A stretch of 64,000 nucleotides of DNA. It comes from Gemmatimonadales bacterium (GTDB taxonomy: Bacteria > Gemmatimonadota > Gemmatimonadetes > Gemmatimonadales > GWC2-71-9). The stretch is from contig DATJJY010000094.1 in assembly GCA_035491895.1 (NCBI GenBank), positions 33,025-97,024 on the forward strand, read 5' to 3'. The position numbers were made by a program, and so were the translations under genes. Below the pieces are notes generated by a model, which did no database searches, was not told the DNA's origin, and worked only from the letters and a program-made list of their open reading frames with translations. This document shows, one piece after another, positions 1-64,000 of the stretch; position 1 is the first letter of the stretch; every line of letters begins with the position of its first letter.

Positions 1-3000
1 CGCTCCTGATCGGGACCGAGGAAGGCGTCAAAGCGTCGCGGAACGGCGGTCTCGAGCCGTGGCAGCCGGTAGGCGGACGGATTTCGGGGCCGGTGTGGAC
101 GCTGTACCGGGACCGGGAGAGGAGCATGTGGTTCGGTACTCCGGACGCGCTCTATCACGCCACGCGGGGACGGCTCGACCGTTTCACGGCGGCCAACGGT
201 CTTCCCGCAGGCGGCGTCACGTCCATTCTCGAGACCCGGAACGGCCAGCTCTGGATCGGCGCGGACGGCGGCGGAGTGGCCCGGCTTGTCGGTGGTCGGT
301 TCCAGCAGTTCGCAGCCAAAGACGGCCTGTCGGATGATGCCGTCACCGCACTGCTCGAAGACTGGGAAGGAAGCCTCTGGGTCGGCACTCGGCACGGTGG
401 CCTCAACCGGTTTCGTGAGCCAATCCTCCCCATCTATACGCGGCGCGAGGGACTCTCCGCGAACGTCGTCTGGTCGGTCTACGGAGATCGGCAGCAGTCG
501 CTGTGGATCGGGACGCAGGACGGCGGCCTCGACCGTTTCCAGGACGGCCACTTTACCAGCTACACCGTCAAGGACGGCCTGCCGGGGAATTCGGTCTTCG
601 CCACGTTACAGACTTCAGATGGCGTGCTCTGGGCGGCCACCAACGCGGGGATCGCCCGATTGCGGCACGGCCGCTGGGAGAGCCTGGGGACCGGAGGGCC
701 GTTCCCGGGGGCGCGCGTGGCGGCTTTCCTGGAGGACCGGACCGGCGCGTTGTGGATCGGGGGCAACGGCCTGTATCGCTGGAAGGATGGCCGACTCCAC
801 GATTACACCCGGGAGGCCGGCATCTCCTCGGCCAATGTCCGCACCATCGTGGAAGATTCGGCCGGGAGTCTCTGGATCGGAACCCACGGACAGGGGCTGA
901 TCCGGCTCCAGAATGGCCGATTCACGATTCTCTCCTCCAAGCAGGGTCTCTCGAATGACGTGGTCGAGTCGTTGTACGCCGACCAGCATGGGCTCTGGGT
1001 GGGGACGGAGCGAGGTCTGAATCTGGTGCGGAACGGGCGCATCGCCGTGGTGCCGATCCACGCCACCGTGCTCCTGACCGACATGTTCGAGATTGTGCCG
1101 GACAACGTCGGGAATCTATGGCTGAGCTCCAATCAGGGATTGGTCAGTGCGAGCGAGCAGGCGTTGCTCGACGCCACCGCGGGAAAGCGGGAGAGCGTCG
1201 AGCTGCACGAGATGGTCTCGCTCGACGGCCGGCGCCGCATCGAGTTCAACGGTGCCTCGCAGAACGCCGGCTGGAAGAGCCCTGACGGGCGGCTCTGGTT
1301 TCCCAGCATCAAAGGGTTGGTGGTGGTCGACCCGGCCCACCTCTCGAGTAACACCGTCCCGCCGCCCGTCCACGTCGAACAACTGCTGGTGGACGGCCGC
1401 GCCGTCGACGTCGACGCAGCCGTGGATCTGCCGCCGAGCGGCGGCGGCCTCGAGCTGCACTATACCGCCACCAGCTTGCTGATTCCCGAGCGCGTCACCT
1501 TCCACTACCGGCTCGAAGGGTACGACCGGGACTGGGTCGACGCGGGTACGCGACGGGTGGCGTACTACACCCACGTGCCAGGTGGGCGGTATCGGTTCCA
1601 TGTCATCGCCGCCAACAACGACGGGGTGTGGAACGAGAGTGGTGCCGTACTGCCATTTCGGTTGGGGCTGCACGTCTACGAGACGTGGTGGTTCTACGCG
1701 CTCCTTGGATTGGCCGTAGCAGCGTCGGTGGTGTCCGTCTTTCGCTTTCGGGTGCGCCGCATCCAGCAACACGCCAGGCAACTGGCTGCGTTGGTCGAGG
1801 AGCGGACCGGTGAGCTCCAGCGTGAGGTCGAGGAACGGCGCCACGCGGAGGAGCGCTACCGGCACCTGTTCGACGCCAACCCGCAGCCCGTGTGGGTCAG
1901 CGATCGCGAAACACTCGCGTTCCTGGCCGTGAACGAGTCCGCGGTGCGGCACTACGGCTACACCCGTGAGGAGTTCTTCGCGATGCGCCTCACCGACCTG
2001 CAGCCGCCCGAGCAAGGGGCGGCCCTCCCGGAATGGATCCGCGCGGCGGGGGACGGGTGGCGGGGGACGAGCATGTGGCACCATCAAAAGAAGGACGGCG
2101 CGACCATCGAGGTCGAGGTGGCCGCCCATGCCTTCTCGTTTGCGGGCCGGCCGGCCGCCCTGATCGTCGCCGTGGACGTGACCGCGCGGCGCAACCTCGA
2201 AGACCGGATGCGCCAGGCGCAAAAGATGGAGGCCGTCGGCCAGCTGGCGGGAGGGATCGCCCACGACCTCAACAACGTCTTGACCGCCGTGATGGCGCAC
2301 GTGGACCTCGCCGTCACTGCGCTTCCACCCGACGCCACCCTGCTCGAAGACTTGACACAGGCCCAGGCCGCGGCGCATCGCGGCGCCGGTATGATCCGTA
2401 AGCTCCTCGGATTCAGTCGCCGCGAGCGGCTGGTCCTCAAACCGATGCGGTTGGAGCAGCTGGTGGGCGAGATCGCCGGCACGCTGCGCCGCATGCTGCC
2501 GGAGCGAATCGAGATCGCGGTGACCGAGGCGGCGAGCCTGCTGCCGGTGGCCGCGGATGCCGGCGCGGTGCAGCAGATGCTGCTCAATCTCGCGACGAAC
2601 GCCCGCGACGCGATGCCCGAGGGCGGGCGCTTGACGCTCGACCTGCAGCTGGCCACGCCGGCCGACGAGCTCATGGCGGCGCAGGACTGGGGCGCCCCGG
2701 GGCACTACGTCGTGCTGGCCGTGTCGGACACCGGATGTGGGATGGATGCCCGCACCCTGGCCCGGATCTTCGAGCCGTACTTCTCGACGAAGCCGCAGGA
2801 TCAGGGAACCGGACTCGGCATGGCCATGGTGTACGGCCTGATGAAGCAGCACCTCGGCTTCGTGCTCGTGCACAGTGTGCCGGGCACCGGGACCACGGTG
2901 CGGTTGTACTTCCCGGTCACGGCGGAATCGGTCCCGGAACCCGCGTCCCGGGTGCAGCACGCGGCGCAGAGCGGGAATCAGACGATCCTCGTGGTGGAGG

Positions 3001-3344
3001 ATCAGGAGTCGGTCCGCACCGCTGCGATCCGCACGCTGACCCGGTTCGGCTATCAGGTGCTGTCCGCAACCGACGGCGAAGAAGGACTGCAAGTGTGGCG
3101 CGCCAACGCGGACACCGTCGACCTGATCGTCTCGGACGCCATCATGCCGCGGATGGGCGGACTGGCCCTCTACGAGGCGGTGAGCCGGGATCGCACGGGG
3201 GTTCGCTTCCTGCTCACCAGCGGGTACACCGGCGAGGAGGTGCGCAAGAGCGCACCGGTCACGGCGGATCTGGTGTTTCTGTCGAAGCCCTGGACGGTCA
3301 GTGAACTGCTCACGGCGGTGCGCAAGATCCTGAAGCCGGCCTGA
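1..3344 (+). CDS. Hybrid sensor histidine kinase (beta-propeller/Y_Y_Y-type sensor, TM, PAS, HisKA, HATPase_c, C-terminal receiver); 5' end outside window
   Basis: ORF 93..3344 stays open in the same frame back to nt 3 (LLIGTEEGVKASRNGG...), so the N-terminus is cut by the window edge. Repeated ..LWIGT..GL.R.. propeller-type motifs. TM segment WWFYALLGLAVAASVVSVF. H-box GGIAHDLNNVLT. G-boxes DTGCGMD and GTGLGMAMV. Receiver ILVVEDQESVR...DLIVSDAIMPRMGG...LSKP. Confidence 0.93.
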   Translation, partial: LLIGTEEGVKASRNGGLEPWQPVGGRISGPVWTLYRDRERSMWFGTPDALYHATRGRLDRFTAANGLPAGGVTSILETRNGQLWIGADGGGVARLVGGRFQQFAAKDGLSDDAVTALLEDWEGSLWVGTRHGGLNRFREPILPIYTRREGLSANVVWSVYGDRQQSLWIGTQDGGLDRFQDGHFTSYTVKDGLPGNSVFATLQTSDGVLWAATNAGIARLRHGRWESLGTGGPFPGARVAAFLEDRTGALWIGGNGLYRWKDGRLHDYTREAGISSANVRTIVEDSAGSLWIGTHGQGLIRLQNGRFTILSSKQGLSNDVVESLYADQHGLWVGTERGLNLVRNGRIAVVPIHATVLLTDMFEIVPDNVGNLWLSSNQGLVSASEQALLDATAGKRESVELHEMVSLDGRRRIEFNGASQNAGWKSPDGRLWFPSIKGLVVVDPAHLSSNTVPPPVHVEQLLVDGRAVDVDAAVDLPPSGGGLELHYTATSLLIPERVTFHYRLEGYDRDWVDAGTRRVAYYTHVPGGRYRFHVIAANNDGVWNESGAVLPFRLGLHVYETWWFYALLGLAVAASVVSVFRFRVRRIQQHARQLAALVEERTGELQREVEERRHAEERYRHLFDANPQPVWVSDRETLAFLAVNESAVRHYGYTREEFFAMRLTDLQPPEQGAALPEWIRAAGDGWRGTSMWHHQKKDGATIEVEVAAHAFSFAGRPAALIVAVDVTARRNLEDRMRQAQKMEAVGQLAGGIAHDLNNVLTAVMAHVDLAVTALPPDATLLEDLTQAQAAAHRGAGMIRKLLGFSRRERLVLKPMRLEQLVGEIAGTLRRMLPERIEIAVTEAASLLPVAADAGAVQQMLLNLATNARDAMPEGGRLTLDLQLATPADELMAAQDWGAPGHYVVLAVSDTGCGMDARTLARIFEPYFSTKPQDQGTGLGMAMVYGLMKQHLGFVLVHSVPGTGTTVRLYFPVTAESVPEPASRVQHAAQSGNQTILVVEDQESVRTAAIRTLTRFGYQVLSATDGEEGLQVWRANADTVDLIVSDAIMPRMGGLALYEAVSRDRTGVRFLLTSGYTGEEVRKSAPVTADLVFLSKPWTVSELLTAVRKILKPA

Positions 3345-3423
3345 TGCAGGGACTCTAGTAGAGAGGTTGGGTGGCGGGCCCCCGCATCCGACTCGTGTGC
3401 GGAGACCCACCGACCCGCTGTCC

Positions 3424-4542
3424 TCAGCTCGCCGGCTTGCGCGAGCCGGACCGTTCCCAGTTGACGAACAGGAACCCACCCGGCGCGTCGAACTTCGGCT
3501 CTCCCTGCCCGGGGAGAATCTGGAGCTGCAGCTCATCGACCTTGTTCTTGGAGCAGTCCCAGCAGGCGAGTGCGTAATCGCCGTCCCGCCGCGTGCGCGA
3601 CAGCAGCATCACGTGCACCTGCGCGTTGTCGGTCACCAGGCTGTCGTTCTTGTAGAGGTGTCCGAACGCCCACAGCGCCACGGCGCTGTTGATCGTCGGC
3701 ACGAGCGGCGTATGCACGGCGGTATTGCCGTGGTAGTACAACCCCAGGATCACGCCACCGAAGCGCGGATGATGCGGCACGTCCTTCGTCTGCACGCGAT
3801 CGAGCACGAGCTTCCAGCGCGCCCCGTCCTGGGTGGTGAAATCGGCAGTACCGTCCACCGAATCACGCACTGCGCCTTTGTCCCAGGCCGTGAACGAGAA
3901 GTTGCCCGCGATCGGGGTCACGTTGTTCGAGTAGGGACCGTTTTTCACCTGCGACTCGAGCCCTTCCCGTTCGTTGCCGAACTGCTGGAGAATGGGAGCG
4001 GCGCTATCGGGGAAAGGGAAGGGGCCGGGAAGGATCTGGATGACGGGTCCTCCACTCGTCACCCGGATCGCCTGGACGCTCGCTGACGGCTCGTGCATTT
4101 CGTGATTGAGCGTTGCGCTGGCCGGCGCGGCGCTGTGGCCCAATGTCGGCGCGTTCTGGGCGCCCACGACTCTCAGATGCGTCTCCATACCCAGGTGTTT
4201 GTGCGAGTCCTCCCCCACCGGGCAGTAGACGTCATAGGTACCGGGCTTGAGCGTGAGCTGCAGTGTCGCACTCGAGCCCGGCTGAATGACGGCGGTCTCT
4301 TGTTCGACACCCTCTCCCTCGACCTCGAAGGCATGGGGGATGGTGCCGGCGTTCGTGACGCTGAACGTCACGGCGCCCGCCAGGACGGTGGCTTGCGAGA
4401 GCTCGACTTTCCATTCGGACAACTTGGCGCTGACCGCGGCAGGGTCGCTCGGCGCGCGGTGTGCCGGAGTCCCGGCGAGCGCCAGGGCGGCAAGCAAGAG
4501 CCGGCCGGCGCTGTGGGACGCAATGGCGTGCAAGGGGTGCAT
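3424..4542 (-). CDS. Secreted cupredoxin-domain protein fused to an unrecognised ~230-aa C-terminal domain
   Basis: 372-aa ORF with a GGAGGA RBS just upstream of the ATG (cat at 4540-4542). Signal-peptide-like N-terminus (LLLAALALAGTPA). N-terminal ~90 aa have candidate type-1 copper ligands: H in TIPHAFEVEG, and C/H/M in VYCPVGEDSHKHLGM. The remainder has no motif I recognise. Confidence 0.85.
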   Translation of the reverse strand: MHPLHAIASHSAGRLLLAALALAGTPAHRAPSDPAAVSAKLSEWKVELSQATVLAGAVTFSVTNAGTIPHAFEVEGEGVEQETAVIQPGSSATLQLTLKPGTYDVYCPVGEDSHKHLGMETHLRVVGAQNAPTLGHSAAPASATLNHEMHEPSASVQAIRVTSGGPVIQILPGPFPFPDSAAPILQQFGNEREGLESQVKNGPYSNNVTPIAGNFSFTAWDKGAVRDSVDGTADFTTQDGARWKLVLDRVQTKDVPHHPRFGGVILGLYYHGNTAVHTPLVPTINSAVALWAFGHLYKNDSLVTDNAQVHVMLLSRTRRDGDYALACWDCSKNKVDELQLQILPGQGEPKFDAPGGFLFVNWERSGSRKPAS

Positions 4543-4590
4543 ACGTGATCTTCCTCCAGAGAGAGTGCGACGGCAGTGTGGTCAGTGCTG

Positions 4591-4618
4591 GAGACTCCAG
4601 GCGCGGCGGGGTTATTCC
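4591..4618 (-). promoter_or_regulatory. Candidate ECF-type promoter for the cupredoxin-fusion gene (GGAATAA-N16-GTCTC)
   Basis: Reverse complement of 4591-4618 reads GGAATAA ccccgccgcgcctgga GTCTC. It lies ~50 nt upstream of the ATG at 4542. It mirrors the + strand copy 4 nt away. Confidence 0.45.
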
Positions 4619-4622
4619 GCCG

Positions 4623-4650
4623 GGAATAATCCCGCCGGTGCCTGAGTCTC
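4623..4650 (+). promoter_or_regulatory. Candidate autoregulated ECF-type promoter for the sigma/anti-sigma operon (GGAATAA-N16-GTCTC)
   Basis: Reads GGAATAA tcccgccggtgcctga GTCTC, ~33 nt upstream of the GTG at 4683. The geometry resembles the GGAAC-N16/17-GTCT class of ECF promoters. Confidence 0.45.
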
Positions 4651-4682
4651 CTCTGAAGGCCGACCAGACATTGTGAGGGCCG

Positions 4683-5207
4683 GTGGACTCAAGCGCGCTG
4701 GCGCGATTCGAAGCCGTCGTGTTGCCGCACTTGGACGCCGCCTACACGCTGGCCCGCTATCTGACGAGGAATGCGCACGATGCCGAAGACGTCGTGCAGG
4801 ACGCCTGTCTGCGGGCGCTCAAGTATTTCGACGGGTTCCGCGGGGAAGCAGCAAGCGCGCGCGCCTGGCTGCTCACCATCGTGCGCAACACCGCCCACAC
4901 GTGGCGCGGGCGCCAGCGTGGCGACGCGCTCACCACGGAGTTCGACGAGACGCAGCACAGCGAGGCTGTGGTGGATGACAGTCCCGAGGGACTGCTGCTG
5001 AAGCAGGACGCGAAGCACACCCTCGATCGTGCACTCGAACAGTTGGCGCCGGAATTCCGGGAGGTGATCGTGTTGCGCGAGCTCGAGGGATTGTCGTACA
5101 AGGAGATCAGCGAGGTGGCGGGCGTGCCGGTCGGCACGGTGATGTCGCGGCTGTCGCGGGCCCGCGCGCGTCTCCAGGAGGCGCTGCGTGAAGCGGAGGG
5201 GCGCTGA
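4683..5207 (+). CDS. ECF-family RNA polymerase sigma-70 factor
   Basis: 174 aa. Region 2: DAEDVVQDACLRALKYF...ARAWLLTIVRN. Region 4 HTH: REVIVLRELEGLSYKEISEVAGVPVGTVMSRLSRAR. Confidence 0.93.
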   Translation: MDSSALARFEAVVLPHLDAAYTLARYLTRNAHDAEDVVQDACLRALKYFDGFRGEAASARAWLLTIVRNTAHTWRGRQRGDALTTEFDETQHSEAVVDDSPEGLLLKQDAKHTLDRALEQLAPEFREVIVLRELEGLSYKEISEVAGVPVGTVMSRLSRARARLQEALREAEGR

Positions 5208-5976
5208 GGTGATCCATCCCGGCGAAGCACAACTGGACCTGTACCTGGACGGCGAGCTGGCTGCGGTCGATGCGCGCGAGCTGGAAGCGCACCTCGCACA
5301 GTGCGCCGAATGCGCCCGATTCCGGGAAGAGCGGCTCGCGCTGCGCGCGGCGATCAAGGCGAACGTTCCGACGTTCGAGGCATCGGACACCCTGCGTCAG
5401 CGCGTGCGGGCGTCCCTCCGCACGGCGGCGTCGGGCCAAACGCAGCGTCGCTTCACCTTCGGCGGCTGGTGGCGTCCACTGGCAATGGCCGCGTCCCTGG
5501 CGATCGTCGCGATCGGCAGCTGGAACCTGGCCATCGAGCGTGCGGCCGGCTCGGCCCTCGCCGATGACCTGCTGGCAAGCCATATCCGCTCACTGATGCC
5601 CGGTCACCTCACGGATGTGCTTTCTTCGGACCAGCACACGGTGAAGCCCTGGTTCAACGGCAGGCTCGACTACTCCCCTCCGGTCCACGACTTCGCCGGG
5701 CGCGGCTACCCCCTGCTCGGAGGACGACTCGACTACGTGGATGAGCGGACGGTCGCGGTGCTCGCGTATGGCCGGCGACAGCACCTGATCAACGTGTACC
5801 TGTGGCCCGCCACGCGCAGTCCGAGCGTTGCGCCCAAGACGCGCGACCGCCAGGGCTATCACGAGCTCCACTGGACCACGGCGGACTACACCTACTGGGT
5901 CGTCTCGGACCTTGGCTTGGCGGAGCTGCACGATTTCGTGCAGCTGGTCCAGCAGGCAGACACGCTCGCGCGATAG
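5188..5976 (+). CDS. Anti-sigma factor (zf-HC2 N-terminus, single TM, periplasmic C-terminal domain)
   Basis: Putative zinc-finger motif HLAQCAECARF. TM segment WWRPLAMAASLAIVAIGSW. Located directly after the sigma gene. The start is ambiguous: GTG 5188 overlaps the sigma gene by 20 nt, while in-frame GTG 5209 follows a GGAGGGG RBS. Confidence 0.85.
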   Translation: MKRRGAEVIHPGEAQLDLYLDGELAAVDARELEAHLAQCAECARFREERLALRAAIKANVPTFEASDTLRQRVRASLRTAASGQTQRRFTFGGWWRPLAMAASLAIVAIGSWNLAIERAAGSALADDLLASHIRSLMPGHLTDVLSSDQHTVKPWFNGRLDYSPPVHDFAGRGYPLLGGRLDYVDERTVAVLAYGRRQHLINVYLWPATRSPSVAPKTRDRQGYHELHWTTADYTYWVVSDLGLAELHDFVQLVQQADTLAR

Positions 5977-5977
5977 C

Positions 5978-7768
5978 TCAGGACGGAGCCTTCAGCTCGT
6001 GCAACTGCCGGTAGCGATTGCTCGACGCCACGAGCTCGCGGTGCGTGCCCATCGCCGCGACTCGGCCTTCCTCGAGCAATAGCACGAGGTCGGCGTCCTC
6101 GATGGACGCCAGGTCGTGCGTGATGCTGATGCACGTCTTGCCGGACATGAGGCGATCCAGCGCTTCCCGCACCTTGCCCTCGCTCTCCACGTCGAGCCCC
6201 GTCATCGGCTCGTCGAGAATGAGGATCGGCGCGTTGCGGACCAGCGCTCGCGCGATCGCGATGCGCTGGCGCTGCCCCCCCGACAAGGTGGCGCCCCGTT
6301 CGGCGATGACGGTGTCGTACCCGTCCTCCAGGTCTTGAATGAACTCGTCGGCGTTCGCGGCCCACGCCGCCGATTCGATCTCGAGGTCGGCCGCGTCGGG
6401 GCGGCCGTAGGCGATGTTCTCGCGGATCGTCGCGCCGAACAGGATCGCCTGCTGCAGTACCAGCCCGATGTTGCGCCGCAGCGACTTGATCTTGTAGTCC
6501 CCGATGTTTCGGCCGTCGATCCGGATCACACCGCTCTGCGGCTCGTACAACCGCAGGATCAGGGAGACGATGGTGGACTTACCCGCCCCCGACGCGCCTA
6601 CCAGCGCCAGGCGGCGGCCCGCCGGCACCGTGAACGAGACGTCGCGCAGCACCTCGCGGCCGTCGCCGTAATCGAACGACACGCGATCGAACTCGATCGC
6701 GCCCCGCAGCTCCGCCGCCTCGACGGCGCCGGCGTGGTCCATGATCTCGGGCTCGATGTCGAGCACCTCCGAAACGCGCTCCGCGCTCGCCATGGCTTTC
6801 GAGAAGTCGGTCGAGAGTGAGGCGAGGTTCTTCAACGGCTTGTACAGGCTGTTCAGGTACGCCACGACCAGTACCAGCGCCCCCGGCAGCAGCGTGCCGC
6901 GCAGCACCTCGAGCGCGCCGAACAGGACGGCCGCGGCCGTGCCGACCGCGGTGATGAGCTCCGATGAGCGACCGGCGGCGGCTCCCATCCGGGCCACGCG
7001 GATGCTCTCGATCACCGTTTCGGCCGTCACCTTGTCGAATTTCCGCATCTCGTGGGTTTCGCGCGCGAACGCCTGGACCAGCGGCACCGCCGAGAGCACT
7101 TCGCCCATACGAGCGGCGACCTGGCCCTCCTGCTTCTTCTGCGTCTTGACCGAGATCTTGGTCTTGCGGTACACGTGGAACAGGCTGTAGCCGAGGAACG
7201 GCATCGTCGCGAGGGAGATCACGCCGATCCGCCAATCGACGGTGAACAGGATCACGAGCATGCCCAGGACGGTCAACACCTGCGACGTGAATTTCAACAG
7301 CGAGTCCGCGAACCAATCCTTCAGCGTATTGGTATCGCCCGCGATCTTGGTCAGGAGATCGCCCGAGCGCGCCTTGGTGTGAAACGACAGGGACAGGCTC
7401 TGCAGGTGGGCGAACAGCTCCCGGCGCAGCGCATACACCGTGGTGTACCCGACGGAGGAGGTAATGAAAGTCTGGAAATAGGCGCACACACCCGACACGA
7501 GTGAGATCAGCACGATGCTCACGCACGCAGCCACGATGAACGGCACCGTACTGTCGGTGATGAGCGGCTGCAGGAATCGCAAGCTGTGGGGCAGCTCCTT
7601 GTGGAGCAGTCCGTGATCGATGATGAGTTTCAGCGGCCACGGCTTGGCGAGTTCGGTGAGAATGACGCCAATCGTGCACAACGCGGCGATCGCCAGGGGG
7701 CCTTTGGCCTCCCCCAGGTGGGTGACGAAGAACTGGCGGAACCGGGTGCGTCTGGCAGTGGCGGGCAT
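5978..7768 (-). CDS. ABC exporter, fused permease/ATPase (MsbA-like type I exporter)
   Basis: Six-TM exporter region plus nucleotide-binding domain: Walker A GASGAGKST, signature LSGGQRQR, Walker B ILILDEP. The ORF-track start is TTG 7774. The ATG at 7766-7768 (MPATARR...) is more likely. Confidence 0.93.
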   Translation of the reverse strand: MPATARRTRFRQFFVTHLGEAKGPLAIAALCTIGVILTELAKPWPLKLIIDHGLLHKELPHSLRFLQPLITDSTVPFIVAACVSIVLISLVSGVCAYFQTFITSSVGYTTVYALRRELFAHLQSLSLSFHTKARSGDLLTKIAGDTNTLKDWFADSLLKFTSQVLTVLGMLVILFTVDWRIGVISLATMPFLGYSLFHVYRKTKISVKTQKKQEGQVAARMGEVLSAVPLVQAFARETHEMRKFDKVTAETVIESIRVARMGAAAGRSSELITAVGTAAAVLFGALEVLRGTLLPGALVLVVAYLNSLYKPLKNLASLSTDFSKAMASAERVSEVLDIEPEIMDHAGAVEAAELRGAIEFDRVSFDYGDGREVLRDVSFTVPAGRRLALVGASGAGKSTIVSLILRLYEPQSGVIRIDGRNIGDYKIKSLRRNIGLVLQQAILFGATIRENIAYGRPDAADLEIESAAWAANADEFIQDLEDGYDTVIAERGATLSGGQRQRIAIARALVRNAPILILDEPMTGLDVESEGKVREALDRLMSGKTCISITHDLASIEDADLVLLLEEGRVAAMGTHRELVASSNRYRQLHELKAPS

Positions 7769-7949
7769 GCGCAACGATGGGCCGACTTCGGGTACTGGCG
7801 CAAGCGGGCGGACGCTCGGGCGGTCGGATGGGTGCGACGGAATAGCACCCGATGCGACAAGATGGTTAGGGTCGCACGGGGCGGGAGCCGTCGACTACCT
7901 GTTCTCCGTAGTCGGGGGGAGCAACCCGCCAGCGTGACTCCCAGGAACG

Positions 7950-8042
7950 TCACGATGTCCCGCGTCCGACGCCGAAGAGCAGCGCCCGAATCGCTCCGGC
8001 GCCGGCGAGCACGGTCACCAAACCGATCGCGGCGCCGGACAT
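7950..8042 (-). CDS. Small hydrophobic peptide (30 aa), not in the ORF track
   Basis: AAGGAG RBS 7 nt before the ATG (cat 8040-8042). Translation: MSGAAIGLVTVLAGAGAIRALLFGVGRGTS*. Third codon positions are almost all G/C, as in neighbouring genes. Lies 20 nt downstream of the DUF2182 stop. Confidence 0.5.
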   Translation of the reverse strand: MSGAAIGLVTVLAGAGAIRALLFGVGRGTS

Positions 8043-8062
8043 GCGGCGTCTCCTTTAGACTG

Positions 8063-8596
8063 TCAAGGGGAGACCATGATCGGCGCGTTCGCAATCAAGA
8101 CCGCTCCGACCACGAGGATCAGGACGCCAGCCGCCCGAGCCACGAGGCGCGGGCGTGGGGCGAACCGCTCGAGCGCGATGAGTGCCGCGACCAGCATGAC
8201 CGCGCCGCGGCGCATCATCCCGGTCACGATCAGAAAGGTCATCAACCCGGCGCAGCAGAGGCAGCACTGTACGCCGAGCCGCACGCCCTCCAGGAGCGCA
8301 TCGCGCCATGTCGCCCGCGCTTGCCGGACGAGCTCACGGCAGCAGACGAGGCGCCGCGCCTTCCACGGCGTCCACTGCGTAATGACCGCGATGAGCAGCG
8401 CCAAGGCGGCAACGAGCGGCGCCGGCCACCACCGGTCGGCGATCACCAGGACGGTGCCCAAGGCGTACGCCGCTACCCCGGCAGAGGCCCACACGGTGAA
8501 GTAGCCGAGGGCGACGAGCGTTCCTTGCACTGCGCCGCGACGATCGCGGACCAGGAGCGGCGCGAGCGATGGCAGCATCATCGCCACCATCATCAC
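8063..8596 (-). CDS. DUF2182-family integral membrane protein (predicted metal-binding), apparently N-terminally truncated
   Basis: 177 aa starting at GTG with the family-typical W..MMVAMMLPSLAP motif. From memory, family members carry ~70 more N-terminal residues. The frame is open upstream to 8755 but has no ATG/GTG/TTG and runs into the DUF899 gene. Confidence 0.6.
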   Translation of the reverse strand: MMMVAMMLPSLAPLLVRDRRGAVQGTLVALGYFTVWASAGVAAYALGTVLVIADRWWPAPLVAALALLIAVITQWTPWKARRLVCCRELVRQARATWRDALLEGVRLGVQCCLCCAGLMTFLIVTGMMRRGAVMLVAALIALERFAPRPRLVARAAGVLILVVGAVLIANAPIMVSP

Positions 8597-8651
8597 GGTC
8601 CAGGCGGCGAGATATCCCGGCGCGGCGCCGAGCCAGGAGGCGAACGACAGC

Positions 8652-9347
8652 TCAGCGGTCGTAGCGATCGTGGTGGCGCACCCAGCTCTGCGTGGCCTCG
8701 GGATCCTCGTCGCGCCCTTTGGGCACGAGATCGAGGATCTGGTACGTCCCGTTGATCATATCGATGCCGCGCGCGTACGTGGAATAGGTCCGGAACACCG
8801 TGCCGCTCGAGTCCTTCGTGAAGACGCTCAGGCCTTCGCGGTCGCCCATGCCGGGAACCACGGTCCCGAAGTTGTAGACCGGCAGCCCGCTGTCGGCCGG
8901 TGTGAAGGAAACGCGATAGTCGTAGTTGAACGAAGTGTTGCCCGAAGAAAGCCACTTGAACTTCCACCCCATGCGCTGCTGAAACGCCGCGATCTTGGCG
9001 CGGGGCGCGCGGGAGATGACGACGAACGACACGTCGCGCTGGCCGAGGTGCGCCATCATGCCGTCGTAGTGATCCGCCCAGAAGGAGCAGTGCGGGCAGC
9101 CGGCTTCGTCCGCGGGATTGAACATGAAGTGGTAGACAACGAGCTGGCTCTTCCCGGCGAAGAGATCGCTCAACGATTCCGGGCCGTTCGGGCCTTCGAA
9201 GACATAGGATTTCCCGACCTTCTCCCAGGGGAGCGCGCGGCGCTCTCGGCTCAGCGCGTCGCGCGCCCTGGTGAATTCCTTCTCCTTCTTGAGCAGTGCC
9301 GCGCGGGCGGCTTGCCACTGGTCGGGGGACACGATGGGATGCGACAT
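8652..9347 (-). CDS. DUF899 thioredoxin-like protein
   Basis: 231 aa. N-terminus MSHPIVSPDQWQAARAALLKKEKEFTRARDALSRERRALPW and ...VVYHFMF...CPHCSF are typical of the DUF899 family. Confidence 0.88.
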   Translation of the reverse strand: MSHPIVSPDQWQAARAALLKKEKEFTRARDALSRERRALPWEKVGKSYVFEGPNGPESLSDLFAGKSQLVVYHFMFNPADEAGCPHCSFWADHYDGMMAHLGQRDVSFVVISRAPRAKIAAFQQRMGWKFKWLSSGNTSFNYDYRVSFTPADSGLPVYNFGTVVPGMGDREGLSVFTKDSSGTVFRTYSTYARGIDMINGTYQILDLVPKGRDEDPEATQSWVRHHDRYDR

Positions 9348-9420
9348 ACGGTTTCTCCGTGAATGCGGGGTGGCGCTGGAGTGGTCGGGCTGCTAATATT
9401 CTACCATTCGGTTGAATGAT

Positions 9421-9765
9421 ATGGCAACCGCCACCCGACGCAATCGGTCGCTCGACCGGGTCTATGGCGCGATCGCGGATCCCACGCGGCGCGCGATGCT
9501 GGCCGTCCTGGCCGGCGGCGACGTCACCGTCGGCACCCTCGCCGGCCGTTTCCCCATCACCTTCAATGGTGCCTCCAAACACGTGAAGGTGCTGGAACGG
9601 GCCGGCCTCGTGACCCGTCGCGTCCGGGGCCGCGAGCACTGGCTGCGGCTCGAGCCCCGCCCGCTGCTCGACGCCGCCCGCTGGATCGAGCACTACCGCG
9701 CGTTCTGGGACACGCGACTGGCCGCGCTCGAGACGTTGCTGGTGCGGCACCATAACCGCGCTTGA
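9421..9765 (+). CDS. ArsR/SmtB-family transcriptional regulator
   Basis: Winged-HTH core: YGAIADPTRRAMLAVLAGGDVTVGTLAGRFPITFNGASKHVKVLERAGLVTRR. The ATG at 9421 is preferred over the TTG at 9412. Paired with an SRPBCC gene, a common arrangement. Confidence 0.9.
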   Translation: MATATRRNRSLDRVYGAIADPTRRAMLAVLAGGDVTVGTLAGRFPITFNGASKHVKVLERAGLVTRRVRGREHWLRLEPRPLLDAARWIEHYRAFWDTRLAALETLLVRHHNRA

Positions 9766-9876
9766 AAGCGCGGCTCGGCGCTTCGCGGGGGCCCTGAAGG
9801 GCAGGAGCCGCGTGAATAGTGATTGACGTCTTTCAAGACGTGTCGCGTCCGCGCCGAGCCCCGGCTTTAGCCGGGG
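9756..9876. repeat. Multi-hairpin intergenic element, family B copy 1
   Basis: Four hairpins: CCGCGCT-TGAA-AGCGCGG, GCCC-TGAA-GGGC, ACGTCTT-tc-AAGACGT and CCCCGGC-TTTA-GCCGGGG. GCTCGGCG (9773-9780) and CGCCGAGC (9852-9859) bracket the central hairpins. The same plan recurs at 10650-10723 and 14894-14998. Confidence 0.75.
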
Positions 9877-9903
9877 AATCAACGCGCCGCATCTGGGGGG
9901 TTG

Positions 9904-10332
9904 ATGACCGTTGATCCTGTTCCCGGTTCCCTCGTGGTGCGGCGCACCATCCCCGTGCCACGCGAGGAAGTCTTCGCCGCCTGGCTCGATCCGGAGACCC
10001 TCCCAACCTGGATGTGTCCCGGCGGGGGCCGGACCACGGCGGAGCTCGACCCCAAGGTCGGCGGGTCGTTCCGGATCGTGATGCATCATGGGAGCGAAGC
10101 GACCGAACACACCGGCACGTACCTCGTGATCGAGCCGCCCAGCCGGTTGTCGTTCACGTGGATCTCCAGCTACACCGATATGCTGCCGAGCGTGGTGACC
10201 GTCGAGTTCCACACGCGGGGCGACGGCACCGAAGTCGTCCTGACGCACGAGCGGCTCCCGGCTCGGCACGTGGACGCACACAAGAAGGGATGGGGAGAGA
10301 TTCTCGCCACGCTCGAGATAGCCCTGCGGTGA
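9904..10332 (+). CDS. SRPBCC/AHSA1-like (Aha1 domain) protein
   Basis: 142 aa. VVRRTIPVPREEVFAAWLDPETLPTWMCP... and ...RLSFTW... are typical of activator-of-Hsp90-ATPase-homolog-like SRPBCC proteins found next to ArsR regulators. Confidence 0.88.
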   Translation: MTVDPVPGSLVVRRTIPVPREEVFAAWLDPETLPTWMCPGGGRTTAELDPKVGGSFRIVMHHGSEATEHTGTYLVIEPPSRLSFTWISSYTDMLPSVVTVEFHTRGDGTEVVLTHERLPARHVDAHKKGWGEILATLEIALR

Positions 10333-10365
10333 GCTGATAGCGGACGGCTGACAGCTGAAAGCGAC

Positions 10366-10611
10366 CTACCGGTAGATCCACCACGCGATCGGCGCCGGGA
10401 GAAATGCCACGAGGTCGATGATCCCGCTCCACGGCCCGTGCTCCGAGCGGCGAAAGTCTCCGTCCCCCAGCTCGTGCGCGAATCCCACCGAGAAGACCGC
10501 CACGAGAATCGCCGCGGGCGGCGTTCCCAGGAACGCCAGGACCGCGGTCAGGCCGATTCCGACGAGGAAGTGCTCGACGAGGCCGACCGGCGTTATCCAG
10601 CTGGGGATCAT
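10366..10611 (-). CDS. Small integral membrane protein, unknown function
   Basis: 81 aa with 2-3 hydrophobic helices. Strong G/C bias at third codon positions when translated by hand. Confidence 0.7.
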   Translation of the reverse strand: MIPSWITPVGLVEHFLVGIGLTAVLAFLGTPPAAILVAVFSVGFAHELGDGDFRRSEHGPWSGIIDLVAFLPAPIAWWIYR

Positions 10612-10649
10612 GAAGTAGAAGATATGGTTCGTTGGTCGTCTCTTCCCGT

Positions 10650-10723
10650 GGCCTGAAGGCCCGGCTCGGCGAAGTGTGGCGTCCTTAAGGACGCGCGTAG
10701 TGCCCGAGCCGGCGCTTCAGCGC
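10650..10723. repeat. Multi-hairpin intergenic element, family B copy 2 (short form)
   Basis: GGCC-TGAA-GGCC, then GCTCGGCG (10664-10671), a central GCGTCC-TTAA-GGACGC, then CCGAGCC (10704-10710) and GCGC-TTCA-GCGC. Confidence 0.65.
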
Positions 10724-10737
10724 ACGGAGAGCACGGA

Positions 10738-11205
10738 CTACGATTGCTTCCGTGTCGCCGTAAACCGCCGGGCCGGACCCTGGGACGAATGGTCGACCGC
10801 CACCCATTGCTCCGTGCCGACGAGCGAGTCCCCGTGCAGGGCGACGGTGTAATTCATCATCGCCTGGGTATGCGTCTCGCTTTCCATCACCCGCGTGACG
10901 ATCTCGCTCGGCTTGAGCGCTTCGATATGCACGCCGGCGCTCGTGAGTGTTCCGGCCAACAGGCGCGGGGGCCCGTCCGGGGCGCCCGTGGCGCCGAGGG
11001 TCTGCCAGGTGCCGTGAATCGAGTCGCCGGTCACCTGCAGCTCGATGCGTGCATGCCCCTTGCCGGCGGACGACTCGACCCCGTTCATGATCCTGACCTG
11101 GGTGTCGAACTCGGTGAACCAGGTGCCTGCGATGGCGGCCTGGGCCGGAAGCGACAACGGTACGGCACACACCAGGCACGCGAGAACGACGAATCGGCGC
11201 ATCAT
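10738..11205 (-). CDS. Exported hypothetical protein
   Basis: The start was moved to MMRRFVVLACLVCAVPLSLPAQA (signal peptide). The 34 aa upstream in the ORF track look non-coding. No recognisable domain. Confidence 0.7.
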   Translation of the reverse strand: MMRRFVVLACLVCAVPLSLPAQAAIAGTWFTEFDTQVRIMNGVESSAGKGHARIELQVTGDSIHGTWQTLGATGAPDGPPRLLAGTLTSAGVHIEALKPSEIVTRVMESETHTQAMMNYTVALHGDSLVGTEQWVAVDHSSQGPARRFTATRKQS

Positions 11206-11305
11206 GCGCTCCGCGGGAAGGGATGACGAACAGATGCGCGGGCCCCCGATTCGGTCGCGCGGCCCGGGAGCAGGACATACTTTCTGCGCCAACCCCGGAG
11301 GCTCC

Positions 11306-13411
11306 ATGCGCGTCCGCGCTGCCGTTCTGCTCGCCGTCCTCGTCCCTCACACGTCGCGACTCGCCGCGCAGCGCGCGATCGCCGACACCGATCTCTACGC
11401 GTTCCACTGGGTGGCGGGGCCGCAGATTTCGCCGGACGGCAGGCAGGTGGCATACGTCCTCGTGACCGTGAACTCCAAGCATGACGGCTACGAGACGCGG
11501 ATCTGGGCCGTGGCCACCGACGGCAACAGCGCCCCGCGCCGCCTCACCGCCGGCCCGCACGACGCCGCGCCCCGCTGGTCCCCCGACGCGAAAACGCTGG
11601 CCTTTCTCCGTCCCGTCGGAGACGACGGGTCCCAGCTCTTCCTCTTGACCCTCGACGGCGGCGAGGCGGTGCAGCTGACCGACGTCCCCAGTGGCGCGTC
11701 GCCGGCGGTGTGGTCGCCCGATGGGCGCACCATCGCGTTCGTGAACGGCGCCACTTCCGAAGCGATCGCTCAGAAGGCGAAGGGCGGAGAGCCGCCGAAG
11801 AAGAGCGACGTGCGCGTGATCACGCGAGCCGAATTCCGCAGCGACGACGAGGGGTACGCCGACCCCGCGGAGCACGGCCACCTGTGGACGGTACCGGCCA
11901 TCGCGAGTGACAGGCCCCAGGCTGCCCACCAGGTTACTTCGGGCGCGTTCGACGAAGCGATCCGCCAATGGAGCCCCGATGGACGCCGCATCTACTTCGT
12001 CTCGCAGCGTGTGGTGGAAGACTATTACGGGCGCCCCGACCAGGACCTCTTCTCGGTTGCCGCGACGGGGGGCGGGGGCGGGCCGATCGATACCGTCGTG
12101 AACATCGACGGGCCGGTGAACGCGCCCGTCCTGTCCCCCGACGCGCGCGCCGTCGCATTCCAGGGATTCGTGAACCCGCAAGAACCCCGCTCATACCAGG
12201 AGCAAGACCTGTACATCTGGCGCGGCGGCCGGCTCACGAACCTGACGGCCGACTACGATTTCGATATCGGCTCCGGCGTCCTGGGTGACGAGGCGCCGCC
12301 GCGGGGAGGCGGAGGCGGGCCCATCGTGTGGTCCCCGGATGGCAAGTTCGTGATCGCGGCAACGACGGAGCACGGCCGCTCGAACCTCATCCGGTTCGAC
12401 GCCGCGAGCGGCGCCCGCACGGCGCTCACCACGGGCGATCACGCCATTCTCGCCTGGTCGGCGACGCCCGACGCTCGCACCCTGGCGCTCACCGTGAGTG
12501 ATCCCACGCACCTCACCGACCTCTACGCGCTCGACGCGACGACGAAGAAGTTGACCCAGCTGACCCACGCCAACGACTCGCTCTTTGCGGGGCTCACCTT
12601 GTCCGCCCCGGAGGACTTCTGGTATCCGAGCTTCGACGGCCGCAAAGTCGAGACGTGGATTCTGAAACCGCCCGGCTTCGACCCGTCGAAACGCTATCCC
12701 CTGATCCTCAACATCCACGGCGGCCCACACACGGCGTACGGGTACATCTTCTTTCACGAGATGCAGTGGATGGCGGCGAAGGGGTACGTGGTGCTCTATC
12801 CGAATCCCCGGGGGAGCACGACGTACGGGCAGGACTTCGGCAACGTCATCCAGTACAACTATCCGGGAGACGACTACAAGGATCTGCTGGTGGCGGTCGA
12901 CTCGGTGATCCGCCGCGGCTACATCGACACCACGAGGCTCGGCGTGACCGGAGGCTCGGGGGGCGGGTTATTGACCGATTGGGCCGTCACCCACACCCAT
13001 CGCTTCGCGGCGGCGGTTTCGCAGCGCGATGTCGCCGATTGGCTCGGCTTCTGGTACACGGCGGACTTCACCCTCTTCCAGCCGACCTGGTTCCGGTCGG
13101 TGCCGTTCCACGATCCGCAGGAATTCCTGCGCCGCTCGCCGGTCCAATACGTCGACTCGGTGACGACCCCGATCATGTTCGTGCTGGGAGACGAGGACCT
13201 GCGGGCGCCGGCGACGCAAGGCGGCGAGGCGATGTTCCGCGCGCTCAAGTACCTCCACAAGACGGCGGTGATGGTGCGGTTCCCCGGGGAATCCCACGAG
13301 CTGTCCCGTTCGGGGAAGCCGAACCACCGCGTCGAGCGGCTCGACCACATCCTGAACTGGTTTGACAAGTACCTGCTGGGCAAGGACATCGCGCTCTACG
13401 ACCAGCAGTAA
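11306..13411 (+). CDS. S9-family serine peptidase (prolyl oligopeptidase/acylaminoacyl-peptidase type) with N-terminal PD40/TolB-like propeller
   Basis: ATG at 11306 after a GGAG RBS, signal peptide MRVRAAVLLAVLV... Repeated SPDG motifs. Catalytic GGSGGG serine, GDEDLRAP aspartate and GESHEL histidine. Confidence 0.93.
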   Translation: MRVRAAVLLAVLVPHTSRLAAQRAIADTDLYAFHWVAGPQISPDGRQVAYVLVTVNSKHDGYETRIWAVATDGNSAPRRLTAGPHDAAPRWSPDAKTLAFLRPVGDDGSQLFLLTLDGGEAVQLTDVPSGASPAVWSPDGRTIAFVNGATSEAIAQKAKGGEPPKKSDVRVITRAEFRSDDEGYADPAEHGHLWTVPAIASDRPQAAHQVTSGAFDEAIRQWSPDGRRIYFVSQRVVEDYYGRPDQDLFSVAATGGGGGPIDTVVNIDGPVNAPVLSPDARAVAFQGFVNPQEPRSYQEQDLYIWRGGRLTNLTADYDFDIGSGVLGDEAPPRGGGGGPIVWSPDGKFVIAATTEHGRSNLIRFDAASGARTALTTGDHAILAWSATPDARTLALTVSDPTHLTDLYALDATTKKLTQLTHANDSLFAGLTLSAPEDFWYPSFDGRKVETWILKPPGFDPSKRYPLILNIHGGPHTAYGYIFFHEMQWMAAKGYVVLYPNPRGSTTYGQDFGNVIQYNYPGDDYKDLLVAVDSVIRRGYIDTTRLGVTGGSGGGLLTDWAVTHTHRFAAAVSQRDVADWLGFWYTADFTLFQPTWFRSVPFHDPQEFLRRSPVQYVDSVTTPIMFVLGDEDLRAPATQGGEAMFRALKYLHKTAVMVRFPGESHELSRSGKPNHRVERLDHILNWFDKYLLGKDIALYDQQ

Positions 13412-13415
13412 CGGG

Positions 13416-14837
13416 CTAACGCAGTCCCACCGACCCCTTTGCCGCGGCGATCAGTTTCGCGGGGTCGTATCCCGTCCCGGCGCGAAAGACGAGCTCGACC
13501 TTTTCGACGTCGGCGATCTGCGCCGCCGGATTGCCGTTCACGACCACGAGGTCGGCGTCCTTTCCGGCGGCGATCGACCCGATGCGGTCGGTGCGGCCGA
13601 GATACGTCGCGCCGTTCAGCGTCCCGATCCGGATCGCCTCGAGCGGCGTGAATCCCGCCTCCACCAGGAGCTCCAGGGCGCGCTGGTTCGCGTATCCCGC
13701 CACCACGCCGCCGTAGCCGGTCGGGTCCGTGCCGGTGAGCAGCAGCCCGCCGGCCTGCGCGTACATCCGCTCGAGTCGCATCTCCTTGCGCAACAGCCCC
13801 GTCCACGTGGAGTCGGTCGACGTCGCGATGCGCAGCCGCGTCCGCGTGTACTGATCGCGTGCCTCGGGGAGCATCGCATCGAGGACACCGGGAGGTGCGG
13901 CCGGGCGTCCCGGCGTGAGCGTTTCGAACACCGTGAGCGTTGACGTCAAGGCGACGTGCTTCGAGACGAGATAGGCGATGAGGTCCTTCGCGGCGGGCCC
14001 GTTGGGATCGAGGGCAATGAGCGACGCCACCACCGAATCGTTGGCGGGGCAGACATCCGGCTGCTTCCGAGGGACGAAGTCGGTGGCGACGAGGAAGCCG
14101 TGCTCGAGATCGTCGATCCCGAGGTCCGTCGCCTCGCGAAACGTGACGGAGCAGAGGTGGGCGGTGAGCTTGAGACCGCGGCGGTGCGCCTCCGCGATCG
14201 CCGCGCCCAGCTCGGCGCGCGAGATGTGCATGTACGCCTTGAACGACGTCGCGCCGAGATCCGCCCAGTAGCCCACCATGCGCCGCGCCTCGTCGGCGTC
14301 CTTCAGAGCATGGACCTGTGACAGCGGGAGGCCCGGTCCTTCGAGGTAGGGTCCGGTGACGTCCATCGTCGGCCCCGCCATCTCTCCAGCGGCGATGCTG
14401 CGCGCGATGTTCAGGTCGGCGTACGGCTCGATGCTGCCGCCGGTGCGCATCGTCGTCACCCCGCCCGCCAGGTAGAGCTTGGGGAAACTCCACCCCTGCT
14501 CCGTATACATCCCGTTGCCCGCCGGATAGAACATGTGCTCGTGCACCATCACGAACCCGGGGAGCACGGTGCGGCCCGTGAGGTCCTTCACGTCCGCGCC
14601 GGCCGGGACGGCGACACTCGCCGCCGGTCCCAGCGCGGCGATCGTGCCGTTCCTGATCACGATCGTCTGGTCGTCCTGCGCCGGCGCGCCCGTTCCGTCG
14701 ATCACGCGCACGTGGGTGAGCGCCACCACGGGAGACGACACGGCGACATAGGGGCGGACGGCGGGGCCGGGCGTTTGAGCAACCGCCCGCCCTGCCAGCG
14801 CCAGGGTTGTAACGGTGAACACGAGAGGAGTGCGCAT
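13416..14837 (-). CDS. Amidohydrolase-family metallo-hydrolase (imidazolonepropionase/Xaa-Pro dipeptidase-like), exported
   Basis: The true start is MRTPLVFTVTTLALAGRAVAQ (cat 14835-14837). The upstream part of the 664-aa track ORF is antisense to the PadR gene. HxH metal motif VMVHEHMF. C-terminal ...DADLVVVNGNP... is typical. Confidence 0.9.
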   Translation of the reverse strand: MRTPLVFTVTTLALAGRAVAQTPGPAVRPYVAVSSPVVALTHVRVIDGTGAPAQDDQTIVIRNGTIAALGPAASVAVPAGADVKDLTGRTVLPGFVMVHEHMFYPAGNGMYTEQGWSFPKLYLAGGVTTMRTGGSIEPYADLNIARSIAAGEMAGPTMDVTGPYLEGPGLPLSQVHALKDADEARRMVGYWADLGATSFKAYMHISRAELGAAIAEAHRRGLKLTAHLCSVTFREATDLGIDDLEHGFLVATDFVPRKQPDVCPANDSVVASLIALDPNGPAAKDLIAYLVSKHVALTSTLTVFETLTPGRPAAPPGVLDAMLPEARDQYTRTRLRIATSTDSTWTGLLRKEMRLERMYAQAGGLLLTGTDPTGYGGVVAGYANQRALELLVEAGFTPLEAIRIGTLNGATYLGRTDRIGSIAAGKDADLVVVNGNPAAQIADVEKVELVFRAGTGYDPAKLIAAAKGSVGLR

Positions 14838-14893
14838 GGCGGGTAGGATACGGCTTCCCAGGTGGTAGAGCGAGACCTGCGCCAATGCACGAC

Positions 14894-14998
14894 GGCTGAA
14901 ACCATCGCTCGGCGCCCGCGGCGACGCGTCTTGAAAGACGCACGGAACGGGCCATTCATGGCCCGTCGCGCAGCGCCGAGCGCCGGCTTTAGCCGGCG
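14894..14998. repeat. Multi-hairpin intergenic element, family B copy 3
   Basis: GCTCGGCG (14907-14914), GCGTCT-TGAA-AGACGC (14926-14941), GGGCCA-TTCA-TGGCCC (14949-14964), CGCCGAGC (14974-14981) and CGCCGGC-TTTA-GCCGGCG (14981-14998). Confidence 0.75.
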
Positions 14999-15061
14999 AA
15001 CAAAGCGGCCTGACTAAATCCTGAATTTCCCCCCCCTCGTGCAACCGTTTCCTCCCATGTA

Positions 15062-15075
15062 TTGTCGAATGACAA
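15062..15075. promoter_or_regulatory. Palindrome TTGTC-GAAT-GACAA, candidate PadR operator
   Basis: 14-bp perfect inverted repeat, 24 nt upstream of the PadR start, in an unusually AT-rich stretch. Confidence 0.4.
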
Positions 15076-15098
15076 GGTATCGCACCCAGGAGGCTCAC

Positions 15099-15431
15099 GT
15101 GGCCGAACGCGCCGATCTGCTGCAGGGGACGCTCGATCTGCTCATTCTCAAGACCCTCATCCTGGGCCCGCTGCACGGCTGGGGAATTTCGAAACGCCTG
15201 CGCCAGCTCTCCGCCGACGTGCTCGACGTCGGGCAGGGGAGTCTCTACCCGGCGCTGTATCGCCTTGAGGACAAGGGCTGGATCAGCGCGCACTGGGGCG
15301 AGAGCCCCGAGGGCCGGCGGGCCAGGTTCTACACCCTCACCGCGAGCGGACGGAAGCAGTTCGCCGCCGAGCGGTCGGAGTGGCGGCTGTTCTCGACCGC
15401 GGTGAATCACGTCCTCAAGGCGACCGCATGA
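15099..15431 (+). CDS. PadR-family transcriptional regulator
   Basis: GTG at 15099 follows an AGGAGG RBS. The LLQGTLDLLILKTLILGPLHGWGISKRL...GSLYPALYRLEDKGWI motif is classic PadR. Confidence 0.93.
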   Translation: MAERADLLQGTLDLLILKTLILGPLHGWGISKRLRQLSADVLDVGQGSLYPALYRLEDKGWISAHWGESPEGRRARFYTLTASGRKQFAAERSEWRLFSTAVNHVLKATA

Positions 15432-18061
15432 AGCGACTCCTGCGCCGCATCCGGGCGCTGTTCCGGGGCGAATCGTTGGACCGCGAGCTGTCCGACGAAA
15501 TCCGCCAGCACCTCGAGCTCGAGACCGAAGACCTCGTACGTACGAAGGGTCTCACTCCCGAGGAGGCCCGGCGGCAGGCGCTCGTCGCCTTCGGTGGAGT
15601 CGAGCGGTACCGCGAGGCGCAACACGACGCGCGCGGTGTGCGCTGGATCGAGGAATCTCTGGCGGACCTGCGCTACGCGTCCCGCGTCCTGTTGCGCAGC
15701 CCGGGCTACACGATCCCGGCGATCCTCGTGCTCGGGCTCGGGATCGGCGCCACGACCGCCGTCTTCAGTGTGGTGGCGACGGCGTTCGGTCGGCTCCCGT
15801 ACCCGAATGACGAGCAGCTGGTGCGGATCTACGAGCAGAACTCGCCGACCAATCGCTGGACCAACTCGGTAGCGGACTTCCAGGCGATCGAGGGCCAGGC
15901 GCATACGCTGAGCGCGGTGGGCGCGCTCTCGTTCCGCTCGGTGCCGGTCGCCGCGGGCGGCGATCCGCAGACGCTGACCGTCACACCGGTGACCTCGGGG
16001 TTCATGCGCGCCCTCGAGGTCCGGCCGATCATCGGGCGCCCGATCCAGCCCGCCGACGACCCGGTGGGTGCGCCGCCCGTCGTGGTCGTGAGCGATGCCT
16101 TTGCCCGGCGCACGCTGGGCGGCGCCGCGGTGGTGGGGAAGAGCATGATGATCGACGGCCGGGCCCACACCGTCATCGGGATCCTGCCGCCGGGGGTGCG
16201 CCGCCTGGCCGGGATTCGGTCCGACCTCTGGCCGGTGCTGCAGCTCGGCACCCCGACGCGGCGCGGGCCGTTCGGGCTGCTCGTCATCGGCCGGCTCAAG
16301 TCCGGTGTGACGCTGGAGGCGTGCCGCAAGGATCTCGCCGACGTGAGCCACCGGCTGCAGGGAGTGTGGTCCGATTTCTCCGACGCCGAAGCGCGTCTCA
16401 CCCCGTACTCGCTGCGCCGCATGATCCTGGGGGACGGGGCAGGCACCATCGGCGTCTTCGCCGCCGCTGTGCTGCTCGTGTTGTTGATCGCGGTGGCGAA
16501 TGTGGCGTCGCTCACCCTGGTGCGGACGACGGGGCGGTGGCACGAGCTGGCGCTGCGTGCGGCGCTCGGAGCGTCACGCACGCGGCTCGTGCGCCTCGTG
16601 ACGATCGAATGCGTTGCCCTCGCATCGGCCGGCGCGGTCCTCGGGGTAGCGCTCGGCGCCGCGGGGTTGCGGCTGCTCCTCGCGATCGGACCATTCATTC
16701 CGCGGCTTGACGAAGCCCGGCTCGATACACGGGCGGTGGCATTTGCCGTCGCCCTCGCCGTCCTCGCCGGCATCGTCGTCGCCGCCTATCCCCTCGTGTC
16801 GCTGTTGCGGCGGGATCCGAGCGGGGCGCTCGCGGGCGGAGAGCGGACGGTCGGTGGTGGGCAACACGCGCAGACCGTACGGGGCGCGTTCGTCGTCGGG
16901 GAATTCGCATTGGCGCTGCCGCTGCTCGCGGTGGCGGGGTTGCTGCTCAACAGCTTCCTGCGACTGCAGCGCGTCGATCCAGGCTTCGCGCCCGAGCCGG
17001 TCGCCACCGCCCGGGTCTCGCTCCCCGTCGCGCGCTACGGCAACGATACCGTCCTGGCAGAGTTCTGGCGCCGGATGCTCCCCACGCTCGGAACGCTGGG
17101 CGGCGGTGTGACCCTCGTCTCCCTCGGCGACGCCCTGCCACCCGATGCCAACCAGAACTTCAACCAGAACAACTTCGATCTGATCGACCATCCCGTCGGG
17201 GAAGGTCGGCCGCAGCCGACCGCTTCGTGGATTACGGTGACGCGGGACTATTTCGGGACGCTCGACGTCCCGCTGCTCGAGGGCCGGCTCTTCACGCCCG
17301 CCGATACGGGGAGCTCACCGCCGGTCGTCGTCGTGAGCCGCGCCTGGGCACACCACTACTTCCCGGGGGAGAACGCCGTGGGACGCCAGATGATCGAGGG
17401 CGGCTGCATCGCCTGCCCGCGCACCACGATCGTCGGTGTCGTCGGGGACGTGCGCTACGACGGTCTCACCCTTCCCGGCGAGGCGATCTACGGGCCGATG
17501 GAGCAGGGCCCGTGGCGGCGTACCGTCCATCTCTTCGTCCGCACCCGCGCCGGCGGGACCGACGCCCTCCCGGCGATTCGCGCGGCGCTCCTGGCGTTCG
17601 ATCCCGGCGTGTCGATCGATCAGCCGCAGGCGATGCGGGAGGTGTTCGCGGGCTCGATCGAGGAGCCGCGGCATCTGACGACGCTGCTCTCGGGGTTCGC
17701 CCTCGCCGCGCTCGCGCTCGCCGCCGTCGGCATCTTCGGCCTGCTCTCCTACGTCGTCGCGGCGCGCCGCCGCGAGATCGGCGTGCGCATGGCGCTTGGC
17801 GCCGACCGCCGGGCCGTGGTGGCGATGATCGTCAGCCGGGGATTGTGGCTCGCCGGGGTGGGCGCCCTCATCGGGCTCGTGATCGCCGTGGTCGGGACGC
17901 GGTGGCTCGCGGCGTCGCTGTTCCAGGTGAGTCCAACGGATCCAGTGACGCTCGGGCTCGTGACGCTGGCGTTGCTCGCCGTGGCGCTCGTTGCGTGCTG
18001 GGTGCCGGCGCACCGCGCCGCCGCCACCGATCCGGTGCAGGCGCTGCGGGCGGAGGCCTAG
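15428..18061 (+). CDS. Duplicated FtsX/MacB-type permease ('ADOP' family), no adjacent ATPase
   Basis: ATGA overlap with the padR stop. N-terminus ...LADLRYASRVLLRSPGYTIPAILVLGLGIGATT. Two MacB_PCD/FtsX halves with ~8 TM segments. The PadR plus orphan permease pairing is typical of this family. Confidence 0.92.
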   Translation: MKRLLRRIRALFRGESLDRELSDEIRQHLELETEDLVRTKGLTPEEARRQALVAFGGVERYREAQHDARGVRWIEESLADLRYASRVLLRSPGYTIPAILVLGLGIGATTAVFSVVATAFGRLPYPNDEQLVRIYEQNSPTNRWTNSVADFQAIEGQAHTLSAVGALSFRSVPVAAGGDPQTLTVTPVTSGFMRALEVRPIIGRPIQPADDPVGAPPVVVVSDAFARRTLGGAAVVGKSMMIDGRAHTVIGILPPGVRRLAGIRSDLWPVLQLGTPTRRGPFGLLVIGRLKSGVTLEACRKDLADVSHRLQGVWSDFSDAEARLTPYSLRRMILGDGAGTIGVFAAAVLLVLLIAVANVASLTLVRTTGRWHELALRAALGASRTRLVRLVTIECVALASAGAVLGVALGAAGLRLLLAIGPFIPRLDEARLDTRAVAFAVALAVLAGIVVAAYPLVSLLRRDPSGALAGGERTVGGGQHAQTVRGAFVVGEFALALPLLAVAGLLLNSFLRLQRVDPGFAPEPVATARVSLPVARYGNDTVLAEFWRRMLPTLGTLGGGVTLVSLGDALPPDANQNFNQNNFDLIDHPVGEGRPQPTASWITVTRDYFGTLDVPLLEGRLFTPADTGSSPPVVVVSRAWAHHYFPGENAVGRQMIEGGCIACPRTTIVGVVGDVRYDGLTLPGEAIYGPMEQGPWRRTVHLFVRTRAGGTDALPAIRAALLAFDPGVSIDQPQAMREVFAGSIEEPRHLTTLLSGFALAALALAAVGIFGLLSYVVAARRREIGVRMALGADRRAVVAMIVSRGLWLAGVGALIGLVIAVVGTRWLAASLFQVSPTDPVTLGLVTLALLAVALVACWVPAHRAAATDPVQALRAEA

Positions 18062-18106
18062 CGGCGGCGCTCGAGCCCTATTTCGTAGAGGAGCAGAATC
18101 CTCGTC

Positions 18107-18373
18107 TCACGACGCGGCGGGCGGGACATGGCCATCCGCCGGCGGTGGCCCGCCGCGTGCCTGCGCCGCGACCTCCATCAGCGCCTTTCGGAACGCACCG
18201 GGAGTGGACCACTTGCCGAAGTTGACGGCGAGCCGCAGCGGGATGAGCCCGAGGCGGATGGCCGCCCGTTCCCCCTCGGTGCTGACCGCCCAGGCCTGCT
18301 TGGCGAAGGGCATCGCATCGCTCGCGGAATTGCTGGGCTTGCTCTGCTTCGGCCGGCTCATGGGCTCGGACAT
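18107..18373 (-). CDS. Small hypothetical protein (88 aa)
   Basis: ATG (cat 18371-18373) follows a GGGAGG RBS. Third codon positions are nearly all G/C. MSEPMSRPKQSKPSNSAS... with no recognised domain. Confidence 0.6.
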   Translation of the reverse strand: MSEPMSRPKQSKPSNSASDAMPFAKQAWAVSTEGERAAIRLGLIPLRLAVNFGKWSTPGAFRKALMEVAAQARGGPPPADGHVPPAAS

Positions 18374-18449
18374 TAGCGTGTAACCTCCCGGTACGGCAAC
18401 AGTTCCGGGATCGGAAACCACCACGGCATGATGTTCGTAGGCGTGTTTC

Positions 18450-19253
18450 ATGATCTCGCTGCTCGCTCTCTCCCTGGCGCTCTCGGCTCCCCCTCTCGCT
18501 CCCCTCCAGGGCGTTCCCGGAACCCGCTACACCTTCCGCATCACAGTTGGCAGCGACGCTCCCATCGTGGGGACGGTGCGGGAGGGAACGCATCGCGCGC
18601 GCGTCGATGTGCGCAAACGTGGAGAGAATGAAGACGACTATCTCGTGATCACGCACGACGGGCACCGGGTGATCTCGGTGCATCCGTCGGACGGCGAGTA
18701 CTCGGTGGTCGACGATTCGGTGTTCGAGCGCATCGCCGGCGTCGGCCTGCAGGCGGTGTCCGGCACCGGGGTGGTGCGGTTTCGCGTGCACGACGCCCAC
18801 ATCGGCTCCGAACGGCTCGGGTCGGGTGACGTGGTGGCGGGATTCGCGACCGAGCACTATCGCCTGCAGCAGGATTACGCCGTGGACGTCAGCGCTTTCG
18901 GAATGCGCGGCGATCCGGTGCGCCAGCGCGTGGTGACCGACTTCTGGGTCGCGCCGCGGGCGCACCTGCTGCCGAATCCGCTGATCGCCATGCTGTCGCA
19001 GATCGGTACCGTGCTGGCGCAGTCGGATCCTGATTTCGTGCGCCGTTCCACAGCGGTGCGCGACTCGCTCTTTTCGGGAACGCCGGTGCGGATCGTCGTC
19101 ACCATCGTGACCGATGCCAAGGACGAGGCCGACAAGCCGCCCACGGTGCATCGCTTCGAGATCACCGAGATCGAGAACGCCAACTTCGATCCCGGCATCT
19201 GGGAAATCCCCACCGGGCTGCACCGCAGAGAGGGAATCTCCTTTAACTTCTGA
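18450..19253 (+). CDS. Exported hypothetical protein
   Basis: 267 aa with a hydrophobic N-terminus MISLLALSLALSAPPLAPLQG. Coding-like composition. The overlapping 381-aa minus ORF is a shadow. Confidence 0.75.
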   Translation: MISLLALSLALSAPPLAPLQGVPGTRYTFRITVGSDAPIVGTVREGTHRARVDVRKRGENEDDYLVITHDGHRVISVHPSDGEYSVVDDSVFERIAGVGLQAVSGTGVVRFRVHDAHIGSERLGSGDVVAGFATEHYRLQQDYAVDVSAFGMRGDPVRQRVVTDFWVAPRAHLLPNPLIAMLSQIGTVLAQSDPDFVRRSTAVRDSLFSGTPVRIVVTIVTDAKDEADKPPTVHRFEITEIENANFDPGIWEIPTGLHRREGISFNF

Positions 19254-19255
19254 GG

Positions 19256-20116
19256 ATGCCGGACGTCGCGCTCGTCACCTACGGCGAGCTTCCGGACCTC
19301 AACCCCGACGATCATCCGCTGCGCGCCGAGCTCACGGCACGCGGCGCGCGGACGCACGCCGTGCGTTGGGACGACCCGAGCGTCGACTGGCGCCGCTTCG
19401 ACGTCGTCGTGCTGCGCTCCTGTTGGGACTATCACCTGCGCACCGCGCAGTTTCGGGACTGGCTCGCGGCGCAGGAGCACGCCGGCACTCCGCTCTGGAA
19501 CCCCGCGGCCGTCGTGCGCTGGAACCTCGACAAGACCTACTTGCAGGACCTGAAAGAAGCCGGCGTCGCAGTCCCCGACACGATCTGGATCGAGCCCGGG
19601 CCGGCCCCCAACCTGACCGCACTGGTGACGTCGCGGCCATGGGACCGCGCCGTCGTGAAGCCGCGCATTTCGCTCTCGGCGCACGACACGTGGATCACCG
19701 ATCGGGCCGGCGCGGCGCGCGACCAGGAGCGGTTCGCTCGACTCGTGTCGGAACGGGGCGTGCTGGTGCAGGAGTTCGTACCGGAGGTCATGAGCGCTGG
19801 GGAGTTGTCGCTGGTGTACCTCGACGGCCGGTTCAGCCACGCCGTGTGCAAGCGCGCGGGGCGCGACGACTTCCGCGTGCAGCGCCAATACGGTGGCTCG
19901 GCGGAGCCGGTGGAGGCGAGCCCGGTGGCGCTCGGTGGAGCGGCGCGTGCGCTCGCCGCCGTTCCGGGGCGCTGGCTCTACGCACGGGTGGACGGCGTGG
20001 AGCGGGAGGGGCGGTTTCTCGTGATGGAGCTCGAGGTGATCGAGCCGGAGCTGTTTCTCGTCTGGTCCGAGGAAGCAGCGCGTCGTTTCGCCGACGCGAT
20101 CCTGACGCGGGCTTGA
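19256..20116 (+). CDS. ATP-grasp-fold protein (RimK/glutathione-synthetase-like)
   Basis: 286 aa. Pre-ATP-grasp N-terminus, then ...NLDKTYLQDLKEAGVAVPDT...VVKPRISLSAHD...LVQEF...ELSLVYLDG...YARVDG...MELEVIEPELF. Confidence 0.75.
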   Translation: MPDVALVTYGELPDLNPDDHPLRAELTARGARTHAVRWDDPSVDWRRFDVVVLRSCWDYHLRTAQFRDWLAAQEHAGTPLWNPAAVVRWNLDKTYLQDLKEAGVAVPDTIWIEPGPAPNLTALVTSRPWDRAVVKPRISLSAHDTWITDRAGAARDQERFARLVSERGVLVQEFVPEVMSAGELSLVYLDGRFSHAVCKRAGRDDFRVQRQYGGSAEPVEASPVALGGAARALAAVPGRWLYARVDGVEREGRFLVMELEVIEPELFLVWSEEAARRFADAILTRA

Positions 20117-20179
20117 CGGCGGAGCGCCCGGTCCCCATATGAGGGCGGGACGTTCCGTCTGGTCGGCCTATCACGCGAC

Positions 20180-20749
20180 ATGGGGGTGCGCATGGAGCAG
20201 CGGATCGGCTTTGGAAAGCGCCTGGGAGCTCTGGCCCTGGACTGTGTCTTCGTCATCATCCTGTCGGTTGTCGGCGGGACGACGATCGGTGGCTGGTTCG
20301 GCGCCTACACCGGAGCCCTGACGGCCGGTGCGGCGAGCGCCGCCGCGAGCGCCTCGGGTGATGCGCAGGCGGCGGCTGCCATGGGCGGGATCTTCGGCGC
20401 TATCATCGGCATGGCCCTGGCCGCGACGGTGATCGGCACGGTGTATTTCCTGCTCGAGGGATTCACCGGGTACACCCTTGGCAAGTTCATTCTGGGGATC
20501 CGGATTGCGAGCGACGACGGGACGGCCGCCGGCATCGGCAAGCTGCTGTTTCGGTACCTGGTGAAGAACTCCAACCTGGTTTTGTCGCTGTTGGCGCTGT
20601 TCACGGGTGTGACCGCATTGGCGACACTGGGTAAAGTGGCGGGGTTGCTCATCTTCGTCGGGTGCTTCTTCACGCTCGGCATGAAGCGGCAGGCGTTCCA
20701 CGACATGATCGCGAAGACGGCGGTGTATCCGAAGGGGGCGATAAAGTAG
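20180..20749 (+). CDS. RDD-family membrane protein
   Basis: GFGKRLGALALDCVFV...YTLGKFILGIRI...GMKRQAFHDMIAKTAV matches the RDD domain pattern. The start may be the ATG at 20192. Confidence 0.85.
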   Translation: MGVRMEQRIGFGKRLGALALDCVFVIILSVVGGTTIGGWFGAYTGALTAGAASAAASASGDAQAAAAMGGIFGAIIGMALAATVIGTVYFLLEGFTGYTLGKFILGIRIASDDGTAAGIGKLLFRYLVKNSNLVLSLLALFTGVTALATLGKVAGLLIFVGCFFTLGMKRQAFHDMIAKTAVYPKGAIK

Positions 20750-20750
20750 A

Positions 20751-20870
20751 ACGGTAGGAGACGGTAGGGGGCGGTAGGAGACGGTAAAGGGAAACGGCCG
20801 AGGCAACGTTGCCCGGCCGTTTTCTCGTCTCACCCCTACCGTCTCCTACCGTTCCCTACCGTCTCCTACC
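20751..20870. repeat. ~120-bp near-perfect palindrome built from 4 x 10-bp GGTAGG-containing repeats per arm
   Basis: Left arm: ACGGTAGGAG ACGGTAGGGG GCGGTAGGAG ACGGTAAAGG. Right arm: CCCCTACCG TCTCCTACCG TTCCCTACCG TCTCCTACCG. The arms flank a central hairpin. Confidence 0.9.
20792..20824. terminator. Central hairpin AAACGGCCG(A)GGCAAC/GTTGCCCGGCCGTTT followed by a short T-run; likely terminator for the RDD gene
   Basis: ~15-bp stem with one bulge, then TTTTC on the + strand, 43 nt after the stop codon. Confidence 0.5.
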
Positions 20871-21084
20871 GCCGCGACAGCCCCACCCCGAACTGAAACA
20901 GCTCCACGCTCGTCTGATCGAGCACCTGCTGGCCGTTGAATTTCACTTCCGCGCCGGTCGAACACGTCGCCGTTTCGCGGATCGATCCGCCAGGTCATCG
21001 CGCAGATCGACAACAGCCTCGACAACCTCAACCCGTCGGGACCCGGGATCGGGCAGAGCCGTTCACTCACCCACCTGAGTTCGC

Positions 21085-21114
21085 TTGACCGCGGTGCTGG
21101 CCCCCCTCTACGTT
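21085..21114 (+). promoter_or_regulatory. Possible sigma-70 promoter for tRNA-Leu (TTGACC-N18-TACGTT)
   Basis: The -35 is a good match and the -10 is weak. It ends 9 nt before the tRNA 5' end. Confidence 0.3.
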
Positions 21115-21123
21115 TATTCCCAC

Positions 21124-21205
21124 GCCCTGGTGGTGAAACTGGTAGACACGCTGTCTTGAGGGGGCAGTGCCGTAAGGCGTCCCGGTTCGAATCCGGGCCA
21201 GGGCA
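21124..21205 (+). tRNA. tRNA-Leu (anticodon GAG)
   Basis: Hand-folded. Acceptor GCCCTGG/CCAGGGC. Anticodon arm CTGTC-TTGAGGG-GGCAG. Long variable arm. T-arm CCCGG-TTCGAAT-CCGGG. Collinear with E. coli tRNA-Leu(GAG) as I remember it. CCA is not encoded. Confidence 0.9.
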
Positions 21206-21207
21206 TT

Positions 21208-21315
21208 ACTGCTAGACGCCCAGACGCACCGGGGAAAACAGTGAACAGATAGAGATAGGTAGGCCTACCTGTCCCCCGTTTACTGTTCTCCCCGGTGCGT
21301 CTGTGCTCTAGCAGT
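21208..21315. repeat. ~100-bp hairpin element, family A copy 1
   Basis: CTAGACGCCCAGACGCACCGGGGAAAACAG...GGTAGGCCTACC...CTGTTCTCCCCGGTGCGTCTGTGCTCTAG. The arms are mutual reverse complements. It begins 3 nt after the tRNA. Confidence 0.9.
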
Positions 21316-21327
21316 GCCTGTTCTTGT

Positions 21328-21349
21328 TATATCAACAGATATTGATATA
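21328..21349. promoter_or_regulatory. Inverted repeat TATATCAA-N6-TTGATATA, candidate ArsR operator
   Basis: Perfect 8-6-8 palindrome in an AT-rich stretch, ending 8 nt before the arsR GTG. Confidence 0.6.
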
Positions 21350-21357
21350 TTTAGGAC

Positions 21358-21684
21358 GTGCCAACCGCCACCCTCCCTCACCTCGACCGCGCCACCAGCT
21401 GGTTTCACGCCCTCTCGGACCCGACCCGGCTCGAGATCGTCGTGCTGCTGTCGCATGGCGAGCGCTGCGTGTGCGAGCTGCAGGACACGCTCTCGGCGGC
21501 GCAATCGCGCCTCTCGTTCCACCTCGGCGTGCTGAAGGACGCTGGCGTAGTGACCGACCGGCGGGAAGGGCGGTGGGTGTACTACGCCCTCAATCGCGAC
21601 GTACTCGACGGGATCGCGGGGTTCGCCCAGGCCGTGAAGCCGGGGAAGCACGCGGGCAGCTGCCGCGCCGCGTGCTGCCGCTGA
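21358..21684 (+). CDS. arsR: ArsR-family arsenite-responsive repressor
   Basis: HALSDPTRLEIVVLLSHGERCVCELQDTL (CVC metalloid site in the HTH) plus a C-terminal Cys cluster SCRAACC. Directly upstream of arsM. Confidence 0.9.
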   Translation: MPTATLPHLDRATSWFHALSDPTRLEIVVLLSHGERCVCELQDTLSAAQSRLSFHLGVLKDAGVVTDRREGRWVYYALNRDVLDGIAGFAQAVKPGKHAGSCRAACCR

Positions 21685-21701
21685 TTTTTTTTCTGCAACA
21701 T

Positions 21702-21717
21702 ATCAACAAAACTTGAT
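21702..21717. promoter_or_regulatory. Second ATCAA-N6-TTGAT inverted repeat between arsR and arsM
   Basis: Same half-sites and spacing as the operator at 21328-21349. Preceded by a GGCAGC/GCTGCC stem and a T8 run just after the arsR stop. Confidence 0.45.
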
Positions 21718-21734
21718 GGACTGCGAGGATCGAG

Positions 21735-22541
21735 ATGGACGATATCAAGGAGACGGTGCGGGCACGGTACGGCTCGGCAGCGTTGCGCGTGCTGCAGGCG
21801 GGAGAGCGGGCGACGTGCGGCAGCGCGGCCACGGGATGCTGCGATCCGGTGACCACGAATCTCTACCAGGCGGCCGAAACCGAATGGCTCCCCGAGCAAG
21901 CCGTGCTCGCCTCGCTTGGCTGCGGCAACCCGACGGCGCTCGCCCAGCTCGTTCCGGGAGAAGTGGTGCTCGACCTCGGGTCCGGAGGCGGGATCGACGT
22001 GCTGCTCTCGGCACACCGCGTCGCCCCCGCTGGGAAGGCCTATGGTCTCGACATGACCGACGCGATGCTCGAGCTGGCGCGTGACAACCAGCGCAAGGCC
22101 GGCGTGACCAACGCCGAGTTTCTCAAGGGGGACATCGAGCACATTCCGCTCCCCGACGCGTCGGTCGACGTCATCATCTCCAACTGCGTGATCAATCTGT
22201 CCGCCGACAAGCCGGCGGTGCTCGCCGAAGCGTTCCGCGTCCTCAAGCCCGGCGGGCGGTTCGCCGTCTCAGATGTGGTGGTGTGCGGTGAGATCCCCGA
22301 CGCGGTCCGGCGCAGCATGGAGCTGTGGGTCGGCTGCATCGCGGGGGCGCTCGAGGAGCAGGAGTTCCGGCATCTGCTGCAGGCGGCGGGGTTTACCGAT
22401 GTCGACATCGAGCCGACGCGAATCTATGAGTTCGAGGACGCGAGGGCCGTGCTGAGCGGGGCCGGGCTCGACGCCGACACGCTCGCCCGGGAGGTGTGCG
22501 GGCGGATCAAAGGAGCGTTCGTGCGGGCACGGAAACCATGA
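21735..22541 (+). CDS. arsM: Arsenite S-adenosylmethionine methyltransferase
   Basis: N-terminal Cys pairs ([13 protein letters not shown]). SAM motif [12 protein letters not shown]. ...[12 protein letters not shown]... and ...[13 protein letters not shown]... are characteristic of ArsM. Confidence 0.92.
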
Positions 22542-22549
22542 GCTGGTAC

Positions 22550-22666
22550 CTGCACGACTAGACGCACAGACGCACCGGGGAAAACAGCGAACAGATGAGG
22601 CCGGGTAGGCCTACCTGAGACCCGATATCTGTTCTCCCCTGTGCGTCTGTGCGTCTAGTATTGCAG
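22550..22666. repeat. ~100-bp hairpin element, family A copy 2 (same orientation as copy 1)
   Basis: CTAGACGCACAGACGCACCGGGGAAAACAG...GGTAGGCCTACC...CTGTTCTCCCCTGTGCGTCTGTGCGTCTAG. About 85 of ~100 positions are identical to copy 1 by hand alignment. It starts 9 nt after the arsM stop. Confidence 0.9.
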
Positions 22667-22693
22667 TTTCCCGTCTTTTAGGTCGTAGACCTT

Positions 22694-25237
22694 TTAGTAG
22701 TCGTAGATATGATCCACCACGAGCCGCCCCCGTGTCCCTGCTGCAAGGACGTCGAGGAGATCACGCGCGTCGACCGCCAGCACGACGCGCATCCACCCGC
22801 GGTCGGTGGGGACGGCGTACGCGGCGACGACCGTAGAGCGGGGTGGCGCCTCCCAATCCCGCGGCGCCGTGCCGGTCAGCGTGACGATCTCGTTTCCCGA
22901 GACCTCGGCGACGCGCACGCGTGACGCATCCCGCGACAGGCCGAGCAGGGCATCGCGGAACGCCGCGTAGCGCGGCACGCTGAGCAGGGCGTAGCGGCGG
23001 TCGAGCCAGGCGACGCGCCGGAGATGAACCGGAGCCGTATCGACCGCGAGGGAATCGCTCCATCCCGCGACCACGACGTAGCGCTGCGCTTCGTCGGGTG
23101 AATACGCCGTCGCGGTGCCGAGTCCGATCAGCGTCGCGTAGATCGCCTTGAAGCCGTATTCCGCGGACAGCCACAGCCGGCGCTCCCACTTTCTCAGGAT
23201 GCCGGGCCCGGTCCAGGGAACGTCGGTCCAGAGGTGCACCAGCGCGTGCGCGAACGAGAACTCGTACCACCCCTTCTCGTTGATGAGCCGGGCGTACTGC
23301 GAGGCCACCGTCGCGGCGTAGCGGTCTTCCGCGGTGCCGTCGATCGGTGCGTCCTGCTCCGAGAGGCGCCCGACGGTCTCCTCGTAGAGTCCCTTCAGGC
23401 CGTATTCGACGGCGGTGCTCAGCCCGATGACGCCGAGCATCAGATGCGTGCCGAATCCCGCCGGGGAGCGCGTCCGGCTGGCGCGCCAGGTGGCGAAATA
23501 GCTGCGCCAAAACGTCCCCACCGATTGGACGTACGGGAATTCGCTGGGCGGCTTCAGTGCGGAGAGCCACCGGGCGTACGCCTCGCTCGTGTACACCAGG
23601 TCCCACTCCGGATGCGTGAGGTATTCGGCGCCTTCGTCCCGCTGATATCCCGCCACGGTGTCGAGGGCGATGCGGACCTCGCCGGGGAGCACCGCCGGCA
23701 TGTGGGCGGCGGAGACGTCGGGGACGCGGCCATCGGGGCCGGGCTCGTACAGGTCCCACAGCGTGTTGGTGAACTTGTTGGTCGGATCGACCTGCCGCTT
23801 TACGGCGAAGAGGTCGGCGGCCCCCGGGTACGCCCGCGCGAACTGGTCGCGCGTCGCGACCGGCTGATACGGCAGGTAATAGCGTCCCCCGCAAGCGATC
23901 GCGGCCTCGATCAGCTCGCGGGTCCAGCGGCCGACCTCCGTCCGGGCCGGGGCGTCGGTCCCCTGTTGGTAATAGAGGACGTAGGCGAAGACTTCCGTCC
24001 TGGCCCAGGCGAGGTCCGTCCCCGGGTCGGCGTTCGCATGGCGGATCGAGACGTTGACGGCGTTGACCTGATGGCGCTGCAGGATCTGCCGCATGCGCGG
24101 GACGAACACCGGCAGGCTGTCGGAGGGAACGAAGTACTCCTGCAGCACGTACGTGGTGCGCGCCCGCGAGGCCGGCTCCAGCTCACTGACGTCGTAACTC
24201 GCCTCGTAATTGCGCCACGTGACCGGGTGCCCTTTGAACATCAACGGATCGAGGATGTGCTGCCGCAGCCATTTGCCGATGCGCCCGCTCGTGATCACCC
24301 GGTATGCGAGCCGGTGACCCCACGACGCCTGGTCGGCGGGTTGGATCCGCTCCGGGACAGTGACCGGGAGGTCGGTGCGAACGTAGGAGACGGCGTGGGT
24401 CGTTTCGTACGCCGGTGGATAGATGTCGGAATTATGGAAGATGACGCTCGAGTCGGGCTGGACGCGCCGGCGGAAGTACGCCAGGTAGTCGGCGACGGCG
24501 AGGGTGGTATCGACCCGCTGCACGCGTGTATCGAGGGCGAGGTCCAGCGTCACATCGGCGATCACGCCGAGCGCGCCGTAGCCGCCGATGGCGCCGTAGA
24601 ACAGCTCCGGGTGCTCGGTGGGGCTGGCGCGCACGACGCGGCCGTCGGCGAGCACGAGGGTGATGGCGCGTACGGAGCGGACCACCGGTCCCTGTCCGAT
24701 GTAGCGGCCGTGGGCGTTCACCGAGAGGGCGCCGCCCACGGTGAACGTGTTGTACGTCTGCATGATCTGCACCGACAACCCGGCGGGGTCGATCGCTTGC
24801 TGCACCTCGCGCCAGCGGGTGCCGGAATGCACGGTGATGGTGCGCACCGCCGTGTCGAGCGCCACGACCCCGTGGAAATTCCGCAGGTCGAGCTGCAGTC
24901 CGTCGGGAGTGGCCGTCTGCCCGCCCATGCTGTAGCGTCCTCCGCCGATGGAGATCGGCCCGGGAGAGGCGGCCACGAGACGCGAGATCTCGTCCACGGA
25001 GCGGGGCGCGGCGACGCGGTCCATCGTGATGGGGTAGAGACCGGTTACCTCGGTCACCCGGGTGCTCGAATCGGGAAGCGTGATCACCGGGACGTCCGGC
25101 GCGCGGCAGAATCCGACGATGCTGACGCCCACACCGAACAGCAGAATCGCGGCCAGGCCCCGGCTGATATAGCGAAGCCAGCGCCTCACCCTACCTTGTG
25201 GAGTAGCGGCCTTCTTCCGGGAGCGGAACCATGCCAT
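22694..25237 (-). CDS. Membrane-anchored FAD-linked oxidase (PCMH/FAD_binding_4 type) with a ~350-aa unrecognised C-terminal region
   Basis: N-terminal TM segment LAAILLFGVGVSIVGF. FAD-binding motifs ISIGGGRYSMGGQ and ...VNAHGRY... After about residue 490 there is no motif I recognise. Confidence 0.88.
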   Translation of the reverse strand: MAWFRSRKKAATPQGRVRRWLRYISRGLAAILLFGVGVSIVGFCRAPDVPVITLPDSSTRVTEVTGLYPITMDRVAAPRSVDEISRLVAASPGPISIGGGRYSMGGQTATPDGLQLDLRNFHGVVALDTAVRTITVHSGTRWREVQQAIDPAGLSVQIMQTYNTFTVGGALSVNAHGRYIGQGPVVRSVRAITLVLADGRVVRASPTEHPELFYGAIGGYGALGVIADVTLDLALDTRVQRVDTTLAVADYLAYFRRRVQPDSSVIFHNSDIYPPAYETTHAVSYVRTDLPVTVPERIQPADQASWGHRLAYRVITSGRIGKWLRQHILDPLMFKGHPVTWRNYEASYDVSELEPASRARTTYVLQEYFVPSDSLPVFVPRMRQILQRHQVNAVNVSIRHANADPGTDLAWARTEVFAYVLYYQQGTDAPARTEVGRWTRELIEAAIACGGRYYLPYQPVATRDQFARAYPGAADLFAVKRQVDPTNKFTNTLWDLYEPGPDGRVPDVSAAHMPAVLPGEVRIALDTVAGYQRDEGAEYLTHPEWDLVYTSEAYARWLSALKPPSEFPYVQSVGTFWRSYFATWRASRTRSPAGFGTHLMLGVIGLSTAVEYGLKGLYEETVGRLSEQDAPIDGTAEDRYAATVASQYARLINEKGWYEFSFAHALVHLWTDVPWTGPGILRKWERRLWLSAEYGFKAIYATLIGLGTATAYSPDEAQRYVVVAGWSDSLAVDTAPVHLRRVAWLDRRYALLSVPRYAAFRDALLGLSRDASRVRVAEVSGNEIVTLTGTAPRDWEAPPRSTVVAAYAVPTDRGWMRVVLAVDARDLLDVLAAGTRGRLVVDHIYDY

Positions 25238-25650
25238 CGGATCGCGCCTTGCGCTGGAGTGCGTTCGGGTTCGGCATCTTTTTCGCGCTGGTCGTCGTAC
25301 TGGGCTACATCCCGTCGCTCAACGGCGGAGCGGGCCACGTCGCGATGACGGCGAACGGAGAGCACCAGATGATGGGGCTCTACATGATCGGAGCCGCCGA
25401 CGACGTCACTCACGGCCTGACCGCCGTCCTCCTGCTCGCCGCGTCATTCACGTCGGCGCGCGCCAGCCGCCTGGGCCTGCTCGTGTTCGGATGCTACTAC
25501 GCCGTCGATGCGGCGATCTATCTGGTGACCGGCGTCGTCCAGCAGCGCCCCTTGCTTTCGAACATCCTCTTGAACCTGCCGCACGTCGTCATCTCCGCCA
25601 TCATGCTGACGCTCGTATTCCGCGGCAGGAGGGCGTTGCTCGCGGCCTGA
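25231..25650 (+). CDS. Small membrane protein (DUF4383-like)
   Basis: 139 aa with four hydrophobic segments (FGFGIFFALVVVLGYIPSL...). The family assignment is tentative. Confidence 0.75.
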   Translation: MPSDRALRWSAFGFGIFFALVVVLGYIPSLNGGAGHVAMTANGEHQMMGLYMIGAADDVTHGLTAVLLLAASFTSARASRLGLLVFGCYYAVDAAIYLVTGVVQQRPLLSNILLNLPHVVISAIMLTLVFRGRRALLAA

Positions 25651-25657
25651 CGTCCGG

Positions 25658-26479
25658 TCAGGAAAAGGCGCGGTTCAGGTCGATCGACTGGGCCGTCGCC
25701 TTGGCGAGGGCGGCGAACGTCCCGTGCGTGGCGATCTCTTTCGCGGCAGGGAGAAACCCCGCCCACGCCGACCGGGCCAGCGCGCCCCCGGTGCTGATGC
25801 GCCGCACCCCCAGCTCCGCCAGTCTTGCAACGGTCGTCCAGTCGCCGCCTACGAGGACGTTGACCGGCTTCGGCGCCACGGCCCGGACGATGGCCGTGAT
25901 GTCGGCGGCCGTCCGGATTCCCGGGGCAAAGACGCAATCGGCACCGGCCGCGGCGTAGGCGGTGAGGCGGCGAATCGTCTCCACCAGATCGGGGCGCCCG
26001 ACGACGAACCCCTCGGAGCGCCCGGTGAGCAGCACGCCGTTTCCGAGGGCGTCGATGGCGCGCCGGGCCGCGCGGACGCGCTCCACCGCGAGGTCGAATT
26101 CGAACAACGGCTCGGCCGCGTCTCCGGTCGAGTCTTCGATCGACAGCCCGGCGATCCCGGTCTGAGCGGCGGCGGCGACGTTCCGGGCGACCGCCTCCGG
26201 CGCCGCGGCGAAGCCATGCTCGAAATCGGCGGAGACCGGGACGTCGACCGCCGCGGCGACGGCGCGGTAGTGGGCCAGCGCGTCTTCCAGGGCGACGCCG
26301 TTGTCGGGGCGTCCCATCGTCCAGGCGAACCCCGAGCTGGTGGTAGCGAGGGCGGGGAAGCCGAGCTGCGCGAGCAGCCGGGCGCTCCCCTGGTCCCAGG
26401 GGTTGGGGATGACGAAGCAGCCGGACAGGTGCAGCCGGTGGAACTCGCGGATGCGGTCGGTGGGAGGCATGGCGCTCAT
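25658..26479 (-). CDS. Isocitrate lyase/PEP mutase-family protein
   Basis: FVIPNPWDQGSARLLAQLGFPALATTSSGFAW... and ...GLSIEDS... are typical of the ICL/PEPM superfamily. Confidence 0.88.
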   Translation of the reverse strand: MSAMPPTDRIREFHRLHLSGCFVIPNPWDQGSARLLAQLGFPALATTSSGFAWTMGRPDNGVALEDALAHYRAVAAAVDVPVSADFEHGFAAAPEAVARNVAAAAQTGIAGLSIEDSTGDAAEPLFEFDLAVERVRAARRAIDALGNGVLLTGRSEGFVVGRPDLVETIRRLTAYAAAGADCVFAPGIRTAADITAIVRAVAPKPVNVLVGGDWTTVARLAELGVRRISTGGALARSAWAGFLPAAKEIATHGTFAALAKATAQSIDLNRAFS

Positions 26480-26521
26480 CTTAACGCGTCGTGGTGGGCC
26501 GCGCAGACCCAGCCGCGGCGC

Positions 26522-27781
26522 TCAGCCGCGCTTCAAGGACTCGGCGCGCTCGATCAGGAGCGTCCGCTCGCGGGCGTTGCGCGTGAGCCCGGCCGCCCGC
26601 TCCAGCTCCGCACGCGCCTCCTCCGAGCGACCCAGTTTCGCGAGAAAGTCGGCGCGCACCGCCGGCAGCAGGTAGTACTCGCGCATCGCCGGCTCATCCC
26701 GCAGGGGATCGACGATCTCCAGTCCCGCCGCGGGCCCGAACGCCATCGCGTAGGCGACGCCGCGGTTCAGCTCGACCACCGGCGAGGGCGTCAGCTGGGC
26801 AAGGGCATCGTACAGCGCCGTGATGCGGGTCCAGTCGGTTTCCTCAGGGCTGGTGGCGCGGGCGTGGCAGGCGGCGATGGCCGCCTGCACCGTGTAGGGA
26901 CCGTACGCGCCGCCGAGCGATTCGGCACGCTCGAGTGCCGCCAGCCCGCGGCGGATCAACAGCTGGTCCCAGCGGGCGCGATCCTGATCGAGCAGCAGAA
27001 TCGGCTCGCCGCTCGGGGACAGGCGCGCCCGGAGCCGTGAGCTCTGGATCTCGAGCAGGGCGACGAGGCCGTGCACTTCGGGCTCCTGCGGCATGAGCTC
27101 GGCCAGTACGCGGCCTAGCCGTACGGCATCCTCGCACAGCGCCGGTCGGGCCCAGTCATCCCCCGCCGTCGCCGAGTAGCCTTCGTTGAAGACGAGGTAA
27201 ATCACCGCGAGCACCGACGACAGCCGGGCTGCGCGGTCGTCACCGCGCGGCACCTCGAAGGGGACGTGGGCTTCCCGCAGCGTCCGTTTCGCCCGCACGA
27301 TGCGCTGGGCGATCGTCGCCTCGGGAACGAGAAAGGCGCGTGCGATCTCGTCGGTCGTGAGGCCGCCGAGGAGTCGGAGGGTGAGTGCCACCCGCGCCTC
27401 GGGCGAGAGCACCGGGTGGCAGGTGGTAAACACGAGGCGCAGGATGTCGTCGCCGAAATCGTCGTCCAAGAGGTCAAGGTCGGGGGCGGTACGCTCCTGC
27501 TCCGCGGCGAGCTCGTAGGTCAGGCCGGCGTGTTTGGCATCGAGCATCTTGCGGCGTCGCAGTAGATCGATGGCGCGATGCTTGGCCGCGGCCATGAGCC
27601 AGGCTCCCGGGTTGTCCGGAACCCCTGACTCGGGCCACCGCTCGAGCGCCGCGACCAGCGCGTCCTGCGCGAGGTCTTCGGCGAGACCGACATCCTTCAC
27701 CAGGCGCGCGAGTCCACCGATCAGTCTGGCGGATTCGATCCGCCAGACTGCCTCGATGGCGCGATGCGCTTCGGATGACAT
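26522..27781 (-). CDS. ECF sigma factor with long C-terminal TPR-like extension (COG4941 / ECF42-like)
   Basis: The start at MSSEAHRAIEAVWRIESARLIGGLARL overlaps the upstream YCII stop by 1 nt. Region 2: LAQDALVAALERW...PGAWLMAAAKHRAIDLLRR. Region 4: LGGLTTDEIARAFLVPEATIAQRIVRAKR. The ~230-aa helical C-terminal extension is present and no anti-sigma gene is adjacent. Confidence 0.9.
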   Translation of the reverse strand: MSSEAHRAIEAVWRIESARLIGGLARLVKDVGLAEDLAQDALVAALERWPESGVPDNPGAWLMAAAKHRAIDLLRRRKMLDAKHAGLTYELAAEQERTAPDLDLLDDDFGDDILRLVFTTCHPVLSPEARVALTLRLLGGLTTDEIARAFLVPEATIAQRIVRAKRTLREAHVPFEVPRGDDRAARLSSVLAVIYLVFNEGYSATAGDDWARPALCEDAVRLGRVLAELMPQEPEVHGLVALLEIQSSRLRARLSPSGEPILLLDQDRARWDQLLIRRGLAALERAESLGGAYGPYTVQAAIAACHARATSPEETDWTRITALYDALAQLTPSPVVELNRGVAYAMAFGPAAGLEIVDPLRDEPAMREYYLLPAVRADFLAKLGRSEEARAELERAAGLTRNARERTLLIERAESLKRG

Positions 27782-28134
27782 CAGGCCGGAGAATTCACCG
27801 GCGCTTCGTACAACTGGCGTAGCTCGCACTCTCCTTCACCGGTGAAGGTGAGGAATCGCCGCACCAGCTCGACCGCATCCTCCTTCGACGCTGCATTGAG
27901 GATGGCGAATCCGCCGACCACTTCCTTCGCTTCCGTGAACGGTCCGTCGGTCACCGTCACCTTCCCCTTCGCGAGCCGAATGCGCGCGCCCAGCGCACTG
28001 GGCAGGCATCCTTCGGTGGAGACGAGCTCGCCCGCTTTCATCGACTCCTCGATGTAGCGGCCCATCCGGTCCATCTCCTCCTGCGTGGGTGGAGCGTTGC
28101 GCTCCGCCGTCTTGTAAATCGAGAGGAATCGCAT
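27781..28134 (-). CDS. YCII-related (DGPF-motif) protein
   Basis: 117 aa from MRFLSIYK... Carries the TVTDGPFTEAKEVVGGF motif. The upstream part of the 289-aa track ORF is spurious. Confidence 0.88.
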   Translation of the reverse strand: MRFLSIYKTAERNAPPTQEEMDRMGRYIEESMKAGELVSTEGCLPSALGARIRLAKGKVTVTDGPFTEAKEVVGGFAILNAASKEDAVELVRRFLTFTGEGECELRQLYEAPVNSPA

Positions 28135-28154
28135 GGATCTCACCGTCCTTTCTG

Positions 28155-28574
28155 TTAGCGTTGCTTGGATGCCTGAGCGCGCAGCCGGGCTTCCTGATCG
28201 CGCAGTTCCGGCGTGAGATTGGGGCCGAAGTCGTCCGCCTCGAACACCTGGCGGATCTCGATCACCGTGCCGCCGTCGAACGGGGCCCGCTTCATCCAGG
28301 CGATCGCCTCGTCCTTGTTCTTGACCTGAATCAGCCAGAATCCGGCGATCAGCTCCTTGGATTCGGTGAACGGCCCGTCGGTGACGGTCGTCCTGCCGCC
28401 CGAGAATTTGATGCGCGCCCCTTTCGAGGTGGCGTGCAACCCCTCGCCGGCGAGCATCACGCCGGCCTTCACCATCTCTTCGTTGAACTTGCCCATCTTG
28501 CTCAGGATCTCCTGGTCGGGGAGCACCCCCGCCTCGGAATCCTTGTTCGCTGGGACAATCACCATGAACCTCAT
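28155..28574 (-). CDS. YCII-related (DGPF-motif) protein
   Basis: 139 aa from MRFMVIVPANK... after an AAGGAG RBS. Carries the TVTDGPFTESKELIAGF motif. Confidence 0.88.
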   Translation of the reverse strand: MRFMVIVPANKDSEAGVLPDQEILSKMGKFNEEMVKAGVMLAGEGLHATSKGARIKFSGGRTTVTDGPFTESKELIAGFWLIQVKNKDEAIAWMKRAPFDGGTVIEIRQVFEADDFGPNLTPELRDQEARLRAQASKQR

Positions 28575-28681
28575 AGTCACTCCTTGCGTGTGTGAGCGCT
28601 TTGCAATCGTCTCTACCCCTGCGACGAATGAAAGGCTGGGCGATCGACATGCTTTTAAGTGCTTGATTCCATGTGCGATGG

Positions 28682-28846
28682 GATGGAGACGTCGAGACGG
28701 CGAGGGAGACGCCAACCCGCCAAGCCGCCGAAAGGACGCCAAGGAACCAGGAGCTAGGAAGGTCCTAATACCCGATTCCTGGGCCTCCACTCGGCGGCTC
28801 GGCGGCGCGGCGTCTGCCTAGTCGGCTCGCCGTCTCGGCGTCTATC
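28682..28846. promoter_or_regulatory. ~165-bp inverted-repeat cis-element in the divergent promoter region
   Basis: Right arm (28791-28846): TCGGCGGCTCGGCGGCGCGGCGTCTGCCTAGTCGGCTCGCCGTCTCGGCGTCTATC. Reverse complement of the left arm (28682-28731): TCGGCGGCTTGGCGGGTTGGCGTCTCCCTCGCCGTCTCGACGTCTCCATC. They are the same sequence apart from an ~8-nt indel and a few substitutions. Confidence 0.8.
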
Positions 28847-28867
28847 TTCGAGGTGAAAGGAGAGTGC

Positions 28868-29980
28868 ATGAGCAGCGTTCGCGTTCTCGTCGGCACCCGC
28901 AAGGGTGCTTTTATCCTGACCTCGGACGGCAAGCGCCAGAAATGGGACGTGGCGGGGCCGCACTTCGCCGGGTGGGAGATCTACCACGTCAAAGGGTCGC
29001 CCGTCGACAAGAACCGGCTTTACGCGTCGCAATCCTCCGGGTGGTTCGGCCAGCAGATCCAGCGATCCAATGACGCCGGCAAGACGTGGGAGCCGGTGGG
29101 GAACAAGTTCGTCTACGAGGGCGTCCCCGGTACGCATCAGTGGTACGACGGCACGCCGCATCCCTGGGAGTTCAAGCGCGTGTGGCACCTCGAGCCGTCG
29201 CTCGACGACCCCGACGCCGTGTACGCCGGCGTGGAAGACGCCGCGTTGTTCCACACGACGGACGGCGGGCAGAGCTGGGCGGAGCTGCCGGGCCTGCGCG
29301 GGCACGGGTCCGGGCCCCACTGGCAGCCCGGCGCCGGCGGGATGTGTCTCCACACGATTCTCATCGATCCGGGCAATCCGAAGCGCATGTTCATCGCGAT
29401 CTCGGCGGCGGGGGCGTTCCGCACCGACGACGCCGGGCGCAGCTGGCGGCCGATCAACCGCGGTCTCAAGTCCCAGGGCATTCCCGATCCCGAGGCCGAG
29501 GTCGGGCACTGCGTGCACCGCATCGCACAGCACCGCTCGCGCCCCGACGTGCTCTTCATGCAGAAGCACTGGGACGTCATGCGCTCCGACGACGCCGGCG
29601 ACACGTGGCGCGAGGTGAGCGGCAATCTCCCCACCGACTTCGGGTTCCCGATCGACGTGCACGCGCATGAGCCGGAGACGATCTACGTCGTCCCGATCAC
29701 GAGCGATTCCTACCACTATCCGCCCGACGGCAAACTGCGCGTCTATCGCAGCCGCACCGGCGGCAACGAATGGGAAGCGCTGACCAAGGGACTGCCGCAG
29801 CGCGACTGCTACGTGAACGTGCTGCGCGACGCGATGGCGGTGGATGCGCTCGACCATTGCGGGATCTACTTCGGCACGACGGGCGGCCAGGTATACGTCT
29901 CGGCCGATGCCGGCGACAACTGGACCGCGATCGTGCACGACCTCCCCGCGGTGCTGTCGGTCGAGGTGCAGACGCTGTGA
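28868..29980 (+). CDS. Asp-box (BNR) beta-propeller protein, sialidase-fold-like, no signal peptide seen
   Basis: ATG at 28868 after an AAGGAG RBS. Five SxDxGxTW-type Asp-boxes: [34 protein letters not shown] and SADAGDNW. Confidence 0.88.
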
Positions 29981-30276
29981 TGGTCCGCGTCGCGCTTCCG
30001 GCCCACCTCAAGACGCTGGCGAGCGTGTCGGACGAAGTGGAGCTGCAGGTGGCGGCGCCGGTGACGCAGGGCAGGGTGCTCGATGCCCTCGAAGCCCGCT
30101 ATCCAATGCTGCGCGGGGCGATCCGCGACCACGTCACGCTCGAGCGCCGGCCGTTCGTGCGCTTCTTCGCCTGCGCGCGGGACCTGTCGCACGAACGGCC
30201 CGACGCCCCGCTCCCCGAGGCGGTCCAGTCGGGGACCGAGCCGTTTCTCGTCGTGGGAGCGATGGCGGGAGGGTAG
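29980..30276 (+). CDS. MoaD/ThiS-like ubiquitin-fold (beta-grasp) protein ending in Gly-Gly
   Basis: 98 aa. TGATG overlap with the upstream gene. [14 protein letters not shown]...[12 protein letters not shown]...[10 protein letters not shown] has MoaD-like length, pattern and C-terminal GG. Confidence 0.8.
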
Positions 30277-30320
30277 AAATACCTTGACGGCCCTCCCACT
30301 CTTTATGACTATGTTCCACT

Positions 30321-33296
30321 GTGAACGCGTTCGCAGATTTGTTCGCCGGCGGGGGCGAGATGGGCGCCCTCATGCGCTCGACCGACTGGGCGAAGACACG
30401 GCTCGGTCCGGTCGAGGGCTGGCCGAGCAGTCTCCGCACCATGCTGGGAGTGGTCCTCGGTAGCCGATTCCCCATGCTGCTGTGGTGGGGCCCCGACCTG
30501 CTGCACCTGTACAACGACGCCTACCGTCCGATCCTGCGGAACAAGCACCCCGCCTCGCTGGCCGCACCGGCCGCGGAGGTGTGGGCCGAGGTCTGGGATG
30601 TCGCCGGCCCCATGGCGCGCAGCGTCCAGGAGGGAGGTCCCGCGACCTGGACGGAGGACCTCCAGCTCTTCATCAACAGCGGAGGCATGGCCGAGGAGAC
30701 GTACTTTACTTTTTCGTACAGCCCCGTTCCGGGCGATGACGGACGAGTCGGCGGTCTCCTCAATACGGTGCAGGAAACGACCGCGAAGGTCCAAGGCGAA
30801 CGCCAGATCCGGATGCTGCACGACCTGGCGGCGCGGGCGGCCGAGGCCAAGTCCGAACACGAAGCGTACGGTAGAGTGATGGAGGTGCTCTCGGGCAACG
30901 AATTGGATCTCCCGTTCGCGCTGCTCTATGTGGTGAACGAGCAGGCCGACGAGGCCCGGCTCGTCGGCGCCAGCGGGTGGACGGCGTATGAGGGCGGCGG
31001 CAAGCCGACCCATATCGCGATCACGGAGGATACACGCGCGGCGTCCTGGCCCTTCATGGAGGCCGTGCGAACCGCGCGCGAAGTGATTGTCGACGATCTG
31101 GCCGCGCGCTTCGGACCACTTCCGCCGGGTCGCTGGAATGCGCGACCCGAACGGGCGATCATCCTGCCCCTGCGGCGCGCCGGCCAATCGGTGCCCTATG
31201 CGGTGCTCGTTGCGGGCATCAGCCCGCACCGCGCGTTCGACGATCGGTATCGGATGTTCTTCCAGGTCACCGCCGATCAGGTGGCGAACGTCGTCGCGAA
31301 GGTTCGCGCCTACGAGAGCGAGCGGAAGCGCGCTGAGGCGCTCGCCGAGCTCGATCGAGCCAAGACGACCTTCTTCAGCAACGTCTCCCATGAATTCCGG
31401 ACGCCGCTGACGCTCCTCCTCGGCCCGGTCGAAGACGCCCTGGCGTTGCCCGGCGGAACGCTCCAGGGAGACGACCTCGAGGCGGTGCATCGCAGCGCGC
31501 TGCGGCTCCTGCGACTCGTGAACAGTCTGCTCGACTTCGCCCGCATCGAGGCAGGACGGGTACAGGTGTCGTTCGTCCCGACCGATCTCGCGAGCCTGAC
31601 GGCCGACGTGGCCAGCTCGTTCCGCTCGCTGGTCGAGCGGGCCGGCTTGAGGCTCGTGGTCGATTGTCCTCCGATTGCCGAGCCGGTGTACGTGGACACC
31701 GCGCAGTGGGAGAAAATCACGCTCAACCTCCTCTCCAATGCGTTCAAGTTCACGCTCCGGGGGGAGATCGCCGTCACGCTGCGCGCGCAGGACGATCGTG
31801 TCGAGTTGACCGTGCGCGATACCGGCACCGGGATCCCATCCCACGAGCTGCCGCGAATTTTCGAGCGGTTTCACCGCGTCGCTGGGGCGGCGGGCCGCAG
31901 TTTCGAAGGCACGGGCATCGGTCTTTCATTGGTGCACGATCTGGTGAAGCTGCACGGCGGATCGGTGCGTGTCGCGAGCGTGGAGGGTCAGGGCAGCACG
32001 TTCGTGGTGTCGCTGCCGACCGGCCGCGCGCACCTGCCCGCCGAGCGGGTCGCCGATCGGGCAGCGCCGTCGTCCACGTCGAGCGCGGCGCCGTATCTGC
32101 TGGAGGCCTCGCGGTGGCTCGACACGGGGCAAGACGGCGGGCCGGTGGCCGAGGCGCCCTTCGACGACGATCCCTCTCCTGCCGACCTCCGCACGGCGTC
32201 TCGCCGCGAGCGCGCCCGCGTCCTCGTCGTCGACGACAACGCCGACATGCGGGACTATCTCGCCAAGCTCCTGTCCACGCGCTGGCAGGTGGACGTCGTG
32301 CCCGACGGCCGGGCGGCCCTCACGTCGGCGCTCGGCCATCCGCCCGACCTGGTGCTGAGCGACATCATGATGCCCGGGATGGACGGATTCGCGCTGGTCC
32401 GCGAGCTGCGCGCCCACGCCGCGACCAGTCAGGTGCCCGTGGTGCTGCTTTCAGCGCGGGCCGGCGAGGAGGCGCTGCTCGAAGGGCTCGACACGGGGGC
32501 GGATGACTACCTGGTCAAACCGTTCGCCGCGCGTGAGCTGCTGGCGCGCGTGCACACCCACATCGAGCTGGCGCGGCTGCGGCGGGAATGGGCGAGCGAG
32601 CTGGAGCGTGCCAACAACGAGCTCGAGGCCTTCAGCTATTCGGTCTCCCATGATCTGCGTGCTCCGCTGCGGGCGATCGACGGGTTCAGCCAGGCATTGC
32701 TCGCCGACTACGGGCACACGCTCGACGAGCAGGGACAGGAGTATCTCGTCCGCGTGCGGTCGGCTACGCAGCGCATGGCGCAGCTCATCGATGATCTCCT
32801 GAGCCTCGCAAAAATCACGCGCGCATCGTTGAGTCGTCAGCGTGTGGACCTCACCGCGCTGGCGCGGCAGGTGTTGGGGGAGCTGGGAATTCGCGACCCG
32901 GGTCGAAGGATCGACTGCCTGGTAGCGGATGGCCTCGTCGTCCAGGCGGACCCTCGTCTCCTCAGGGTGATGCTGGCGAATCTCCTGGGCAACGCCTGGA
33001 AGTTCACCGCGAAACAGCGGACCGCGAAGATCGCGGTCGGCCGGGAGACCACGGGAGGCGAAGCGGCGTTCTTCGTCCGCGACAACGGTGCGGGCTTCGA
33101 TATGGCGCACGCCGCGAAGCTCTTCGCGCCGTTCCAGCGCCTCCATTCGGAGGCCGAGTTCGAGGGCACCGGGATCGGGCTCGCCACCGTACATCGCGTC
33201 GTCAGTCGGCACGGCGGTCGCATCTGGGCCGAAGCGTCGCCGGGTCAGGGCGCGACGTTCTTGTTCACGCTCGGCGAACCAGCCGGAGCCGGGTAG
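30321..33296 (+). CDS. Multidomain sensor kinase: PAS-like + GAF + HisKA/HATPase + receiver + second HisKA/HATPase
   Basis: H-box 1 FFSNVSHEFRTPLT with G-box GTGIGLSLV. Receiver VLVVDDNADMRDYL...DLVLSDIMMPGMDG...VKP. H-box 2 FSYSVSHDLRAPLR with G-box GTGIGLATV. Confidence 0.92.
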   Translation: MNAFADLFAGGGEMGALMRSTDWAKTRLGPVEGWPSSLRTMLGVVLGSRFPMLLWWGPDLLHLYNDAYRPILRNKHPASLAAPAAEVWAEVWDVAGPMARSVQEGGPATWTEDLQLFINSGGMAEETYFTFSYSPVPGDDGRVGGLLNTVQETTAKVQGERQIRMLHDLAARAAEAKSEHEAYGRVMEVLSGNELDLPFALLYVVNEQADEARLVGASGWTAYEGGGKPTHIAITEDTRAASWPFMEAVRTAREVIVDDLAARFGPLPPGRWNARPERAIILPLRRAGQSVPYAVLVAGISPHRAFDDRYRMFFQVTADQVANVVAKVRAYESERKRAEALAELDRAKTTFFSNVSHEFRTPLTLLLGPVEDALALPGGTLQGDDLEAVHRSALRLLRLVNSLLDFARIEAGRVQVSFVPTDLASLTADVASSFRSLVERAGLRLVVDCPPIAEPVYVDTAQWEKITLNLLSNAFKFTLRGEIAVTLRAQDDRVELTVRDTGTGIPSHELPRIFERFHRVAGAAGRSFEGTGIGLSLVHDLVKLHGGSVRVASVEGQGSTFVVSLPTGRAHLPAERVADRAAPSSTSSAAPYLLEASRWLDTGQDGGPVAEAPFDDDPSPADLRTASRRERARVLVVDDNADMRDYLAKLLSTRWQVDVVPDGRAALTSALGHPPDLVLSDIMMPGMDGFALVRELRAHAATSQVPVVLLSARAGEEALLEGLDTGADDYLVKPFAARELLARVHTHIELARLRREWASELERANNELEAFSYSVSHDLRAPLRAIDGFSQALLADYGHTLDEQGQEYLVRVRSATQRMAQLIDDLLSLAKITRASLSRQRVDLTALARQVLGELGIRDPGRRIDCLVADGLVVQADPRLLRVMLANLLGNAWKFTAKQRTAKIAVGRETTGGEAAFFVRDNGAGFDMAHAAKLFAPFQRLHSEAEFEGTGIGLATVHRVVSRHGGRIWAEASPGQGATFLFTLGEPAGAG

Positions 33297-33301
33297 ATCA
33301 G

Positions 33302-34705
33302 CTACACCGCCGCTACCTTGATCGCGCGCCACTTGCCCTGCCGGAATCGCAGGGCGCTCAGCGCGCAGCGCGTGATGTGACCGCACAGGATCGCGGTCCA
33401 GATGTCGGCCGGGTGCAGGCCCCGGGTCGTCTGCCAGAACGTGCACAGGCCGATCGGCACGACGATCTGCGACGCGATCGAGATGAACAGGGGCGAGCGG
33501 GTGTCGCCCGTCCCTTGAAGTCCGCCCGTGTAGGTGAGGGCGACGGTCACGAAGAGTCCTGACACGCTCAGGAATCCCAGCAGCTGCACTCCTACCGCGA
33601 CGACCGACGGGTCGGTCATTCCGAACAATCCGAGCAGGGCGCGCGGGATCGTGAGGAACAGCACGCCGATCGTCGCGGCCAGGCCGAGGCCGATCCCGGC
33701 GGCCTTGTGTACACCCTGAATCGACCGCTCCGGCTGTCCCGCCCCGAGATTCTGCCCCGCGACGGTCGCCGCCGCTCCCATCAGTCCGACTGACGTCCAC
33801 GTGATGAACGAGAACAGCTCCGTGTAGCCGATCGCGTAGGCCGCCTGCGCCTGGCCGCTCAGCGGCAGCGACCCGATGAACCGCAGCAGCAGCACGCCGG
33901 CCACGTTCATGGCGACGCCCTGCACTCCCGTGGGCAGGCCGAAGCGGAACAGCTCCCGGATGACCCGCCAGTCGGGCCGCCAGTCCATGCCGCGGTGCCA
34001 CATCACCGGGAGTGATCCGGAGAAGAGCAGGTAGAAGGCGACGACGCTCACGACGAGCCCCGCCACCGTCGTGCCGACGGCTGCGCCCGCAGTTCCCATT
34101 CGCGGTAGCGGCCCGAGCCCCGTGATGAACGCGACGTTGCAGGCCACGTTGAGCACGGTGAGGAGGATGCCGAGGCGCAGCGGGGTCCGGGCATCCCCGG
34201 CGGCCCGGAGCGCGCCGCCGACCATGAAGAAACACAGCGTGCCAAGACTGCCGACGAACATGATGCGGAGAAAAGGCAGCGCCTGTTCGCGCACGGCCGG
34301 GGCCGCGTGCACCACACCGAGCAGCGTCGGGGCGAGGACCCATCCCAGCGGCGCGAGCAGGAAGCCCCACAACGCGACGGCCGCGAGAAACGCCTGGTAC
34401 ACGGTGCGGTTGACCTGCTCGGGCTGGTTGGCGCCGGCGAAGCGGGATACCAATACGCCCATGCCGCTGAACACCGACATGACGAAGACGATGACGACGA
34501 TGAAGATCTGGATCGCCACGCCGATCGCGGCGTTGCCGGCGTAGCCCACGAGGTGGCCGACCAGCGCGTGATCGACCATCCCCTGGAGCCCGCCGATGAG
34601 GTTCTGCATCATCGTGGGCCAGGCCAGCATCCACACGGCGCGGGTCAGCGGTCCTTCGACGATCGAGCGGTCGAGGGGACGAGCGGTTCGTGTGGACGTG
34701 GCCAT
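33302..34705 (-). CDS. MATE-family efflux transporter
   Basis: 467 aa, 12 TM, ...LAWPTMMQNLIGGLQGMVDHALVGHL... is typical of MATE/NorM. Confidence 0.92.
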   Translation of the reverse strand: MATSTRTARPLDRSIVEGPLTRAVWMLAWPTMMQNLIGGLQGMVDHALVGHLVGYAGNAAIGVAIQIFIVVIVFVMSVFSGMGVLVSRFAGANQPEQVNRTVYQAFLAAVALWGFLLAPLGWVLAPTLLGVVHAAPAVREQALPFLRIMFVGSLGTLCFFMVGGALRAAGDARTPLRLGILLTVLNVACNVAFITGLGPLPRMGTAGAAVGTTVAGLVVSVVAFYLLFSGSLPVMWHRGMDWRPDWRVIRELFRFGLPTGVQGVAMNVAGVLLLRFIGSLPLSGQAQAAYAIGYTELFSFITWTSVGLMGAAATVAGQNLGAGQPERSIQGVHKAAGIGLGLAATIGVLFLTIPRALLGLFGMTDPSVVAVGVQLLGFLSVSGLFVTVALTYTGGLQGTGDTRSPLFISIASQIVVPIGLCTFWQTTRGLHPADIWTAILCGHITRCALSALRFRQGKWRAIKVAAV

Positions 34706-34706
34706 G

Positions 34707-36125
34707 CTAGACCGCGCGCTGCTTCCAGCGCCCGCGCCGGAACAGCAGCACGCTCACGAGGGCGAGGGACGAGTACCCGATCGTGATTGCCAGGAAGGCC
34801 CCGAAGGGCCCCAGCCGCAGCACGCGCGCCAGCACGTAGGCGAGCGGAATCTCCCAAAGCCAGAAGCAGGCGAGGTTGATCCACGTCGGCGTCCAGGTGT
34901 CGCCCGCGCCGTTGAACGCGGTGGTCAGCACCATGCCCAGCGCGTAGAACACGAAGCCGTAGCTCATCGTGCGCAGCGCGAGGGCGCCGATCGGGGCGGC
35001 GGCGGCATCCTGCGTGAACAGGCCGACGATCGGCTGGGCGAGGGCGATGAATGCCAGTCCCACGACGCCGAGCACCACCATGTTGTACCGGCCGGCGATC
35101 CACACGGCACGCTCGGCGCGATCGGGGTCCTTGGCCCCGAGTGATTGACCCACCATCGTCGCCGCGGCGTTCGACAGCCCCCAGGACGGGAGGAGACAGA
35201 AGATCACCAACCGGATGGCGATCGTGTACCCGGCCAGCGCCGCGCTCCCGAACGTCGAGATGATGCGCACGATCCCGATGTAGCTCGCCGTGCCCACCAG
35301 CACCTGGAACGTCCCCGAGCCGGAGAGCCGGACCAGGTGGGCCATCAGCGCGGGCCGCAGCGCGATGTGGGGTCGGCGCACGGTGACCCGCGCATCGCCG
35401 CGACGCAGCCGGTACAGCTGGTACAGCACCCCTGAGCCGCGCCCGATCGTCGTGGCGATCGCGGCGCCCGTGACTCCCAAACGGGGGAAGGGGCCGAGGC
35501 CGAAGATCAGACACGGCCCCAGCAGGATGTTGATCGCGTTCGCGAACCAGAGGACCCGCATCGCGATCGCCGCGTCGCCTGCGCCGCGGAAGATCGCGTT
35601 GATGAGAAACAGCAGGAGCACCGTGGCGCTCCCGCCCAGCATCGTGCGGGTGTATCCGGAGCCGATCGCCGTGACCGCTGGTGAGGCGCCCATCAGGGCG
35701 AGGAGTCGCGGGGCGAGTGTAACGCCAAGAACCGCGACCGAGGCCGCGACCACGAGCCCCAGCGCGATGCCCTGGACGGCCGCTTCGGCCGCCGCGTCGG
35801 GGCGCTTTTCGCCGATGCGGCGCGCCACCACCGCCGCCACTCCGATCGACAGCCCCATCGCGGCGGTGTAGACGAGCGTCAGCATCGACTCCGTCAGGCC
35901 GACGGTCGCCACCGCGTCCGGACCGAGGTGCGACACCCAGAACACGTCCACCACTGCGAAGACCGACTCCATCGCCATCTCGAGCACCATCGGGATGGCG
36001 AGCAGGATGATCGCCCGGTTGAGCGAGCCCGCGGTGTAGTCGTGGGGGACGCCGCGCACCGCGTCCTTGACCACGGACCACCATGTGTCCCGGGCTGGCA
36101 ATGTGCTGGTCAACTCCGGATTCAT
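34707..36125 (-). CDS. MATE-family efflux transporter (tandem paralog)
   Basis: The start was moved to MNPELTS (cat 36123-36125). ...LAIPMVLEMAMESVFAVVDVFWVSHLG... The stop lies 1 nt before the next MATE start. Confidence 0.9.
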   Translation of the reverse strand: MNPELTSTLPARDTWWSVVKDAVRGVPHDYTAGSLNRAIILLAIPMVLEMAMESVFAVVDVFWVSHLGPDAVATVGLTESMLTLVYTAAMGLSIGVAAVVARRIGEKRPDAAAEAAVQGIALGLVVAASVAVLGVTLAPRLLALMGASPAVTAIGSGYTRTMLGGSATVLLLFLINAIFRGAGDAAIAMRVLWFANAINILLGPCLIFGLGPFPRLGVTGAAIATTIGRGSGVLYQLYRLRRGDARVTVRRPHIALRPALMAHLVRLSGSGTFQVLVGTASYIGIVRIISTFGSAALAGYTIAIRLVIFCLLPSWGLSNAAATMVGQSLGAKDPDRAERAVWIAGRYNMVVLGVVGLAFIALAQPIVGLFTQDAAAAPIGALALRTMSYGFVFYALGMVLTTAFNGAGDTWTPTWINLACFWLWEIPLAYVLARVLRLGPFGAFLAITIGYSSLALVSVLLFRRGRWKQRAV

Positions 36126-37003
36126 TTCGGCACCCGACGCGCGAGGATGACGCCGGCGAGGCAGAGCACCCCGCCGAATACGGCAACGAGCTGCGGAACT
36201 TCTCCCAGGACGAGCCAGCTCATCCCGATCGTGATCGGCGGGACGAGATACGCGGTGGCGGCGAGTCGGCTCGCCGTACCGCGCGCGAGCGCGTACGCCC
36301 ATGTCGTGAACGCGACGGAGGTTGGAAATACACCCAGGTAGCCCATCCACGCGAGGTCCACGGGTGATGCGGTGCGGACGTCGTGCAGCAGCCGTGGCGC
36401 GTAGGGTAGACAACAGACCACCCCGATGACGCAGCAGGTCCACGTCACCTGCAACGCGCTGAGACGGGACAGAACCGGTTTCTGCGCCACGACGCCTCCG
36501 GCAGACGAAGTCGTGGCGACGACGCACAGCAGCACGCCCCAGAGCGGCGCATTCCCCGACCTGGTAGCGATACCGATGCAGATCACTCCGGCGAACGCCA
36601 CCGCGCCGCCCACGAGCAAGCCGGAGGTCAGCCGCTCCTTCAGGAACAGCGCGGCCAGCGCCATGATCATGAGCGGTGCGATATTCACGACCATCGCCGC
36701 CGTGCCGGCGTCGACCACGCGCTCGGCGCTGTTGAGCGTGACGTTGTACAGCCCGAACCACAGAAAGCCGGCGATGCAGAGCAGTCCCACTTCGCGCCAC
36801 GTTGGTCGGATGGCGCCGCGGCGCAGCAGGAGGATCCCCAGCAGAGTGCTGCCGATCAGGAGGCGGCCCAGCGCCAGGGCACCGGGTGCGAGCGTGCGCG
36901 TCGCGGCGCGGATGCCGACGTAGGCCGAGGACCAGAGACAGATCGAGACGAGCGCGGCCGCGAGTGGCCGCCAATCCTTCGTTTCGCGAGCGGGGGCGGT
37001 CAT
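36122..37003 (-). CDS. EamA/DMT-family transporter
   Basis: The start was moved to MTAPARE (cat 37001-37003). Ten TM segments forming two EamA halves. ATGA overlap with the MATE gene. Confidence 0.88.
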   Translation of the reverse strand: MTAPARETKDWRPLAAALVSICLWSSAYVGIRAATRTLAPGALALGRLLIGSTLLGILLLRRGAIRPTWREVGLLCIAGFLWFGLYNVTLNSAERVVDAGTAAMVVNIAPLMIMALAALFLKERLTSGLLVGGAVAFAGVICIGIATRSGNAPLWGVLLCVVATTSSAGGVVAQKPVLSRLSALQVTWTCCVIGVVCCLPYAPRLLHDVRTASPVDLAWMGYLGVFPTSVAFTTWAYALARGTASRLAATAYLVPPITIGMSWLVLGEVPQLVAVFGGVLCLAGVILARRVPK

Positions 37004-37103
37004 ATTATCGGATACCGAACATATCCCGAAGCCGAGAGCGCCGCAACCGCGATGATATTTCCTGAGCCCCAAGCACGAACCGTTTCACGAGGGATCAGAG
37101 TCC

Positions 37104-37370
37104 ATGTGCAGAAACATCAAGACGCTCGCCAATTTCGAGCCGCCGGCGACGGACGACGAGATTCAAGCATCGGCGATACAGTTCGTTCGCAAGTTGAGCG
37201 GGTCGACGCATCCATCGCGCGCCAACGAGGCGGCGTTCAACACCGCAATCGCGGAAGTCACCGCGTCGGCGCGACGGCTGATCGACGCCCTGACGACCAC
37301 CGCTCCGCCCCGCAATCGTGAGGAAGAGGCGAGAAAGGCGCGGGAGCGGGCTGCGAAGCGGTTCGGCTGA
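37104..37370 (+). CDS. DUF2277-family protein
   Basis: MCRNIKTLANFEPPATDDEIQASAIQFVRKLSG matches the conserved DUF2277 N-terminus. Confidence 0.85.
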   Translation: MCRNIKTLANFEPPATDDEIQASAIQFVRKLSGSTHPSRANEAAFNTAIAEVTASARRLIDALTTTAPPRNREEEARKARERAAKRFG

Positions 37371-37397
37371 TACATTGATGCAACTCACGAGACAGCC

Positions 37398-37970
37398 ATG
37401 ACTACGGCGACCGCATCCCATACCGACCTGTCGTTCCGCGCCAAGCTCAACGGCCCCTGGCACCGGACGGCGCTCCGCATCTTCAGCGTCATCGTGCTCG
37501 CGCACCTCGCCGAGCACATCGTCCAGGCCTGGCAGGTATACGTGCTCGGCTGGCCGTTGATGGAAGCGCGCGGGATTCTGGGGCAGTGGTTCCCCTGGCT
37601 CGTCCATTCCGAAGTCATGCATTACGGCTATGCGCTGATCATGCTGATCGGGCTGTGGCTGTTCCTGCCCGGATTCGTGGGGCGGGCGCGGAAATGGTGG
37701 CTCGCCGCGCTGATCATCCAGTTCTGGCACCACTTCGAGCACTTGCTGCTGCAGGCGCAGGTCGTCTTCGGCCACAATCTCTTCGGCAGGCCGGTGCCGA
37801 CGAGTATCATCCAGCTGTGGATTCCGCGGCTCGAGCTGCATCTCTTCTACAACACCATCGTGTTCATCCCGATGGCGGTGGCGATGTATTACCACCTCCT
37901 CCCGCCGGCGCAGGATCGTCCTCTGGCGCGGTGCAGCTGTGCTCTGCACGCGGAACCCGTGACGGCGTGA
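37398..37970 (+). CDS. Histidine-rich integral membrane protein, unknown function
   Basis: 190 aa, ~5 TM, with clustered His motifs (HLAEH, HSEVMH, WHHFEH, ELHLF). Confidence 0.75.
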   Translation: MTTATASHTDLSFRAKLNGPWHRTALRIFSVIVLAHLAEHIVQAWQVYVLGWPLMEARGILGQWFPWLVHSEVMHYGYALIMLIGLWLFLPGFVGRARKWWLAALIIQFWHHFEHLLLQAQVVFGHNLFGRPVPTSIIQLWIPRLELHLFYNTIVFIPMAVAMYYHLLPPAQDRPLARCSCALHAEPVTA

Positions 37971-38791
37971 CCTCCCGCTGTACCGACTGGAAGCCGTTCG
38001 TCGGTGCGCTCGGTCTCGTGATGGTCACGGCGACCCTGGTCTTCGCGCACGACCTGTTTCTCAAGCCCGAGTCGTATTTCGTCCCGCCGCAGACCACCGT
38101 GCGGATCGCCGTCCTGAACGGCTCGTTCACGGCAAGCGAAGCGTCCGTCACGCCGGACCGGTTGCGCGACCTGAGTCTCGTCGGCCCCGCAGGGCGGCAC
38201 GCGCTCTCGCACGACGCCTGGACGCCGGTCGGCGATTCGACATGGCTCACGGTGCAAACCGGCGGCGCCGGCACCTACTTGATCGGCGCATCGCTCTTGC
38301 CGCGTGCGCTGACGCTCCCCGCCGCTGAATTCAACAGCTACCTGAAAGAGGACGGGATCCCGGACGTCCTGGAAGCGCGCACGCGCCGGGGAGAGCTGGA
38401 CCGGCCGGCCCGCGAGCGATACCAGAAGCATGTCAAGACCATCCTCCAGGCCGGCGAACCGCGCGGTGATGCGTTTGCGACCGTCCTCGGATATCCCGCG
38501 GAGATCGTACCGCTCGCCAATCCCTACGGGGCGCGCATCGGTGACACCGTCGCGTTCCGTTGCCTGCTGGACGGGAAACCGCTGGTGCAGCAGCTCGTGA
38601 TCGCGGGCGGGGAGCGCGACGGGAAGACGATCGCGGATCGCTCGGTCCGCAGTGATTCGGACGGCCTCGTCCGTTTCACACTGGAGTCGGCGGGGAAGTG
38701 GTACGTGAAATTCATTCACATGGAAGCGGTCGCCCGGGACAGCGTCGACTACGAATCGAAGTGGGCGACGCTCACCTTCGAGCTGCGCTGA
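37967..38791 (+). CDS. DUF4198-family periplasmic protein (nickel/cobalt-uptake-associated fold)
   Basis: The GTG at 37967 overlaps the upstream stop (GTGA). Signal peptide ...LVMVTATLVFA/HDLFLKPE. ...GTYLIGASL...AAEFNSYLKEDGIPDVLE...RERYQKHVKT matches DUF4198 as I recall it. Confidence 0.8.
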   Translation: MTSRCTDWKPFVGALGLVMVTATLVFAHDLFLKPESYFVPPQTTVRIAVLNGSFTASEASVTPDRLRDLSLVGPAGRHALSHDAWTPVGDSTWLTVQTGGAGTYLIGASLLPRALTLPAAEFNSYLKEDGIPDVLEARTRRGELDRPARERYQKHVKTILQAGEPRGDAFATVLGYPAEIVPLANPYGARIGDTVAFRCLLDGKPLVQQLVIAGGERDGKTIADRSVRSDSDGLVRFTLESAGKWYVKFIHMEAVARDSVDYESKWATLTFELR

Positions 38792-39372
38792 TGCCGCGCA
38801 GGATTTTCCTGCTGTCGCCCGCTAACTGCAGCGGCAAGCGGGCGGGGTGGTTGCTTCGCGAGGACGGCGGCTCTCCCCTGGCTCAGCGGTTGCGAGCGGA
38901 AGGGGCGACGATCGGCGAAATCTTCACCTTCATGAGCGGGCTGTACTTCCGCGGCAAAATGGCGTATGCCAGGACCTTCGCCGACCCCAATGCCGGTTAC
39001 TCCGGCCTTCACGTCATCGTCCCTGGTCTCGGGCTTTGCCCGCCGGATGTCAAGATCGATCTCCCGGGACTGCGCGCGATCGCGAGGGTTCGAGTCGACC
39101 TCGACGATCGTCGCTACGTCGGTCCCCTGCGGCGCGACACCGCCCTCCTCGCGGCGCGCATGGATCCCTCGGATACCGTCGTGTTGCTCGGCAGCCTCGC
39201 GACGCCCAAATACATCGAGCCGTTGAGGGAGATTCTAGGGGCCCGGCTGTGCTTTCCTGAGGAATTCATCGGGCGGGGTGATATGAGTCGTGGATCGCTG
39301 ATGCTGCGGTGTGCCGCGGAGCGACGCGAGCTGACGTACGTCGCGCACGTGCCCGCGGACAGCCCTGCATGA
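38791..39372 (+). CDS. Conserved hypothetical protein (no recognised domain)
   Basis: 193 aa. TGATG overlap upstream and ATGA overlap downstream. MPRRIFLLSPANCSGKRAGWLL...FMSGLYFRGKMAYA...FIGRGDMSRGSLMLR. Confidence 0.8.
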   Translation: MPRRIFLLSPANCSGKRAGWLLREDGGSPLAQRLRAEGATIGEIFTFMSGLYFRGKMAYARTFADPNAGYSGLHVIVPGLGLCPPDVKIDLPGLRAIARVRVDLDDRRYVGPLRRDTALLAARMDPSDTVVLLGSLATPKYIEPLREILGARLCFPEEFIGRGDMSRGSLMLRCAAERRELTYVAHVPADSPA

Positions 39373-40466
39373 CGAAAGGCGCCCCCGCCTTTCCCATCGA
39401 GCCGCCGATCGAGCCGATGCTGGCGAAGGCGGCGGAGACGATCCCCGAGGCCGGTGTTTTCTTGTTTGAGCCGAAGTGGGACGGGTTCCGTGCCATCGTG
39501 TTCCGCGGCAAGACCGACCTCTACATCCAGAGCCGCGACCTAAAGCCGCTGGACCGCTACTTCCCGGAGGTCCACGACACCCTGCTCGAGCAGCTGCCGA
39601 AAGGGTGCGTAATCGACGGCGAAATCGTCATCGCCACGTCCGACGGACTCGACTTCGGTCTGCTGCAGATGCGTTTGCATCCCGCCGCGTCCCGCGTGGC
39701 GAAGCTGGCTCAGGCAACGCCGGCGTCGTTCGTCGCGTTCGACGTGCTCGCTGCGCAGGGCAAGAGCACGATGGACCTGCCGCAAACCGAACGGCGCGCG
39801 CTGCTCGAGAAGATGCTGAGCCAGGCCCGCCCGCCACTGCACGTGACACCGATGACCGATGACCGAAGACTCGCAGCGCAATGGCTCGAGCAATTCGAAG
39901 GTGCCGGCCTCGACGGCGTCGTCGCCAAGCCGGTTGCCGGGACCTACCAACCCGGCAAGCGCGCCATGGTCAAGATCAAGCACGTGCGCAGCGCCGATTG
40001 CGTTGTGGCCGGCTTCCGCTGGCACAAATCGGGGAAGGACGCGGTGGGCTCGCTGCTGCTCGGGCTGTACGACGCGCAGCGGCAGCTGCAGCACGTCGGC
40101 GTGACGTCGTCGTTCTCGATGGTGGTGCGCAAGCAGCTGGTGAAGGAGCTAGCGCCGCTGCGCAAGAACGCCCTCGCGCACCATCCGTGGCGTGGCTGGG
40201 CCGAGGCGGAGGCGACCGGCCGGATGCCCGGAGGCCAGAGCCGCTGGAGCCAGGGGAAGGATCTGTCGTGGGAGCCGCTGCGCATCGAGCGCGTGTGCGA
40301 AGTGAAGTACGACCACATGGAGGGCGACCGCTTCCGTCACGGCACGACGTTTCTGCGGTGGCGACCCGACAAGGACCCGGCCGATTGCCGCTACGACCAG
40401 CTCGAGGTCACGCGCCCGTTCGCTCTGAAGAAGGTGTTCGCCGCGAAATCACGACCAGGCCGATAA
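39369..40466 (+). CDS. ATP-dependent DNA ligase (LigC/LigD-ligase-domain type)
   Basis: Adenylation motif I EPKWDGFR. ...VIDGEIV..., ...FVAFDVL..., LDGVVAKP and MVKIKH motifs. OB-fold C-terminus. Confidence 0.92.
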   Translation: MTKGAPAFPIEPPIEPMLAKAAETIPEAGVFLFEPKWDGFRAIVFRGKTDLYIQSRDLKPLDRYFPEVHDTLLEQLPKGCVIDGEIVIATSDGLDFGLLQMRLHPAASRVAKLAQATPASFVAFDVLAAQGKSTMDLPQTERRALLEKMLSQARPPLHVTPMTDDRRLAAQWLEQFEGAGLDGVVAKPVAGTYQPGKRAMVKIKHVRSADCVVAGFRWHKSGKDAVGSLLLGLYDAQRQLQHVGVTSSFSMVVRKQLVKELAPLRKNALAHHPWRGWAEAEATGRMPGGQSRWSQGKDLSWEPLRIERVCEVKYDHMEGDRFRHGTTFLRWRPDKDPADCRYDQLEVTRPFALKKVFAAKSRPGR

Positions 40467-41735
40467 CTCGGGGTCGTTGGGATCGAGCCGTCCCTGGCGT
40501 GGCCGGAGCTTTGCGGGAACGTTCTCCAGGTTGATGCGGATGCGGGTCCACGTCGTGAACCGTCCGCGCATCGAGTCCACCAGGACGTCTTTCGGTTTGA
40601 GATACGCAGCCACCTTGGCGTGACGTTGCTTCCACCGTTTCAGCCCCTCGAGCGCCTCTTTCTTCAGCCGCGATCGGCCGATTTCGATCAACGGATGCTG
40701 CTCCGCCCGAGCCTTCGACGGCTGTACCCGTTTCGGCTCCCCGGGCTGCTTGCGAAAATGGGGCGGCCACGCGGCGTCGCCCAGTCCCGCGCGCTCGTCC
40801 TGCGCCGCCAGCTCGAGTAGCGCGTCGAGTGATCCCGCGTGCGTGTCGATTCCGGCGTGGCGGTCGCCGATCTCGGCGAAGCGCCGCGGCATCGTGGCAA
40901 GGGTGAAGTCGGTGGGATCGCACGTATCCACCTCGTCCCAATCGAGCGGCGCCGACACGCGGGCCTCGGGGGTGGGTCGCACCGAATAGGCCGAGGCCAC
41001 CGTGCGGTCCTTGGCGTTCTGGTTGTAGTCGATGAAGACGCCGTGGCGCTCTTCCTTCCACCATTTACTGGTGGCGAGCTTGGGCGCGCGCCGCTCGACG
41101 TCGCGGGCGAGTGCCAGGGCAGCACGGCGCACGTCGCCGAACTCCCAGCGGGGCGCGATGCGCACGACGATGTGCATGCCGCGGCTCCCCGAGGTTTTGG
41201 GCCAACCGACCAGCCCCACGTCCGAGAGCGCCGCCTGGACCACGCGGGCCACCTGGCGCACCTGGGGCCACTTGATCCCGGGGACAGGATCGAGGTCCAC
41301 GCGCAGCTCGTTCGGGTGATCGAGATCGTCGATGCGCACGGGGTGCGGGTGCAGCTCGAGGCAGGCGAGATTCGCCATCCAGGCGAGAGCGGCAGCGTCA
41401 CGCGGCACGACTTCCTCGGCAGTGCGCCCGGAGGGGAAAGTGAGCGTCACCACCTCGATCCACGGTGGGCGCGACTCCGGCGCCCGCTTCTGAAAGAAGA
41501 ACTCCCCTTTGATCCCGTTGGGGTAACGCACCAACACGTTGGGGCGGTCGCCGGCGCCGCGCAGCGCCCCCTCGGCGACGGCGAGGTAATAGCGCACCAG
41601 GTCACGCTTCGAGTACTGGGGCTTCGGGAAGAGCACCTTGTCGGGATTCGTAATCGCGACTTCCCGACCCGACACGCTGACCAGCTCCTGCTCGCCGGTC
41701 GGCGCCTTCGCTCGAGGTTTCGCGGCTCGGGGCAT
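40449..41735 (-). CDS. Stand-alone LigD-type primase-polymerase (Prim-Pol) with ~120-aa C-terminal extension
   Basis: ...ITNPDKVLFP...YPNGI.GEFFFQK...RVDLDP...KTSGSRGMHIVV...IDYNQN... are AEP/LigD-Pol motifs. The 3' end overlaps the ligase 3' end by 18 nt. Confidence 0.9.
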   Translation of the reverse strand: MPRAAKPRAKAPTGEQELVSVSGREVAITNPDKVLFPKPQYSKRDLVRYYLAVAEGALRGAGDRPNVLVRYPNGIKGEFFFQKRAPESRPPWIEVVTLTFPSGRTAEEVVPRDAAALAWMANLACLELHPHPVRIDDLDHPNELRVDLDPVPGIKWPQVRQVARVVQAALSDVGLVGWPKTSGSRGMHIVVRIAPRWEFGDVRRAALALARDVERRAPKLATSKWWKEERHGVFIDYNQNAKDRTVASAYSVRPTPEARVSAPLDWDEVDTCDPTDFTLATMPRRFAEIGDRHAGIDTHAGSLDALLELAAQDERAGLGDAAWPPHFRKQPGEPKRVQPSKARAEQHPLIEIGRSRLKKEALEGLKRWKQRHAKVAAYLKPKDVLVDSMRGRFTTWTRIRINLENVPAKLRPRQGRLDPNDPELSAWS

Positions 41736-41756
41736 TCGTGAAAGGATAGCCCATCG

Positions 41757-42386
41757 CTACGGCGAGCGCCCGTAGCGCAGCAGGACGTTGCCCGACGGGA
41801 ACGGCTTGGCTTCGAGCAGCTCCAGTCCCACGCTCTTCGGCACCCCGGCAAGGAGCGACCGGCCGTCCCCCAGAAGCAGGGGGCTGACGATGAACTGATA
41901 CTCGTCGATCAGCCCGTGCTGCGTCAGCTGTGAAGCGATGGAGCCGCTCCCGAAGATCAACATGCCACCGCCGCCCCCCGGCTGTTGTTTCATCTTCTCG
42001 ATCGCCCTCGGGTCGAGCTCGCGCAGCAGGCTCGAGTTGCTCCACGTCACGTCCTTGCGCGTTCTGGAGAACACGATCTTCTTCGCCGCATTGATCCAGA
42101 TCGCCATGCCGCGCATTTCCACGGACCGTTCCGGACCATGGGGACTCGGCGCGGTCCCGGAATTGTCGAGTGCGTGCGGCCAGAACGATTCGAATTGCTC
42201 ATAGGTGCGACGGCCGAAGAGAATCGTGCCCGGGTCGGGCCCGTTCCCCATGGCCGCCTGGCGATCGGCATCGGCCATGATCGAGCGGTCGAGCTCGGGG
42301 TCTTGGACCACCCAACCGAGGCCTCCGTCCGGAGCAGCGAAGTACCCGTCCGCACTCACATGATTGAACGCCACGATCCGTCGCAT
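41757..42386 (-). CDS. Dihydrofolate-reductase-like (RibD C-terminal domain) protein
   Basis: MRRIVAFNHVSADGYFAAPDG...ILFGRRTYE...MLIFGSGSIASQL...DEYQFIVSPLLLG. Confidence 0.88.
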   Translation of the reverse strand: MRRIVAFNHVSADGYFAAPDGGLGWVVQDPELDRSIMADADRQAAMGNGPDPGTILFGRRTYEQFESFWPHALDNSGTAPSPHGPERSVEMRGMAIWINAAKKIVFSRTRKDVTWSNSSLLRELDPRAIEKMKQQPGGGGGMLIFGSGSIASQLTQHGLIDEYQFIVSPLLLGDGRSLLAGVPKSVGLELLEAKPFPSGNVLLRYGRSP

Positions 42387-42399
42387 GCGTCACTCCTTC

Positions 42400-42762
42400 C
42401 TAGTCTCGGGACACAATCGATTGTCCCACGGGGCGAATTTCGATGGCGCCACCGCCCACGACGATCGGGCAGGAGCGCGACAGCTCGACCGCCTGTGCCA
42501 GGTCGCGCGCCTCGACGACGATGAACCCCAGGACCATGTCCTTGGCTTCGGCGTAGGGGCCGTCGCTGAGGACGCCGTCCTTGCCGCGCACCATATGCCC
42601 CGTGGGCTCGAGCGGGAGTCCCGGGCTCTTCAGGTGACCCCTCGTCTCGAGGTCCTTGAACCAGGCCAGCATCGCCTGGATGCTCTGTTGCGCGCGCTCC
42701 GGTCCCATCGCCTCGCGCTGCTCGGCGGCCGACGCTCGAAACAAGTAGACGAATTGGCTCAT
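42400..42762 (-). CDS. YCII-related protein
   Basis: The start was moved to MSQFVYLFRAS after a GAGGAG RBS. Carries the ...LSDGPYAEAKDMVLGF... motif. Confidence 0.85.
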   Translation of the reverse strand: MSQFVYLFRASAAEQREAMGPERAQQSIQAMLAWFKDLETRGHLKSPGLPLEPTGHMVRGKDGVLSDGPYAEAKDMVLGFIVVEARDLAQAVELSRSCPIVVGGGAIEIRPVGQSIVSRD

Positions 42763-42909
42763 TGTGATGGTCTCCTCATGAGCTCCCCAGTCGGGCCCGT
42801 GTGTTGCTACACGCTTGACGAACGAGCCGTCCTCAGCCGGACAATGGTATGGCACCGGTGGCGGCCCCTTCATTAGAGGCGCATCTTACTGAGCGTTCTC
42901 CCCCATGCA

Positions 42910-45135
42910 ATGATCGACATGTTCTTCTCTCGGCGGGTCGCCACCGCCCTCCTGATCGCCCCTGGTGCGCTCGCGGCCCAGGATCCCGCCCGCGTTGCCC
43001 GGCCGGCGCGCATTGCCTCCGTGCCGCACATCGATGGACGGCTCGACGAAGCGGTGTGGCAGCAGGCAGAGCCCTTGACCGGCTTCGTGCAGCGGCAGCC
43101 CCAGGAGGGAGCGCCGAGCACGGAGCTGACCGAGGTGCGCATCCTCACCGACGGTGAGGCGCTGTACATCGGGGCGTGGCTGTTCGACCGCGACCCGGCG
43201 GCGATCGTCCACGGTGAACGGGTGCGGGACGTCGATCTCACCAACAGCGATTATGTCGCCATCATCTTCGATACGTTTGCTGACCGGCAAAACGGCTTCG
43301 TGTTCGCCACGACGCCGACGGGCATCGAGTACGACGGACAGGTGATCAAGGAGGGGGAGGGCGGCGGAGTGTTTCAGCAGGGGCAGAGCCGGGCGCAGGC
43401 CGGATCGGCCGGTGGGTTCAACCTGAACTGGGACGCGAGCTGGACCGTGGCGACCAGCGTGGACAGCCTGGGGTGGTATGCGGAGTTCCGGATTCCCTTC
43501 GCCACGCTGCGGTACGGTAATGCACGGGAGCAGACCTGGGGCCTCAACGTCGCGCGCGGCATCCGCCGCCGCAACGAAGAGTCGTTCTGGTCACCCATTC
43601 CAATTCAGTACAGCCTCTACCGGGTGTCGCGCGCCGGACACCTCGTCGACCTCGAGGTGCCGCGCCAGCGGATCGCCACCATCACGCCGTATGTCCTGAC
43701 GTCGGCACAACACCTCTACTCGCCCGATTCGGTCGCCGCGGTTTGGGACTCGACCAACTTTCCCAACGAGATCGGGGTGGACGCCAAGCTGGGAATCACG
43801 CCGAGTCTCACGCTCGACGCCACCTACAACACCGACTTCGCCCAGGTCGAGGTCGATCAGCAACAGACCAACCTCACCCGGTTTCCCTTGTTCTTTCCCG
43901 AGAAGCGGCCGTTTTTTCTGGAGAACGCGGGCGTGTTTTCAGCCGGCACGCCACAGGCCGTGGAGATGTTCTTCAGCCGGCGCATCGGCATCGATACGTT
44001 GGGCAACCCCGTTCCCATTGCCGGCGGCGGTCGGTTGACCGGGAAGGTGGCCGGGCTCACGGTGGGAGTGTTGCAGTTGTTCACGGAGAAGGAAGCAGGA
44101 ATCCAGCCGGCCAATTCGTATTCCGTCTCACGCGTGTTGAAAGAGTGGGGGAGATCGCGCATCGGCGTGCTCGCGGTGCACCGCCTCGCCACACGGGACG
44201 GCCGCGACCGCAACACCACGCTGGCCGCTGACGGTCGCCTCGCGCTCAGCGACCCGGTGACGCTCGACTGGTGGGTGGCGAAGACCAGCACACCGGGACG
44301 CACTGGCCGGGACGACGCGTTCAGCGGGCGCCTGGGGTTCAAGAACAGCCGGTGGGACAACGGGCTGCGATTCGCGCAGGTGGGGGAGGATTTCAATCCC
44401 GAAGTCGGATTCCTGAGCCGCAGCGGGTACCGGTATTACGAGCCCTCGGTCTTCTACACGATGCCGTTGCAGCACCGCTACCTGCGCTACTGGCTGCCGC
44501 ATATCACCTACCGCGGCTACTTCGGTTTCGACGGCAGCGTGCAGTCGGACTGGCTACACCTCGATCTCGGTCAGGCTGAGCTCAACAACGGCGGACAGAT
44601 CGGCCCGGAGGTGAACATCTATCGCGAGGGGCTCACGCAGCCGTTCGACATCGCGACCGGGGTGACGCTGCCGGCGGGCGTTTACCACTGGACCAGTCTG
44701 GGGTTCGACTTCGGGACCAACCCGAGTGCGCCGCTGGCGTTTCTGACCAAGATCCAGGCGGGGCAGTTCTACAATGGGACGCTGTACGGCTGGACCTCGA
44801 CGACGACGGTGCGGGGATCATCGCTCACCGCGTCGCTGCAATTCGATTACAACCGGGTCCGGCTCGACCAGGGGAATTTCGTCCGGTCGCTCGTGGGCAT
44901 ACGCCTGGGATACTTCTTTACGCCGCGGCTGTTCGTTCAGTCGTTGGTGCAATACAACAACCAGGCCGAGGTGTTCTCGGCGAACATCCGCTTCGGCTGG
45001 CTCAACACGGCGGGGACCGGCCTGTTCGTGGTGCTCAAGACCGCCGACACCGCGACCGGTTTCTCTGCCTGGGAGCGGCCGATTGCGCGGTCGCTCCAAG
45101 TCAAATTCACCCGCCAGTTCGGTACCGGCGGTTAG
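42910..45135 (+). CDS. CBM9-like/DUF5916 exported (probably outer-membrane) protein
   Basis: Signal peptide ...LIAPGALAAQ. ...HIDGRLDEAVWQQAEPLTGFVQRQPQEG...ALYIGAWLFD... is the typical N-terminus of this family. The C-terminal region is large and beta-rich. Confidence 0.85.
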   Translation: MIDMFFSRRVATALLIAPGALAAQDPARVARPARIASVPHIDGRLDEAVWQQAEPLTGFVQRQPQEGAPSTELTEVRILTDGEALYIGAWLFDRDPAAIVHGERVRDVDLTNSDYVAIIFDTFADRQNGFVFATTPTGIEYDGQVIKEGEGGGVFQQGQSRAQAGSAGGFNLNWDASWTVATSVDSLGWYAEFRIPFATLRYGNAREQTWGLNVARGIRRRNEESFWSPIPIQYSLYRVSRAGHLVDLEVPRQRIATITPYVLTSAQHLYSPDSVAAVWDSTNFPNEIGVDAKLGITPSLTLDATYNTDFAQVEVDQQQTNLTRFPLFFPEKRPFFLENAGVFSAGTPQAVEMFFSRRIGIDTLGNPVPIAGGGRLTGKVAGLTVGVLQLFTEKEAGIQPANSYSVSRVLKEWGRSRIGVLAVHRLATRDGRDRNTTLAADGRLALSDPVTLDWWVAKTSTPGRTGRDDAFSGRLGFKNSRWDNGLRFAQVGEDFNPEVGFLSRSGYRYYEPSVFYTMPLQHRYLRYWLPHITYRGYFGFDGSVQSDWLHLDLGQAELNNGGQIGPEVNIYREGLTQPFDIATGVTLPAGVYHWTSLGFDFGTNPSAPLAFLTKIQAGQFYNGTLYGWTSTTTVRGSSLTASLQFDYNRVRLDQGNFVRSLVGIRLGYFFTPRLFVQSLVQYNNQAEVFSANIRFGWLNTAGTGLFVVLKTADTATGFSAWERPIARSLQVKFTRQFGTGG

Positions 45136-45166
45136 TCTGTCGGGCCCGACGCGCTCCCCACCTCGA

Positions 45167-46804
45167 ATGGCCTTGAATCGGGTCGTGCTGCGGCTGCTTG
45201 CCGTTGCCGGGCTCGCCGCCTGCAAGGACGACGTGACCCAGACCCATCCGCCGAATTCCCAATCCGTGTCGGTGCTCACGCAGCACAACGACAACACCCG
45301 GGCCGGATGGAACGCGCACGAGACCGTGCTGACCACGAGCAACGTGAACCAGCAACGGTTCGGCAAGGTGCTCACGCTCGCCGTGGACGACCAGGTGTAC
45401 GCCCAGCCGCTGGTCGTCGGCCACGTCCACATCTCGGGCGGCGACCACAACGTCGTTTATGTCGCCACGGTCAACAACACGCTGTACGCGTTCGACGGCG
45501 ACGACGGCACCCGGTACTGGGTCAAGAACTATTCGGCGCCCGGCATGCGGCCGCCGCGCAATACCGACATGACGGGGGCCTGTGGCGGCTCGTACGCGGA
45601 TTTCAGCGGCAACATCGGCATCGTCGGCACGCCCGTGATCGATTCGGTGAGACAAACGCTGTACGTCGTGGCTCGCAGTACCGACGGCAACGCCTTCGTG
45701 CAGCACCTGCACGCCATCAGCATCATCGACGGGAGTGAAGCGTCCGGCAGCCCCATGCCGATCACCGCCACCTATCCCGGCAACGGTGACGGCAGCGTGA
45801 ATAACGTGATCACTTTCAACGGGCAAACACAGAACCAGCGACAGGGGCTGACGCTCGTGAACGGCGTCGTGTACGTGACGTTTTCATCCCATTGCGACTG
45901 GGGGCCGTATCACGGCTGGGTCCTCGGTTACGATGCCGTCACCCTGCAGCAGCGCGTAGTCTACAATGCGACTCCCAACGGGTATGCCGGCGGTATGTGG
46001 GAGAGCGGTGCCGGGGTGGCGGCGGATGCCGCGGGCAACCTGTATGTGGTGGCGGGCAACGGTACCGTCGGCGACTCCGGTGATCCCACGAACCCGACGA
46101 ATCGTGGGGAGAGCGCCCTGAAGCTCACTCCGTCCGGATCGACTCTGCAGGTCGCAAGCTACTTCACGCCCACCGACTACCAGTTTCTCAACGACAACGA
46201 TGTGGACTACGGCTCCGTGGGTGCGCTGCTGATTCCCAATGCGAACTACTACCTCACCGGCGGCAAGGACGGGAACCTGTATCTCCTGAATAAGGACGCC
46301 ATGGGCGGGTATCAGGCATCCTCCAACCAGGTGCAGCAGGTCGTCCAGCTGACCAGCAGTGAGATGCATTGCCAGCTGGCCTATTACAAGGGAAGCACTC
46401 AGGAATTCGTCTATGTGTGGCCCGAGAACAATCCACTGCGCGCCATCCCGTTCGATCGTGGCACCAACCAGCTCGATCGCCAGATCGAGCGTTCCTTCAC
46501 CCTCGGTGGGCCGACGGGGCACAGCGGGGCCATGCTCACGGTTTCATCGGACGGCTCCAAGGATGGCACGGCGATTGTCTGGGCATCCTATGCCGTCGCC
46601 GGTGATGCGGAACATGACGTCAGCCTCGGCATTCTGCGGGCCTTCGACGCGAATGATATCACCCGGGAGCTCTGGAGCACGCAGCAGAACGTCAACCGCG
46701 ACGGACCGGGGATGTATGCCAAATTCGCATCGCCGACGGTCGCCAACGGACACGTGTACCTGCCCACGTTTTCCAACCAGGTCGTCGTGTACGGATTGCA
46801 ATGA
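45167..46804 (+). CDS. PQQ-like beta-propeller lipoprotein
   Basis: The start was moved to MALNRVVLRLLAVAGLAAC (lipobox). ...VYAQPLVV...VVYVATVNNTLYAFDGDDG..., ...LYVVAGNG... and ...HVYLPT... are propeller repeats. Confidence 0.85.
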   Translation: MALNRVVLRLLAVAGLAACKDDVTQTHPPNSQSVSVLTQHNDNTRAGWNAHETVLTTSNVNQQRFGKVLTLAVDDQVYAQPLVVGHVHISGGDHNVVYVATVNNTLYAFDGDDGTRYWVKNYSAPGMRPPRNTDMTGACGGSYADFSGNIGIVGTPVIDSVRQTLYVVARSTDGNAFVQHLHAISIIDGSEASGSPMPITATYPGNGDGSVNNVITFNGQTQNQRQGLTLVNGVVYVTFSSHCDWGPYHGWVLGYDAVTLQQRVVYNATPNGYAGGMWESGAGVAADAAGNLYVVAGNGTVGDSGDPTNPTNRGESALKLTPSGSTLQVASYFTPTDYQFLNDNDVDYGSVGALLIPNANYYLTGGKDGNLYLLNKDAMGGYQASSNQVQQVVQLTSSEMHCQLAYYKGSTQEFVYVWPENNPLRAIPFDRGTNQLDRQIERSFTLGGPTGHSGAMLTVSSDGSKDGTAIVWASYAVAGDAEHDVSLGILRAFDANDITRELWSTQQNVNRDGPGMYAKFASPTVANGHVYLPTFSNQVVVYGLQ

Positions 46805-49431
46805 CGCCGAACACTCCCGACCGCCTCGCCGCCGTCCTCGCCGACCGCTATCGCATCGAGCGCGAGCTGGGGGTGGGCGGCATGGCCACCGTCTACCTCG
46901 CACGCGACGTGCGGCACGACCGTGAAGTTGCTCTCAAAGTGCTCCGCCCCGAGCTCGCTGCCGTGCTCGGGGCGGATCGGTTTCTCAACGAGGTGCGCAT
47001 CACCGCCCGCCTGGACCACCCACACATCGTCACGCTCATCGATTCCGGGGAATCGGACGGCTTTCTGTGGTACGTCCTTCCCTACATCCGCGGGGAGTCG
47101 TTGCGAGGCAAGCTGGACCGCGAACGGCAGCTGGGACTCGAGGAGGCGGTCGCGATTACCCGCCAGATCGCCGGCGCGCTTGACTTCGCACATCAGCACG
47201 GCGTGATTCATCGCGACATCAAGCCCGAAAATATCCTGTTGCACGAGGGTGAAGCGATGCTAGCCGACTTCGGCATCGCGCTCGCCGTCAAAGAAGCGGG
47301 TGGCAACCGGCTCACCGAGACGGGGCTGTCGTTAGGCACGCCCCAGTACATGAGTCCGGAGCAGGCCACCGGCGACCGCCGACTCGATGCGCGTTCGGAC
47401 GTCTATTCACTGGCCGCCGTGCTGTACGAGATGCTGGCGGGGGAGCCCCCCGTGACGGGCCCGACCGCGCAGGCCATGATCGCCAAGCTGTTGACCGAGC
47501 GGCCGACCCGGCTGCGGGTGGTCCGAGACAGCGTGCCGGAGGGCGTCGACATGGCAGTGGCCAAAGCACTGGCCAAGACGCCCGCCGACCGGTTTTCCAG
47601 CGCGGGGGATTTCGTGGCCGCGCTCCGGCACGCGGTGGCTGCAGCCCCGCCTTCGATCATGACCTGGCGCCGCCGCAATGTGTTGTTCGGAGCCGCGGGA
47701 GCGGTAGCTGTCGTCGTACTGGCGTTCGGTGTCTGGCGTCTGGTGCGGCCTCGACTGCCGGGCCTCGCACTCGGCCGCTCGCAGCAGGTCACCGCCGACC
47801 CGGGCCTCGAGATTCAGCCCGCCCTCTCGCCCGATGGCAGGGTCGTCGCTTACGCCGCCGGAAACTCGGCGCGGATGCGGATCTTTCTCCGGCCGGTGGG
47901 CGGCGGACGAACGCTTCCGTTGACGGACGATTCCACGGCCATCGAGGCACAGCCACGCTGGTCGCCCGATGGCAACAGCCTCCTGTTTCTGACTCGCGGC
48001 GGCGTGTCCATCGCGCCGGCTCTCGGTGGGGAGTCCCGCCCGGTCGTGCCACCCTCGGCGACCGTGAACGTCGCCACGGCGGCCTGGTCCCCGAATGGTC
48101 GCGAGATCGCCTTCGTCCGTGCCGAATCCCTGCTCGTGGTTCCGGTCGACGGCGGCCCGGCCCGCCTTCTCGCGACCACCCTCGACCTGCATTCCTGTGT
48201 CTGGTCGCCGACCGGCAAATGGATCGCGTGCGTGGCTCTGAACTCCGAGTCGGTACTGCCTGGCACCACGTTCGGCAATCTGGCGCCGAGCGCCCTCCTC
48301 CTATTTCCCGCAACCGGCGGCGCTCCGATCCGCCTGGTCGAGGCAAAGGCGTTCAACCAGAGTCCCGTATGGACGCCCGACGGCGGGCAACTCCTGTTCG
48401 TCTCCAATCGCGATGGTCCGCGCGACGTTTACGCCATGTCGCTCTCGTCGTCGGGGCGGTCGCGCGGAGCGTTGACCCGTCTCACGACCGGGCTCGGAGC
48501 GATATCGATTTCACTGTCGGCGGACGGCCGGCGGCTCGCGTACGCTGTGTACACAGCCCGCGCCAACATCTGGTCGCTCCCCATTCCTTCGGGCGCTCCC
48601 ATCACCGCGGATCGCGCGGTGCCGGTCACCAGCGGCAATCAGGTGATCGAATCGATGCATGTGTCGCTGGACGGCCGCTGGCTGCTGTACGATTCGGATC
48701 TGCATGGAAACTCGGACATCTACCGCATGCCCCTGTCCGGGGGCTCCGCCGAGCAGCTCACCGACGACCCGGCCGATGAATTTGCTCCGGATCTGTCACC
48801 CGACGGCCGTGCCATCACGTATCACTCGTGGCGCACCGGGACGCGGGACATCGAAGTGAAGCCGCTCGACGGCGGGCCGGTGCAGCACGTTACCGTCACG
48901 CCGGCCCAGGAGAGCTACCCCCGCTGGTCACCCGACGGACGGACGATCGCGTTCATCAATCAGGTGACCCCGTTTTCTCTGTTCCTGACGCGGAGGGAAA
49001 GCAACGGGCGTTGGTCCACGCCTACGCTGCTCGGCTCGAACGCCGTGGGTGATGCCTGGTCGCCCGATGGGCGCAGCATCGCCTCTGTCCAGGCCGAATC
49101 GGACAGGCGTTCCGGCGCCATCGTGGTCGTACCAGCCGACGGCGGCACACCGCGCCGCGTGTCCGATCTCTTGCCGACGGTGCCCCTGGTGGAGGAGGTG
49201 GAGTGGAGTCCGGATGGCCGGACGCTGTACTACAAGACGCACGATGCACAGGGGCGGGCATCGTTCTGGGCGGTGAACGCCGCAGGCGGACGTCCCCGCC
49301 TGCTGGTCCGGTTCGACGACTTGAGCCGGCTGTCTTCGCGCCGGGACTTCGCGACGGATGGAAGGCTATTGTATTTCGCGATCCAGGACCGGCAGAGCGA
49401 CGTATTCGTGGCTGAATTGTTCGCAAGGTGA
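46801..49431 (+). CDS. Ser/Thr protein kinase with TM segment and C-terminal TolB/PD40-like propeller repeats
   Basis: ATGA overlap upstream. GVGGMATVYLA...VALKVL, HRDIKPENILL, DFGIA and GTPQYMSPEQ. TM segment VLFGAAGAVAVVVLAFGVW. Many SPDG/WSPDG repeats. Confidence 0.93.
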   Translation: MTPNTPDRLAAVLADRYRIERELGVGGMATVYLARDVRHDREVALKVLRPELAAVLGADRFLNEVRITARLDHPHIVTLIDSGESDGFLWYVLPYIRGESLRGKLDRERQLGLEEAVAITRQIAGALDFAHQHGVIHRDIKPENILLHEGEAMLADFGIALAVKEAGGNRLTETGLSLGTPQYMSPEQATGDRRLDARSDVYSLAAVLYEMLAGEPPVTGPTAQAMIAKLLTERPTRLRVVRDSVPEGVDMAVAKALAKTPADRFSSAGDFVAALRHAVAAAPPSIMTWRRRNVLFGAAGAVAVVVLAFGVWRLVRPRLPGLALGRSQQVTADPGLEIQPALSPDGRVVAYAAGNSARMRIFLRPVGGGRTLPLTDDSTAIEAQPRWSPDGNSLLFLTRGGVSIAPALGGESRPVVPPSATVNVATAAWSPNGREIAFVRAESLLVVPVDGGPARLLATTLDLHSCVWSPTGKWIACVALNSESVLPGTTFGNLAPSALLLFPATGGAPIRLVEAKAFNQSPVWTPDGGQLLFVSNRDGPRDVYAMSLSSSGRSRGALTRLTTGLGAISISLSADGRRLAYAVYTARANIWSLPIPSGAPITADRAVPVTSGNQVIESMHVSLDGRWLLYDSDLHGNSDIYRMPLSGGSAEQLTDDPADEFAPDLSPDGRAITYHSWRTGTRDIEVKPLDGGPVQHVTVTPAQESYPRWSPDGRTIAFINQVTPFSLFLTRRESNGRWSTPTLLGSNAVGDAWSPDGRSIASVQAESDRRSGAIVVVPADGGTPRRVSDLLPTVPLVEEVEWSPDGRTLYYKTHDAQGRASFWAVNAAGGRPRLLVRFDDLSRLSSRRDFATDGRLLYFAIQDRQSDVFVAELFAR

Positions 49432-50951
49432 CTATGGGCCCAAGAGAAAGTCCTCAGAAGCGGCGCGTGGCGCACCTGGCGCTCCTAATGATGTGCACGG
49501 TCGCGCCGCTGCGTTCCCTGGTCGCCCAGTGCCCGGACGGCTCACCGCCGCCGTGCGGGCGGCCCGCGCGCGCGCCCGCGCCGCCACCCAACAGCGTGGC
49601 CGTGCTCTATCTCGACAACCTCTCCCGCGACACCGCCGACGCATTCCTCGCCGACGGCCTCACGGAGGAGATCATCATCCGGCTGGGGCAGGTGCCGCGC
49701 CTGGAAGTGAAATCGCGCTATGAGGTGCAGCGGTTCCGCGGCCGCGCGGCGCAGGATCTGCCGGCCCTCGGCAGGGCCCTCGACGCAGCCTACCTGGTGA
49801 CCGGGAGCGTGCAGCGCGCCGGCGACCGGGTGCGCATGCGGTACGAAGTGATCCGCGCGGCCACGCGCGCGCAGGTCGCCGGCGACGTCATCGACCGGGC
49901 CTCGAGCGATGTCCTGACGCTCGAATCCGACATCGCGTCGGTCGTCGCGACGGCCATCACCGGCCACCTGTTGCCGGACGAGCGCACCCGCCTCACGCGG
50001 CCGCTGACTCGGAACCCCGCCGCGTACGAGCAGTACCTGCGCGGGCTCCAGGCGGCACACAACTTCGGCGACGAGGCGGCGCTCCGCAGCGCCGTGGCCT
50101 ATTTCAATCGCGCCATCGCACTCGATTCCGGATTCGCCGCCGCCTACTCGGGCAAGGCGGTGGCGTGGAGCATGCTCGCGGACGGTTACGTGACGCCGCT
50201 CGAGGGGTACGGGCAGACGCGCGTGGCCGCGAACCAGGCACTGGCGCGCGATTCCTCGCAGGCCCTGGCGTGGGCGATGCTGGCGAATGCGGCGTTCGCG
50301 CTGGACCTCGACGCGCCCCAATGCGCGCTCCTCGCGCGTCGCGGGATCGCGCTCGATCCGCACGGCGGGTGGTCGCGTCTCTTCCTGTCCGGGGCGCTGT
50401 GGGCGGAGGGCAAGACCGATTCCGCCCTCGTCGAAGCGCGGCGCGCGTGGCAGAACGACTCGTTGTTCGTCATCATGAGTGTCAGCTACATCAACATGCT
50501 GGTCGAGAGCGGCCACCTCGACACGGCCGCCGTGATGATCCCGCGCATCCGGGCCATCCTCCCGGCCGCGGACGCCGACGCGCTCGAGGGGATGCTCGTC
50601 GGTGCGCGGGGTAACTGGCGCGATGCGGTCCGGCTCCTGGGGTGGCGCTACTATGGCGGCGCGTTCGACGCGGGGATGTACGTGCGCGCATTGCTCGCGC
50701 TGGGGGACACCGTCGCCGCGCGCGCCACCGTCGATTCGATGCTGGCAGCGCGCACGCCGGGCTACTACAACCCCGTGGCACTGGCGCGGGCCTATACGGC
50801 ACTGGGTGACATCGACCGCGGCATCGAGTGGCTGGGCCGTGCGTTCGAGGAGCGGACCGCCATGGTTGCCTGGGTGCGCCAGTATCCCGAGCTGGCGCCA
50901 TTGCGCGCCGATCCGCGCTATGCGGCGCTCGACCGGCAGTTCCGTTTCTGA
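49428..50951 (+). CDS. Exported TolB-N-like + TPR protein with N-terminal CPDGSPPPCG motif
   Basis: GTGA overlap with the kinase stop (an alternative ATG lies at 49434). Signal peptide, then QCPDGSPPPCG, then SVAVLYLDNLSRDTADAFLADGLTEEII.RL. TPR-like C-terminal half. Confidence 0.85.
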   Translation: MTMGPRESPQKRRVAHLALLMMCTVAPLRSLVAQCPDGSPPPCGRPARAPAPPPNSVAVLYLDNLSRDTADAFLADGLTEEIIIRLGQVPRLEVKSRYEVQRFRGRAAQDLPALGRALDAAYLVTGSVQRAGDRVRMRYEVIRAATRAQVAGDVIDRASSDVLTLESDIASVVATAITGHLLPDERTRLTRPLTRNPAAYEQYLRGLQAAHNFGDEAALRSAVAYFNRAIALDSGFAAAYSGKAVAWSMLADGYVTPLEGYGQTRVAANQALARDSSQALAWAMLANAAFALDLDAPQCALLARRGIALDPHGGWSRLFLSGALWAEGKTDSALVEARRAWQNDSLFVIMSVSYINMLVESGHLDTAAVMIPRIRAILPAADADALEGMLVGARGNWRDAVRLLGWRYYGGAFDAGMYVRALLALGDTVAARATVDSMLAARTPGYYNPVALARAYTALGDIDRGIEWLGRAFEERTAMVAWVRQYPELAPLRADPRYAALDRQFRF

Positions 50952-52453
50952 TGAGCCCCGCCGCCGCGATGGCGTTCCTGTTCGCGGTCGGCGCCGCGGG
51001 GCACCTGGAAGGGCAGTGCCCCGACGGCTCGCCGCCGCCGTGCGGTCGCGCCGCCGCCCGCACCACGGTCCCGCCCACCAGCCTCGCCGTGCTCTACTTC
51101 GAGAATGCGTCCCGCGACACGGCCGACGCGTATCTGGCTGAGGGCATCACCGAAGAGATCATCAGCCGATTGAGCGAAGTCGGACGACTGCAGGTCAAGT
51201 CGCGCTACCAGGTGCGGCGCTTCCGGACCGATACGACGGGCGACGCCGCGGAGATCGGGCGCCAGTTGGCGGTCGCGCGCATCGTCACCGGCTCGGTGCG
51301 CCGCGCCGGCAATCAGCTGCGCGTGACGGCCGAGATGGTGCGCACCGCGACGGGCGACGTGGTCTGGAGCGAGCGGTATGACCGCGCCGACACCGACGTC
51401 CTCTCGCTGCAGGAGGACCTCGCCAGCGCCGTCGCGACCGCCGTCACGGGTCACCTGCTCCCGGCCGAACGTGCGGTGCTCGCGGCGCAGCCGACGAGGA
51501 ATCCGGCAGCCTACGATGCCTATCTCCTGGGTCGGTTCTATTGGAACAAGCGCACCGCACCGGATCTGGTAGCGGCAGCGGCCCATTTCGAGCAGGCGAT
51601 CCGGGCCGACTCGAGCTACGCGCAGGCGTGGTCGGGCCTGGCGGACGCCTATGTGCTCTTTCTTCCCGCCGAGTACGACGTCCCCGGCATCAACCCCGAC
51701 TCGATCCTGACCCTGGCCGAGCACGCCGCCCGCCGGGCACTGGCGCTGGCCCCGCAGCTCGGTGAGGCGTACGCGTCACTGGGCGAGATCCTCGAATACC
51801 GCCTGCAATGGGTGGAAGCGCGGGCGGCGTTCGAGCGCGGCGTCGCTCTGAGCCCGCGGTATCCGACGGCGCATCTGTGGTACGGCTATGACCTGATGGT
51901 GTGGAACCGATGGGACCTAGCGGTCCGGGAAATCGAGCAGGCCAAGCAGCTCGACCCCCTTTCCGTCGTGACCACCGTGTCGCTCGCCGCTGCGTACGAC
52001 GGTGCCGAACGAGTCCCTGAGGCCGCTGCGATGTTCGCGCAGGCCCGTGGGCTGGCACCGGACCATCCGCTCGTCCTCATCTTCGCATCGATCCACGACC
52101 TCACGCGCGCAGACTTTGAGCGCCTGGCCGTGGACTATTCGCACCTGCTCCGTCTCACCGGAATGGACAGCGCGGCCGCAGTCGACCTGGAGCACCGCCT
52201 GCGAGACCCGGCCCAGCGGGGTGCCGCATTGCGGGAAACCGTAGACCGTCCCGGTCGCGTCTCCTGGCGCGCTCTCGTCTATCGGGCGCTCGATGGGGAC
52301 GATCGCATGATCCAGTACTTGTCGACGGTGGAGCGCGATCCCAAGATGTCCGATGTGGGAAGCCTGCTCATCTGCGGATGCCTGGGATCGCGCCTCCGCG
52401 CCGATCCCCGGATGCAGGCGGTTCTGCAGCGGTTCGGCTTCCCCCGGCCTTGA
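50951..52453 (+). CDS. Tandem paralog of the previous gene (CPDGSPPPCG + TolB-N-like + TPR)
   Basis: TGATG overlap. MSPAAAMAFLFAVGAAGHLEGQCPDGSPPPCG...SLAVLYFENASRDTADAYLAEGITEEII.RL. Confidence 0.85.
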   Translation: MSPAAAMAFLFAVGAAGHLEGQCPDGSPPPCGRAAARTTVPPTSLAVLYFENASRDTADAYLAEGITEEIISRLSEVGRLQVKSRYQVRRFRTDTTGDAAEIGRQLAVARIVTGSVRRAGNQLRVTAEMVRTATGDVVWSERYDRADTDVLSLQEDLASAVATAVTGHLLPAERAVLAAQPTRNPAAYDAYLLGRFYWNKRTAPDLVAAAAHFEQAIRADSSYAQAWSGLADAYVLFLPAEYDVPGINPDSILTLAEHAARRALALAPQLGEAYASLGEILEYRLQWVEARAAFERGVALSPRYPTAHLWYGYDLMVWNRWDLAVREIEQAKQLDPLSVVTTVSLAAAYDGAERVPEAAAMFAQARGLAPDHPLVLIFASIHDLTRADFERLAVDYSHLLRLTGMDSAAAVDLEHRLRDPAQRGAALRETVDRPGRVSWRALVYRALDGDDRMIQYLSTVERDPKMSDVGSLLICGCLGSRLRADPRMQAVLQRFGFPRP

Positions 52454-52474
52454 AGGCGGCCCGGGGCGCCGTCG

Positions 52475-53233
52475 TTACGAGGCGCGCCCGATCTGATGGA
52501 CTCCTGCGAATCGTGCGAAGCGAACGGGCGTCGTGGACCTGCCGCGCGCCGCCAGGCGCAGCTCGCTGAAGTGGGCCCCCCATCCGACGGAGAACGTTCG
52601 CAACAGGTTCGTTCCCACGATCCCGTCGATGTCCGTGGTGCGCAGCGCGCGCTCGAGGGAGGCCGGCAGTTGACCGCACTCGAGGCTGACCGGCTGATCG
52701 CCGAACACGAGCGGCACCTGTCGCAGCTCCGTCGCGAACTCACCGAGTCCCGGATACGAGTCCCGCGCCACCCCGACGCATGGGTGGGCCCTGGTGTCGA
52801 CGTCCCGCAGGCACGACAACGTGGCGCCCGTGTGAAACAGCACCCGCCGCTTCCCACCTGCCAGCTCGACCTCCACCACGGGCATTCCCGCGACGGTCTC
52901 CAGCCGTGCGCCGCGAGCGTGGGGCCGAGCGGCGTCGTCGTCGAAGACGACTCGGCCGGCTTCGGGATCGATGGCGACGGCCGAGCAGCCGAGCACGTCG
53001 CTGCCGAGCACTACGTCGATGTTGATGCCGATGACCTCGCTCCATTGCTCCACGGTCATGCCGTGGTAACGCTGGAGTGCGGGAATCTCCCGATCGAGGA
53101 ATTCGAAGGACGGTCGACGTCCGATCGAGACCGGGCATCCGGTATTCAACAGCAGCGCCTGGGCGTCGTGGTAAACGACGAGATGCCCCTGGCGCAGCTC
53201 CATTGGGTATCGACGCACGAATGTCCTCAGCAT
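52475..53233 (-). CDS. Hypothetical protein, two retropepsin-like half-domains with non-canonical active-site positions
   Basis: Internal repeat: ALLLNTGCPVSIG...IDVVLGSDVL and RVLFHTGATLSCL...IDGIVGTNLL. The start is uncertain (53233 MLRTF... or 53203 MELRQ...). Confidence 0.65.
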   Translation of the reverse strand: MLRTFVRRYPMELRQGHLVVYHDAQALLLNTGCPVSIGRRPSFEFLDREIPALQRYHGMTVEQWSEVIGINIDVVLGSDVLGCSAVAIDPEAGRVVFDDDAARPHARGARLETVAGMPVVEVELAGGKRRVLFHTGATLSCLRDVDTRAHPCVGVARDSYPGLGEFATELRQVPLVFGDQPVSLECGQLPASLERALRTTDIDGIVGTNLLRTFSVGWGAHFSELRLAARGRSTTPVRFARFAGVHQIGRAS

Positions 53234-53363
53234 GAGTTGCCGGGCGCGGGTTCGCAGGCAAATACAGGTCCAAGGAAGAGTGCGGCAGCAGCCGTATGGT
53301 AACTCAGTGGATGTAGGGTTTTTTCTGACGAAGCGGGCTGAAGGGGCTATCTTACCCTGCCGC

Positions 53364-54593
53364 ATGAGCGAATCCTCCACGCCGCATGGGGCTCGGGCCC
53401 AGGCCGCGGCAGTGATCACCAGGCTTCCCTGTCAGCGACACCTGTTCGACATCCCCGAGGACATCGCTTACCTGAACTGCGCCTACATGTCACCGCTGTT
53501 GCGCCGAGTCACCGAGGCTGGACAACGCGCGGTGGCGCGCAAGGCACACCCGTGGGACATCACGCCGGCGGACTTCTTCTCTGATGTCGCTGTTGCGCGC
53601 CGCCGCTTCGCGCAGCTGCTCGGCGGTGGCACCGGCGAAGACGACATCGCGATCGTGCCGGCCGTCAGCTACGGGATGGCTGTGGCCTGCGCCAACCTGC
53701 CGCTCGCGCGTGGCCAGACGGTGCTGTTGCTCGACGAGGAGTTTCCCTCGGTCATCCTGCCCTGGCGGGAGCGGGCGCGGGAGGCGGGGGCTCGGGCGGT
53801 GCTGCTGCCGCGGCCCGCGGACGACGACTGGACCAGCGTGATTCTCGAGGCGATCGATGAGCGCACGGCGATCGCCGCGCTCCCCGCGCTCCATTGGACC
53901 GACGGCGCGCTCATCGACCTCCCGCGGGTGGCGGCGCGATTGCACGACGTCGGCGCGGCGCTGGCGGTGGACGCGACGCAGTCACTCGGCGCCATGCCGT
54001 TCCCGATGTCCGAGGTGCGTCCCGACTTTCTCGTCGCGGCGTCATACAAGTGGCTGCTCGGTCCGTACAGTCTGGGATTCCTCTATGTTGCCCCGCAGCG
54101 CCAGAATGGTCGGCCGATTGAGCATAACTGGATCACGCGGGTGGGCTCGCAGGATTTCACCGCGCTCACGAACTACGCCGGCGAGCTGGGGTTCCAGCCG
54201 GGGGCGCGTCGCTTCGATGTGGGGGAGACTCCGAACTTCGCATTGATGCCTATGGCGATCGCCGCGCTGGACCAAATCCTGGAGTGGGGGGTGCCGCACA
54301 TTGCCGAGACCATCGCCTCACTGACCGGCTCGCTGGTGGCGCGCGCCGCCGAGCATGGTCTCGAGGCGGTGCCGGCCGTGCGCCGCGCCCCCCACTATGT
54401 CGGCCTCCGCTTTCCGGCCGGAGTGCCTCCTGAGCTAGCGCAGCGACTGGCAGCGGAGCGCGTGTTCGTGAGCGTGCGCGGTCGCGGGGCGCTGCGAGTG
54501 ACGCCGCATGTCTACAATACTGAGGCCGAGATCGACCGCCTGGTCGCGGCGATCGCGGCGGCTTCCTCCTCGACTGGCAGTGACGTTCTATGA
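53364..54593 (+). CDS. Class-V aminotransferase-fold PLP enzyme
   Basis: The start was moved to MSESSTPHG. ...YLNCAYMSP..., ...AVDATQSLG... and ...AASYKWLLGP (PLP lysine). Confidence 0.88.
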   Translation: MSESSTPHGARAQAAAVITRLPCQRHLFDIPEDIAYLNCAYMSPLLRRVTEAGQRAVARKAHPWDITPADFFSDVAVARRRFAQLLGGGTGEDDIAIVPAVSYGMAVACANLPLARGQTVLLLDEEFPSVILPWRERAREAGARAVLLPRPADDDWTSVILEAIDERTAIAALPALHWTDGALIDLPRVAARLHDVGAALAVDATQSLGAMPFPMSEVRPDFLVAASYKWLLGPYSLGFLYVAPQRQNGRPIEHNWITRVGSQDFTALTNYAGELGFQPGARRFDVGETPNFALMPMAIAALDQILEWGVPHIAETIASLTGSLVARAAEHGLEAVPAVRRAPHYVGLRFPAGVPPELAQRLAAERVFVSVRGRGALRVTPHVYNTEAEIDRLVAAIAAASSSTGSDVL

Positions 54594-56122
54594 CGACGGT
54601 CGTGGTTGTAGGCGCCGGCATCAACGGGTTGGTCGCGGCGCACTATCTCCGGCGCGGCGGCTGCAACGTCACACTGCTGGAGCGCGCCGAGTGGGTCGGC
54701 GGCGCGTGTGTCTCCGACGTCGCCACCGTCGATGGGCGCTCGCAGCGCTACGCTGTCGGGGCGTCCGTCCTCGGTCTCATGCCCGATTTCATTTATCGGG
54801 AGACGGGGCTCGCCGACCGGCTCGAGACGTTCGTCCCCGATCACGCCAAGCGGATCTACTTCCCGGATCCGCAGGCCAGCGCCTGGATCCATCGCGACCC
54901 CGGCGAGCTGGACCGCGAGCTCCACGAGCGTTGGGGGGAGCGCGGCGACGTCGCCGCATTCCGGCACGACGAAGCCAAGGTGGTGGCGTTTCTGCAGGAG
55001 GGATACCGCAACGCCGTGGCGCCGACCCTCGCCGCCGCGCGCGACCGCCTGGGGAAGAACCTCGTCCGGCTCTGGATTTCCGGGAGCGCCCGCGATCTGC
55101 TGCGCCACTATTTCACCGCCGACCACACCAGGATCTACATGGCGATGACGGTGACGGAGAGCGGACCGGTTTCGCTGCGGGATCGGTATTCCGCCTTCAC
55201 GTTGCCGCTGATGGACTCGGGGTCGGTGTTCGACGGCTACTACGGATTCGTGAAGGACGGGATCTGGCGGGTGACCGAGGAGCTGGCCCAGATCAACCGG
55301 GAGCTGGGCGTCGACATCCGACTCGCCGCCCGGGTGGAGCAGGTGGACCCGAGCATCGGGAAGCTGCGCTACGCCCAGGCGGGGAAAACGGCGCAGCTGC
55401 CGTTCGATCATCTGGTGCTGGCCACCGACCCGCTCACCGCCGCTCGCGTCATCGGGGATAGTGCGTTCACCGCGCGCGTCGAGGCGAAGCGCTTTCTCGG
55501 CTCGAGCGGCAAGCTCACCCTCCTGTTCCAGCGCCCGGCAGTCTGGAAGGAGGGCACCGCCGGCCCCCACAGCGAGGCGGCGTTCCGGTTCATCTTCGCC
55601 GTCGAATCACTGGAGCAATTCGAGCGCGCGACGCTCCGTCCGGTGTCGGACGGCGTCGATTACGAGCCGGGATACATCCAGATCTATCCTGAAGGGGCGG
55701 CGATGCGGCAGCTCGGTCTCACGGAGCCCTTGGATCGTTTGACGCTGTTCTTCAAGAACCTGGCGCTCGACCGTGAAGGAGCGGTCCTGCCCGAAGTCGC
55801 CGAGGCGGTCAAGGAGCAGCTGTTTCGTCACCTCGCGAACCCGGAGGACTGCGTGTGGAGCCGGTTGCTCACCCCGCGGGACCTGCAACAGCTCTTTCTG
55901 TTTCCGGGCGGCAACCTGGACCACACGATGCTGGTGGGGGGACAGACGTTCTTCGATCGCCAGTTCGCGGCGGACCCCGCCCGGAATTTCTACCGCTTCG
56001 GCGCCTGGTCGAACGTGGACTACTGCGGCGCGGGGGCATACCCCTGCGGCTCGATCGCCGGGACGCCTGGCTACATGTGCGCCCGGCAGCTGCTGGCCGC
56101 CTTGCCTCCGCATGATATCTGA
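54590..56122 (+). CDS. FAD/NAD(P)-dependent oxidoreductase (phytoene-desaturase-like)
   Basis: ATGA overlap upstream. Dinucleotide fold VVVVGAGINGLVAAHYLRRGGCNVTLLER...GG. Confidence 0.88.
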   Translation: MTTVVVVGAGINGLVAAHYLRRGGCNVTLLERAEWVGGACVSDVATVDGRSQRYAVGASVLGLMPDFIYRETGLADRLETFVPDHAKRIYFPDPQASAWIHRDPGELDRELHERWGERGDVAAFRHDEAKVVAFLQEGYRNAVAPTLAAARDRLGKNLVRLWISGSARDLLRHYFTADHTRIYMAMTVTESGPVSLRDRYSAFTLPLMDSGSVFDGYYGFVKDGIWRVTEELAQINRELGVDIRLAARVEQVDPSIGKLRYAQAGKTAQLPFDHLVLATDPLTAARVIGDSAFTARVEAKRFLGSSGKLTLLFQRPAVWKEGTAGPHSEAAFRFIFAVESLEQFERATLRPVSDGVDYEPGYIQIYPEGAAMRQLGLTEPLDRLTLFFKNLALDREGAVLPEVAEAVKEQLFRHLANPEDCVWSRLLTPRDLQQLFLFPGGNLDHTMLVGGQTFFDRQFAADPARNFYRFGAWSNVDYCGAGAYPCGSIAGTPGYMCARQLLAALPPHDI

Positions 56123-56135
56123 CTATAGTCAGATA
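56116..56135. promoter_or_regulatory. 20-bp perfect palindrome TATCTGACTA/TAGTCAGATA, candidate MarR operator
   Basis: Contains the upstream gene's TGA stop (56120-56122) and ends 1 nt before the ATG at 56136. Confidence 0.55.
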
Positions 56136-57017
56136 ATGGACGGCGTCGCCCAGGTTCGTAGCTTCAATCGCACAGTGACTCACCAAGTCGGCGCACTCGA
56201 CGGCCATTTCCTGGGGCGCGCTCGCTCGCTCGGCGCCTCCCGGCTGCTGTTCGAAATCGGCGCGAACGGCAGCGACGTCCGGCGGCTCCGGGCCCGCCTC
56301 GGCCTGGACTCAGGGTATGTGAGCCGTCTCCTGCGAGGCCTTGAGTCCGAAGGACTGATTCGCACCGGCCGATCGTCGCAGGACGCTCGCGTACGCGACG
56401 TGACGCTCACGCGGGCTGGCAAGCGCGAGTTGGCCGTCTTGAACCGCCTCTCGGACCAGGCCGCCCGGTCGCTGCTTGGCCGGCTCACCCCGGAGCAACG
56501 CAGCGCGCTCGTGGCCGCTATGGGGTCCGTCGAGCGCCTGCTGCGCGCGGTGGATACGCGCCTGCAGGTGGTGAACCCCAGAAGCCGCGGTGCCCGGTAT
56601 TGCCTCGAACGCTATTTCGAGGAGCTGGCCGCCCGGTTCGAGGCCGGTTTCGATCCGAGCCGCGGGATATCCGCCTCGCCGGAAGAGCTGACGCCGCCGC
56701 ACGGCTTCTTTCTCCTCGCCACGCTGCATGACGAGCCGGTCGGGTGCGGCGCCCTCAAGTGCCACAAGGAGTACGGCGAGATCAAGCGGATGTGGGTCGC
56801 GGCGTCGGCGCGCGGCCTGGGGATCGGGAAGCGGATCCTCGAGCGGCTCGAGGCGCTGGCGCTCGAGCGGCACATCCCGCTGCTCCGGCTCGAGACCAAC
56901 AAGGCGCTGACCGAGGCTCAGTCCCTCTACAGGAGCAGCGGATACCGGGAAGTTCACCCCTTCAACGACGAGCCCTACGCGCATCACTGGTTCGAGAAAA
57001 CCCTATCGCGTCGCTGA
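56136..57017 (+). CDS. MarR-type HTH fused to GNAT acetyltransferase
   Basis: wHTH: LGASRLLFEIGANGSDVRRLRARLGLDSGYVSRLLRGLESEGLI. GNAT: ...GCGALK...IKRMWVAASARGLGIGKRILERLE... The start could instead be the ATG at 56112. Confidence 0.88.
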   Translation: MDGVAQVRSFNRTVTHQVGALDGHFLGRARSLGASRLLFEIGANGSDVRRLRARLGLDSGYVSRLLRGLESEGLIRTGRSSQDARVRDVTLTRAGKRELAVLNRLSDQAARSLLGRLTPEQRSALVAAMGSVERLLRAVDTRLQVVNPRSRGARYCLERYFEELAARFEAGFDPSRGISASPEELTPPHGFFLLATLHDEPVGCGALKCHKEYGEIKRMWVAASARGLGIGKRILERLEALALERHIPLLRLETNKALTEAQSLYRSSGYREVHPFNDEPYAHHWFEKTLSRR

Positions 57018-57093
57018 CATGCTTGCCACGATCCTGTCGACAACGGCGGTGTACTGAGCGACGTCCCGCCACACCGCACACTCAGGAGGATCG

Positions 57094-57987
57094 ATGAACA
57101 TTCGCGTGTTGGTCATCTTCCTCTCGATATGGCCCGCCGCGCTCGCCGGCCAGCAGCCCACGACCCACGGCGAGCTCCCCGCCGTGTCCCCCGACGGGTC
57201 GCTGATCGCGTTTCTGTCGGACCGCACCGGGGCGAACAACGTATTCGTGATCGGGGTGGACGGATCGGCGGAGCGGCAGATCTCCCAGAACGGCGCCGGT
57301 ACGCCGCGGTTCTCGCGCGATGGCCGGAGCATCTTGTTCGCCGGTCCGGGGGCTGACAGTGGCCACGTCTTCGCCGTCGCGCTGGACGGCAGCAATCGGC
57401 GCCTGTTGGCGACCGTTCCCGGACGCAGCCCCGTGCTGTCGCCCGACGGCCACCGCGTGGCCTTCCTGATCGGGCCCTGGACGTCGACCACCACGGCGGT
57501 CGCCAACGCCGACGGCTCCGGGGTCCTCCCGCTCGCGGGCGGCGGCCGAACCACCGCGTGGAACGCAGCCTGGTCTCCCGACGGTCAACGCATCGCCTAT
57601 ACCTACGGCGACTCGAGCCGCCTGCTGCAGGTGCACGTGGTCAATGCCGACGGGACGGGCGATCAGGTGGCGACACACGTCGACCGGTCGGAAGGATCGG
57701 CTCAGATGCCTGCCTGGTCGCCTGATGGACGGCGCCTGGCGGTGCAGGTGAGCGCTCAGCACAAGGGCCACATCTGGGTCATCGACCTGGCGACCAGCGC
57801 CGCCCAGAAGCTCGCCCCGCACGGCGATTCCATTGCCGACGAGGTCCCTGCCTGGTTCCCCGACGGCACGCGGATCGCCTTTCAAAGCAATCGCTCCGGG
57901 CGCGAGGAGATCTGGGTGATGAACGCCGACGGCACCGGCGTCCGTCAGGTGACGGGCATCGGCCCGGAAACCCCCAAGCGCAACTAG
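57094..57987 (+). CDS. Exported TolB/PD40-like beta-propeller protein
   Basis: AGGAGG RBS and a signal peptide. Repeated SPDG...IAF motifs (6-7 blades). Confidence 0.88.
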   Translation: MNIRVLVIFLSIWPAALAGQQPTTHGELPAVSPDGSLIAFLSDRTGANNVFVIGVDGSAERQISQNGAGTPRFSRDGRSILFAGPGADSGHVFAVALDGSNRRLLATVPGRSPVLSPDGHRVAFLIGPWTSTTTAVANADGSGVLPLAGGGRTTAWNAAWSPDGQRIAYTYGDSSRLLQVHVVNADGTGDQVATHVDRSEGSAQMPAWSPDGRRLAVQVSAQHKGHIWVIDLATSAAQKLAPHGDSIADEVPAWFPDGTRIAFQSNRSGREEIWVMNADGTGVRQVTGIGPETPKRN

Positions 57988-58075
57988 GCGACGCGGGACG
58001 GCCGTTCGTGCCACGCCGGCGCCGTTTCGTCGCATTCTGCTTCCTGCCGCCCGGGCGGCAGAGTTTCTTTACCAC

Positions 58076-59215
58076 GTGAAGCTCCAGCTGCTCGGCGCGA
58101 GTCTGCTGCTGCTGTGCACGCAGGCTGAGTCGGCACAGACCACGATCCCCCTGACGCCGGAGCGGTGGACCGCGACGGACTCGTTGCGGTTTACTACCTA
58201 CCTCGGACGACCCAGCCTCTATATCAACCGCGGCGTTGCCTTGGCGACCGGCGTGGAATTCCGTGACGGCACGCTGGAATACGACATGGCGACGCCGCGG
58301 GGCGGCAACTTCATGGGGGCCGTCTTCCACGCGACGTCGGCCGAGAACTCGGAAGTCGTGTTCTTCCGGCCGGGGCAAAGCGGTACGATGGAGTCGGTGC
58401 AGTACGCGCCGGCGCTGAACGGCGTCGCGGCCGCGTGGCAGATCTATCACGGCGACGACGCGAACGCCGCGGTAGCCCTCGCGTTCGACGCCTGGTTGCA
58501 CGTCCGCATCGACGTCGCCGGCGTTACCGCTCGGCTCTATCTGGACAACGACACGACAGCAGTGCTGACAGTGCCGCGGCTGGCAGGCGTCAGCGGCTCG
58601 TCCGTCGGTGTGTGGACGGGATTCTACGGTCGCGGTGCGTACTTCTCGAACATCCGCTTCACGCCCCGTGCCCCCGTTCCGTCGGCGCCGGCGCCTCCGC
58701 TCCCTCAGGGTACGATCACGGACTGGGATCTGTCGCAAGTGCTCGACGCCGCGCAGCTCACGCCCGGCGCGCTCCCCGATCTCGCCAAGATCCAATGGGA
58801 CAAGGTTCATCCCGAGGCCCAGGGGTTCGTGCTGGTCAATCGGTACCGGCGCACCCCCAATGCGGGGATTCCCATCGAGGCGGCGACGGGTGCGCCTATG
58901 GTCGACAGCATCATGGGCGACCGGGTGGCGGGCTCGAAAGTGGTACTCGCGCGGGCTACGATCCAATCGGATCGCGCCGGGCTGCGCCGCATGCTGTTCG
59001 GCTACAGCGACGGCGTCGTGGTCTACTGCAATGGCCAGCCGCTGTTCTTCGGGATGAATGCTTCCCGCCTGCGGTCGAGCGATCTGGGACAGTCCGCGAT
59101 GGACCGGGTGGGCAACGCGCTCTACCTGCCGCTGAATCAGGGTAAGAACGAGCTGGTCTTCGCGGTCACGGAGTTCACGGGTGGCTGGGCGTTCTGGGCT
59201 CGACTCGATCCCTGA
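58076..59215 (+). CDS. Exported hypothetical protein (possibly concanavalin/LamG-like N-terminal domain)
   Basis: Signal peptide MKLQLLGASLLLLCTQAESAQ. Coding-like composition. The domain guess is weak. Confidence 0.75.
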   Translation: MKLQLLGASLLLLCTQAESAQTTIPLTPERWTATDSLRFTTYLGRPSLYINRGVALATGVEFRDGTLEYDMATPRGGNFMGAVFHATSAENSEVVFFRPGQSGTMESVQYAPALNGVAAAWQIYHGDDANAAVALAFDAWLHVRIDVAGVTARLYLDNDTTAVLTVPRLAGVSGSSVGVWTGFYGRGAYFSNIRFTPRAPVPSAPAPPLPQGTITDWDLSQVLDAAQLTPGALPDLAKIQWDKVHPEAQGFVLVNRYRRTPNAGIPIEAATGAPMVDSIMGDRVAGSKVVLARATIQSDRAGLRRMLFGYSDGVVVYCNGQPLFFGMNASRLRSSDLGQSAMDRVGNALYLPLNQGKNELVFAVTEFTGGWAFWARLDP

Positions 59216-59236
59216 GCCGTAGCCGTCCGGCCGAGC

Positions 59237-60061
59237 TTAGAACTCGAACTCGAGGCGCGAAGCGAAGACCAGTCGATTCCCCGCGGTAGTCGTACCCGCG
59301 CCTACGCTCAGGCCGAGCCATACCTCGCCCAGTCGGAGATCGACGCCGGGGAAGAGCTGGTGGACCCGGGTCGATGGCGCGAGTGGCGTCGCGGCTTCTC
59401 CCCAGGCGCCGTGGTACTCGAGCTTGGCTATGGTGCGGGAAGACACGCGGTAGGCCACGATGGCGCTGGGCTCGAACTCCCACCCTTCCTCGGTACCGCC
59501 CGCTTCACCCGCACCGAAGTCACGCTCGAAATTGGCGTTCACCCCCAGGCGCAGAGCACCGAACCGCTTTTCGAGAATCGGCGTCAGCTCGACGGTAGGC
59601 GACGCGCCGCCGTACGCGGGCCGTGGCGCTTCGAGCTCGGCTGAGAAGCCGAGGTCGAGCGGCAGGTTCCAGCGCGCCGGGGCGTGCAGGCGCGAGCGCA
59701 GCCGCCACCCCGCGTATTCGGCGCCGACACCGGGCCGGTAGGCGGTGAGCAGGTATGCCGAGGCCTCCCAGTCGGCACCGATCCCGTGCGTCAACTCGAA
59801 CGTGAGATGCGTCTGGTGCTGGCTCGGTGCCACCGTGCCGTTGAACGCGGTGGTGCCACGTGCCGTGTAGTTGAGATGCGTTTCGAGCTCCCACTCGCCG
59901 CGAGCGGCGGTTGCAGCGGGGTAGACGACGATTTCGAAGGGATCCTGCGACGCTAGGCGCCCCGCGACGAGGAATAGTGCGACGCCGGCCGGAACGAACT
60001 GTCGAATGCGCAGACTTCCCGTCCTTCTGGTGTTGACGACAAGGGAGCGAAGAAGGGGCAA
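59237..60061 (-). CDS. Probable outer-membrane beta-barrel protein
   Basis: Signal-like N-terminus, alternating beta-strand pattern and a C-terminal ...RLEFEF* aromatic terminus. The TTG start is uncertain. Confidence 0.7.
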   Translation of the reverse strand: MPLLRSLVVNTRRTGSLRIRQFVPAGVALFLVAGRLASQDPFEIVVYPAATAARGEWELETHLNYTARGTTAFNGTVAPSQHQTHLTFELTHGIGADWEASAYLLTAYRPGVGAEYAGWRLRSRLHAPARWNLPLDLGFSAELEAPRPAYGGASPTVELTPILEKRFGALRLGVNANFERDFGAGEAGGTEEGWEFEPSAIVAYRVSSRTIAKLEYHGAWGEAATPLAPSTRVHQLFPGVDLRLGEVWLGLSVGAGTTTAGNRLVFASRLEFEF

Positions 60062-60094
60062 TCAAACCGTGGAAGACAGCTCCGTCAAGACTAC

Positions 60095-60111
60095 TTGAGA
60101 AACATTCTCAA
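60095..60111. promoter_or_regulatory. Palindrome TTGAGAA-aca-TTCTCAA in a divergent promoter region
   Basis: 7-3-7 perfect inverted repeat in an AT-rich stretch, between the OMP and beta-lactamase-family genes. Confidence 0.35.
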
Positions 60112-60198
60112 TGGTACCGTGGCGCTTTGGGCCAGGGGCTTGTCGATTTGCGGTGGCTCCGATCGTCGTTTCTCAGACTGCATTCCGGAGGGGTGACC

Positions 60199-61470
60199 AT
60201 GAAACGGCGTGAGTTCGTGCGGGTGTCTGGCGCCGCGCTCGCGGCAGGTGTCTGGGGAGGGAGCGGCTGTATGAAATCGCGCCGACTGCAGTCGGACATC
60301 GCTCGACTCCGTGACGCGATGGCCCCGCGAGTGGCGCAGCACCAGTTCCCCGGCGCGGTCTGGCTGGTGGCGCAGGGCGACGACGTCGCGGTCGACACGA
60401 TCGGCGTGACGGCGATCGACGGAACGACACCGATGCGCCGCGACACGATCTTTCGCATCGCCTCCATGACGAAGGCGGTTACGGCGACGGCGGTGTTGAT
60501 GCTCGTCGAAGCGGGCAAGCTCTCCCTCGATACGCCGGCGGAGCGCTGGCTCCCCGAGCTCGCGAACCGCCGGGTGCTGCGCCGTCTCAATGGCCCGGTC
60601 GACGACACGGTGCCGGCGATCCGGGCCATCACCGTGAAGGATCTGCTCGCGTTTACGCTCGGCTTCGGGCTGCTCTTCGACCCGACGCTGCCGATCCAGC
60701 AAGCCATCGACGGGCTGCAGCTCGTCAACGCGGCACCGGTGCCGATGACGCCGCACGCGCCGGACGAATGGATGCGGCGCTTCGGTTCGCTGCCGCTCAT
60801 GCATCAGCCGGGCAAGCAGTGGATGTACAACACGGGGAGCCTGCTGCAGGGCGTGCTCGTGCGGCGCGCCGCCGGACAACCGCTCGAATCGTTTGTGCGT
60901 GAGCGGATCACCGAGCCCCTCGGCATGCGCGACACGGCCTTCTTCGTGCCCCCGGAAAAGCTCGATCGCTACGCCGGATGCGGCGTGTACACCGATCCGC
61001 AGAGCCGGACGCAGTCGCGCATGGACAAGGACGGCGCCGCCAGCGCCTACGCGACGCCGCCGGTGTTTCCTTCGGGGGCGGCGGGGCTCGTGTCGACGGT
61101 GGACGACTACTTCACGTTTGCGCGCATGCTGCTGCGGGGCGGCGTGCACGCGGGCAAACGGTTCTTGAGCGAGCAAGCGGTCCGCGACATGACGACCGAT
61201 CGGCTCACACCGTCACAGAAGAACCCCGCGTCCTTCTTCCCGGGGTTCTTCGATACGCGCGGCTGGGGCTACGGCGTGAGCGTCATTACGGCGGCCGACC
61301 CGGTCTCCCCGGTGCCCGGCCGCTACGGATGGGACGGGGGCTTTGGGACGTCGTGGATCAACGACCCGGCGCGCGATCTCGTCGCCATCGTCATGACCCA
61401 GTCGACCGACTTCCTGTTCAACGGGGGGCTGACGGAGTTCTGGCGCGGCGTGTACGGGCTCGTCTCCTAA
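60199..61470 (+). CDS. Serine hydrolase, beta-lactamase/transpeptidase-like family, Tat-type signal
   Basis: MKRREFVRVSGAALAAG (twin-arginine motif). SxxK motif in FRIASMTKAVTA. Confidence 0.9.
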   Translation: MKRREFVRVSGAALAAGVWGGSGCMKSRRLQSDIARLRDAMAPRVAQHQFPGAVWLVAQGDDVAVDTIGVTAIDGTTPMRRDTIFRIASMTKAVTATAVLMLVEAGKLSLDTPAERWLPELANRRVLRRLNGPVDDTVPAIRAITVKDLLAFTLGFGLLFDPTLPIQQAIDGLQLVNAAPVPMTPHAPDEWMRRFGSLPLMHQPGKQWMYNTGSLLQGVLVRRAAGQPLESFVRERITEPLGMRDTAFFVPPEKLDRYAGCGVYTDPQSRTQSRMDKDGAASAYATPPVFPSGAAGLVSTVDDYFTFARMLLRGGVHAGKRFLSEQAVRDMTTDRLTPSQKNPASFFPGFFDTRGWGYGVSVITAADPVSPVPGRYGWDGGFGTSWINDPARDLVAIVMTQSTDFLFNGGLTEFWRGVYGLVS

Positions 61471-62108
61471 CCGAATCGCTCGAAGCGGTACGCCAGCTCC
61501 GGACCGCCGTCACCCTCGTACGCGAGTTGCCCGATCAGCAGGGTGAACGGCTCGAGGTATCGCGCAATCCGTAGCGGCCCCGCGTCCACGGGATCGAAAC
61601 CGACATCGCGGATCAGGCCCGCGGCCAGCTTTTTCGCCCCGGGGTCGTCGCCGCAGTACGCCAGGCTCGGTCGGTTGGCTTTGCGCTTCGCCGCGAACAC
61701 GCCGAACAACACCTCGCTGGGCACGGTGCCGAAGGCGGAGACGATACGGGCCCGGCGGACCTTCTTGGCGAGCTCCTCGGCGCCCGAGGAGGTATGGGCG
61801 ATCACGAGCCCAGTGTCGTCGGCATTCATCGGGATCGAGCAGGTGAGGATGACCTTCCCGGACACGTCGCCCGCCTGTTTCAGGACGTCATCGACGCGGG
61901 ACCAGTGCACTGCCAGCAACAACGCGTCCGCGTCGCGCGCGGCCTCAGCCGGTGTGCCGGCCCGCGCGTTCCCCTTCGCCTCACGGGCAAGTCGCTTCAG
62001 CTTCTGCTCGCTGCGCGCGTAGCTGAAGACCACATCGTGTCCGGCGCGCGCGAAGAGCGTTCCCAGCTTCCCGCCCATCAGCCCTGAACCCAGAATGCCG
62101 ACGCGCAT
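61467..62108 (-). CDS. NADP-dependent oxidoreductase, F420-dependent NADP reductase-like
   Basis: Rossmann motif MRVGILGSGLMGGKLGTLFARAGHDVV. Length and pattern are as in the NpdG/F420 oxidoreductase family. Confidence 0.82.
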   Translation of the reverse strand: MRVGILGSGLMGGKLGTLFARAGHDVVFSYARSEQKLKRLAREAKGNARAGTPAEAARDADALLLAVHWSRVDDVLKQAGDVSGKVILTCSIPMNADDTGLVIAHTSSGAEELAKKVRRARIVSAFGTVPSEVLFGVFAAKRKANRPSLAYCGDDPGAKKLAAGLIRDVGFDPVDAGPLRIARYLEPFTLLIGQLAYEGDGGPELAYRFERFG

Positions 62109-62110
62109 GG

Positions 62111-63112
<1,002 letters not shown>

Positions 63113-63226
63113 TTACTGCTGGTCGCTGACTTGTTCCATCCAGTCTACGGCTTTGCCATCGAGCCGTTCCTGAATGGCGATGTGCGTCATCGCGGTGGTG
63201 GGCGTAGCGCCGTGCCAGTGGCAATC
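63113..63226 (-). pseudogene. C-terminal remnant of a cupin-domain gene
   Basis: The minus frame reads ...[37 protein letters not shown]. This matches the conserved C-terminus (..[33 protein letters not shown]) of a cupin family I recall. There is no N-terminal part and an in-frame TAG lies just upstream. Confidence 0.6.
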
Positions 63227-63253
63227 GTAACGGTGCAGGGATCGCCGCAATAG

Positions 63254-63383
63254 GTGGAGTGGCTACTGGTGCGCGTGCTCGAGGATTGGTGTCCGCCGTT
63301 CCCCGGCTACTTCCTCTACTACCCTCGTCAACGGACAGCTCCCAGCGGCCCTCGGGGCGCTCATCGAAACCCTGCGCCTGTAG
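63254..63383 (+). pseudogene. C-terminal remnant of a LysR-family regulator gene, with frameshift
   Basis: Reads [23 protein letters not shown], then after a +1 shift near 63335, QLPAALGALIETLRL*. This is the typical LysR C-terminus. Stops (taa tag) lie immediately upstream, so about 260 codons are missing. Confidence 0.6.
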
Positions 63384-63516
63384 CTGGTTCGATAGGAATC
63401 CCCGCCTCTCACAGGGGGTGCGAATGACGGGGTTAGGCTTAGCTTCTCCGTTCGGTCGGCGTCGCTCGTCGGTGAATGTGCAGCAGGCGGCGCACCACTT
63501 GCTCGATTGGGATTTC

Positions 63517-64000
63517 ATGGACCAGGGCCGCCGCAGTCTCACCCATCAGACGATCGCCGGATTACTCTGGACAGCAGGCGGCAAGGGCGCTTACGGCGTT
63601 CTGCAGCTCGTGGTCCTTGCCATCCTGGCTCGACTATTGACTCCGGCTGATTTCGGCACCGTCAGCGCCGCCCTGATCGTCATCGGGCTATCCGGAATCG
63701 TTTCGCAGCTCGGTATGGGGCCGGCTCTCGTGCAGCGGTCCGAACTCGAGCGCCGGCACATCGATACCGCGTTCTCCGCGTCGGTGACACTGGATACACT
63801 CCTCGGCGCTGCGATCTGGCTAGGGTCCCCCTTTGTGTCGAGATTCTTCCGCAGCGGGGATGTGGAACCGGTGCTCCGCGCCCTTGCCTGGGTGTTTCCG
63901 CTCCAAGGCCTGGCCACGGTAGCCGAATCACTCATGAAGCGTGAATTGCGCTTCCGATCGCTCGCCAACCTTGATGTCATCTCGTATGGGGCAGGCTACG
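63517..64000 (+). CDS. Polysaccharide biosynthesis/flippase (Wzx/MOP-superfamily) protein, 3' end outside window
   Basis: Not in the ORF track because no stop is reached. Hand translation: MDQGRRSLTHQTIAGLLWTAGGKGAYGVLQLVVLAILARLLTPADFGTVSAALIVIGLSGIVSQLGMGPALVQR... In-frame GTGs at 63472 and 63478 are alternative starts. Confidence 0.75.
   Translation, partial: MDQGRRSLTHQTIAGLLWTAGGKGAYGVLQLVVLAILARLLTPADFGTVSAALIVIGLSGIVSQLGMGPALVQRSELERRHIDTAFSASVTLDTLLGAAIWLGSPFVSRFFRSGDVEPVLRALAWVFPLQGLATVAESLMKRELRFRSLANLDVISYGAGY

Follow-up and report, generated by a model that had tools for sequence, protein, structure and literature searches.

Two hairpins of the same orientation stand on either side of arsR and arsM in a 64,000-nucleotide stretch of a Gemmatimonadales genome (contig DATJJY010000094.1; here called the window), and the question that they raise is whether such a bracket marks a mobile unit. 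The original prediction was that the gene pair had been mobilized or captured by recombination between the direct hairpin copies, in a manner comparable to attC, MITE, or REP elements or, alternatively, that the hairpins are insulator or terminator modules. The reading that we favor, with a probability of roughly 0.7, is that the hairpins, as sister copies, belong to a REP/REPIN-like family of palindromic intergenic elements confined to soil Gemmatimonadales, that the bracket is a by-product of two neighboring 3'-end sites, and that the element serves a role at transcript ends.

Alignment (85% column identity) and folding confirmed both hairpins (Table 1), and the genes enclosed by them are exactly arsR and arsM, at the coordinates predicted. 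The two copies are 83 to 85% identical in the same orientation, center included, versus only ~75% when aligned in reverse; with copies from other genomes, neither exceeds 78% identity. On the plus strand, copies 1 and 2 each fold into one long hairpin (-75.2 and -75.3 kcal/mol), and the minus strand folds at -77.8 and -80.6 kcal/mol; the z-scores are -11 to -12, and none of 200 shuffled sequences was as stable. Copy 1 does adjoin tRNA-Leu(GAG), starting 2 nt after it rather than 3. The tRNA gene has no encoded CCA, and its 3' end, CCAGGGCA, lies directly next to the outer left arm of copy 1 and is similar to it; this arm continues with CTAG, AGACGC octamers, GGGGAAAACAG, the center GGTAGGCCTACC, CTGTTCTCCCC, and a mirrored arm. 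Comparison across the family showed that the conserved element runs ~13 nt past each CTAG; the limits, previously drawn at 21208-21315 and 22550-22666, were moved to those of Table 1, and the stem, put at ~40 bp, was lengthened to ~45 to 50 bp.

Table 1. Features of the arsR-arsM locus, numbered from the first nucleotide of the window
Feature	Position	Strand	Basis or remark
Long hairpin, unrelated to copies 1 and 2	20749-20873	no strand	After RDD-family gene; -100 kcal/mol
3' remnant of 421-aa gene	20963-21098	+	Gene intact in relatives
tRNA-Leu(GAG)	21124-21205	+	ARAGORN; identical placement at the locus in all relatives
Copy 1, palindromic element	21207-21323	no strand	Alignment, folding, arm-core count, nhmmer, comparison with L108, L106, L105, L103, and L093
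arsR promoter-like site TTGTTA-16-TATATT	21324-21351	+	Overlaps ArsR operator palindrome ATATCAACAGATATTGATAT (21329-21348); promoter/operator kept in element-free relatives
arsR	21358-21684	+	ArsR/SmtB metalloregulator, 108 aa
Second operator-like half-palindrome ATATCAACAAAACTTGATGG	21700-21719	+	Upstream of arsM; read from sequence
arsM	21735-22541	+	Arsenite methyltransferase, 268 aa; NF008823, 351 bits versus cutoff of 263
Copy 2, palindromic element	22545-22671	no strand	Between convergent arsM and FAD-oxidase genes; missing at every orthologous locus examined
Degenerate tandem duplicate GTCTTTTAGGTCGTAGACC	22673-22691	no strand	Right of copy 2; duplicates oxidase 3' end TTTTAGTAGTCGTAGAT (22692-22708)
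FAD-binding oxidoreductase, 847 aa	22694-25237	-	Convergent with arsM; synteny anchor

Within the window, which is the 64 kb of its own genome covered here, exactly four occurrences of a 21-nt arm core were counted, one in each arm (0 expected), and an nhmmer search with the family profile returned copies 1 and 2 only. This profile was used in place of a covariance model because, when 41 copies were submitted to RNAalifold, the arms showed no variation (and were thus uninformative for covariation) and the centers could not be aligned. On the plus strand, the U-rich stretches TGTTCTTGTTAT and TTTCCCGTCTTTT lie downstream of the two hairpins; no canonical T-run stands immediately 3' of the stem in either copy, and a consensus terminator scan called neither of them a terminator. 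A search of 20.5 to 23.2 kb against Rfam in E-value mode returned only sub-threshold miRNA-precursor models, which match any long hairpin.

Several properties of the locus do fit capture of an arsR-arsM unit. The copies are direct and mutually closest and enclose exactly two genes; other gene pairs are bracketed as well, such as the NicO-like gene and the 119-aa gene found between two copies in L040 and L042; and the tRNA-Leu-to-oxidase interval differs between clades, holding cytochrome c/VanZ genes instead of arsRM in L094-L102. However, the order tRNA-Leu(GAG)-arsR-arsM-FAD oxidase was also found at seven orthologous loci (L093, L103/L104, L105, L106/L107, L108, and L109), all of which lack copy 2 and none of which has a full copy 1. 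The stop codons of arsM and the oxidase gene are 4 to 20 nt apart there, overlap, or have arsC between them; the site of copy 2 is empty in L093, L103, L105, L106, and L109 and is occupied by arsC in L108. A contig in metagenome JGI 3300045391 agrees with the window in gene order and spacing and has an identical oxidase. The DNA identity of arsRM to its counterpart in L108 (91.4%) is like that of the neighboring oxidase gene (92.0%), and this equal divergence indicates that arsRM was inherited vertically along with its flanks and not imported.

Nor did we find the machinery or the traces of mobilization. As predicted, no integrase or transposase (or other mobility gene) is present among the genes between 15.4 and 30 kb, and the window contains no second tRNA 3' end; attC core sites and a target-site duplication are likewise missing. 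The tandem duplicate GTCTTTTAGGTCGTAGACC/TTTTAGTAGTCGTAGAT does not represent such a duplication, because both of its copies lie on one side of copy 2. Among plasmid records, blastn gave none matching more than one third of the 1.5-kb block, and the matched part was the arsM coding sequence only; the arm pattern had no match in viral contigs, and an exact-sequence look-up with the ArsM of the window returned no matching record. What had been read as atypical, AT-rich operators proved to be the ordinary ArsR promoter/operator (TTGACA..ATATCAACnnnnGTTGATAT), which is conserved in relatives without the elements. Since the hairpins belong to a dispersed family and since relatives carry arsRM at this very locus without them, we do not regard them as marks of a mobile cassette, and capture through the hairpins is highly improbable; arsRM at this locus in element-free relatives is the very result that the original prediction had named as its refutation. 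The case is a caution in that direct structured repeats around resistance genes can come from a dispersed palindrome at neighboring transcript ends; it is synteny in relatives that decides such cases.

Related loci also revealed what copy 1 had replaced. Within 1 to 9 nt of the tRNA-Leu 3' end, a GC-rich stem followed by a T-run was found in L108, L105, L106/L107, and L094-L102. L103/L104 have both a left arm of the element and the terminator, with a true GC-stem plus T-run forming the element center, and L093 has only the right end of the element after tRNA-Leu. Copy 1 stands in place of the ~119-nt trailer and intrinsic terminator of the relatives, and the comparison of filled and empty sites showed replaced spacer DNA rather than an insertion with duplication. 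Given that copy 1 lies exactly where relatives terminate tRNA-Leu, we consider a hairpin acting at transcript ends the most likely role of the element, as judged from this positional equivalence. Copy 2 replaced no terminator, since the relatives have none there. Of the original readings, the alternative of insulator or terminator modules fits the evidence best, although the positional equivalence does not extend to copy 2. More generally, the family supplies natural filled and empty sites at which the replacement of terminators by long palindromes can be studied.

Two other features lie upstream of the tRNA gene. The long hairpin at the RDD-family gene has arms made of CGGTAGGAGA/CGGTAGGGGG decamers and a terminator-like core (GGCCGAGGCAACGTTGCCCGGCC plus TTTT); the core is also present in L108, with fewer decamers per arm. 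In addition, compared with its relatives, the window has lost ~1.7 kb at the site of the 421-aa gene remnant; the loss took away an OMP gene and the greater part of the 421-aa gene.

Outside the window, a search for the arm pattern in contigs representing one genome per species returned 92 stretches, nearly all from metagenome-assembled genomes (MAGs) of soil Gemmatimonadales, with 5 to 8 exact-arm loci per fragmentary MAG, and BLAST delimited 106 intervals for the element. The idea of a dispersed, structured repeat of the REP or MITE kind was borne out here, along with differences in presence and absence between lineages. The arms (~45 nt) are near-invariant and follow the consensus GGAMMKGCAAnn-CTAG-[ACGCACAG]2-4-GGGAGAACAG plus its mirror image, around centers that are variable yet self-complementary; in 55 copies, the ends read GGAMMKGCAAnnCTAGACGC...GCGTCTAGnnTTGCMKKTCC. 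The number of octamers per arm varies from two to four, and nested or partial arms occur.

The copies stand only between genes, mostly a short way downstream of a gene, in tRNA trailers, or in tRNA-operon spacers. No family copy lies inside a coding sequence, and convergent gaps are occupied in 28 of 57 cases, versus 47 of 224 for other gaps (odds ratio, 3.6; p = 4e-5). Of 113 units, 17 are at most 100 nt from a tRNA, and in tRNA operons, the spacers between tRNAs are filled by hairpins of 150 to 180 nt whose base abuts the tRNA ends; a scan of six tRNA-linked loci at the Rfam gathering threshold returned tRNAs only and no rRNA. Behind rpoD-like, mutY, and dnaN genes, copies stand at conserved orthologous sites in 6 to 9 MAGs, and the placement is downstream at all three of these aligned sites. 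Near-invariant arms are flanked there by coding sequence of 70 to 88% identity, and the centers differ but pair. At ~10 other loci, a second copy lies 0.3 to 6 kb away. With ~10 to 30 copies per genome, we roughly estimate the chance of two copies falling 1.3 kb apart at ~1%, which makes coincidence unlikely; some local pairing tendency of family copies is real, a point that counts against the favored reading.

Could the family be a purely selfish repeat, a palindrome that is mobile but non-autonomous, has no function for the host, and occupies its present positions only because insertions are tolerated there? Presence/absence differences and half-copies at one site in closely related lineages would be expected of such an element, as would the variable octamer number, the nested and partial arms, and the breaking of MAG contigs inside copies (the family explains why contigs of soil Gemmatimonadales MAGs are interrupted). 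It would also sit well with the lack of strand asymmetry and with copy 2, an extra hairpin where relatives need none. Against it, the rpoD-like, dnaN, mutY, and tRNA-operon sites are conserved in 6 to 9 species, with arms that have changed far less than the adjacent coding DNA, and this conservation of sites and arms suggests constraint or concerted evolution. Moreover, no transposase or RAYT was found in the ~0.75 Mb of element-bearing loci, and a target-site duplication was seen neither in 55 copies, beyond the conserved ends, nor at two filled/empty junctions. A tblastn search of the loci with RAYT/IS200 queries gave nothing below E = 0.5, which is weak evidence. Finally, the tRNA-Leu transcript still needs an end where copy 1 replaced the terminator. 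We therefore regard a purely selfish repeat as a possibility to be taken seriously, though not as the probable explanation.

The folding data bear on whether the element works as RNA or as DNA. Sense and antisense folding was favored at 12 loci each, with 84 and 80 G.U pairs, respectively; this strand-asymmetry test showed no bias and thus gave no support for an RNA-level role. Since both strands fold equally well, nothing points specifically to a role of the coding-strand RNA. A chromosomal protein might instead recognize the invariant arms, with their tandem CAGACGCA octamers, in duplex or cruciform form; BIME/REP elements are, in a comparable way, binding sites for gyrase and IHF. The arms are conserved in their sequence as well as in their pairing, and a fixed internal mismatch, A.A or T.T, is over-represented: the arms are unlike in 36 of 67 copies, and the TG/TG combination, which would pair, was seen in only 1 of 67. 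Both are in keeping with DNA-level binding sites, as is the equal folding of the two strands. However, we know of no candidate arm-binding protein, and a connection with transcription is the simpler explanation for a position strictly behind genes and within tRNA spacers. As a full account of the family, DNA-level binding is doubtful, but it is compatible with the other readings, and a DNA-level role for the element, or no role at all, is possible.

A second form of the element bears on RNA processing. At seven MAG loci, a long form of ~540 nt with the same arms encloses a 125-aa PF05635/TIGR02436 gene, which encodes a four-helix-bundle protein of the 23S rRNA intervening sequence (IVS) type. 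When 80 metagenome loci were picked by the PF05635 protein alone, at least one family arm was present at a fixed distance in 68 of the 75 that could be scored. The PF05635 locus adjoins mnmG in 69 of the 80 loci, in tandem in 39 and divergently in 30. A fast invertible switch was considered and rejected, as no pair with more than 85% nucleotide identity differs in orientation; the orientations go back to one or a few old inversions and not to phase variation. We also considered that the short elements might have arisen from the long form by deletion: GTGAACAGAT and TCCCCCGTTTA, which stand at the inner ends of the long form, are present in copy 1 but missing from the majority of short copies, which leaves this likeness as a suggestive lead only.

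These findings raise the possibility that the hairpins are RNase III substrates cut from tRNA-operon precursors and mRNA 3' ends, with the PF05635 protein as a trans-acting partner. Published IVS elements of the same anatomy are cut by RNase III (PMC4990558), and both the arms of the long form and the hairpin bases abutting tRNA ends in operon spacers would agree with this. On the other hand, no copy stood in or beside an rRNA gene among those checked, the long form is confined to a single conserved mnmG-linked locus with no recent movement evident, a literature search gave no PF05635 activity on such hairpins, and the similarity of inner ends does not go beyond suggestion. Processing of this kind therefore strikes us as unlikely. 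We give equally little weight to the accompanying speculation that the short hairpins are ORF-less relatives of an IVS-like element that colonized tRNA-operon spacers and mRNA 3' ends, the PF05635 protein being either a dedicated partner, as RAYT is for REPINs, or a marker of RNase III-processed hairpins. If true, it would offer the first genomic handle on the function of the very large orphan PF05635 family; the arm-flanked PF05635 genes and hairpin-filled tRNA spacers suggest that "IVS proteins" and hairpin repeats of the dispersed kind may be connected in a way that can be tested.

Comparison with the relatives shows the following history of the locus. In the ancestor, arsR-arsM already stood between tRNA-Leu(GAG) and the FAD oxidase gene. 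In the lineage of the window, one copy took the place of the intrinsic terminator of tRNA-Leu, and a closely related second copy landed in the tiny arsM/oxidase spacer, probably through local copying. The bracket therefore arises from two 3'-end sites 1.3 kb apart and not from the boundary of a mobile unit. Once transcribed, as part of the tRNA-Leu trailer or of the arsM and oxidase 3' ends, the copies would fold into a stem of ~45 to 50 bp, at which the transcript would terminate, pause, or be processed and which would protect it from 3' exonucleases. As a result, the arsR promoter may be insulated from tRNA read-through, and the convergent transcripts may be kept apart.

How does this family compare with known systems? 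Sites of the attC type are imperfect palindromes at gene ends that fold as single strands and carry the core sites R'' (RYYYAAC) and R' (GTTRRRY). The Gemmatimonadales element resembles them in palindromy, single-strand folding, and gene-end position but has no R''/L''-L'/R' core sites, with GTTRRRY absent from the ends in 55 copies. Unlike in integrons, there is no integrase among the genes of 15.4 to 30 kb and no attI, each "cassette" would have two copies and not one, and the enclosed arsRM genes are syntenic and vertically inherited. With MITEs, the family shares near-invariant terminal inverted repeats of ~45 nt on a short non-coding element, but no target-site duplication and no transposase-encoding parent with these ends was found in the loci searched. 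Rho-independent terminators are matched in their position at transcript 3' ends, copy 1 (not copy 2) lying exactly in the terminator slot of L094-L102, L105, L106/L107, and L108; the stem of the element, however, is four to five times longer, its arms are common to many unrelated sites, and the window copies lack a canonical T-run directly after the stem.

To our knowledge, a habit of occupying tRNA spacers is not a feature of the Correia elements of Neisseria, to which the family is similar as a palindromic intergenic element with terminal inverted repeats and lineage-variable presence. Correia elements (CREE/nemis) are intergenic palindromes of 100 to 155 bp with terminal inverted repeats that are co-transcribed with neighboring genes, are bound or cleaved by RNase III as hairpins, can alter the expression of those genes, and vary between strains (PMC2649163). 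The element described here differs in that it belongs to another phylum, has no sequence similarity to them and no TA target duplication, and shows no evident promoter creation or IHF site. The IVS of 23S rRNA in Coxiella and Leptospira, regarded as selfish, consists of a terminal-inverted-repeat stem around a ~120-aa S23p/PF05635 gene, with a length of ~430 to 550 nt and with ORF-less short versions (PMC4990558). A long stem of terminal inverted repeats and an optional PF05635 ORF are common to both; the sites differ, being the mnmG side, tRNA spacers, and positions behind protein genes rather than helix 25 or 45 of 23S rRNA.

Finally, REP/REPIN elements occupy extragenic DNA, for the most part on the downstream side of a coding region. 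They form hairpins from two inverted arms and a variable spacer, persist vertically at fixed sites, and are not the same in every lineage; their transcription is plausible (PMC3116915, PMC3337134, PMC3733652). The present element differs in length (~125 nt, compared with 20 to 40 nt for a REP unit), in arms built from two to four tandem octamers, in an apparently low copy number (the 5 to 8 exact-arm loci per fragmentary MAG, not hundreds), and in its only arm-flanked gene, which is PF05635: among the 92 arm-selected loci, no arm-flanked RAYT was found, and the same search recovered the arm-flanked PF05635 locus seven times. The published CGTC-tagged REPs (Di Nocera et al. 2013), too, are without a dedicated transposase, and the REP survey did not mention Gemmatimonadetes. 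The palindromes matched nothing in Rfam and were not mentioned in the literature searched on Gemmatimonadetes and REPs; they appear to constitute an undescribed REP/REPIN-like family. Like REP/REPIN elements, they are extragenic, are biased toward downstream positions, and place inverted, conserved arms around a variable hairpin spacer. Whereas a REP has a GTAG or CGTC tag at one end, CGTC is present here in every octamer when the opposite strand is read (TGCGTCTG) as well as in the terminal GCGTCTAG.

The gene layout of the original prediction, with tRNA-Leu, arsR, arsM and a convergent FAD-binding oxidoreductase gene (here, the oxidase gene), was located, as were two palindromic elements (copy 1 and copy 2) on either side of arsR-arsM (arsRM), which align in the same orientation with 85% column identity, versus about 75% for the reverse alignment. 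While the elements themselves are real, their ends had been drawn too short, as conservation reaches ~13 nt past each CTAG, and the supposedly atypical AT-rich operators turned out to be the conserved ArsR promoter/operator. As predicted, no integrase, transposase or tRNA 3'-end duplicate was found near the locus. Each copy folds as one long hairpin (−75 to −81 kcal/mol; z-scores of −11 to −12) on either strand. Over the whole 64 kb, a 21-nt arm core was counted four times (zero expected), with one in each arm; a family profile search found no further copy in the window, and no known RNA family matched copy 1 or copy 2. The two copies, which are 83 to 85% identical, centre (GGTAGGCCTACC) included, and at most 78% identical to copies in other genomes, are each other's closest relatives. 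Directly right of copy 2, the last 16 to 19 nt of the oxidase gene form a degenerate tandem duplicate; since both of its copies lie on the same side of copy 2, this is not a target-site duplication.

Features in the window (positions without a locus handle), in stretches selected by arm pattern (L001 to L092) and in relatives' loci (L093 to L109)
Feature	Position	Strand or orientation	Remark
tRNA-Leu(GAG)	21124-21205		
arsR	21358-21684	+	
arsM	21735-22541	+	
FAD-binding oxidoreductase	22694-25237	convergent on arsM	847 aa
Copy 1	about 21207-21323		extent from family comparison
Copy 2	about 22545-22671		extent from family comparison
Oxidase 3'-end duplicate	22673-22708		
RDD hairpin	20749-20873		
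RDD hairpin, counterpart	L108: about 1990-2090	reverse complement	
Site of ~1.7-kb loss	20874-21123		
136-nt 3' remnant	~20963-21098		
Long intergenic hairpins	28680-28829, 4590-4651		−88, −53 kcal/mol; z-scores −6.3, −7.7
arsC	L108:6040-6540		
GAATGCA hairpin	L093:13905-14014		
NicO-like bracketed module	L040:1957-3525, L042:6400-7605, L032:1277-4415		
Hairpin-filled tRNA spacers	L021:307-892, L061:4549-4710, L088:137-304, L053:7535-7708, L091:1939-2103, L064:5991-6149, L008:2333-2512, L002:5280-5433		
Long forms	L015:6369-6881, L027:1043-1555, L049:4791-5289, L051:5891-6396, L052:438-940, L071:2765-3272, L017:1-500		

Orthologues of the oxidase and ArsM led to eight informative loci in relatives: L093 (oxidase, 87% amino acid identity to the window), L103/L104 (ArsM, 94%), L105 (ArsM, 85%), L106/L107 (ArsM, 85%), L108 (about 92% at the nucleotide level) and L109 (likewise about 92%). 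All eight carry tRNA-Leu(GAG), arsR, arsM and the convergent oxidase gene in the same order as the window, and copy 2 is absent from every one of them. The arsM and oxidase stops lie 4 to 20 nt apart or overlap, the exception being L108, in which arsC (encoding an LMW phosphatase) sits in the slot of copy 2; L109 has neither arsC nor copy 2. Between the window and L108, arsRM (91.4% identical) and the oxidase gene (92.0%) are equally diverged, and arsRM was therefore inherited together with its flanks. Syntenic arsRM without copy 2 refutes, by the criterion set in the original prediction itself, its leading interpretation, that of a cassette mobilised through the hairpins. Viral contigs gave no arm-pattern match, no plasmid record matched more than one third of the arsRM block (the matched part being arsM coding sequence only), and membership of the attC sites was rejected on core sites, integrase and the empty-site test.

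Behind tRNA-Leu, L108, L105 and L106/L107 have an ordinary terminator (GC-stem plus T-run), L103/L104 a family left arm followed by such a terminator, and L093 only the right end of a family element. Both window copies are lineage specific, copy 1 having replaced a ~119-nt trailer plus terminator as far as the −35 element of the arsR promoter, and copy 2 a spacer of a few nucleotides. More distant loci (L094 to L102; oxidase 78 to 79% identical) lack arsRM and have a plain terminator 1 nt past tRNA-Leu; there, cytochrome c, VanZ and two small genes take the place of arsRM, so the interval downstream of tRNA-Leu is variable between clades. Between the RDD hairpin and tRNA-Leu, the window has lost ~1.7 kb relative to L108, L103, L105 and L093: an OMP beta-barrel gene is gone, as is most of a gene for 421 aa, with a 136-nt 3' remnant still present.

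Scanning a one-genome-per-species collection with a 20-nt arm pattern yielded 92 stretches, almost all from soil Gemmatimonadales MAGs, with five to eight loci per MAG, and BLAST delivered 106 family intervals. The arm consists of an outer part (GGAMMKGCAAnn), CTAG, two to four CAGACGCA octamers and GGGGAGAACAG; a centre of 30 to 45 nt, site specific in sequence and self-complementary every time, separates it from the mirrored arm. Across the 67 full copies in L001 to L092 and the window, the arm variants are GGGGAGAACAG, GGGGTGAACAG and GGGGAAAACAG; unlike AG and TG arms are paired in 36, leaving a fixed A.A or T.T stem mismatch, and TG/TG, a combination able to pair, is seen in a single copy. 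The two copies in the window belong to the AA/AG type, their mismatch being A.C. MAG contigs often end inside family copies, as expected of a repeat.

No family copy was found inside a coding region, and convergent gaps were occupied more often (28/57) than other gaps (47/224; odds ratio, 3.6; p = 4e-5). Many sites are shared as orthologues between species; they directly follow, for instance, an rpoD-like sigma gene (9 MAGs), mutY (8 MAGs) and dnaN (6 MAGs), where the arms are almost invariant next to coding DNA that is 70 to 88% identical, and where centres are altered with pairing kept. About one in seven family units (17/113) is no more than 100 nt away from a tRNA. Several tRNA operons (Pro-Arg-Val-Met-Gly-Ala, Met-Val, Ser-Ser) have a hairpin of 150 to 180 nt (−55 to −113 kcal/mol) with the element at its core, which starts a few nucleotides past one tRNA and stops a few short of the next. 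Across the tabulated tRNA spacers, hairpins of 130 to 180 nt (−53 to −113 kcal/mol) take up nearly the full length, with outer layers of the GGCTGGAGAACAGCGAACAG type around the family arms.

We infer that the hairpins act as transcript-end modules, with a role in termination or pausing, processing and 3'-end protection, because copy 1 lies exactly in the terminator slot, because the family is located behind genes and in the trailers of tRNAs, because the centre of some members is a true terminator, and because U-rich stretches come after copy 1 and copy 2 on the + strand. The alternative put forward originally, that of dedicated insulator/terminator modules, fits the evidence best, but a terminator scan called neither copy, folding is equally good in sense and antisense, and relatives need no hairpin at the site of copy 2. 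The family may also be purely selfish, bind a protein at the DNA level or serve as an RNase III substrate, and these options are not mutually exclusive. As for the pair itself, a spacing of 1.3 kb is unlikely by chance at roughly 10 to 30 copies per genome (a rough estimate), and about ten other loci have a second family copy 0.3 to 6 kb away; the simplest account is that an element was copied locally, from a 3'-end site to its neighbour. In at least two MAGs, two family copies enclose another metal-related gene pair, encoding a His-rich NicO-like metal transporter and a 119-aa Cys-rich protein.

Seven arm-selected loci carry a long form of ~540 nt: a left arm, ~100 nt, a 125-aa open reading frame (ORF) and a right arm 4 to 7 nt past the stop. 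The encoded proteins are 80 to 83% identical and belong to PF05635/TIGR02436, "23S rRNA intervening sequence protein" (E = 3e-30). Among 80 metagenome loci chosen on the PF05635 protein alone (L110 to L189), 68 of the 75 scorable ones had one or more family arms at the same fixed distance, and 69 of the 80 immediately adjoined the mnmG start, with the segment in tandem in 39 and divergent in 30. These two orientations, which fall into old clades, are consistent with recombination between inverted arms. Pairs more than 85% identical never differed in orientation, and the inversion is therefore old. ORF-bearing forms exist among the 23S rRNA intervening sequences of Coxiella (PMC4990558), which match the long form in anatomy but not in location. 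The PF05635 protein may be the family's partner, and a possible link between it and the tRNA spacers is of greater interest than the arsRM bracket.

Other hairpins were also noted. The one behind the RDD gene is unrelated to the family and shares a terminator-like core with L108; its arms hold 3.5 CGGTAGGRGR decamers each in the window versus about 2 in L108, so their growth was symmetric, with tandem repeats added to either side. Upstream of tRNA-Leu in L093, past the 421-aa gene, another hairpin family has arms of GAATGCA heptamer repeats, the same design of short tandem repeats mirrored across the arms. With two further window hairpins of other sequence, long hairpins look like a general trait of this genome's intergenic DNA.

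Neither a target-site duplication at family copies nor, in ~0.75 Mb of loci (a weak test), a RAYT or other transposase with family ends was found, and copy number is apparently low. A REP survey does not mention Gemmatimonadetes, and a literature search for palindromic intergenic repeats in this phylum returned nothing relevant. We file the family as REP/MITE-like in kind, outside every named family, and identify it as undescribed REP-like palindromes located at transcript ends. Like REPs and REPINs, it is extragenic and downstream of genes, has a variable spacer framed by inverted arms that are conserved, and persists at fixed sites while differing between lineages (PMC3116915, PMC3337134, PMC3733652). 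It also resembles the Correia elements of Neisseria, hairpins of 100 to 155 bp that are cotranscribed with the genes next to them and to which RNase III binds (PMC2649163).

Follow-up and report, generated by a model that had tools for sequence, protein, structure and literature searches.

A probable interspersed hairpin repeat beside a predicted ECF42-type promoter between divergent operons of soil Gemmatimonadales

Which DNA element, if any, connects an ECF42-like sigma factor to the operon that diverges from its own? In the window (the whole 64-kb stretch of DNA that we analysed), a 293-bp intergenic region (28575-28867) separates a YCII–YCII–sigma operon from an oppositely oriented operon that encodes a beta-propeller protein followed by a small protein ending in GG, hereafter Ubl, for which we found no match in Pfam or NCBIfam (Table 1). 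A conspicuous palindrome occupies most of this region. The physiological role of the ECF42/YCII system is poorly understood, and the palindrome was originally predicted to consist of two inverted arms, each reading outwards as a bipartite ECF-like promoter, which would link both operons and possibly a downstream sensor kinase. We therefore asked what the palindrome is, where the regulatory signal lies and whether the link between the two operons holds across genomes.

Table 1 Features of the region between and around the divergent operons, in window coordinates
Feature	Position	Strand	Basis or remark
ECF sigma factor gene, 419 aa, ECF42-like, long C-terminal extension	26522..27781	-	Sigma70_r2, Sigma70_r4_2, DUF6596 (E = 4.7e-37)
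YCII-2 gene, 117 aa	27781..28134	-	PF03795, E = 2.1e-12
YCII-1 gene, 139 aa	28155..28574	-	PF03795, E = 4.6e-19
Candidate propeller-operon promoter, mirror reading CGACGA-N17-CGAC	28622..28648	+	Same quasi-palindromic site as 28623-28649
Predicted ECF42-type promoter TGTCGA-N17-CGTC, TGTCGATCGCCCAGCCTTTCATTCGTC	28623..28649	-	Pattern match; upstream of the YCII–YCII–sigma operon
Probable full hairpin repeat copy, 165 bp	28682..28846	.	Imperfect palindrome centred on AGG 28760-28762; arms, fold z-scores, family alignment
Left arm	28682..28759	+	Degenerate array of 8-nt units (GAGACGNC / AAGCCGCC and so on); three AGACG boxes at outer end
Right arm, same half-element	28763..28846	-	Three CGTCT boxes at outer end
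Ribosome-binding site of propeller gene, GAAAGGAG	28853..28860	+	Outside the hairpin; GAAAGGAG kept in every relative, with or without hairpin
BNR/Asp-box beta-propeller gene, 370 aa	28868..29980	+	Sortilin-Vps10 and BNR Pfam matches
Ubl, 98-aa protein ending in GG	29980..30276	+	Adjoins the propeller gene, downstream
Hybrid histidine kinase gene	30321-33296	+	Downstream of the gene for the GG-terminated protein

The palindrome is a single 165-bp hairpin

The quoted right arm (28791-28846, 56 nt) and the left arm, as its reverse complement (28682-28731, 50 nt), each occur exactly once in the window. Their alignment contains 43 identities and a single gap block of 7 + 1 nt, a score matched by none of 2,000 shuffles, confirming the predicted pair of inverted arms of around 50 nt that differ by an indel of around 8 nt. 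The nested palindromes CCAGGA/TCCTGG and TAGGA-AGG-TCCTA were likewise found on reading the sequence. The arms thus stood up, and the separate 59-bp centre proposed to lie between them did not: an inverted-repeat search paired 28686-28759 with 28763-28836 (74 nt each, 76% complementary, with 3 nt between), so that the symmetry runs past 50 nt and through the supposed centre, and arms and centre together make up one 165-bp imperfect palindrome. As RNA, this hairpin reaches a minimum free energy of -111 kcal/mol on the plus strand (z = -7.7) and -122 kcal/mol on the minus strand (z = -10.1), and on each strand none of 200 shuffles was as stable.

The box spacing that had suggested a promoter has a simpler origin. 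In both arms, GGCGTCT is indeed followed 15 nt later by CGTCT, although the boxes paired in this way are non-homologous: the partner is the middle CGTCT in the right arm (offsets 18 and 40) and the outermost CGTCT in the left arm (offsets 18 and 40), which has a further box at offset 32. The right arm contains one 8-nt unit more than the left, and the equal spacing arises because the 8-nt indel corresponds to the 8-nt period of the boxes, which is a coincidence.

We rejected an intrinsic terminator as an explanation for the hairpin, because no U-run (T-run in the DNA) follows the long stem on either strand; the position between divergent gene starts is a further argument against it. A terminator scan returned only a 5-bp internal stem (28828-28840) and one stem inside the propeller gene, and a search of the whole window against Rfam at the gathering threshold gave no matches.

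A dispersed family of hairpins with 8-nt-unit arms

A half-element motif of 29 nt derived from the arms at this locus, AGACGCCNNNCCGCYGNGCCGCYGAGTGG, was used for an exact scan of a metagenome collection and matched 81 soil-metagenome stretches. We retrieved 80 of the matched loci: YCII, sigma and/or propeller genes adjoin the match in six and a PEP mutase gene lies beside it in three, and the flanks are unrelated in about 70. This is the outcome that had been named as counting against a regulatory reading, namely that the arms are another copy of a dispersed repeat. A half-element profile (nhmmer) built from 75 distinct half-elements then identified 154 arms in the retrieved loci, paired in 43 full hairpins or, for the remaining 68, standing solo or in tandem. 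Across the 64-kb window, the profile matched two arms, both belonging to the hairpin described here (left, 28664-28768, plus strand, E = 1.6e-15; right, 28754-28859, minus strand, E = 3.1e-21). Control loci of other lineages, which total 640 kb and include seven further contigs of Gemmatimonadales/Gemmatimonadota, gave no match.

The 40 distinct full elements span 106-185 nt (median 165.5), all fold at -0.51 to -0.78 kcal/mol per nt, and 29 full members from unrelated loci align end to end with the window copy. The family consensus runs from the AGACG boxes through AGACGCC-GAGCCGCC-GAGCCGCC-GAGTGGAC-G and a variable AGG-rich part to a short loop, followed by the mirror image; the arms are degenerate arrays of 8-nt units (AGACGCC-, GAGCCGCC-, GAGTGGAC- and others). 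At the outer ends, AGACG boxes on one side face CGTCT boxes on the other, with two to four boxes per end at an 8-nt period, and the loop-proximal third varies in sequence while keeping its self-complementarity. Rapid changes in unit number, such as the 8-nt indel in the window copy and the extra units in one relative (L087), suggest slippage within the arrays, by which the repeat would evolve fast with its palindromy kept. Among 18 classifiable non-orthologous full elements, eight lie between convergent, seven between tandem and three between divergent gene pairs, and this mostly convergent or tandem placement resembles the distribution reported for REP elements and is unlike that of a promoter.

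Filled, eroded and empty sites in relatives

To follow the hairpin at this site, we fetched relatives through graded YCII homologues and compared their orthologous intergenic regions. The divergent layout, with YCII to sigma on one side and propeller–Ubl on the other, is kept in every Gemmatimonadales relative fetched, and the content of the intergenic region changes considerably. In L084 and L085 (96-99% protein identity to the window; intergenic region of 292 nt), the hairpin is similar to the window copy; in L083 (around 97% protein identity; 224 nt), the outer right arm alone remains. L087 (YCII 96%; intergenic region cut by the contig end) carries the extra arm units mentioned above, and in L088 (YCII 91%; 248 nt) the left arm is shortened. 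L089, L090-L094 and L096 (YCII 86-91%; 282-315 nt) hold full, much diverged hairpins. Two loci with an identical YCII protein, L001 and L002, were uninformative, showing only two intergenic differences from the window, both in L002.

Two relatives with the same genes have no hairpin at the site: L095 (GCA_033853695.1; sigma 90% and propeller 94% identical; 165 nt), which has a partial arm elsewhere in the locus, and L016, a member of the Vicinamibacterales with the same gene layout (sigma 72% identical; 106 nt), in which the promoter described below is present. Orthologous sites are thus filled in L096, L089, L090 and the window, empty in L095 and L016, and eroded in L083. The cleanest comparison is between L095, where GATGGG is directly followed by CCTTGAAGCC, and L096, where the hairpin is inserted at precisely that point; we saw no target-site duplication at this one clean pair of junctions. 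The empty site of L095 may also reflect deletion rather than lack of insertion. A second polymorphic arm occurs between the sigma and PEP mutase genes in L085, L098, L107 and L119 and is absent from the window.

Many unrelated contexts, together with filled and empty orthologous sites, lead us to conclude, with a probability of roughly 0.85, that soil Gemmatimonadales carry a lineage-specific interspersed hairpin repeat and that 28682-28846 represents one copy of it and not a promoter. In the 64 kb of this genome and the short metagenome contigs that we covered, we found no transposase, target-site duplication or other mobility mechanism for the family, so calling it mobile relies solely on dispersal and on the filled and empty sites. 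Such a repeat could spread or persist as a selfish or neutral REP/MITE-like element.

A predicted ECF42-type promoter beside the hairpin

For RpoE10, the ECF42 sigma factor of Sinorhizobium meliloti, every mapped promoter has the form TGTCGG-N17-CGTC, that of its YCII gene among them (PMC6180224 Table 1). Pattern scans of the intergenic region in the window match a single site, 28623-28649, which resembles the RpoE10 promoters in sequence, in spacing and in its place upstream of a YCII gene: TGTCGR-N17-CGTC is followed by a YCII gene and then by the sigma gene. The site is 33 bp away from the hairpin, and the YCII-1 start codon follows 49 bp downstream of it. It is kept in all eight distinct orthologous intergenic regions that we compared with that of the window, including those that lack the hairpin. 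Over the 64-kb window, the promoter motif occurs 3 times against 3.07 expected, so the case for the promoter stands on position and conservation and not on count. On this sequence evidence, 28623-28649 is the cis-element that ties the region to the ECF42 sigma factor, and the predicted driver of the YCII–YCII–sigma operon. The earlier picture is thereby corrected: the striking palindrome between the operons would be a genomic repeat, and the regulatory signal the adjacent 27-bp site. Elsewhere in the window, a second match to the promoter motif (60141-60167, plus strand) is followed, after around 30 nt, by a beta-lactamase-family gene that encodes an N-terminal twin-arginine motif.

ECF42-type promoters upstream of propeller genes in other genomes

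The original prediction had proposed looking for co-occurrence of the propeller–MoaD-type pair with ECF42/DGPF loci across genomes. We examined the best 80 loci among 594 confirmed relatives of the propeller gene. In these 80, the propeller protein is 79-86% identical, and the hosts belong to Acidobacteriota, Gemmatimonadota, Planctomycetota, Chloroflexota, Actinomycetota, Verrucomicrobiota and other groups. A GG-terminated protein directly follows the propeller in 80/80 loci, and ECF42-like sigma and/or YCII genes are found within 4 kb of the propeller in 12 of the 80.

We then scanned up to 250 nt upstream of the propeller gene, on the coding strand, for TGTCGN-N17-CGWC in 77 loci. The motif was present in 16 of them, from several phyla and always with a 17-nt spacer, compared with 0.5 on average and at most 3 in shuffled sequences and with none in 80 intragenic samples. 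The only cultured genome among the loci, Acidipila rosea DSM 103428 (L022), encodes the propeller–Ubl pair and has no such motif in the 250 nt upstream. Restricting the -10 element to CGTC left 2 of the 77 loci, and the 16 were reached by allowing CGWC; the consensus of these 16 promoters is TGTCGAttt...CGtTCGAC(A/T)A. Liu et al. 2018 are said to have described an ECF42 motif with the -10 variant CGAC, which would agree with the CGAC of the propeller promoters. In two further loci, L021 and L031, the motif is found ahead of a YCII gene, and the propeller gene comes next, in the same orientation.

Taken together, the 16 promoters, the 12 loci with neighbouring ECF42 or YCII genes, the arrangement in L021 and L031 and the conserved divergent layout support the link between ECF42/YCII and propeller–Ubl. 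On comparative grounds, this predicted link is real, and the hairpin arms are not its cis-element. The sensor kinase falls outside the conserved unit: the gene after Ubl varies among close relatives (hybrid kinase, MEDS kinase, Asn synthase, MatE or a cytochrome/ferredoxin-domain gene). The ECF42/YCII system thus gains a candidate conserved target, a BNR propeller with a small GG-terminated protein, and the presence of ECF42-type promoters before the propeller in about a fifth of the genomes examined offers a testable handle on the targets of ECF42 sigma factors.

For the genome under study, the evidence is more evenly balanced. No full ECF42 match lies upstream of the propeller gene on the plus strand in the window, and scanning 28400-29000 for sigma-70 promoters gave no candidates. 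The quasi-palindromic site of the YCII promoter, when read in the opposite direction, provides a candidate: its -10 side, GATCGACA, equals the -10 region of several propeller promoters elsewhere, and its -35 side matches TGTCGA at 4/6 positions. In L088, the mirror site reads CGTCGA-N17-CGAC, with a -35 match of 5/6. We put the dependence of this genome's propeller operon on ECF42 at about even odds. If the mirror site fires, the propeller–Ubl transcript would carry a stem-loop of around 165 nt in its 5' leader, with the ribosome-binding site left free; the window copy would then lie in the leader, between the ECF42-type promoter site and the ribosome-binding site. The repeat probably ends up as a leader hairpin of the propeller operon.

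Alternative roles for the hairpin

Could the hairpin nevertheless act in regulation at this site? It is retained across lineages with YCII proteins that are 86-100% identical, and among relatives its right arm has diverged less than the left, which could mean a local function, for example as a propeller promoter or leader. The original proposal, in which the arms are outward-read bipartite ECF-type promoters (GGCGTCT ... CGTCT) and form one cis-element shared by both operons, draws on observations that are correct in themselves: the arms exist and point outwards, CGTC is the -10 core of ECF42 promoters, and both operons are conserved as divergent neighbours. The arms share these CGTC cores with ECF42 target promoters and differ from them in lacking a -35 element at the right spacing. 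No TGTCGR occurs within 28682-28846 on either strand; consequently neither arm contains TGTCGR-N17-CGWC on either strand, no TGTCGR lies at N16-18 from any arm CGTC, and the closest look-alike, AGTCGG, is 13 nt from a CGTC, so that both the -35 hexamer and the 17-nt spacer are missing. The comparison with published ECF42 target motifs, which had been suggested as a check, therefore fits 28623-28649 and not the arms. The 15-nt spacing pairs non-homologous boxes, and box spacing shifts among relatives: L089 lacks 8 nt in this part of the right arm (the gap was positioned by eye), and little of the arm remains in L083. The same arms recur at around 70 unrelated loci, where they mainly follow the 3' ends of genes, and in L095 and L016 the operons are divergent in the absence of the arms. 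A canonical promoter for the YCII operon lies between hairpin and gene; a start from the left arm would fall more than 100 nt further upstream. Given these observations, we regard a shared promoter in the arms as highly improbable.

The most serious competitor is an exapted leader RNA, in which the stem in the propeller–Ubl 5' leader would adjust expression against that of the YCII–sigma operon by offering RNase III a cleavage site, by acting on mRNA stability or by forming a roadblock. The stem, which is very stable, stops 6 nt short of the ribosome-binding site and leaves that site free, the hairpin persists here in several lineages with the propeller-proximal arm better conserved, and the ECF42-type promoters of other genomes lie 23-172 nt upstream of the propeller start, which implies that a leader exists. 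Family arms elsewhere also enclose a whole small ORF, in the manner of the stem of a 23S rRNA intervening sequence. Against this, the plus-strand promoter match is weak, L095 and L016 do without the hairpin and L083 retains an eroded one, most family members are at 3' ends, and there is no Rfam match. Covariation does not help: RNAalifold on 30 family members, restricted to the conserved core, returned 19 pairs, 3 of them with compensatory changes and a covariation term of around 0. An otherwise invariant core with 3 compensatory pairs does not demonstrate selection on RNA pairing, and indels disrupt the alignment in the variable part near the loop; the result therefore lends no support to an RNA function. 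We consider a leader function possible, if on balance unlikely.

The element could instead act as DNA, with the AGACG/CGTCT boxes binding a regulator or nucleoid protein, or with the palindrome forming an insulating cruciform between the divergent promoters. In family members, both ends bear two to four such boxes with a period of 8 nt, and AGACG/CGTCT boxes also occur in three further long hairpins of the window whose interiors differ. This reading is nonetheless improbable, as the 8-nt period is out of step with helical phasing, the family is found in every class of intergenic region, close relatives that share the operons lack the hairpin and no candidate binding protein was identified. An interspersed repeat, which may have landed in a leader, remains our preferred reading of 28682-28846.

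Relation to known repeat elements

Several classes of bacterial repeat offer precedents for such an element. REP/REPIN elements are mobilized by RAYT transposases (IS200/IS605-type), whose single-copy genes are flanked by the repeats, and Correia/NEMIS, ERIC and RUP are bacterial MITEs that insert into leaders and are co-transcribed. REP elements are 20-40 bp long, with stems of 5-13 bp and an unpaired GTAG or CGTC tag; they are non-coding and intergenic, lie mostly between convergent or same-direction genes, and occur as inverted dimers, singletons and clusters (PMC3733652). Like REPs and REPINs, the family described here consists of short intergenic hairpin repeats with many copies per lineage and filled and empty sites, and it includes inverted dimers that form one long stem in addition to singletons and clusters. 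By contrast, its arms are around 75 nt long and built of 8-nt units, and its outer CGTCT boxes are paired with AGACG boxes. We therefore rejected assignment to classical REPs, including the CGTC-tagged families of Di Nocera et al., on size and structure; the consensus also has no terminal GTAG. The likeness to Correia/NEMIS, ERIC and RUP lies in a length of 100-200 bp, long terminal inverted repeats, strong RNA hairpin potential, insertion between promoter and gene, and presence/absence polymorphism. Inverted termini are present, as in MITEs, but no duplication is visible at the one clean junction pair (L096 versus L095), and the arms are internally repetitive.

A literature search found no description of this repeat, and we conclude that it is a new family among interspersed intergenic hairpin repeats. 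Arms made of 8-nt units are an unusual architecture, and the family turns over fast at orthologous sites in soil Gemmatimonadales.

A PF05635 cassette upstream of mnmG

In related contigs, two inverted family arms enclose a PF05635 gene of 125-129 aa just upstream of mnmG, and this is the only gene that we saw consistently flanked by family arms. PF05635 is the 23S rRNA intervening-sequence protein, a four-helix bundle and a distant relative of Avd, the nucleic-acid-binding protein of diversity-generating retroelements. In 23S rRNA intervening sequences, as in the cassette, inverted arms enclose an ORF for a PF05635 four-helix bundle; unlike them, the cassette lies between protein-coding genes rather than in rRNA, and the window copy has no ORF. 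By this analogy, the hairpin family might be an ORF-less miniature of an intervening-sequence-like element, with the mnmG cassette as its full form and the single-copy PF05635 protein as a cognate factor that binds, processes or propagates the repeats. We regard this as a long shot. Were it true, the PF05635 protein and the repeats would parallel the RAYT–REPIN partnership with a different protein, and the window copy would put the propeller–Ubl leader under a PF05635–repeat system. We rejected the PF05635 gene as mobile cargo of the repeat, because all homologues fetched (78-97% identity) are at the same mnmG locus, which marks it as a resident gene flanked by arms. The arm–PF05635–arm cassette was found in every lineage sampled, and in one contig it is inverted.

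Conservation of the propeller and its partner

Copies of the BNR propeller (370 aa) from at least eight phyla share 79-86% identity, and the gene for the 98-aa GG-terminated protein directly follows that of the propeller at 80 of 80 loci, as it does in the window (pair at 28868-30276); both figures describe the best 80 (L003-L082) of 594 confirmed relatives. Because the pair is so conserved between phyla, these sequences suggest either strong constraint or recent horizontal spread. The 98-aa protein had no matches in Pfam or NCBIfam, the propeller gave only sub-threshold matches in NCBIfam, and an informative family assignment is absent for both. We also observed unrelated short tandem repeats immediately 5′ of the propeller gene at three loci from other genomes (L037, L058 and L061; table).

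ECF42-type sites upstream of candidate sigma targets

Upstream of the propeller, the ECF42-type motif TGTCGN-N17-CGWC was found in 16 of 77 genomes, compared with 0.5 expected, and its reverse strand also matched at 10 loci. The site is often a perfect palindrome, TGTCGA-N15-TCGACA, which reads as a promoter on either strand. A second site in the window lies around 30 nt before a beta-lactamase-family gene (start ~60199) encoding a 423-aa protein with a twin-arginine motif at its N-terminus; this gene is likely to be a further target of the sigma factor.

Sites, repeats and hairpins in the window and in compared loci (L-handles, relatives or metagenome contigs)
Feature	Location	Strand	Sequence or unit	Context
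Second ECF42-type site	60141-60167	+	TGTCGATTTGCGGTGGCTCCGATCGTC	intergenic, pattern match
ECF42-type site before propeller	L007, L008, L011, L012, L014, L019, L020, L024, L028, L033, L041, L043, L046, L061, L063, L071
ECF42-type site before YCII	L021, L031
Tandem repeat	L037		GGTGCTC heptamers	propeller upstream
Tandem repeat	L061		GGTCGGAC-type units	propeller upstream
Tandem repeat	L058		15-nt units GAAAGGCCAACCGAA	propeller upstream
Solo arm	L085, 2544-2630			between sigma and PEP mutase genes
Hairpin of distinct type, 125 bp	20749-20874		10-nt units (GGTAGGAGAC...)	immediately 3′ of RDD-family gene stop codon
Third hairpin type	21212-21306 and 22558-22652		CTAGACGC.CAGACGCACCGGGG...	two 95-nt direct copies, 84% identical
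Inverted-repeat pairs	9756-9876 and 14890-14998		GCGCCGAGC...CGGCTTTAGCCGG	common motif

Arms of the hairpin family at other genes

Solo arms of the window's hairpin family lie between the sigma and PEP mutase genes in four relatives (L085, L098, L107 and L119), and the sigma factor of L085 is 98% identical to that of the window. The corresponding gap in the window (26480-26521), only 42 nt long, has no solo arm. The arm beside the PEP mutase gene is a second insertion polymorphism within the sigma/propeller locus. In several solo half-elements (L105, L133, L165, L097, L138 and L156), the AGG-rich, loop-proximal end is positioned roughly 5-25 nt before an ATG; because of this proximity, the repeat may donate a ribosome-binding site to the gene downstream. 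Family arms also occur on either side of a MaoC-like gene (L156 and L164). In every sampled lineage (L102, L130, L132, L146 and L178-L191), inverted arms of this family enclose a gene for PF05635, a four-helix-bundle, 23S rRNA intervening-sequence protein, upstream of mnmG, and in L130 the whole arm-PF05635-arm cassette is reversed relative to its own flanks.

Other repeat types in the window

The hairpin after the RDD-family gene has 35-nt arms that are 94% complementary, and it too contains GAGACG/CGTCTC boxes. The first copy of the third hairpin type directly follows tRNA-Leu(GAG) (21124-21205), and the two copies flank a 1.25-kb segment, possibly an inserted cassette, that encodes a SAM-dependent methyltransferase and contains a 130-aa ORF with the palindrome ATATCAACAGATATTGATAT ahead of it. 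The two inverted-repeat pairs may belong to a further class of small repeats in the genome.

Follow-up and report, generated by a model that had tools for sequence, protein, structure and literature searches.

The sulfur-carrier/synthase pairs MoaD-MoaE, ThiS-ThiG, CysO-CysM and CysO-BexX each unite a small β-grasp protein that has a flexible Gly-Gly C-terminus with a dedicated larger partner. A single E1 encoded elsewhere can serve several carriers of the MoaD/ThiS class, as MoeZ does in actinomycetes. The SAMP1, Urm1 and TtuB systems need an E1 (UbaA, Uba4 or TtuC) and are directed either at the enzymes of tRNA thiolation or at a wide range of targets; sampylation occurs in archaea. Carrier and synthase genes are adjacent and at times fused, and fusions of ThiS to ThiG and of MoaD to MoaE are a known pattern (PMC1779556).

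ECF42 sigma factors are found in ECF42/YCII (DGPF) modules such as those of S. venezuelae, P. putida (ECF-10) and S. meliloti (RpoE10). The ECF42 targets described in PMC6180224 belong to the YCII, VOC-like and SRPBCC-like groups of proteins, and regulation of the sigma factors has been proposed to work through protein contacts made by a TPR domain (PMC8999054).

Here, we describe a gene pair in a 64-kb stretch of DNA, hereafter the window, that resembles the carrier/synthase pairs and lies beside an ECF42/YCII module. The pair is not mentioned among the ECF42 targets in PMC6180224, and is undescribed in the literature that we covered on ECF42/DGPF, PA1351/PA1355/PA1356, 3b7f and MoaD with a propeller, a scope that left out PMC6182237 and PMC4135749.

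An overlapping gene pair

The features of the pair, with window coordinates, are as follows.

28858..28862, forward strand: AGGAG Shine-Dalgarno sequence of the propeller gene, 6 nt ahead of the ATG at 28868
28868..29980, forward strand: propeller coding sequence, 370 aa; from its translation, a predicted cytoplasmic seven-bladed Asp-box (BNR) β-propeller
29066..29923, forward strand: six Asp-boxes overall, found by regex; the approximately 55-residue spacing corresponds to one box per blade
29066-29089, forward strand: Asp-box SNDAGKTW, found by regex on the translation, as are the five that follow
29255-29278, forward strand: Asp-box TTDGGQSW
29423-29446, forward strand: Asp-box TDDAGRSW
29585-29608, forward strand: Asp-box SDDAGDTW
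29750-29773, forward strand: Asp-box SRTGGNEW
29900-29923, forward strand: Asp-box SADAGDNW
29963..29967, forward strand: GAGGT, Shine-Dalgarno-like motif for the small gene, within the propeller's conserved VEVQ codons
29978..29982, forward strand: TGATG stop/start overlap
29980..30276, forward strand: small-protein coding sequence, 98 aa; a MoaD/CysO/SAMP-class β-grasp (ubiquitin-like) protein from its translation and AF2 model
30268..30273, forward strand: terminal Gly-Gly codons GGA GGG, immediately followed by the stop codon TAG (30274-30276)

Both reading frames are as the earlier note had them, a 370-aa propeller at 28868-29980 (+) and a 98-aa protein ending in GAMAGG*, and so is the overlap, in which TGA (29978-29980) and ATG (29980-29982) have one base in common. 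Judged from the sequence, the overlap marks translational coupling of the two genes, and GAGGT is the putative ribosome-binding site of the second. GGAG-type motifs occupy the site equivalent to the propeller's AGGAG in most related loci. Composition is of the coding type in both frames, each with a GC3 of 0.90.

The propeller includes 18 His and 14 Trp residues and scores 46 bits against Pfam BNR and 55 bits against Sortilin-Vps10. Inspection of its N-terminus revealed no hydrophobic signal segment, in agreement with the earlier claim that it has no signal peptide. Five SxDxGxTW Asp-boxes had also been claimed. We count six, at residues 67, 130, 186, 240, 295 and 345; the canonical Asp is indeed present in five, but SRTGGNEW is degenerate and only two boxes fit the strict pattern. 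Because of the box spacing, the strand pattern of the structural model and the match to the seven-bladed 3b7f, the propeller is predicted to have seven blades. In the family alignment, invariant His residues sit on the inner strands of successive blades, and the long inter-blade loops carry invariant His and Cys. H162, H217 and H265 are preserved also in PA1356 and in an archaeal relative, while the invariant Cys are C215, C314 and C331.

Of the solved structures, the closest is 3b7f (Reut_B4987/YP_299179, from Cupriavidus), a cytoplasmic seven-bladed structural-genomics propeller that was solved without a small partner. It is a homologue of the window's protein by sequence (phmmer E 9.7e-69 over residues 4-366, 33% identity) and matches the propeller model in Foldseek (E 4e-23, TM 0.75 target-normalised), and it lacks one insertion and some of the invariant His and Cys of the family to which the window's propeller belongs. 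Its function is given as 'Not known' (PMC2716378). In Cupriavidus metallidurans, a close relative of 3b7f has a MoaD-like gene directly upstream.

GH74 enzymes, whose propellers are structurally similar to this one, require two tandem propellers, which does not favour a reading of the protein as a glycoside hydrolase or sialidase with the small protein as an accessory. That reading follows the NCBI names 'exo-alpha-sialidase' and 'sialidase family protein' and is consistent with the presence of Asp-boxes. Against it, the protein has neither a signal peptide nor the RIP (FRIP) motif, the matches to Pfam BNR_2 (E 0.054) and BNR_3 (E 0.0038) are far under the cut-offs, and no carbohydrate genes recur near the pair. 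Furthermore, sialidases have six blades rather than the predicted seven, 3b7f has no assigned activity, and the Asp-box motif is common to many non-sialidase propellers and does not define an enzyme (PMC2716378). We consider sialidase activity very improbable and the 'exo-alpha-sialidase' label probably wrong. Identity with Ycf48/HCF136, the JGI label, was also rejected: the PSII_BNR score is 26.9 against a cut-off of 27 and covers only residues 324-358, the NCBIfam Ycf48 score is 19.5 against a cut-off of 326, and the host lineages are, by name, non-phototrophs.

The small protein ends in ...VVGAMAGG, followed by TAG. Its AF2 model (pLDDT 87.7) shows a β-grasp fold of the MoaD/CysO/SAMP1 type, and the best Foldseek matches were SAMP1, CysO, a MoaD-related protein, MOCS2A and Urm1 (TM 0.73-0.84, target-normalised; rmsd approximately 2-2.8 Å in the top ten). 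The best PDB matches include CysO in the BexX/CysO and CysM/CysO complexes and MoaD in the MoeB-MoaD complex, and the Ahp1-Urm1 complex is also among the matches. The model, with SAMP1 and CysO at the top of its matches, bears out the earlier description of the protein as MoaD/ThiS-like. By sequence, it scores 13.1 bits against Pfam ThiS (PF02597), under the 22.5-bit gathering cut-off. Weak ThiS matches were found in 25/37 orthologues (best E 0.003), and partner proteins from distant families exceed the cut-off (27.4, 27.7 and 36.8 bits). When the family profile was aligned to E. coli MoaD with hhalign, using an approximate MoaD sequence, only 15 residues in the N-terminal strand were aligned. 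The case for membership of the MoaD/ThiS class is made by fold, together with the intermediate families.

Conservation of the pair

A Gly-Gly gene lies directly 3' of the propeller gene in 79/79 related loci from at least 10 phyla, and in 61 of the 79 orthologous loci the two genes share a 4-nt ATGA overlap. The pairing recurs when the search begins from the small protein. These counts answer the gene-neighbourhood check of propeller plus β-grasp pairing that the earlier note had proposed, and they support the pairing. The family is very large, with at least 8000 proteins in both searches and representation in at least approximately 600 species-representative genomes.

The gene order is reversed in Ralstonia, Cupriavidus, Mitsuaria, Burkholderia, Pseudomonas aeruginosa (PA1355/PA1356) and Thermoplasmatota archaea, and the distant relatives with the reversed pair (Pseudomonas, Ralstonia, Cupriavidus, Burkholderia and Thermoplasmatota) are at 31-39% identity. 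Natural fusions of the two proteins were found in both orientations. The Gly-Gly is at the free end of the propeller-Ubl fusions P0143 and P0191, and contigs with C-terminal fusions of this type derive from assemblies with many split genes. It is internal in the ThiS-propeller fusions, represented by four archaeal sequences, and in a few extended orthologues.

The Gly-Gly end directly ahead of the stop codon is under selection: 72/78 complete orthologues end in ...AGG-stop, three have a 2-aa extension and two a longer one, and the Gly-Gly is preserved in families at 31% identity. The small protein also has an invariant Cys, C65. In a single locus (L076), which was set aside, the small gene reads through into an AAA+ ATPase.

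With approximately 85% identity between phyla (80-86% across at least approximately 600 species-representative genomes), the propeller is conserved to a degree that few non-universal proteins reach. Recent horizontal transfer was rejected as the source of this identity, as GC3 follows the GC of the host (r = 0.88) and change at synonymous sites is almost saturated (pS approximately 0.57, pN approximately 0.11). Because GC3 tracks host GC, we attribute the high identity to old purifying selection.

The JGI/NCBI label for the small protein, molybdopterin synthase sulfur carrier or MoaD/ThiS family protein, would suit the cell's ordinary MoaD or ThiS lying by chance next to an unrelated propeller. 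This explanation has next to no probability and is effectively refuted by the 79/79 pairing, the occurrence of both gene orders, the fusions and the presence of the pair in Archaea. In addition, no Moco or thiamine gene recurs in the neighbourhoods, and the sequence of the small protein is far from that of canonical MoaD. We conclude that the conserved unit is the two-gene propeller/small-protein pair, which has been inherited together across Bacteria and some archaea.

Genomic company of the pair

Pfam scans of approximately 50 ORFs in the window identified no ThiF/MoeB, JAMM, rhodanese, Moa or Thi gene, and a six-frame regex search of the 64-kb window found neither the E1 signature DxDxVxxSNLxRQ nor a JAMM motif. 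The earlier statement that the window holds no E1, JAMM, molybdopterin or thiamine gene was therefore accurate. The sole sulfur-related candidate in the window, a class-V aminotransferase fold at 53232-54593, is 23 kb away.

In approximately 90 loci, the E1 signature was not found within approximately 10 kb of the pair. Over the same distance there was one lone JAMM ORF, 5 kb away in L007, which we rejected as a partner because it is an isolated single case. Using ORF clustering and motif regexes, no E1, rhodanese, cysteine desulfurase or JAMM was recurrent among the neighbours in approximately 90 loci (matches to a loose rhodanese regex are non-specific), and no Moco or thiamine gene was recurrent in any neighbourhood. 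As a single distant E1 gene can serve several carriers of this class, the lack of a nearby E1 is a weaker sign of oddity than the earlier note implied. A bacterial Ubl conjugation or defence system (E1-E2-JAB, Bil) was also rejected, as PADLOC returned no match, no E1 motif was found and the L007 ORF is the only JAMM.

The pair keeps company with genes for ECF42, YCII, VOC/PhnB-like glyoxalase-fold, DJ-1/PfpI, DinB, DoxX and DUF899 proteins and with ahpCF and cysS, and these neighbours point to an oxidative, electrophile or thiol stress response. Histidine kinases are present in 9/82 loci at a median of approximately 4.8 kb, a generic pattern, and the downstream GAF-HK-REC-HK kinase, which the earlier note had included in its module, was dropped on these grounds. 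Separately, cysS adjoins the pair in one archaeal lineage (two loci) and in Burkholderia, and egtBD adjoins it in Rhodobacter; these cases are too few to interpret.

SAMP1, Urm1 and TtuB share with the small protein the Gly-Gly end, a stress-related setting and archaeal occurrence, and are its best structural matches. One alternative is a modifier of this type, in which the small protein is thiocarboxylated and conjugated to targets under oxidative stress without E2 or E3. It may persulfidate cysteines, and the propeller would be the main target, a target-selecting adaptor or a deconjugating partner. The matches to SAMP1, Urm1 and the Ahp1-Urm1 complex, the stress-themed neighbours (ahpCF, DJ-1, VOC, DinB, DoxX and DUF899), the invariant Cys on each side of the pair (C65 of the small protein; C215, C314 and C331 of the propeller) and the archaeal members, which occur in a setting where sampylation exists, are all consistent with this. 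However, no E1, E2 or JAB recurs nearby apart from the one JAMM ORF 5 kb off in one locus, PADLOC gave no match, and in place of many targets there is a single fixed propeller partner. The strict 1:1 pairing and the fusions are more in keeping with a dedicated partner than with a modifier of general use, and we regard this alternative as unlikely.

The ECF42 link

The neighbouring features on the other strand of the window are as follows.

26522..27829, reverse strand: ECF42-type sigma factor, exact start uncertain (Pfam Sigma70_r2, Sigma70_r4_2 and DUF6596, 127 bits)
27781..28131, reverse strand: second YCII-domain gene (Pfam YCII, 45 bits)
28155..28577, reverse strand: YCII-domain gene (Pfam YCII, 69 bits)
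28623..28649, reverse strand: ECF42-type promoter motif TGTCGATCGCCCAGCCTTTCATTCGTC from a motif scan, facing away from the pair, 46 nt ahead of the YCII start

The earlier note named these neighbours correctly, as an ECF sigma factor (with DUF6596), two YCII genes and, downstream of the pair, the GAF-HK-REC-HK kinase. The window shares the sigma factor with DUF6596, two YCII genes and a TGTCGA...CGTC/CGAC promoter with the known ECF42/YCII modules, and its motif is similar to the promoters of RpoE10, the ECF42 factor of S. meliloti (PMC6180224). An ECF sigma factor with a DUF6596/TPR extension and YCII adjoin the pair in the window, in one Chloroflexota locus and in P. aeruginosa.

An ORF cluster of sigma factors, with DUF6596 checked in some members, was present in 18/82 loci and a YCII gene in 15/82. 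Among well-flanked loci, the ECF42 link or YCII was found in 20/50, leaving approximately 60% of loci without the ECF42 link. An ECF42-type promoter motif (TGTCGA-N16/17-CGAC/CGTC) lies directly upstream of the pair in 15/77 loci, where approximately one was expected. The motif scan found none upstream of the pair in the window, where there is only AGTCGG-N13-CGTC; the window's ECF42-type motif is on the opposite strand, ahead of the YCII operon. The same type of motif precedes 12/22 YCII genes in related loci and is also found ahead of the YciI gene beside PA1355 in P. aeruginosa. A sigma-70 promoter for the pair was not found. By these sequence counts, the ECF42/YCII link is statistically real but partial, holding in a minority of genomes. 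The compact module of the earlier note survives to this extent, though its unit is the pair rather than five genes.

A second alternative is a non-covalent regulatory or sensor complex in which the Gly-Gly tail plugs the central pocket of the propeller, with neither adenylation nor sulfur chemistry. The propeller would be a ligand- or protein-binding sensor for stress signalling, and possibly the missing input of the ECF42 sigma factors, which have no anti-sigma factors and depend on their TPR extension. Several observations fit: no E1 or sulfur-transfer gene recurs nearby, a propeller relative is fused to a cytoplasmic Ser/Thr kinase in a layout typical of sensor domains, the structurally similar sortilin, Ycf48 and DAIP act by binding and are not enzymes, the Gly-Gly is buried in the archaeal fusions, the ECF42 linkage holds, and control of ECF42 by TPR-mediated protein interaction has been proposed (PMC8999054). 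On the other hand, the strict ...AGG-stop across families at 31% identity and across domains of life is a hallmark of C-terminal chemistry, the extreme conservation and the many invariant His, Cys and Trp are more like those of an active site, and the ECF42 link is missing from approximately 60% of loci. A sensor complex is possible but, on balance, doubtful.

A proposed carrier and its acceptor

We tentatively prefer, while giving it somewhat less than an even chance, a carrier-plus-acceptor complex in which the propeller and the Gly-Gly carrier form an obligate two-protein unit and the tail is activated in trans. The two proteins would be produced together by translational coupling, and the small protein would dock onto the propeller, its flexible tail entering a pocket near the axis, on the propeller face that is rich in His, Cys and Trp. 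The tail would first be adenylated and then thiocarboxylated by a housekeeping E1 of the MoeB/MoeZ/ThiF type encoded elsewhere. The activated C-terminus may then be put to use by the propeller, which would be an acceptor, or 'synthase', in the way that MoaE, ThiG, CysM and BexX are for their carriers.

This carrier reading draws on the β-grasp fold, the 79/79 pairing, the reversed order in distant taxa and the fusions both ways. The retention of Gly-Gly-stop, the strong constraint on the propeller, its invariant His and Cys and the ECF42 link also argue for it, as does the binding of peptide tails by related Asp-box propellers (sortilin with neurotensin and Ycf48 with a D1 peptide, according to entry titles). 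The sortilin Vps10 domain and Ycf48 are of the same propeller class and bind peptide C-termini or tails, again by entry titles, but they are located outside the cytoplasm or in a lumen, are built of 10 or 7 blades, have unrelated ligands and share only 12-15% identity with the window's propeller.

The departures from the sulfur-carrier/synthase pairs are that the partner here is a seven-bladed Asp-box propeller with no pathway genes alongside, that the window's small protein is under the Pfam ThiS threshold, and that a thiocarboxylate is putative. We know of no case in which the Asp-box propeller fold acts as a carrier partner. With no E1, rhodanese, cysteine desulfurase or JAMM recurring in approximately 90 loci, activation in trans is an assumption, and this counts against the carrier reading. 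The sub-threshold ThiS score and the hhalign match to MoaD in the N-terminal strand only also weigh against a carrier, and the Ser/Thr kinase fusion is no less consistent with a binding or sensor domain than with an enzyme. The internal Gly-Gly of the archaeal fusions and extended forms means that either cleavage is needed or a free carboxylate is not required, and the C-terminal fusions are on contigs from assemblies with many split genes. When the natural fusion P0143 was modelled as a stand-in for the complex, the mean pLDDT was 69.5 and the pTM 0.64, with no more than moderate confidence in the propeller part.

A broader, and improbable, version is an ancient E2/E3-independent Ubl thiocarboxylate system, common to Bacteria and Archaea, in which a metal- or redox-active propeller uses or receives the activated Gly-Gly tail under oxidative or electrophile stress and which, in many bacteria, is also an output of or input to ECF42. 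Its chemistry may be, for example, conjugation or the persulfidation of cysteines, in the manner of Urm1.

Significance

The pair is a two-gene unit without an assigned function that represents a very large family, and the sialidase label of its propeller is probably an error. Should the small protein prove to be a true carrier, the ubiquitin/MoaD superfamily would gain in the propeller a partner of a new kind, one that occurs in Bacteria as well as Archaea. For the ECF42 regulon, which is poorly understood, the pair is a new candidate target that is specific and testable, and PA1355/PA1356 of P. aeruginosa, which lie beside the ECF42 sigma gene PA1351 and YciI genes, offer a tractable model. 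Were the broader version true, the propeller would found a new class of partners for carriers and the pair a new pathway of the stress response, present in P. aeruginosa (PA1355/PA1356); in many bacteria, the widespread ECF42 sigma factors would have in it the physiological output that has long been sought, or even their sensing input.

The pair in the window

The earlier note described a propeller gene whose stop overlaps the start of a small gene with a Gly-Gly end, and translation bore this out:

28868-29980, + strand: propeller gene, 370 aa
29980-30276, + strand: small beta-grasp gene, 98 aa, ending ...VVGAMAGG and then directly TAG

At the overlap, TGATG, one base is common to the propeller stop and the small-gene start. 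Third-position GC is 0.90 in both frames in a window of 67% GC, so both are coding frames. An AGGAG motif lies 6 nt 5' of the propeller ATG, and GAGGT lies within the last propeller codons, ahead of the small-gene ATG. The propeller has a 100%-identical counterpart in a Gemmatimonadales MAG. It is recognised by two Pfam models, BNR and Sortilin-Vps10, and includes six Asp-boxes spaced by approximately 55 residues, five of which retain the canonical Asp. Direct reading of its N-terminus found no hydrophobic segment.

The window also lacks an E1, JAMM or sulfur-transfer partner, as had been stated: Pfam scans of approximately 50 ORFs, including approximately 40 others, returned no ThiF/MoeB, JAMM, rhodanese, Moa or Thi genes, and motif regexes returned no E1 or JAMM signatures. 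The sole sulfur-related candidate in the window, 23 kb from the pair and too far away to be tied to it, is a class-V aminotransferase fold beside a flavin amine oxidase-like gene (53232-56122); this family includes cysteine desulfurases. The neighbours had been named correctly, with an ECF42-type sigma factor gene (DUF6596) and two YCII genes on the minus strand and a GAF-HK-REC-HK kinase gene downstream on the plus strand. Elsewhere in the window are an ATP-dependent DNA ligase gene and a convergent LigD primase-polymerase gene (39309-41735), an NHEJ-type repair pair, and two adjacent MatE transporter ORFs. One of the latter (34707-36974, - strand) is 755 aa with MatE domains only from residue 328, so that either its N-terminal extension is long or the ORF was called too long.

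Relationships of the two proteins

The small protein matches Pfam ThiS (E 0.15) and NCBIfam SAMP1 (E 0.015) only below threshold. The possibility raised previously that it has no beta-grasp fold was answered by an AlphaFold2 model built with 37 orthologues (mean pLDDT 87.7), in which the fold is present and predicted disorder is limited to the final three residues, as expected of a flexible tail. The best PDB matches in Foldseek were SAMP1, CysO in its BexX and CysM complexes, a MoaD-related protein, human MOCS2A, Urm1 and MoaD of the MoeB-MoaD complex. Target-normalised TM scores for the top ten were 0.74-0.84 (rmsd approximately 2-2.8 A), except for 1v8c, a MoaD-related two-domain chain of 165 residues. 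The small protein is thus predicted from its model to be a MoaD/CysO/SAMP-type beta-grasp, and by sequence it is a divergent family member. It fails the Pfam ThiS cut-off, which is passed (27-37 bits) by the partners of more distant propeller relatives; these partners align with the window small-protein family (E 7.6e-4 and 2.5e-5).

Among solved structures, the nearest to the propeller is the Cupriavidus protein 3b7f (E 1e-68, Foldseek TM 0.75), a structural-genomics entry named 'glycosyl hydrolase, BNR repeat' that is 7-bladed with function 'not known' in a survey of Asp-box propellers (PMC2716378). At greater distance, Foldseek matched GH74 double propellers, DAIP, Ycf48 in complex with D1 peptide, and sortilin holding neurotensin or progranulin tails. 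The annotation 'exo-alpha-sialidase' in public records is unsupported, as the protein has seven blades instead of six and lacks both the RIP motif and a signal peptide. Sialidase-type Pfam models scored far under their cut-offs on the propeller, and a sialidase role is essentially excluded.

Distribution and conservation

More than 8000 relatives were found for each protein. When one genome per species was scanned, at least 600 propeller matches were returned, with 598 confirmed among the matches listed. The best 80 of these are 79-86% identical to the window propeller and come from Acidobacteriota (including the isolate Acidipila rosea DSM 103428), Gemmatimonadota, Planctomycetota, Chloroflexota, Verrucomicrobiota, Actinomycetota, Methylomirabilota, Firmicutes, Hydrogenedentota, Eremiobacterota and Hyphomicrobium; the taxon labels of pair-bearing loci are mostly MAG labels. 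The small gene directly follows the propeller gene in all 79 loci with downstream room, with an ATGA overlap in 61 of them, and 72 of 78 complete small-gene copies end exactly in ...AGG-stop. Searches begun from the small protein gave the same pairing picture. Chance adjacency of the two genes is essentially excluded.

With propellers that are 31-34% identical, the order is reversed, and a MoaD/ThiS gene ending ...ALSGG lies directly upstream. These were found in Ralstonia solanacearum, Cupriavidus metallidurans CH34, Mitsuaria, Burkholderia stagnalis and Pseudomonas aeruginosa, where the propeller is PA1356, its N-terminal sequence agreeing with that printed in PMC6085387. A ThiS gene is likewise upstream in an archaeal (Thermoplasmatota) propeller subfamily (39% identity), and some stand-alone relatives (approximately 40% identity) occur in Streptomyces, Fuscovulum and Rhodobacter.

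Two placements are questionable. An 81%-identical pair is in a 14.6-kb contig (DATMNZ010000108.1) binned as Candidatus Saccharimonadales. Correct binning would mean that the pair occurs in a reduced CPR genome, though a binning error is more likely. The 180-kb P. aeruginosa 'plasmid' pZYPA1927 (NZ_CP133752.1) contains core-chromosome-like genes, including PA1356 and its neighbours, rhtA and pmpM, and may be a misassigned or chromosome-derived replicon.

The tight propeller family forms essentially one full-length cluster in a library clustered at 50% identity, in which 1104 clusters match the propeller with E <1e-30. The next relatives are 55%, 47% and then 36-45% identical. GC3 of the propeller gene (range 0.54-0.97) follows host-locus GC (r = 0.88), and comparison with the window propeller gene gives median differences per site of 0.57 (synonymous) and 0.11 (non-synonymous). 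Residence has therefore been long enough for the genes to take on host composition, ruling out recent spread as the cause of 85% identity between phyla. Judged by these sequence comparisons, propeller conservation is the outcome of old purifying selection. An invariant His occupies the same inner-strand position in five successive blades (H40, H107, H162, H217 and H265), and H162, H217 and H265 are kept in PA1356 and the archaeal protein. The long inter-blade loops likewise contain invariant His, Cys and Trp, e.g. QKHWDV. From propeller topology, the invariant residues would line one pocket, on one face, around the propeller axis.

Genetic context and ECF42

All ORFs up to 10 kb from the pair were clustered for 83 loci. 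A sigma-factor cluster, largely ECF42-type (DUF6596 was confirmed in some members), recurs in 18 loci and YCII in 15. The other recurrent neighbours are less frequent: HxlR (8), a PhnB-like VOC gene immediately upstream on the same strand (7), DoxX (7), ArsR (6), DinB (5) and SRPBCC/AHSA1 (5), alongside the generic ABC ATPases, histidine kinases and SDRs. The downstream histidine kinase, which the earlier note had included in the module, is not a conserved neighbour in these loci. No E1 was found near the pair by this clustering or by motif regexes in approximately 90 loci, and only one of these loci, in an Acidobacteria MAG, has a JAMM/MPN+ protein (HSHPGFGVFLSDHD; L007 14353-15304, - strand) approximately 5 kb from the pair. 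The window itself includes further genes of the kind found near the pair in other loci:

8652-9347: DUF899, a kind seen around the pair elsewhere
9412-9765: ArsR-type HTH, a kind seen around the pair elsewhere
9901-10332: AHSA1/SRPBCC, with the ArsR-type HTH gene
41757-42386: RibD_C-like reductase, adjoining the third YCII gene
42400-42873: third YCII gene, adjoining the reductase gene

A Chloroflexota locus has sigma-YCII-DUF1905-propeller-Ubl (the small gene)-YCII-YCII on one strand. The order in P. aeruginosa is YciI, DUF899, ECF42 sigma, MFS, VOC and YciI, with the MoaD-like, propeller and YbaK genes divergent. Near the pair are also ahpCF in Mitsuaria, DJ-1 and cysS in Burkholderia, and DJ-1 and glyoxalases on one metagenome contig. 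These modest counts are only suggestive of a loose oxidative, electrophile or thiol-stress flavour. A cysteinyl-tRNA synthetase gene is directly downstream in two Thermoplasmatota loci (L102 7197-8420 and L103 1829-3052), probably one lineage as both encode the identical propeller P0434, and cysS is just upstream in B. stagnalis (L092 3771-5168). A stand-alone Rhodobacter propeller homologue is divergent from the ergothioneine synthesis genes egtB-egtD (L093 3592-5773). Any cysteine/sulfur theme in these contexts is anecdotal. Downstream of the pair there is a DUF2277 gene, at a distance of 7 kb in the window (37104-37370) and of 1.8 kb in an unrelated metagenome contig (L099 9099-9368).

In Sinorhizobium meliloti, RpoE10 (ECF42)-dependent promoters have the form TGTCGG-N17-CGTC (PMC6180224). 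The similar motif TGTCGAT-N16-TTCGAC is located ahead of 12 of 22 YCII genes in our loci, and within the 250 nt that precede the propeller gene, on the same strand, in 15 of 77 loci, where overall motif density predicts approximately one; 13 of these 15 lack a neighbouring sigma or YCII gene. The motif found in the window is divergent from the pair:

28623-28649, - strand: ECF42-type promoter motif TGTCGATCGCCCAGCCTTTCATTCGTC, 46 nt ahead of the YCII-YCII-sigma operon

The P. aeruginosa locus has the same motif in the same divergent layout (L090 position 4536, - strand), between the YciI gene and PA1355. Directly upstream of the window pair we found a poor variant, AGTCGG-N13-CGTC, and no sigma-70-like promoter. 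The proposed association with ECF42 and YCII gains from motif enrichment but holds in only part of the family: among 50 loci flanked by 5 kb or more in each direction, 20 have an adjacent sigma gene, YCII gene or motif. From these sequence data, the pair is a plausible target of ECF42 in an appreciable minority of lineages.

Fusions and possible mechanism

Propeller-then-beta-grasp fusions with Gly-Gly at the free end were found in three proteins (P0143, P0191 and the frameshifted P0218), on contigs from assemblies with many split genes. In the opposite order, four archaeal ThiS-propeller fusions, 69-76% identical to the query P0335, have an 8-residue linker. The 704-aa P0259 joins an N-terminal Ser/Thr protein kinase domain (Pfam) to a propeller relative, and P0337 has an N-terminal extension with no Pfam match; their propellers are 36-44% identical and no membrane segment was noticed in the extensions. 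In a Terriglobia MAG (L076 11110-12867), the small gene has no stop after ...IAGG and its frame continues as an AAA+ ATPase (Walker A GIPGCGKS); this single case may reflect a genuine fusion or an error in sequencing. Residues beyond Gly-Gly occur in the small proteins of L008, L026, L031, L020 and L104, with GGCF, GGAI and GGQI among these tails, a longer one in L020 and one of 16 aa in an archaeon; if a free Gly-Gly is required, these need processing. Stand-alone propeller relatives can have tails of their own (L086 5773-7089 and P0252, ending ...AATIGG-stop or ...AVVGGVA-stop), and these Gly-rich ends may be coincidence. Exact internal duplications of 40-55 residues in two metagenomic propellers (P0131 and P0132) are most likely assembly artefacts.

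In MoaD-MoaE, ThiS-ThiG and CysO-CysM, the carrier binds its synthase, whose active site receives the Gly-Gly tail. The MoaX fusion of M. tuberculosis is cleaved after Gly-Gly, and a single MoeZ-type E1 is able to serve several carriers. Carrier-synthase fusions are known (PMC1779556). Established for the present pair are a MoaD-class fold, selection on the terminal Gly-Gly, strict co-inheritance, fusions and translational coupling. We tentatively infer that the small protein would be activated in trans and that its tail would then react at the predicted His-rich pocket, with the propeller as acceptor or synthase. The main rival, which we rate somewhat less likely, is a complex held together by non-covalent contacts alone, where the tail would serve as a plug or ligand and the propeller as a sensor; it is favoured by the kinase fusion, the burial of Gly-Gly in the archaeal fusions and the lack of an E1 near the pair. 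A Urm1/SAMP-like role in conjugation or persulfidation is a third, rather improbable reading.

We found no earlier description of the pair in beta-grasp surveys, the Asp-box propeller survey, the literature on the P. aeruginosa locus tags or the part of the ECF literature covered. The component proteins are of known kinds, and it is the propeller as a type of partner that is new.
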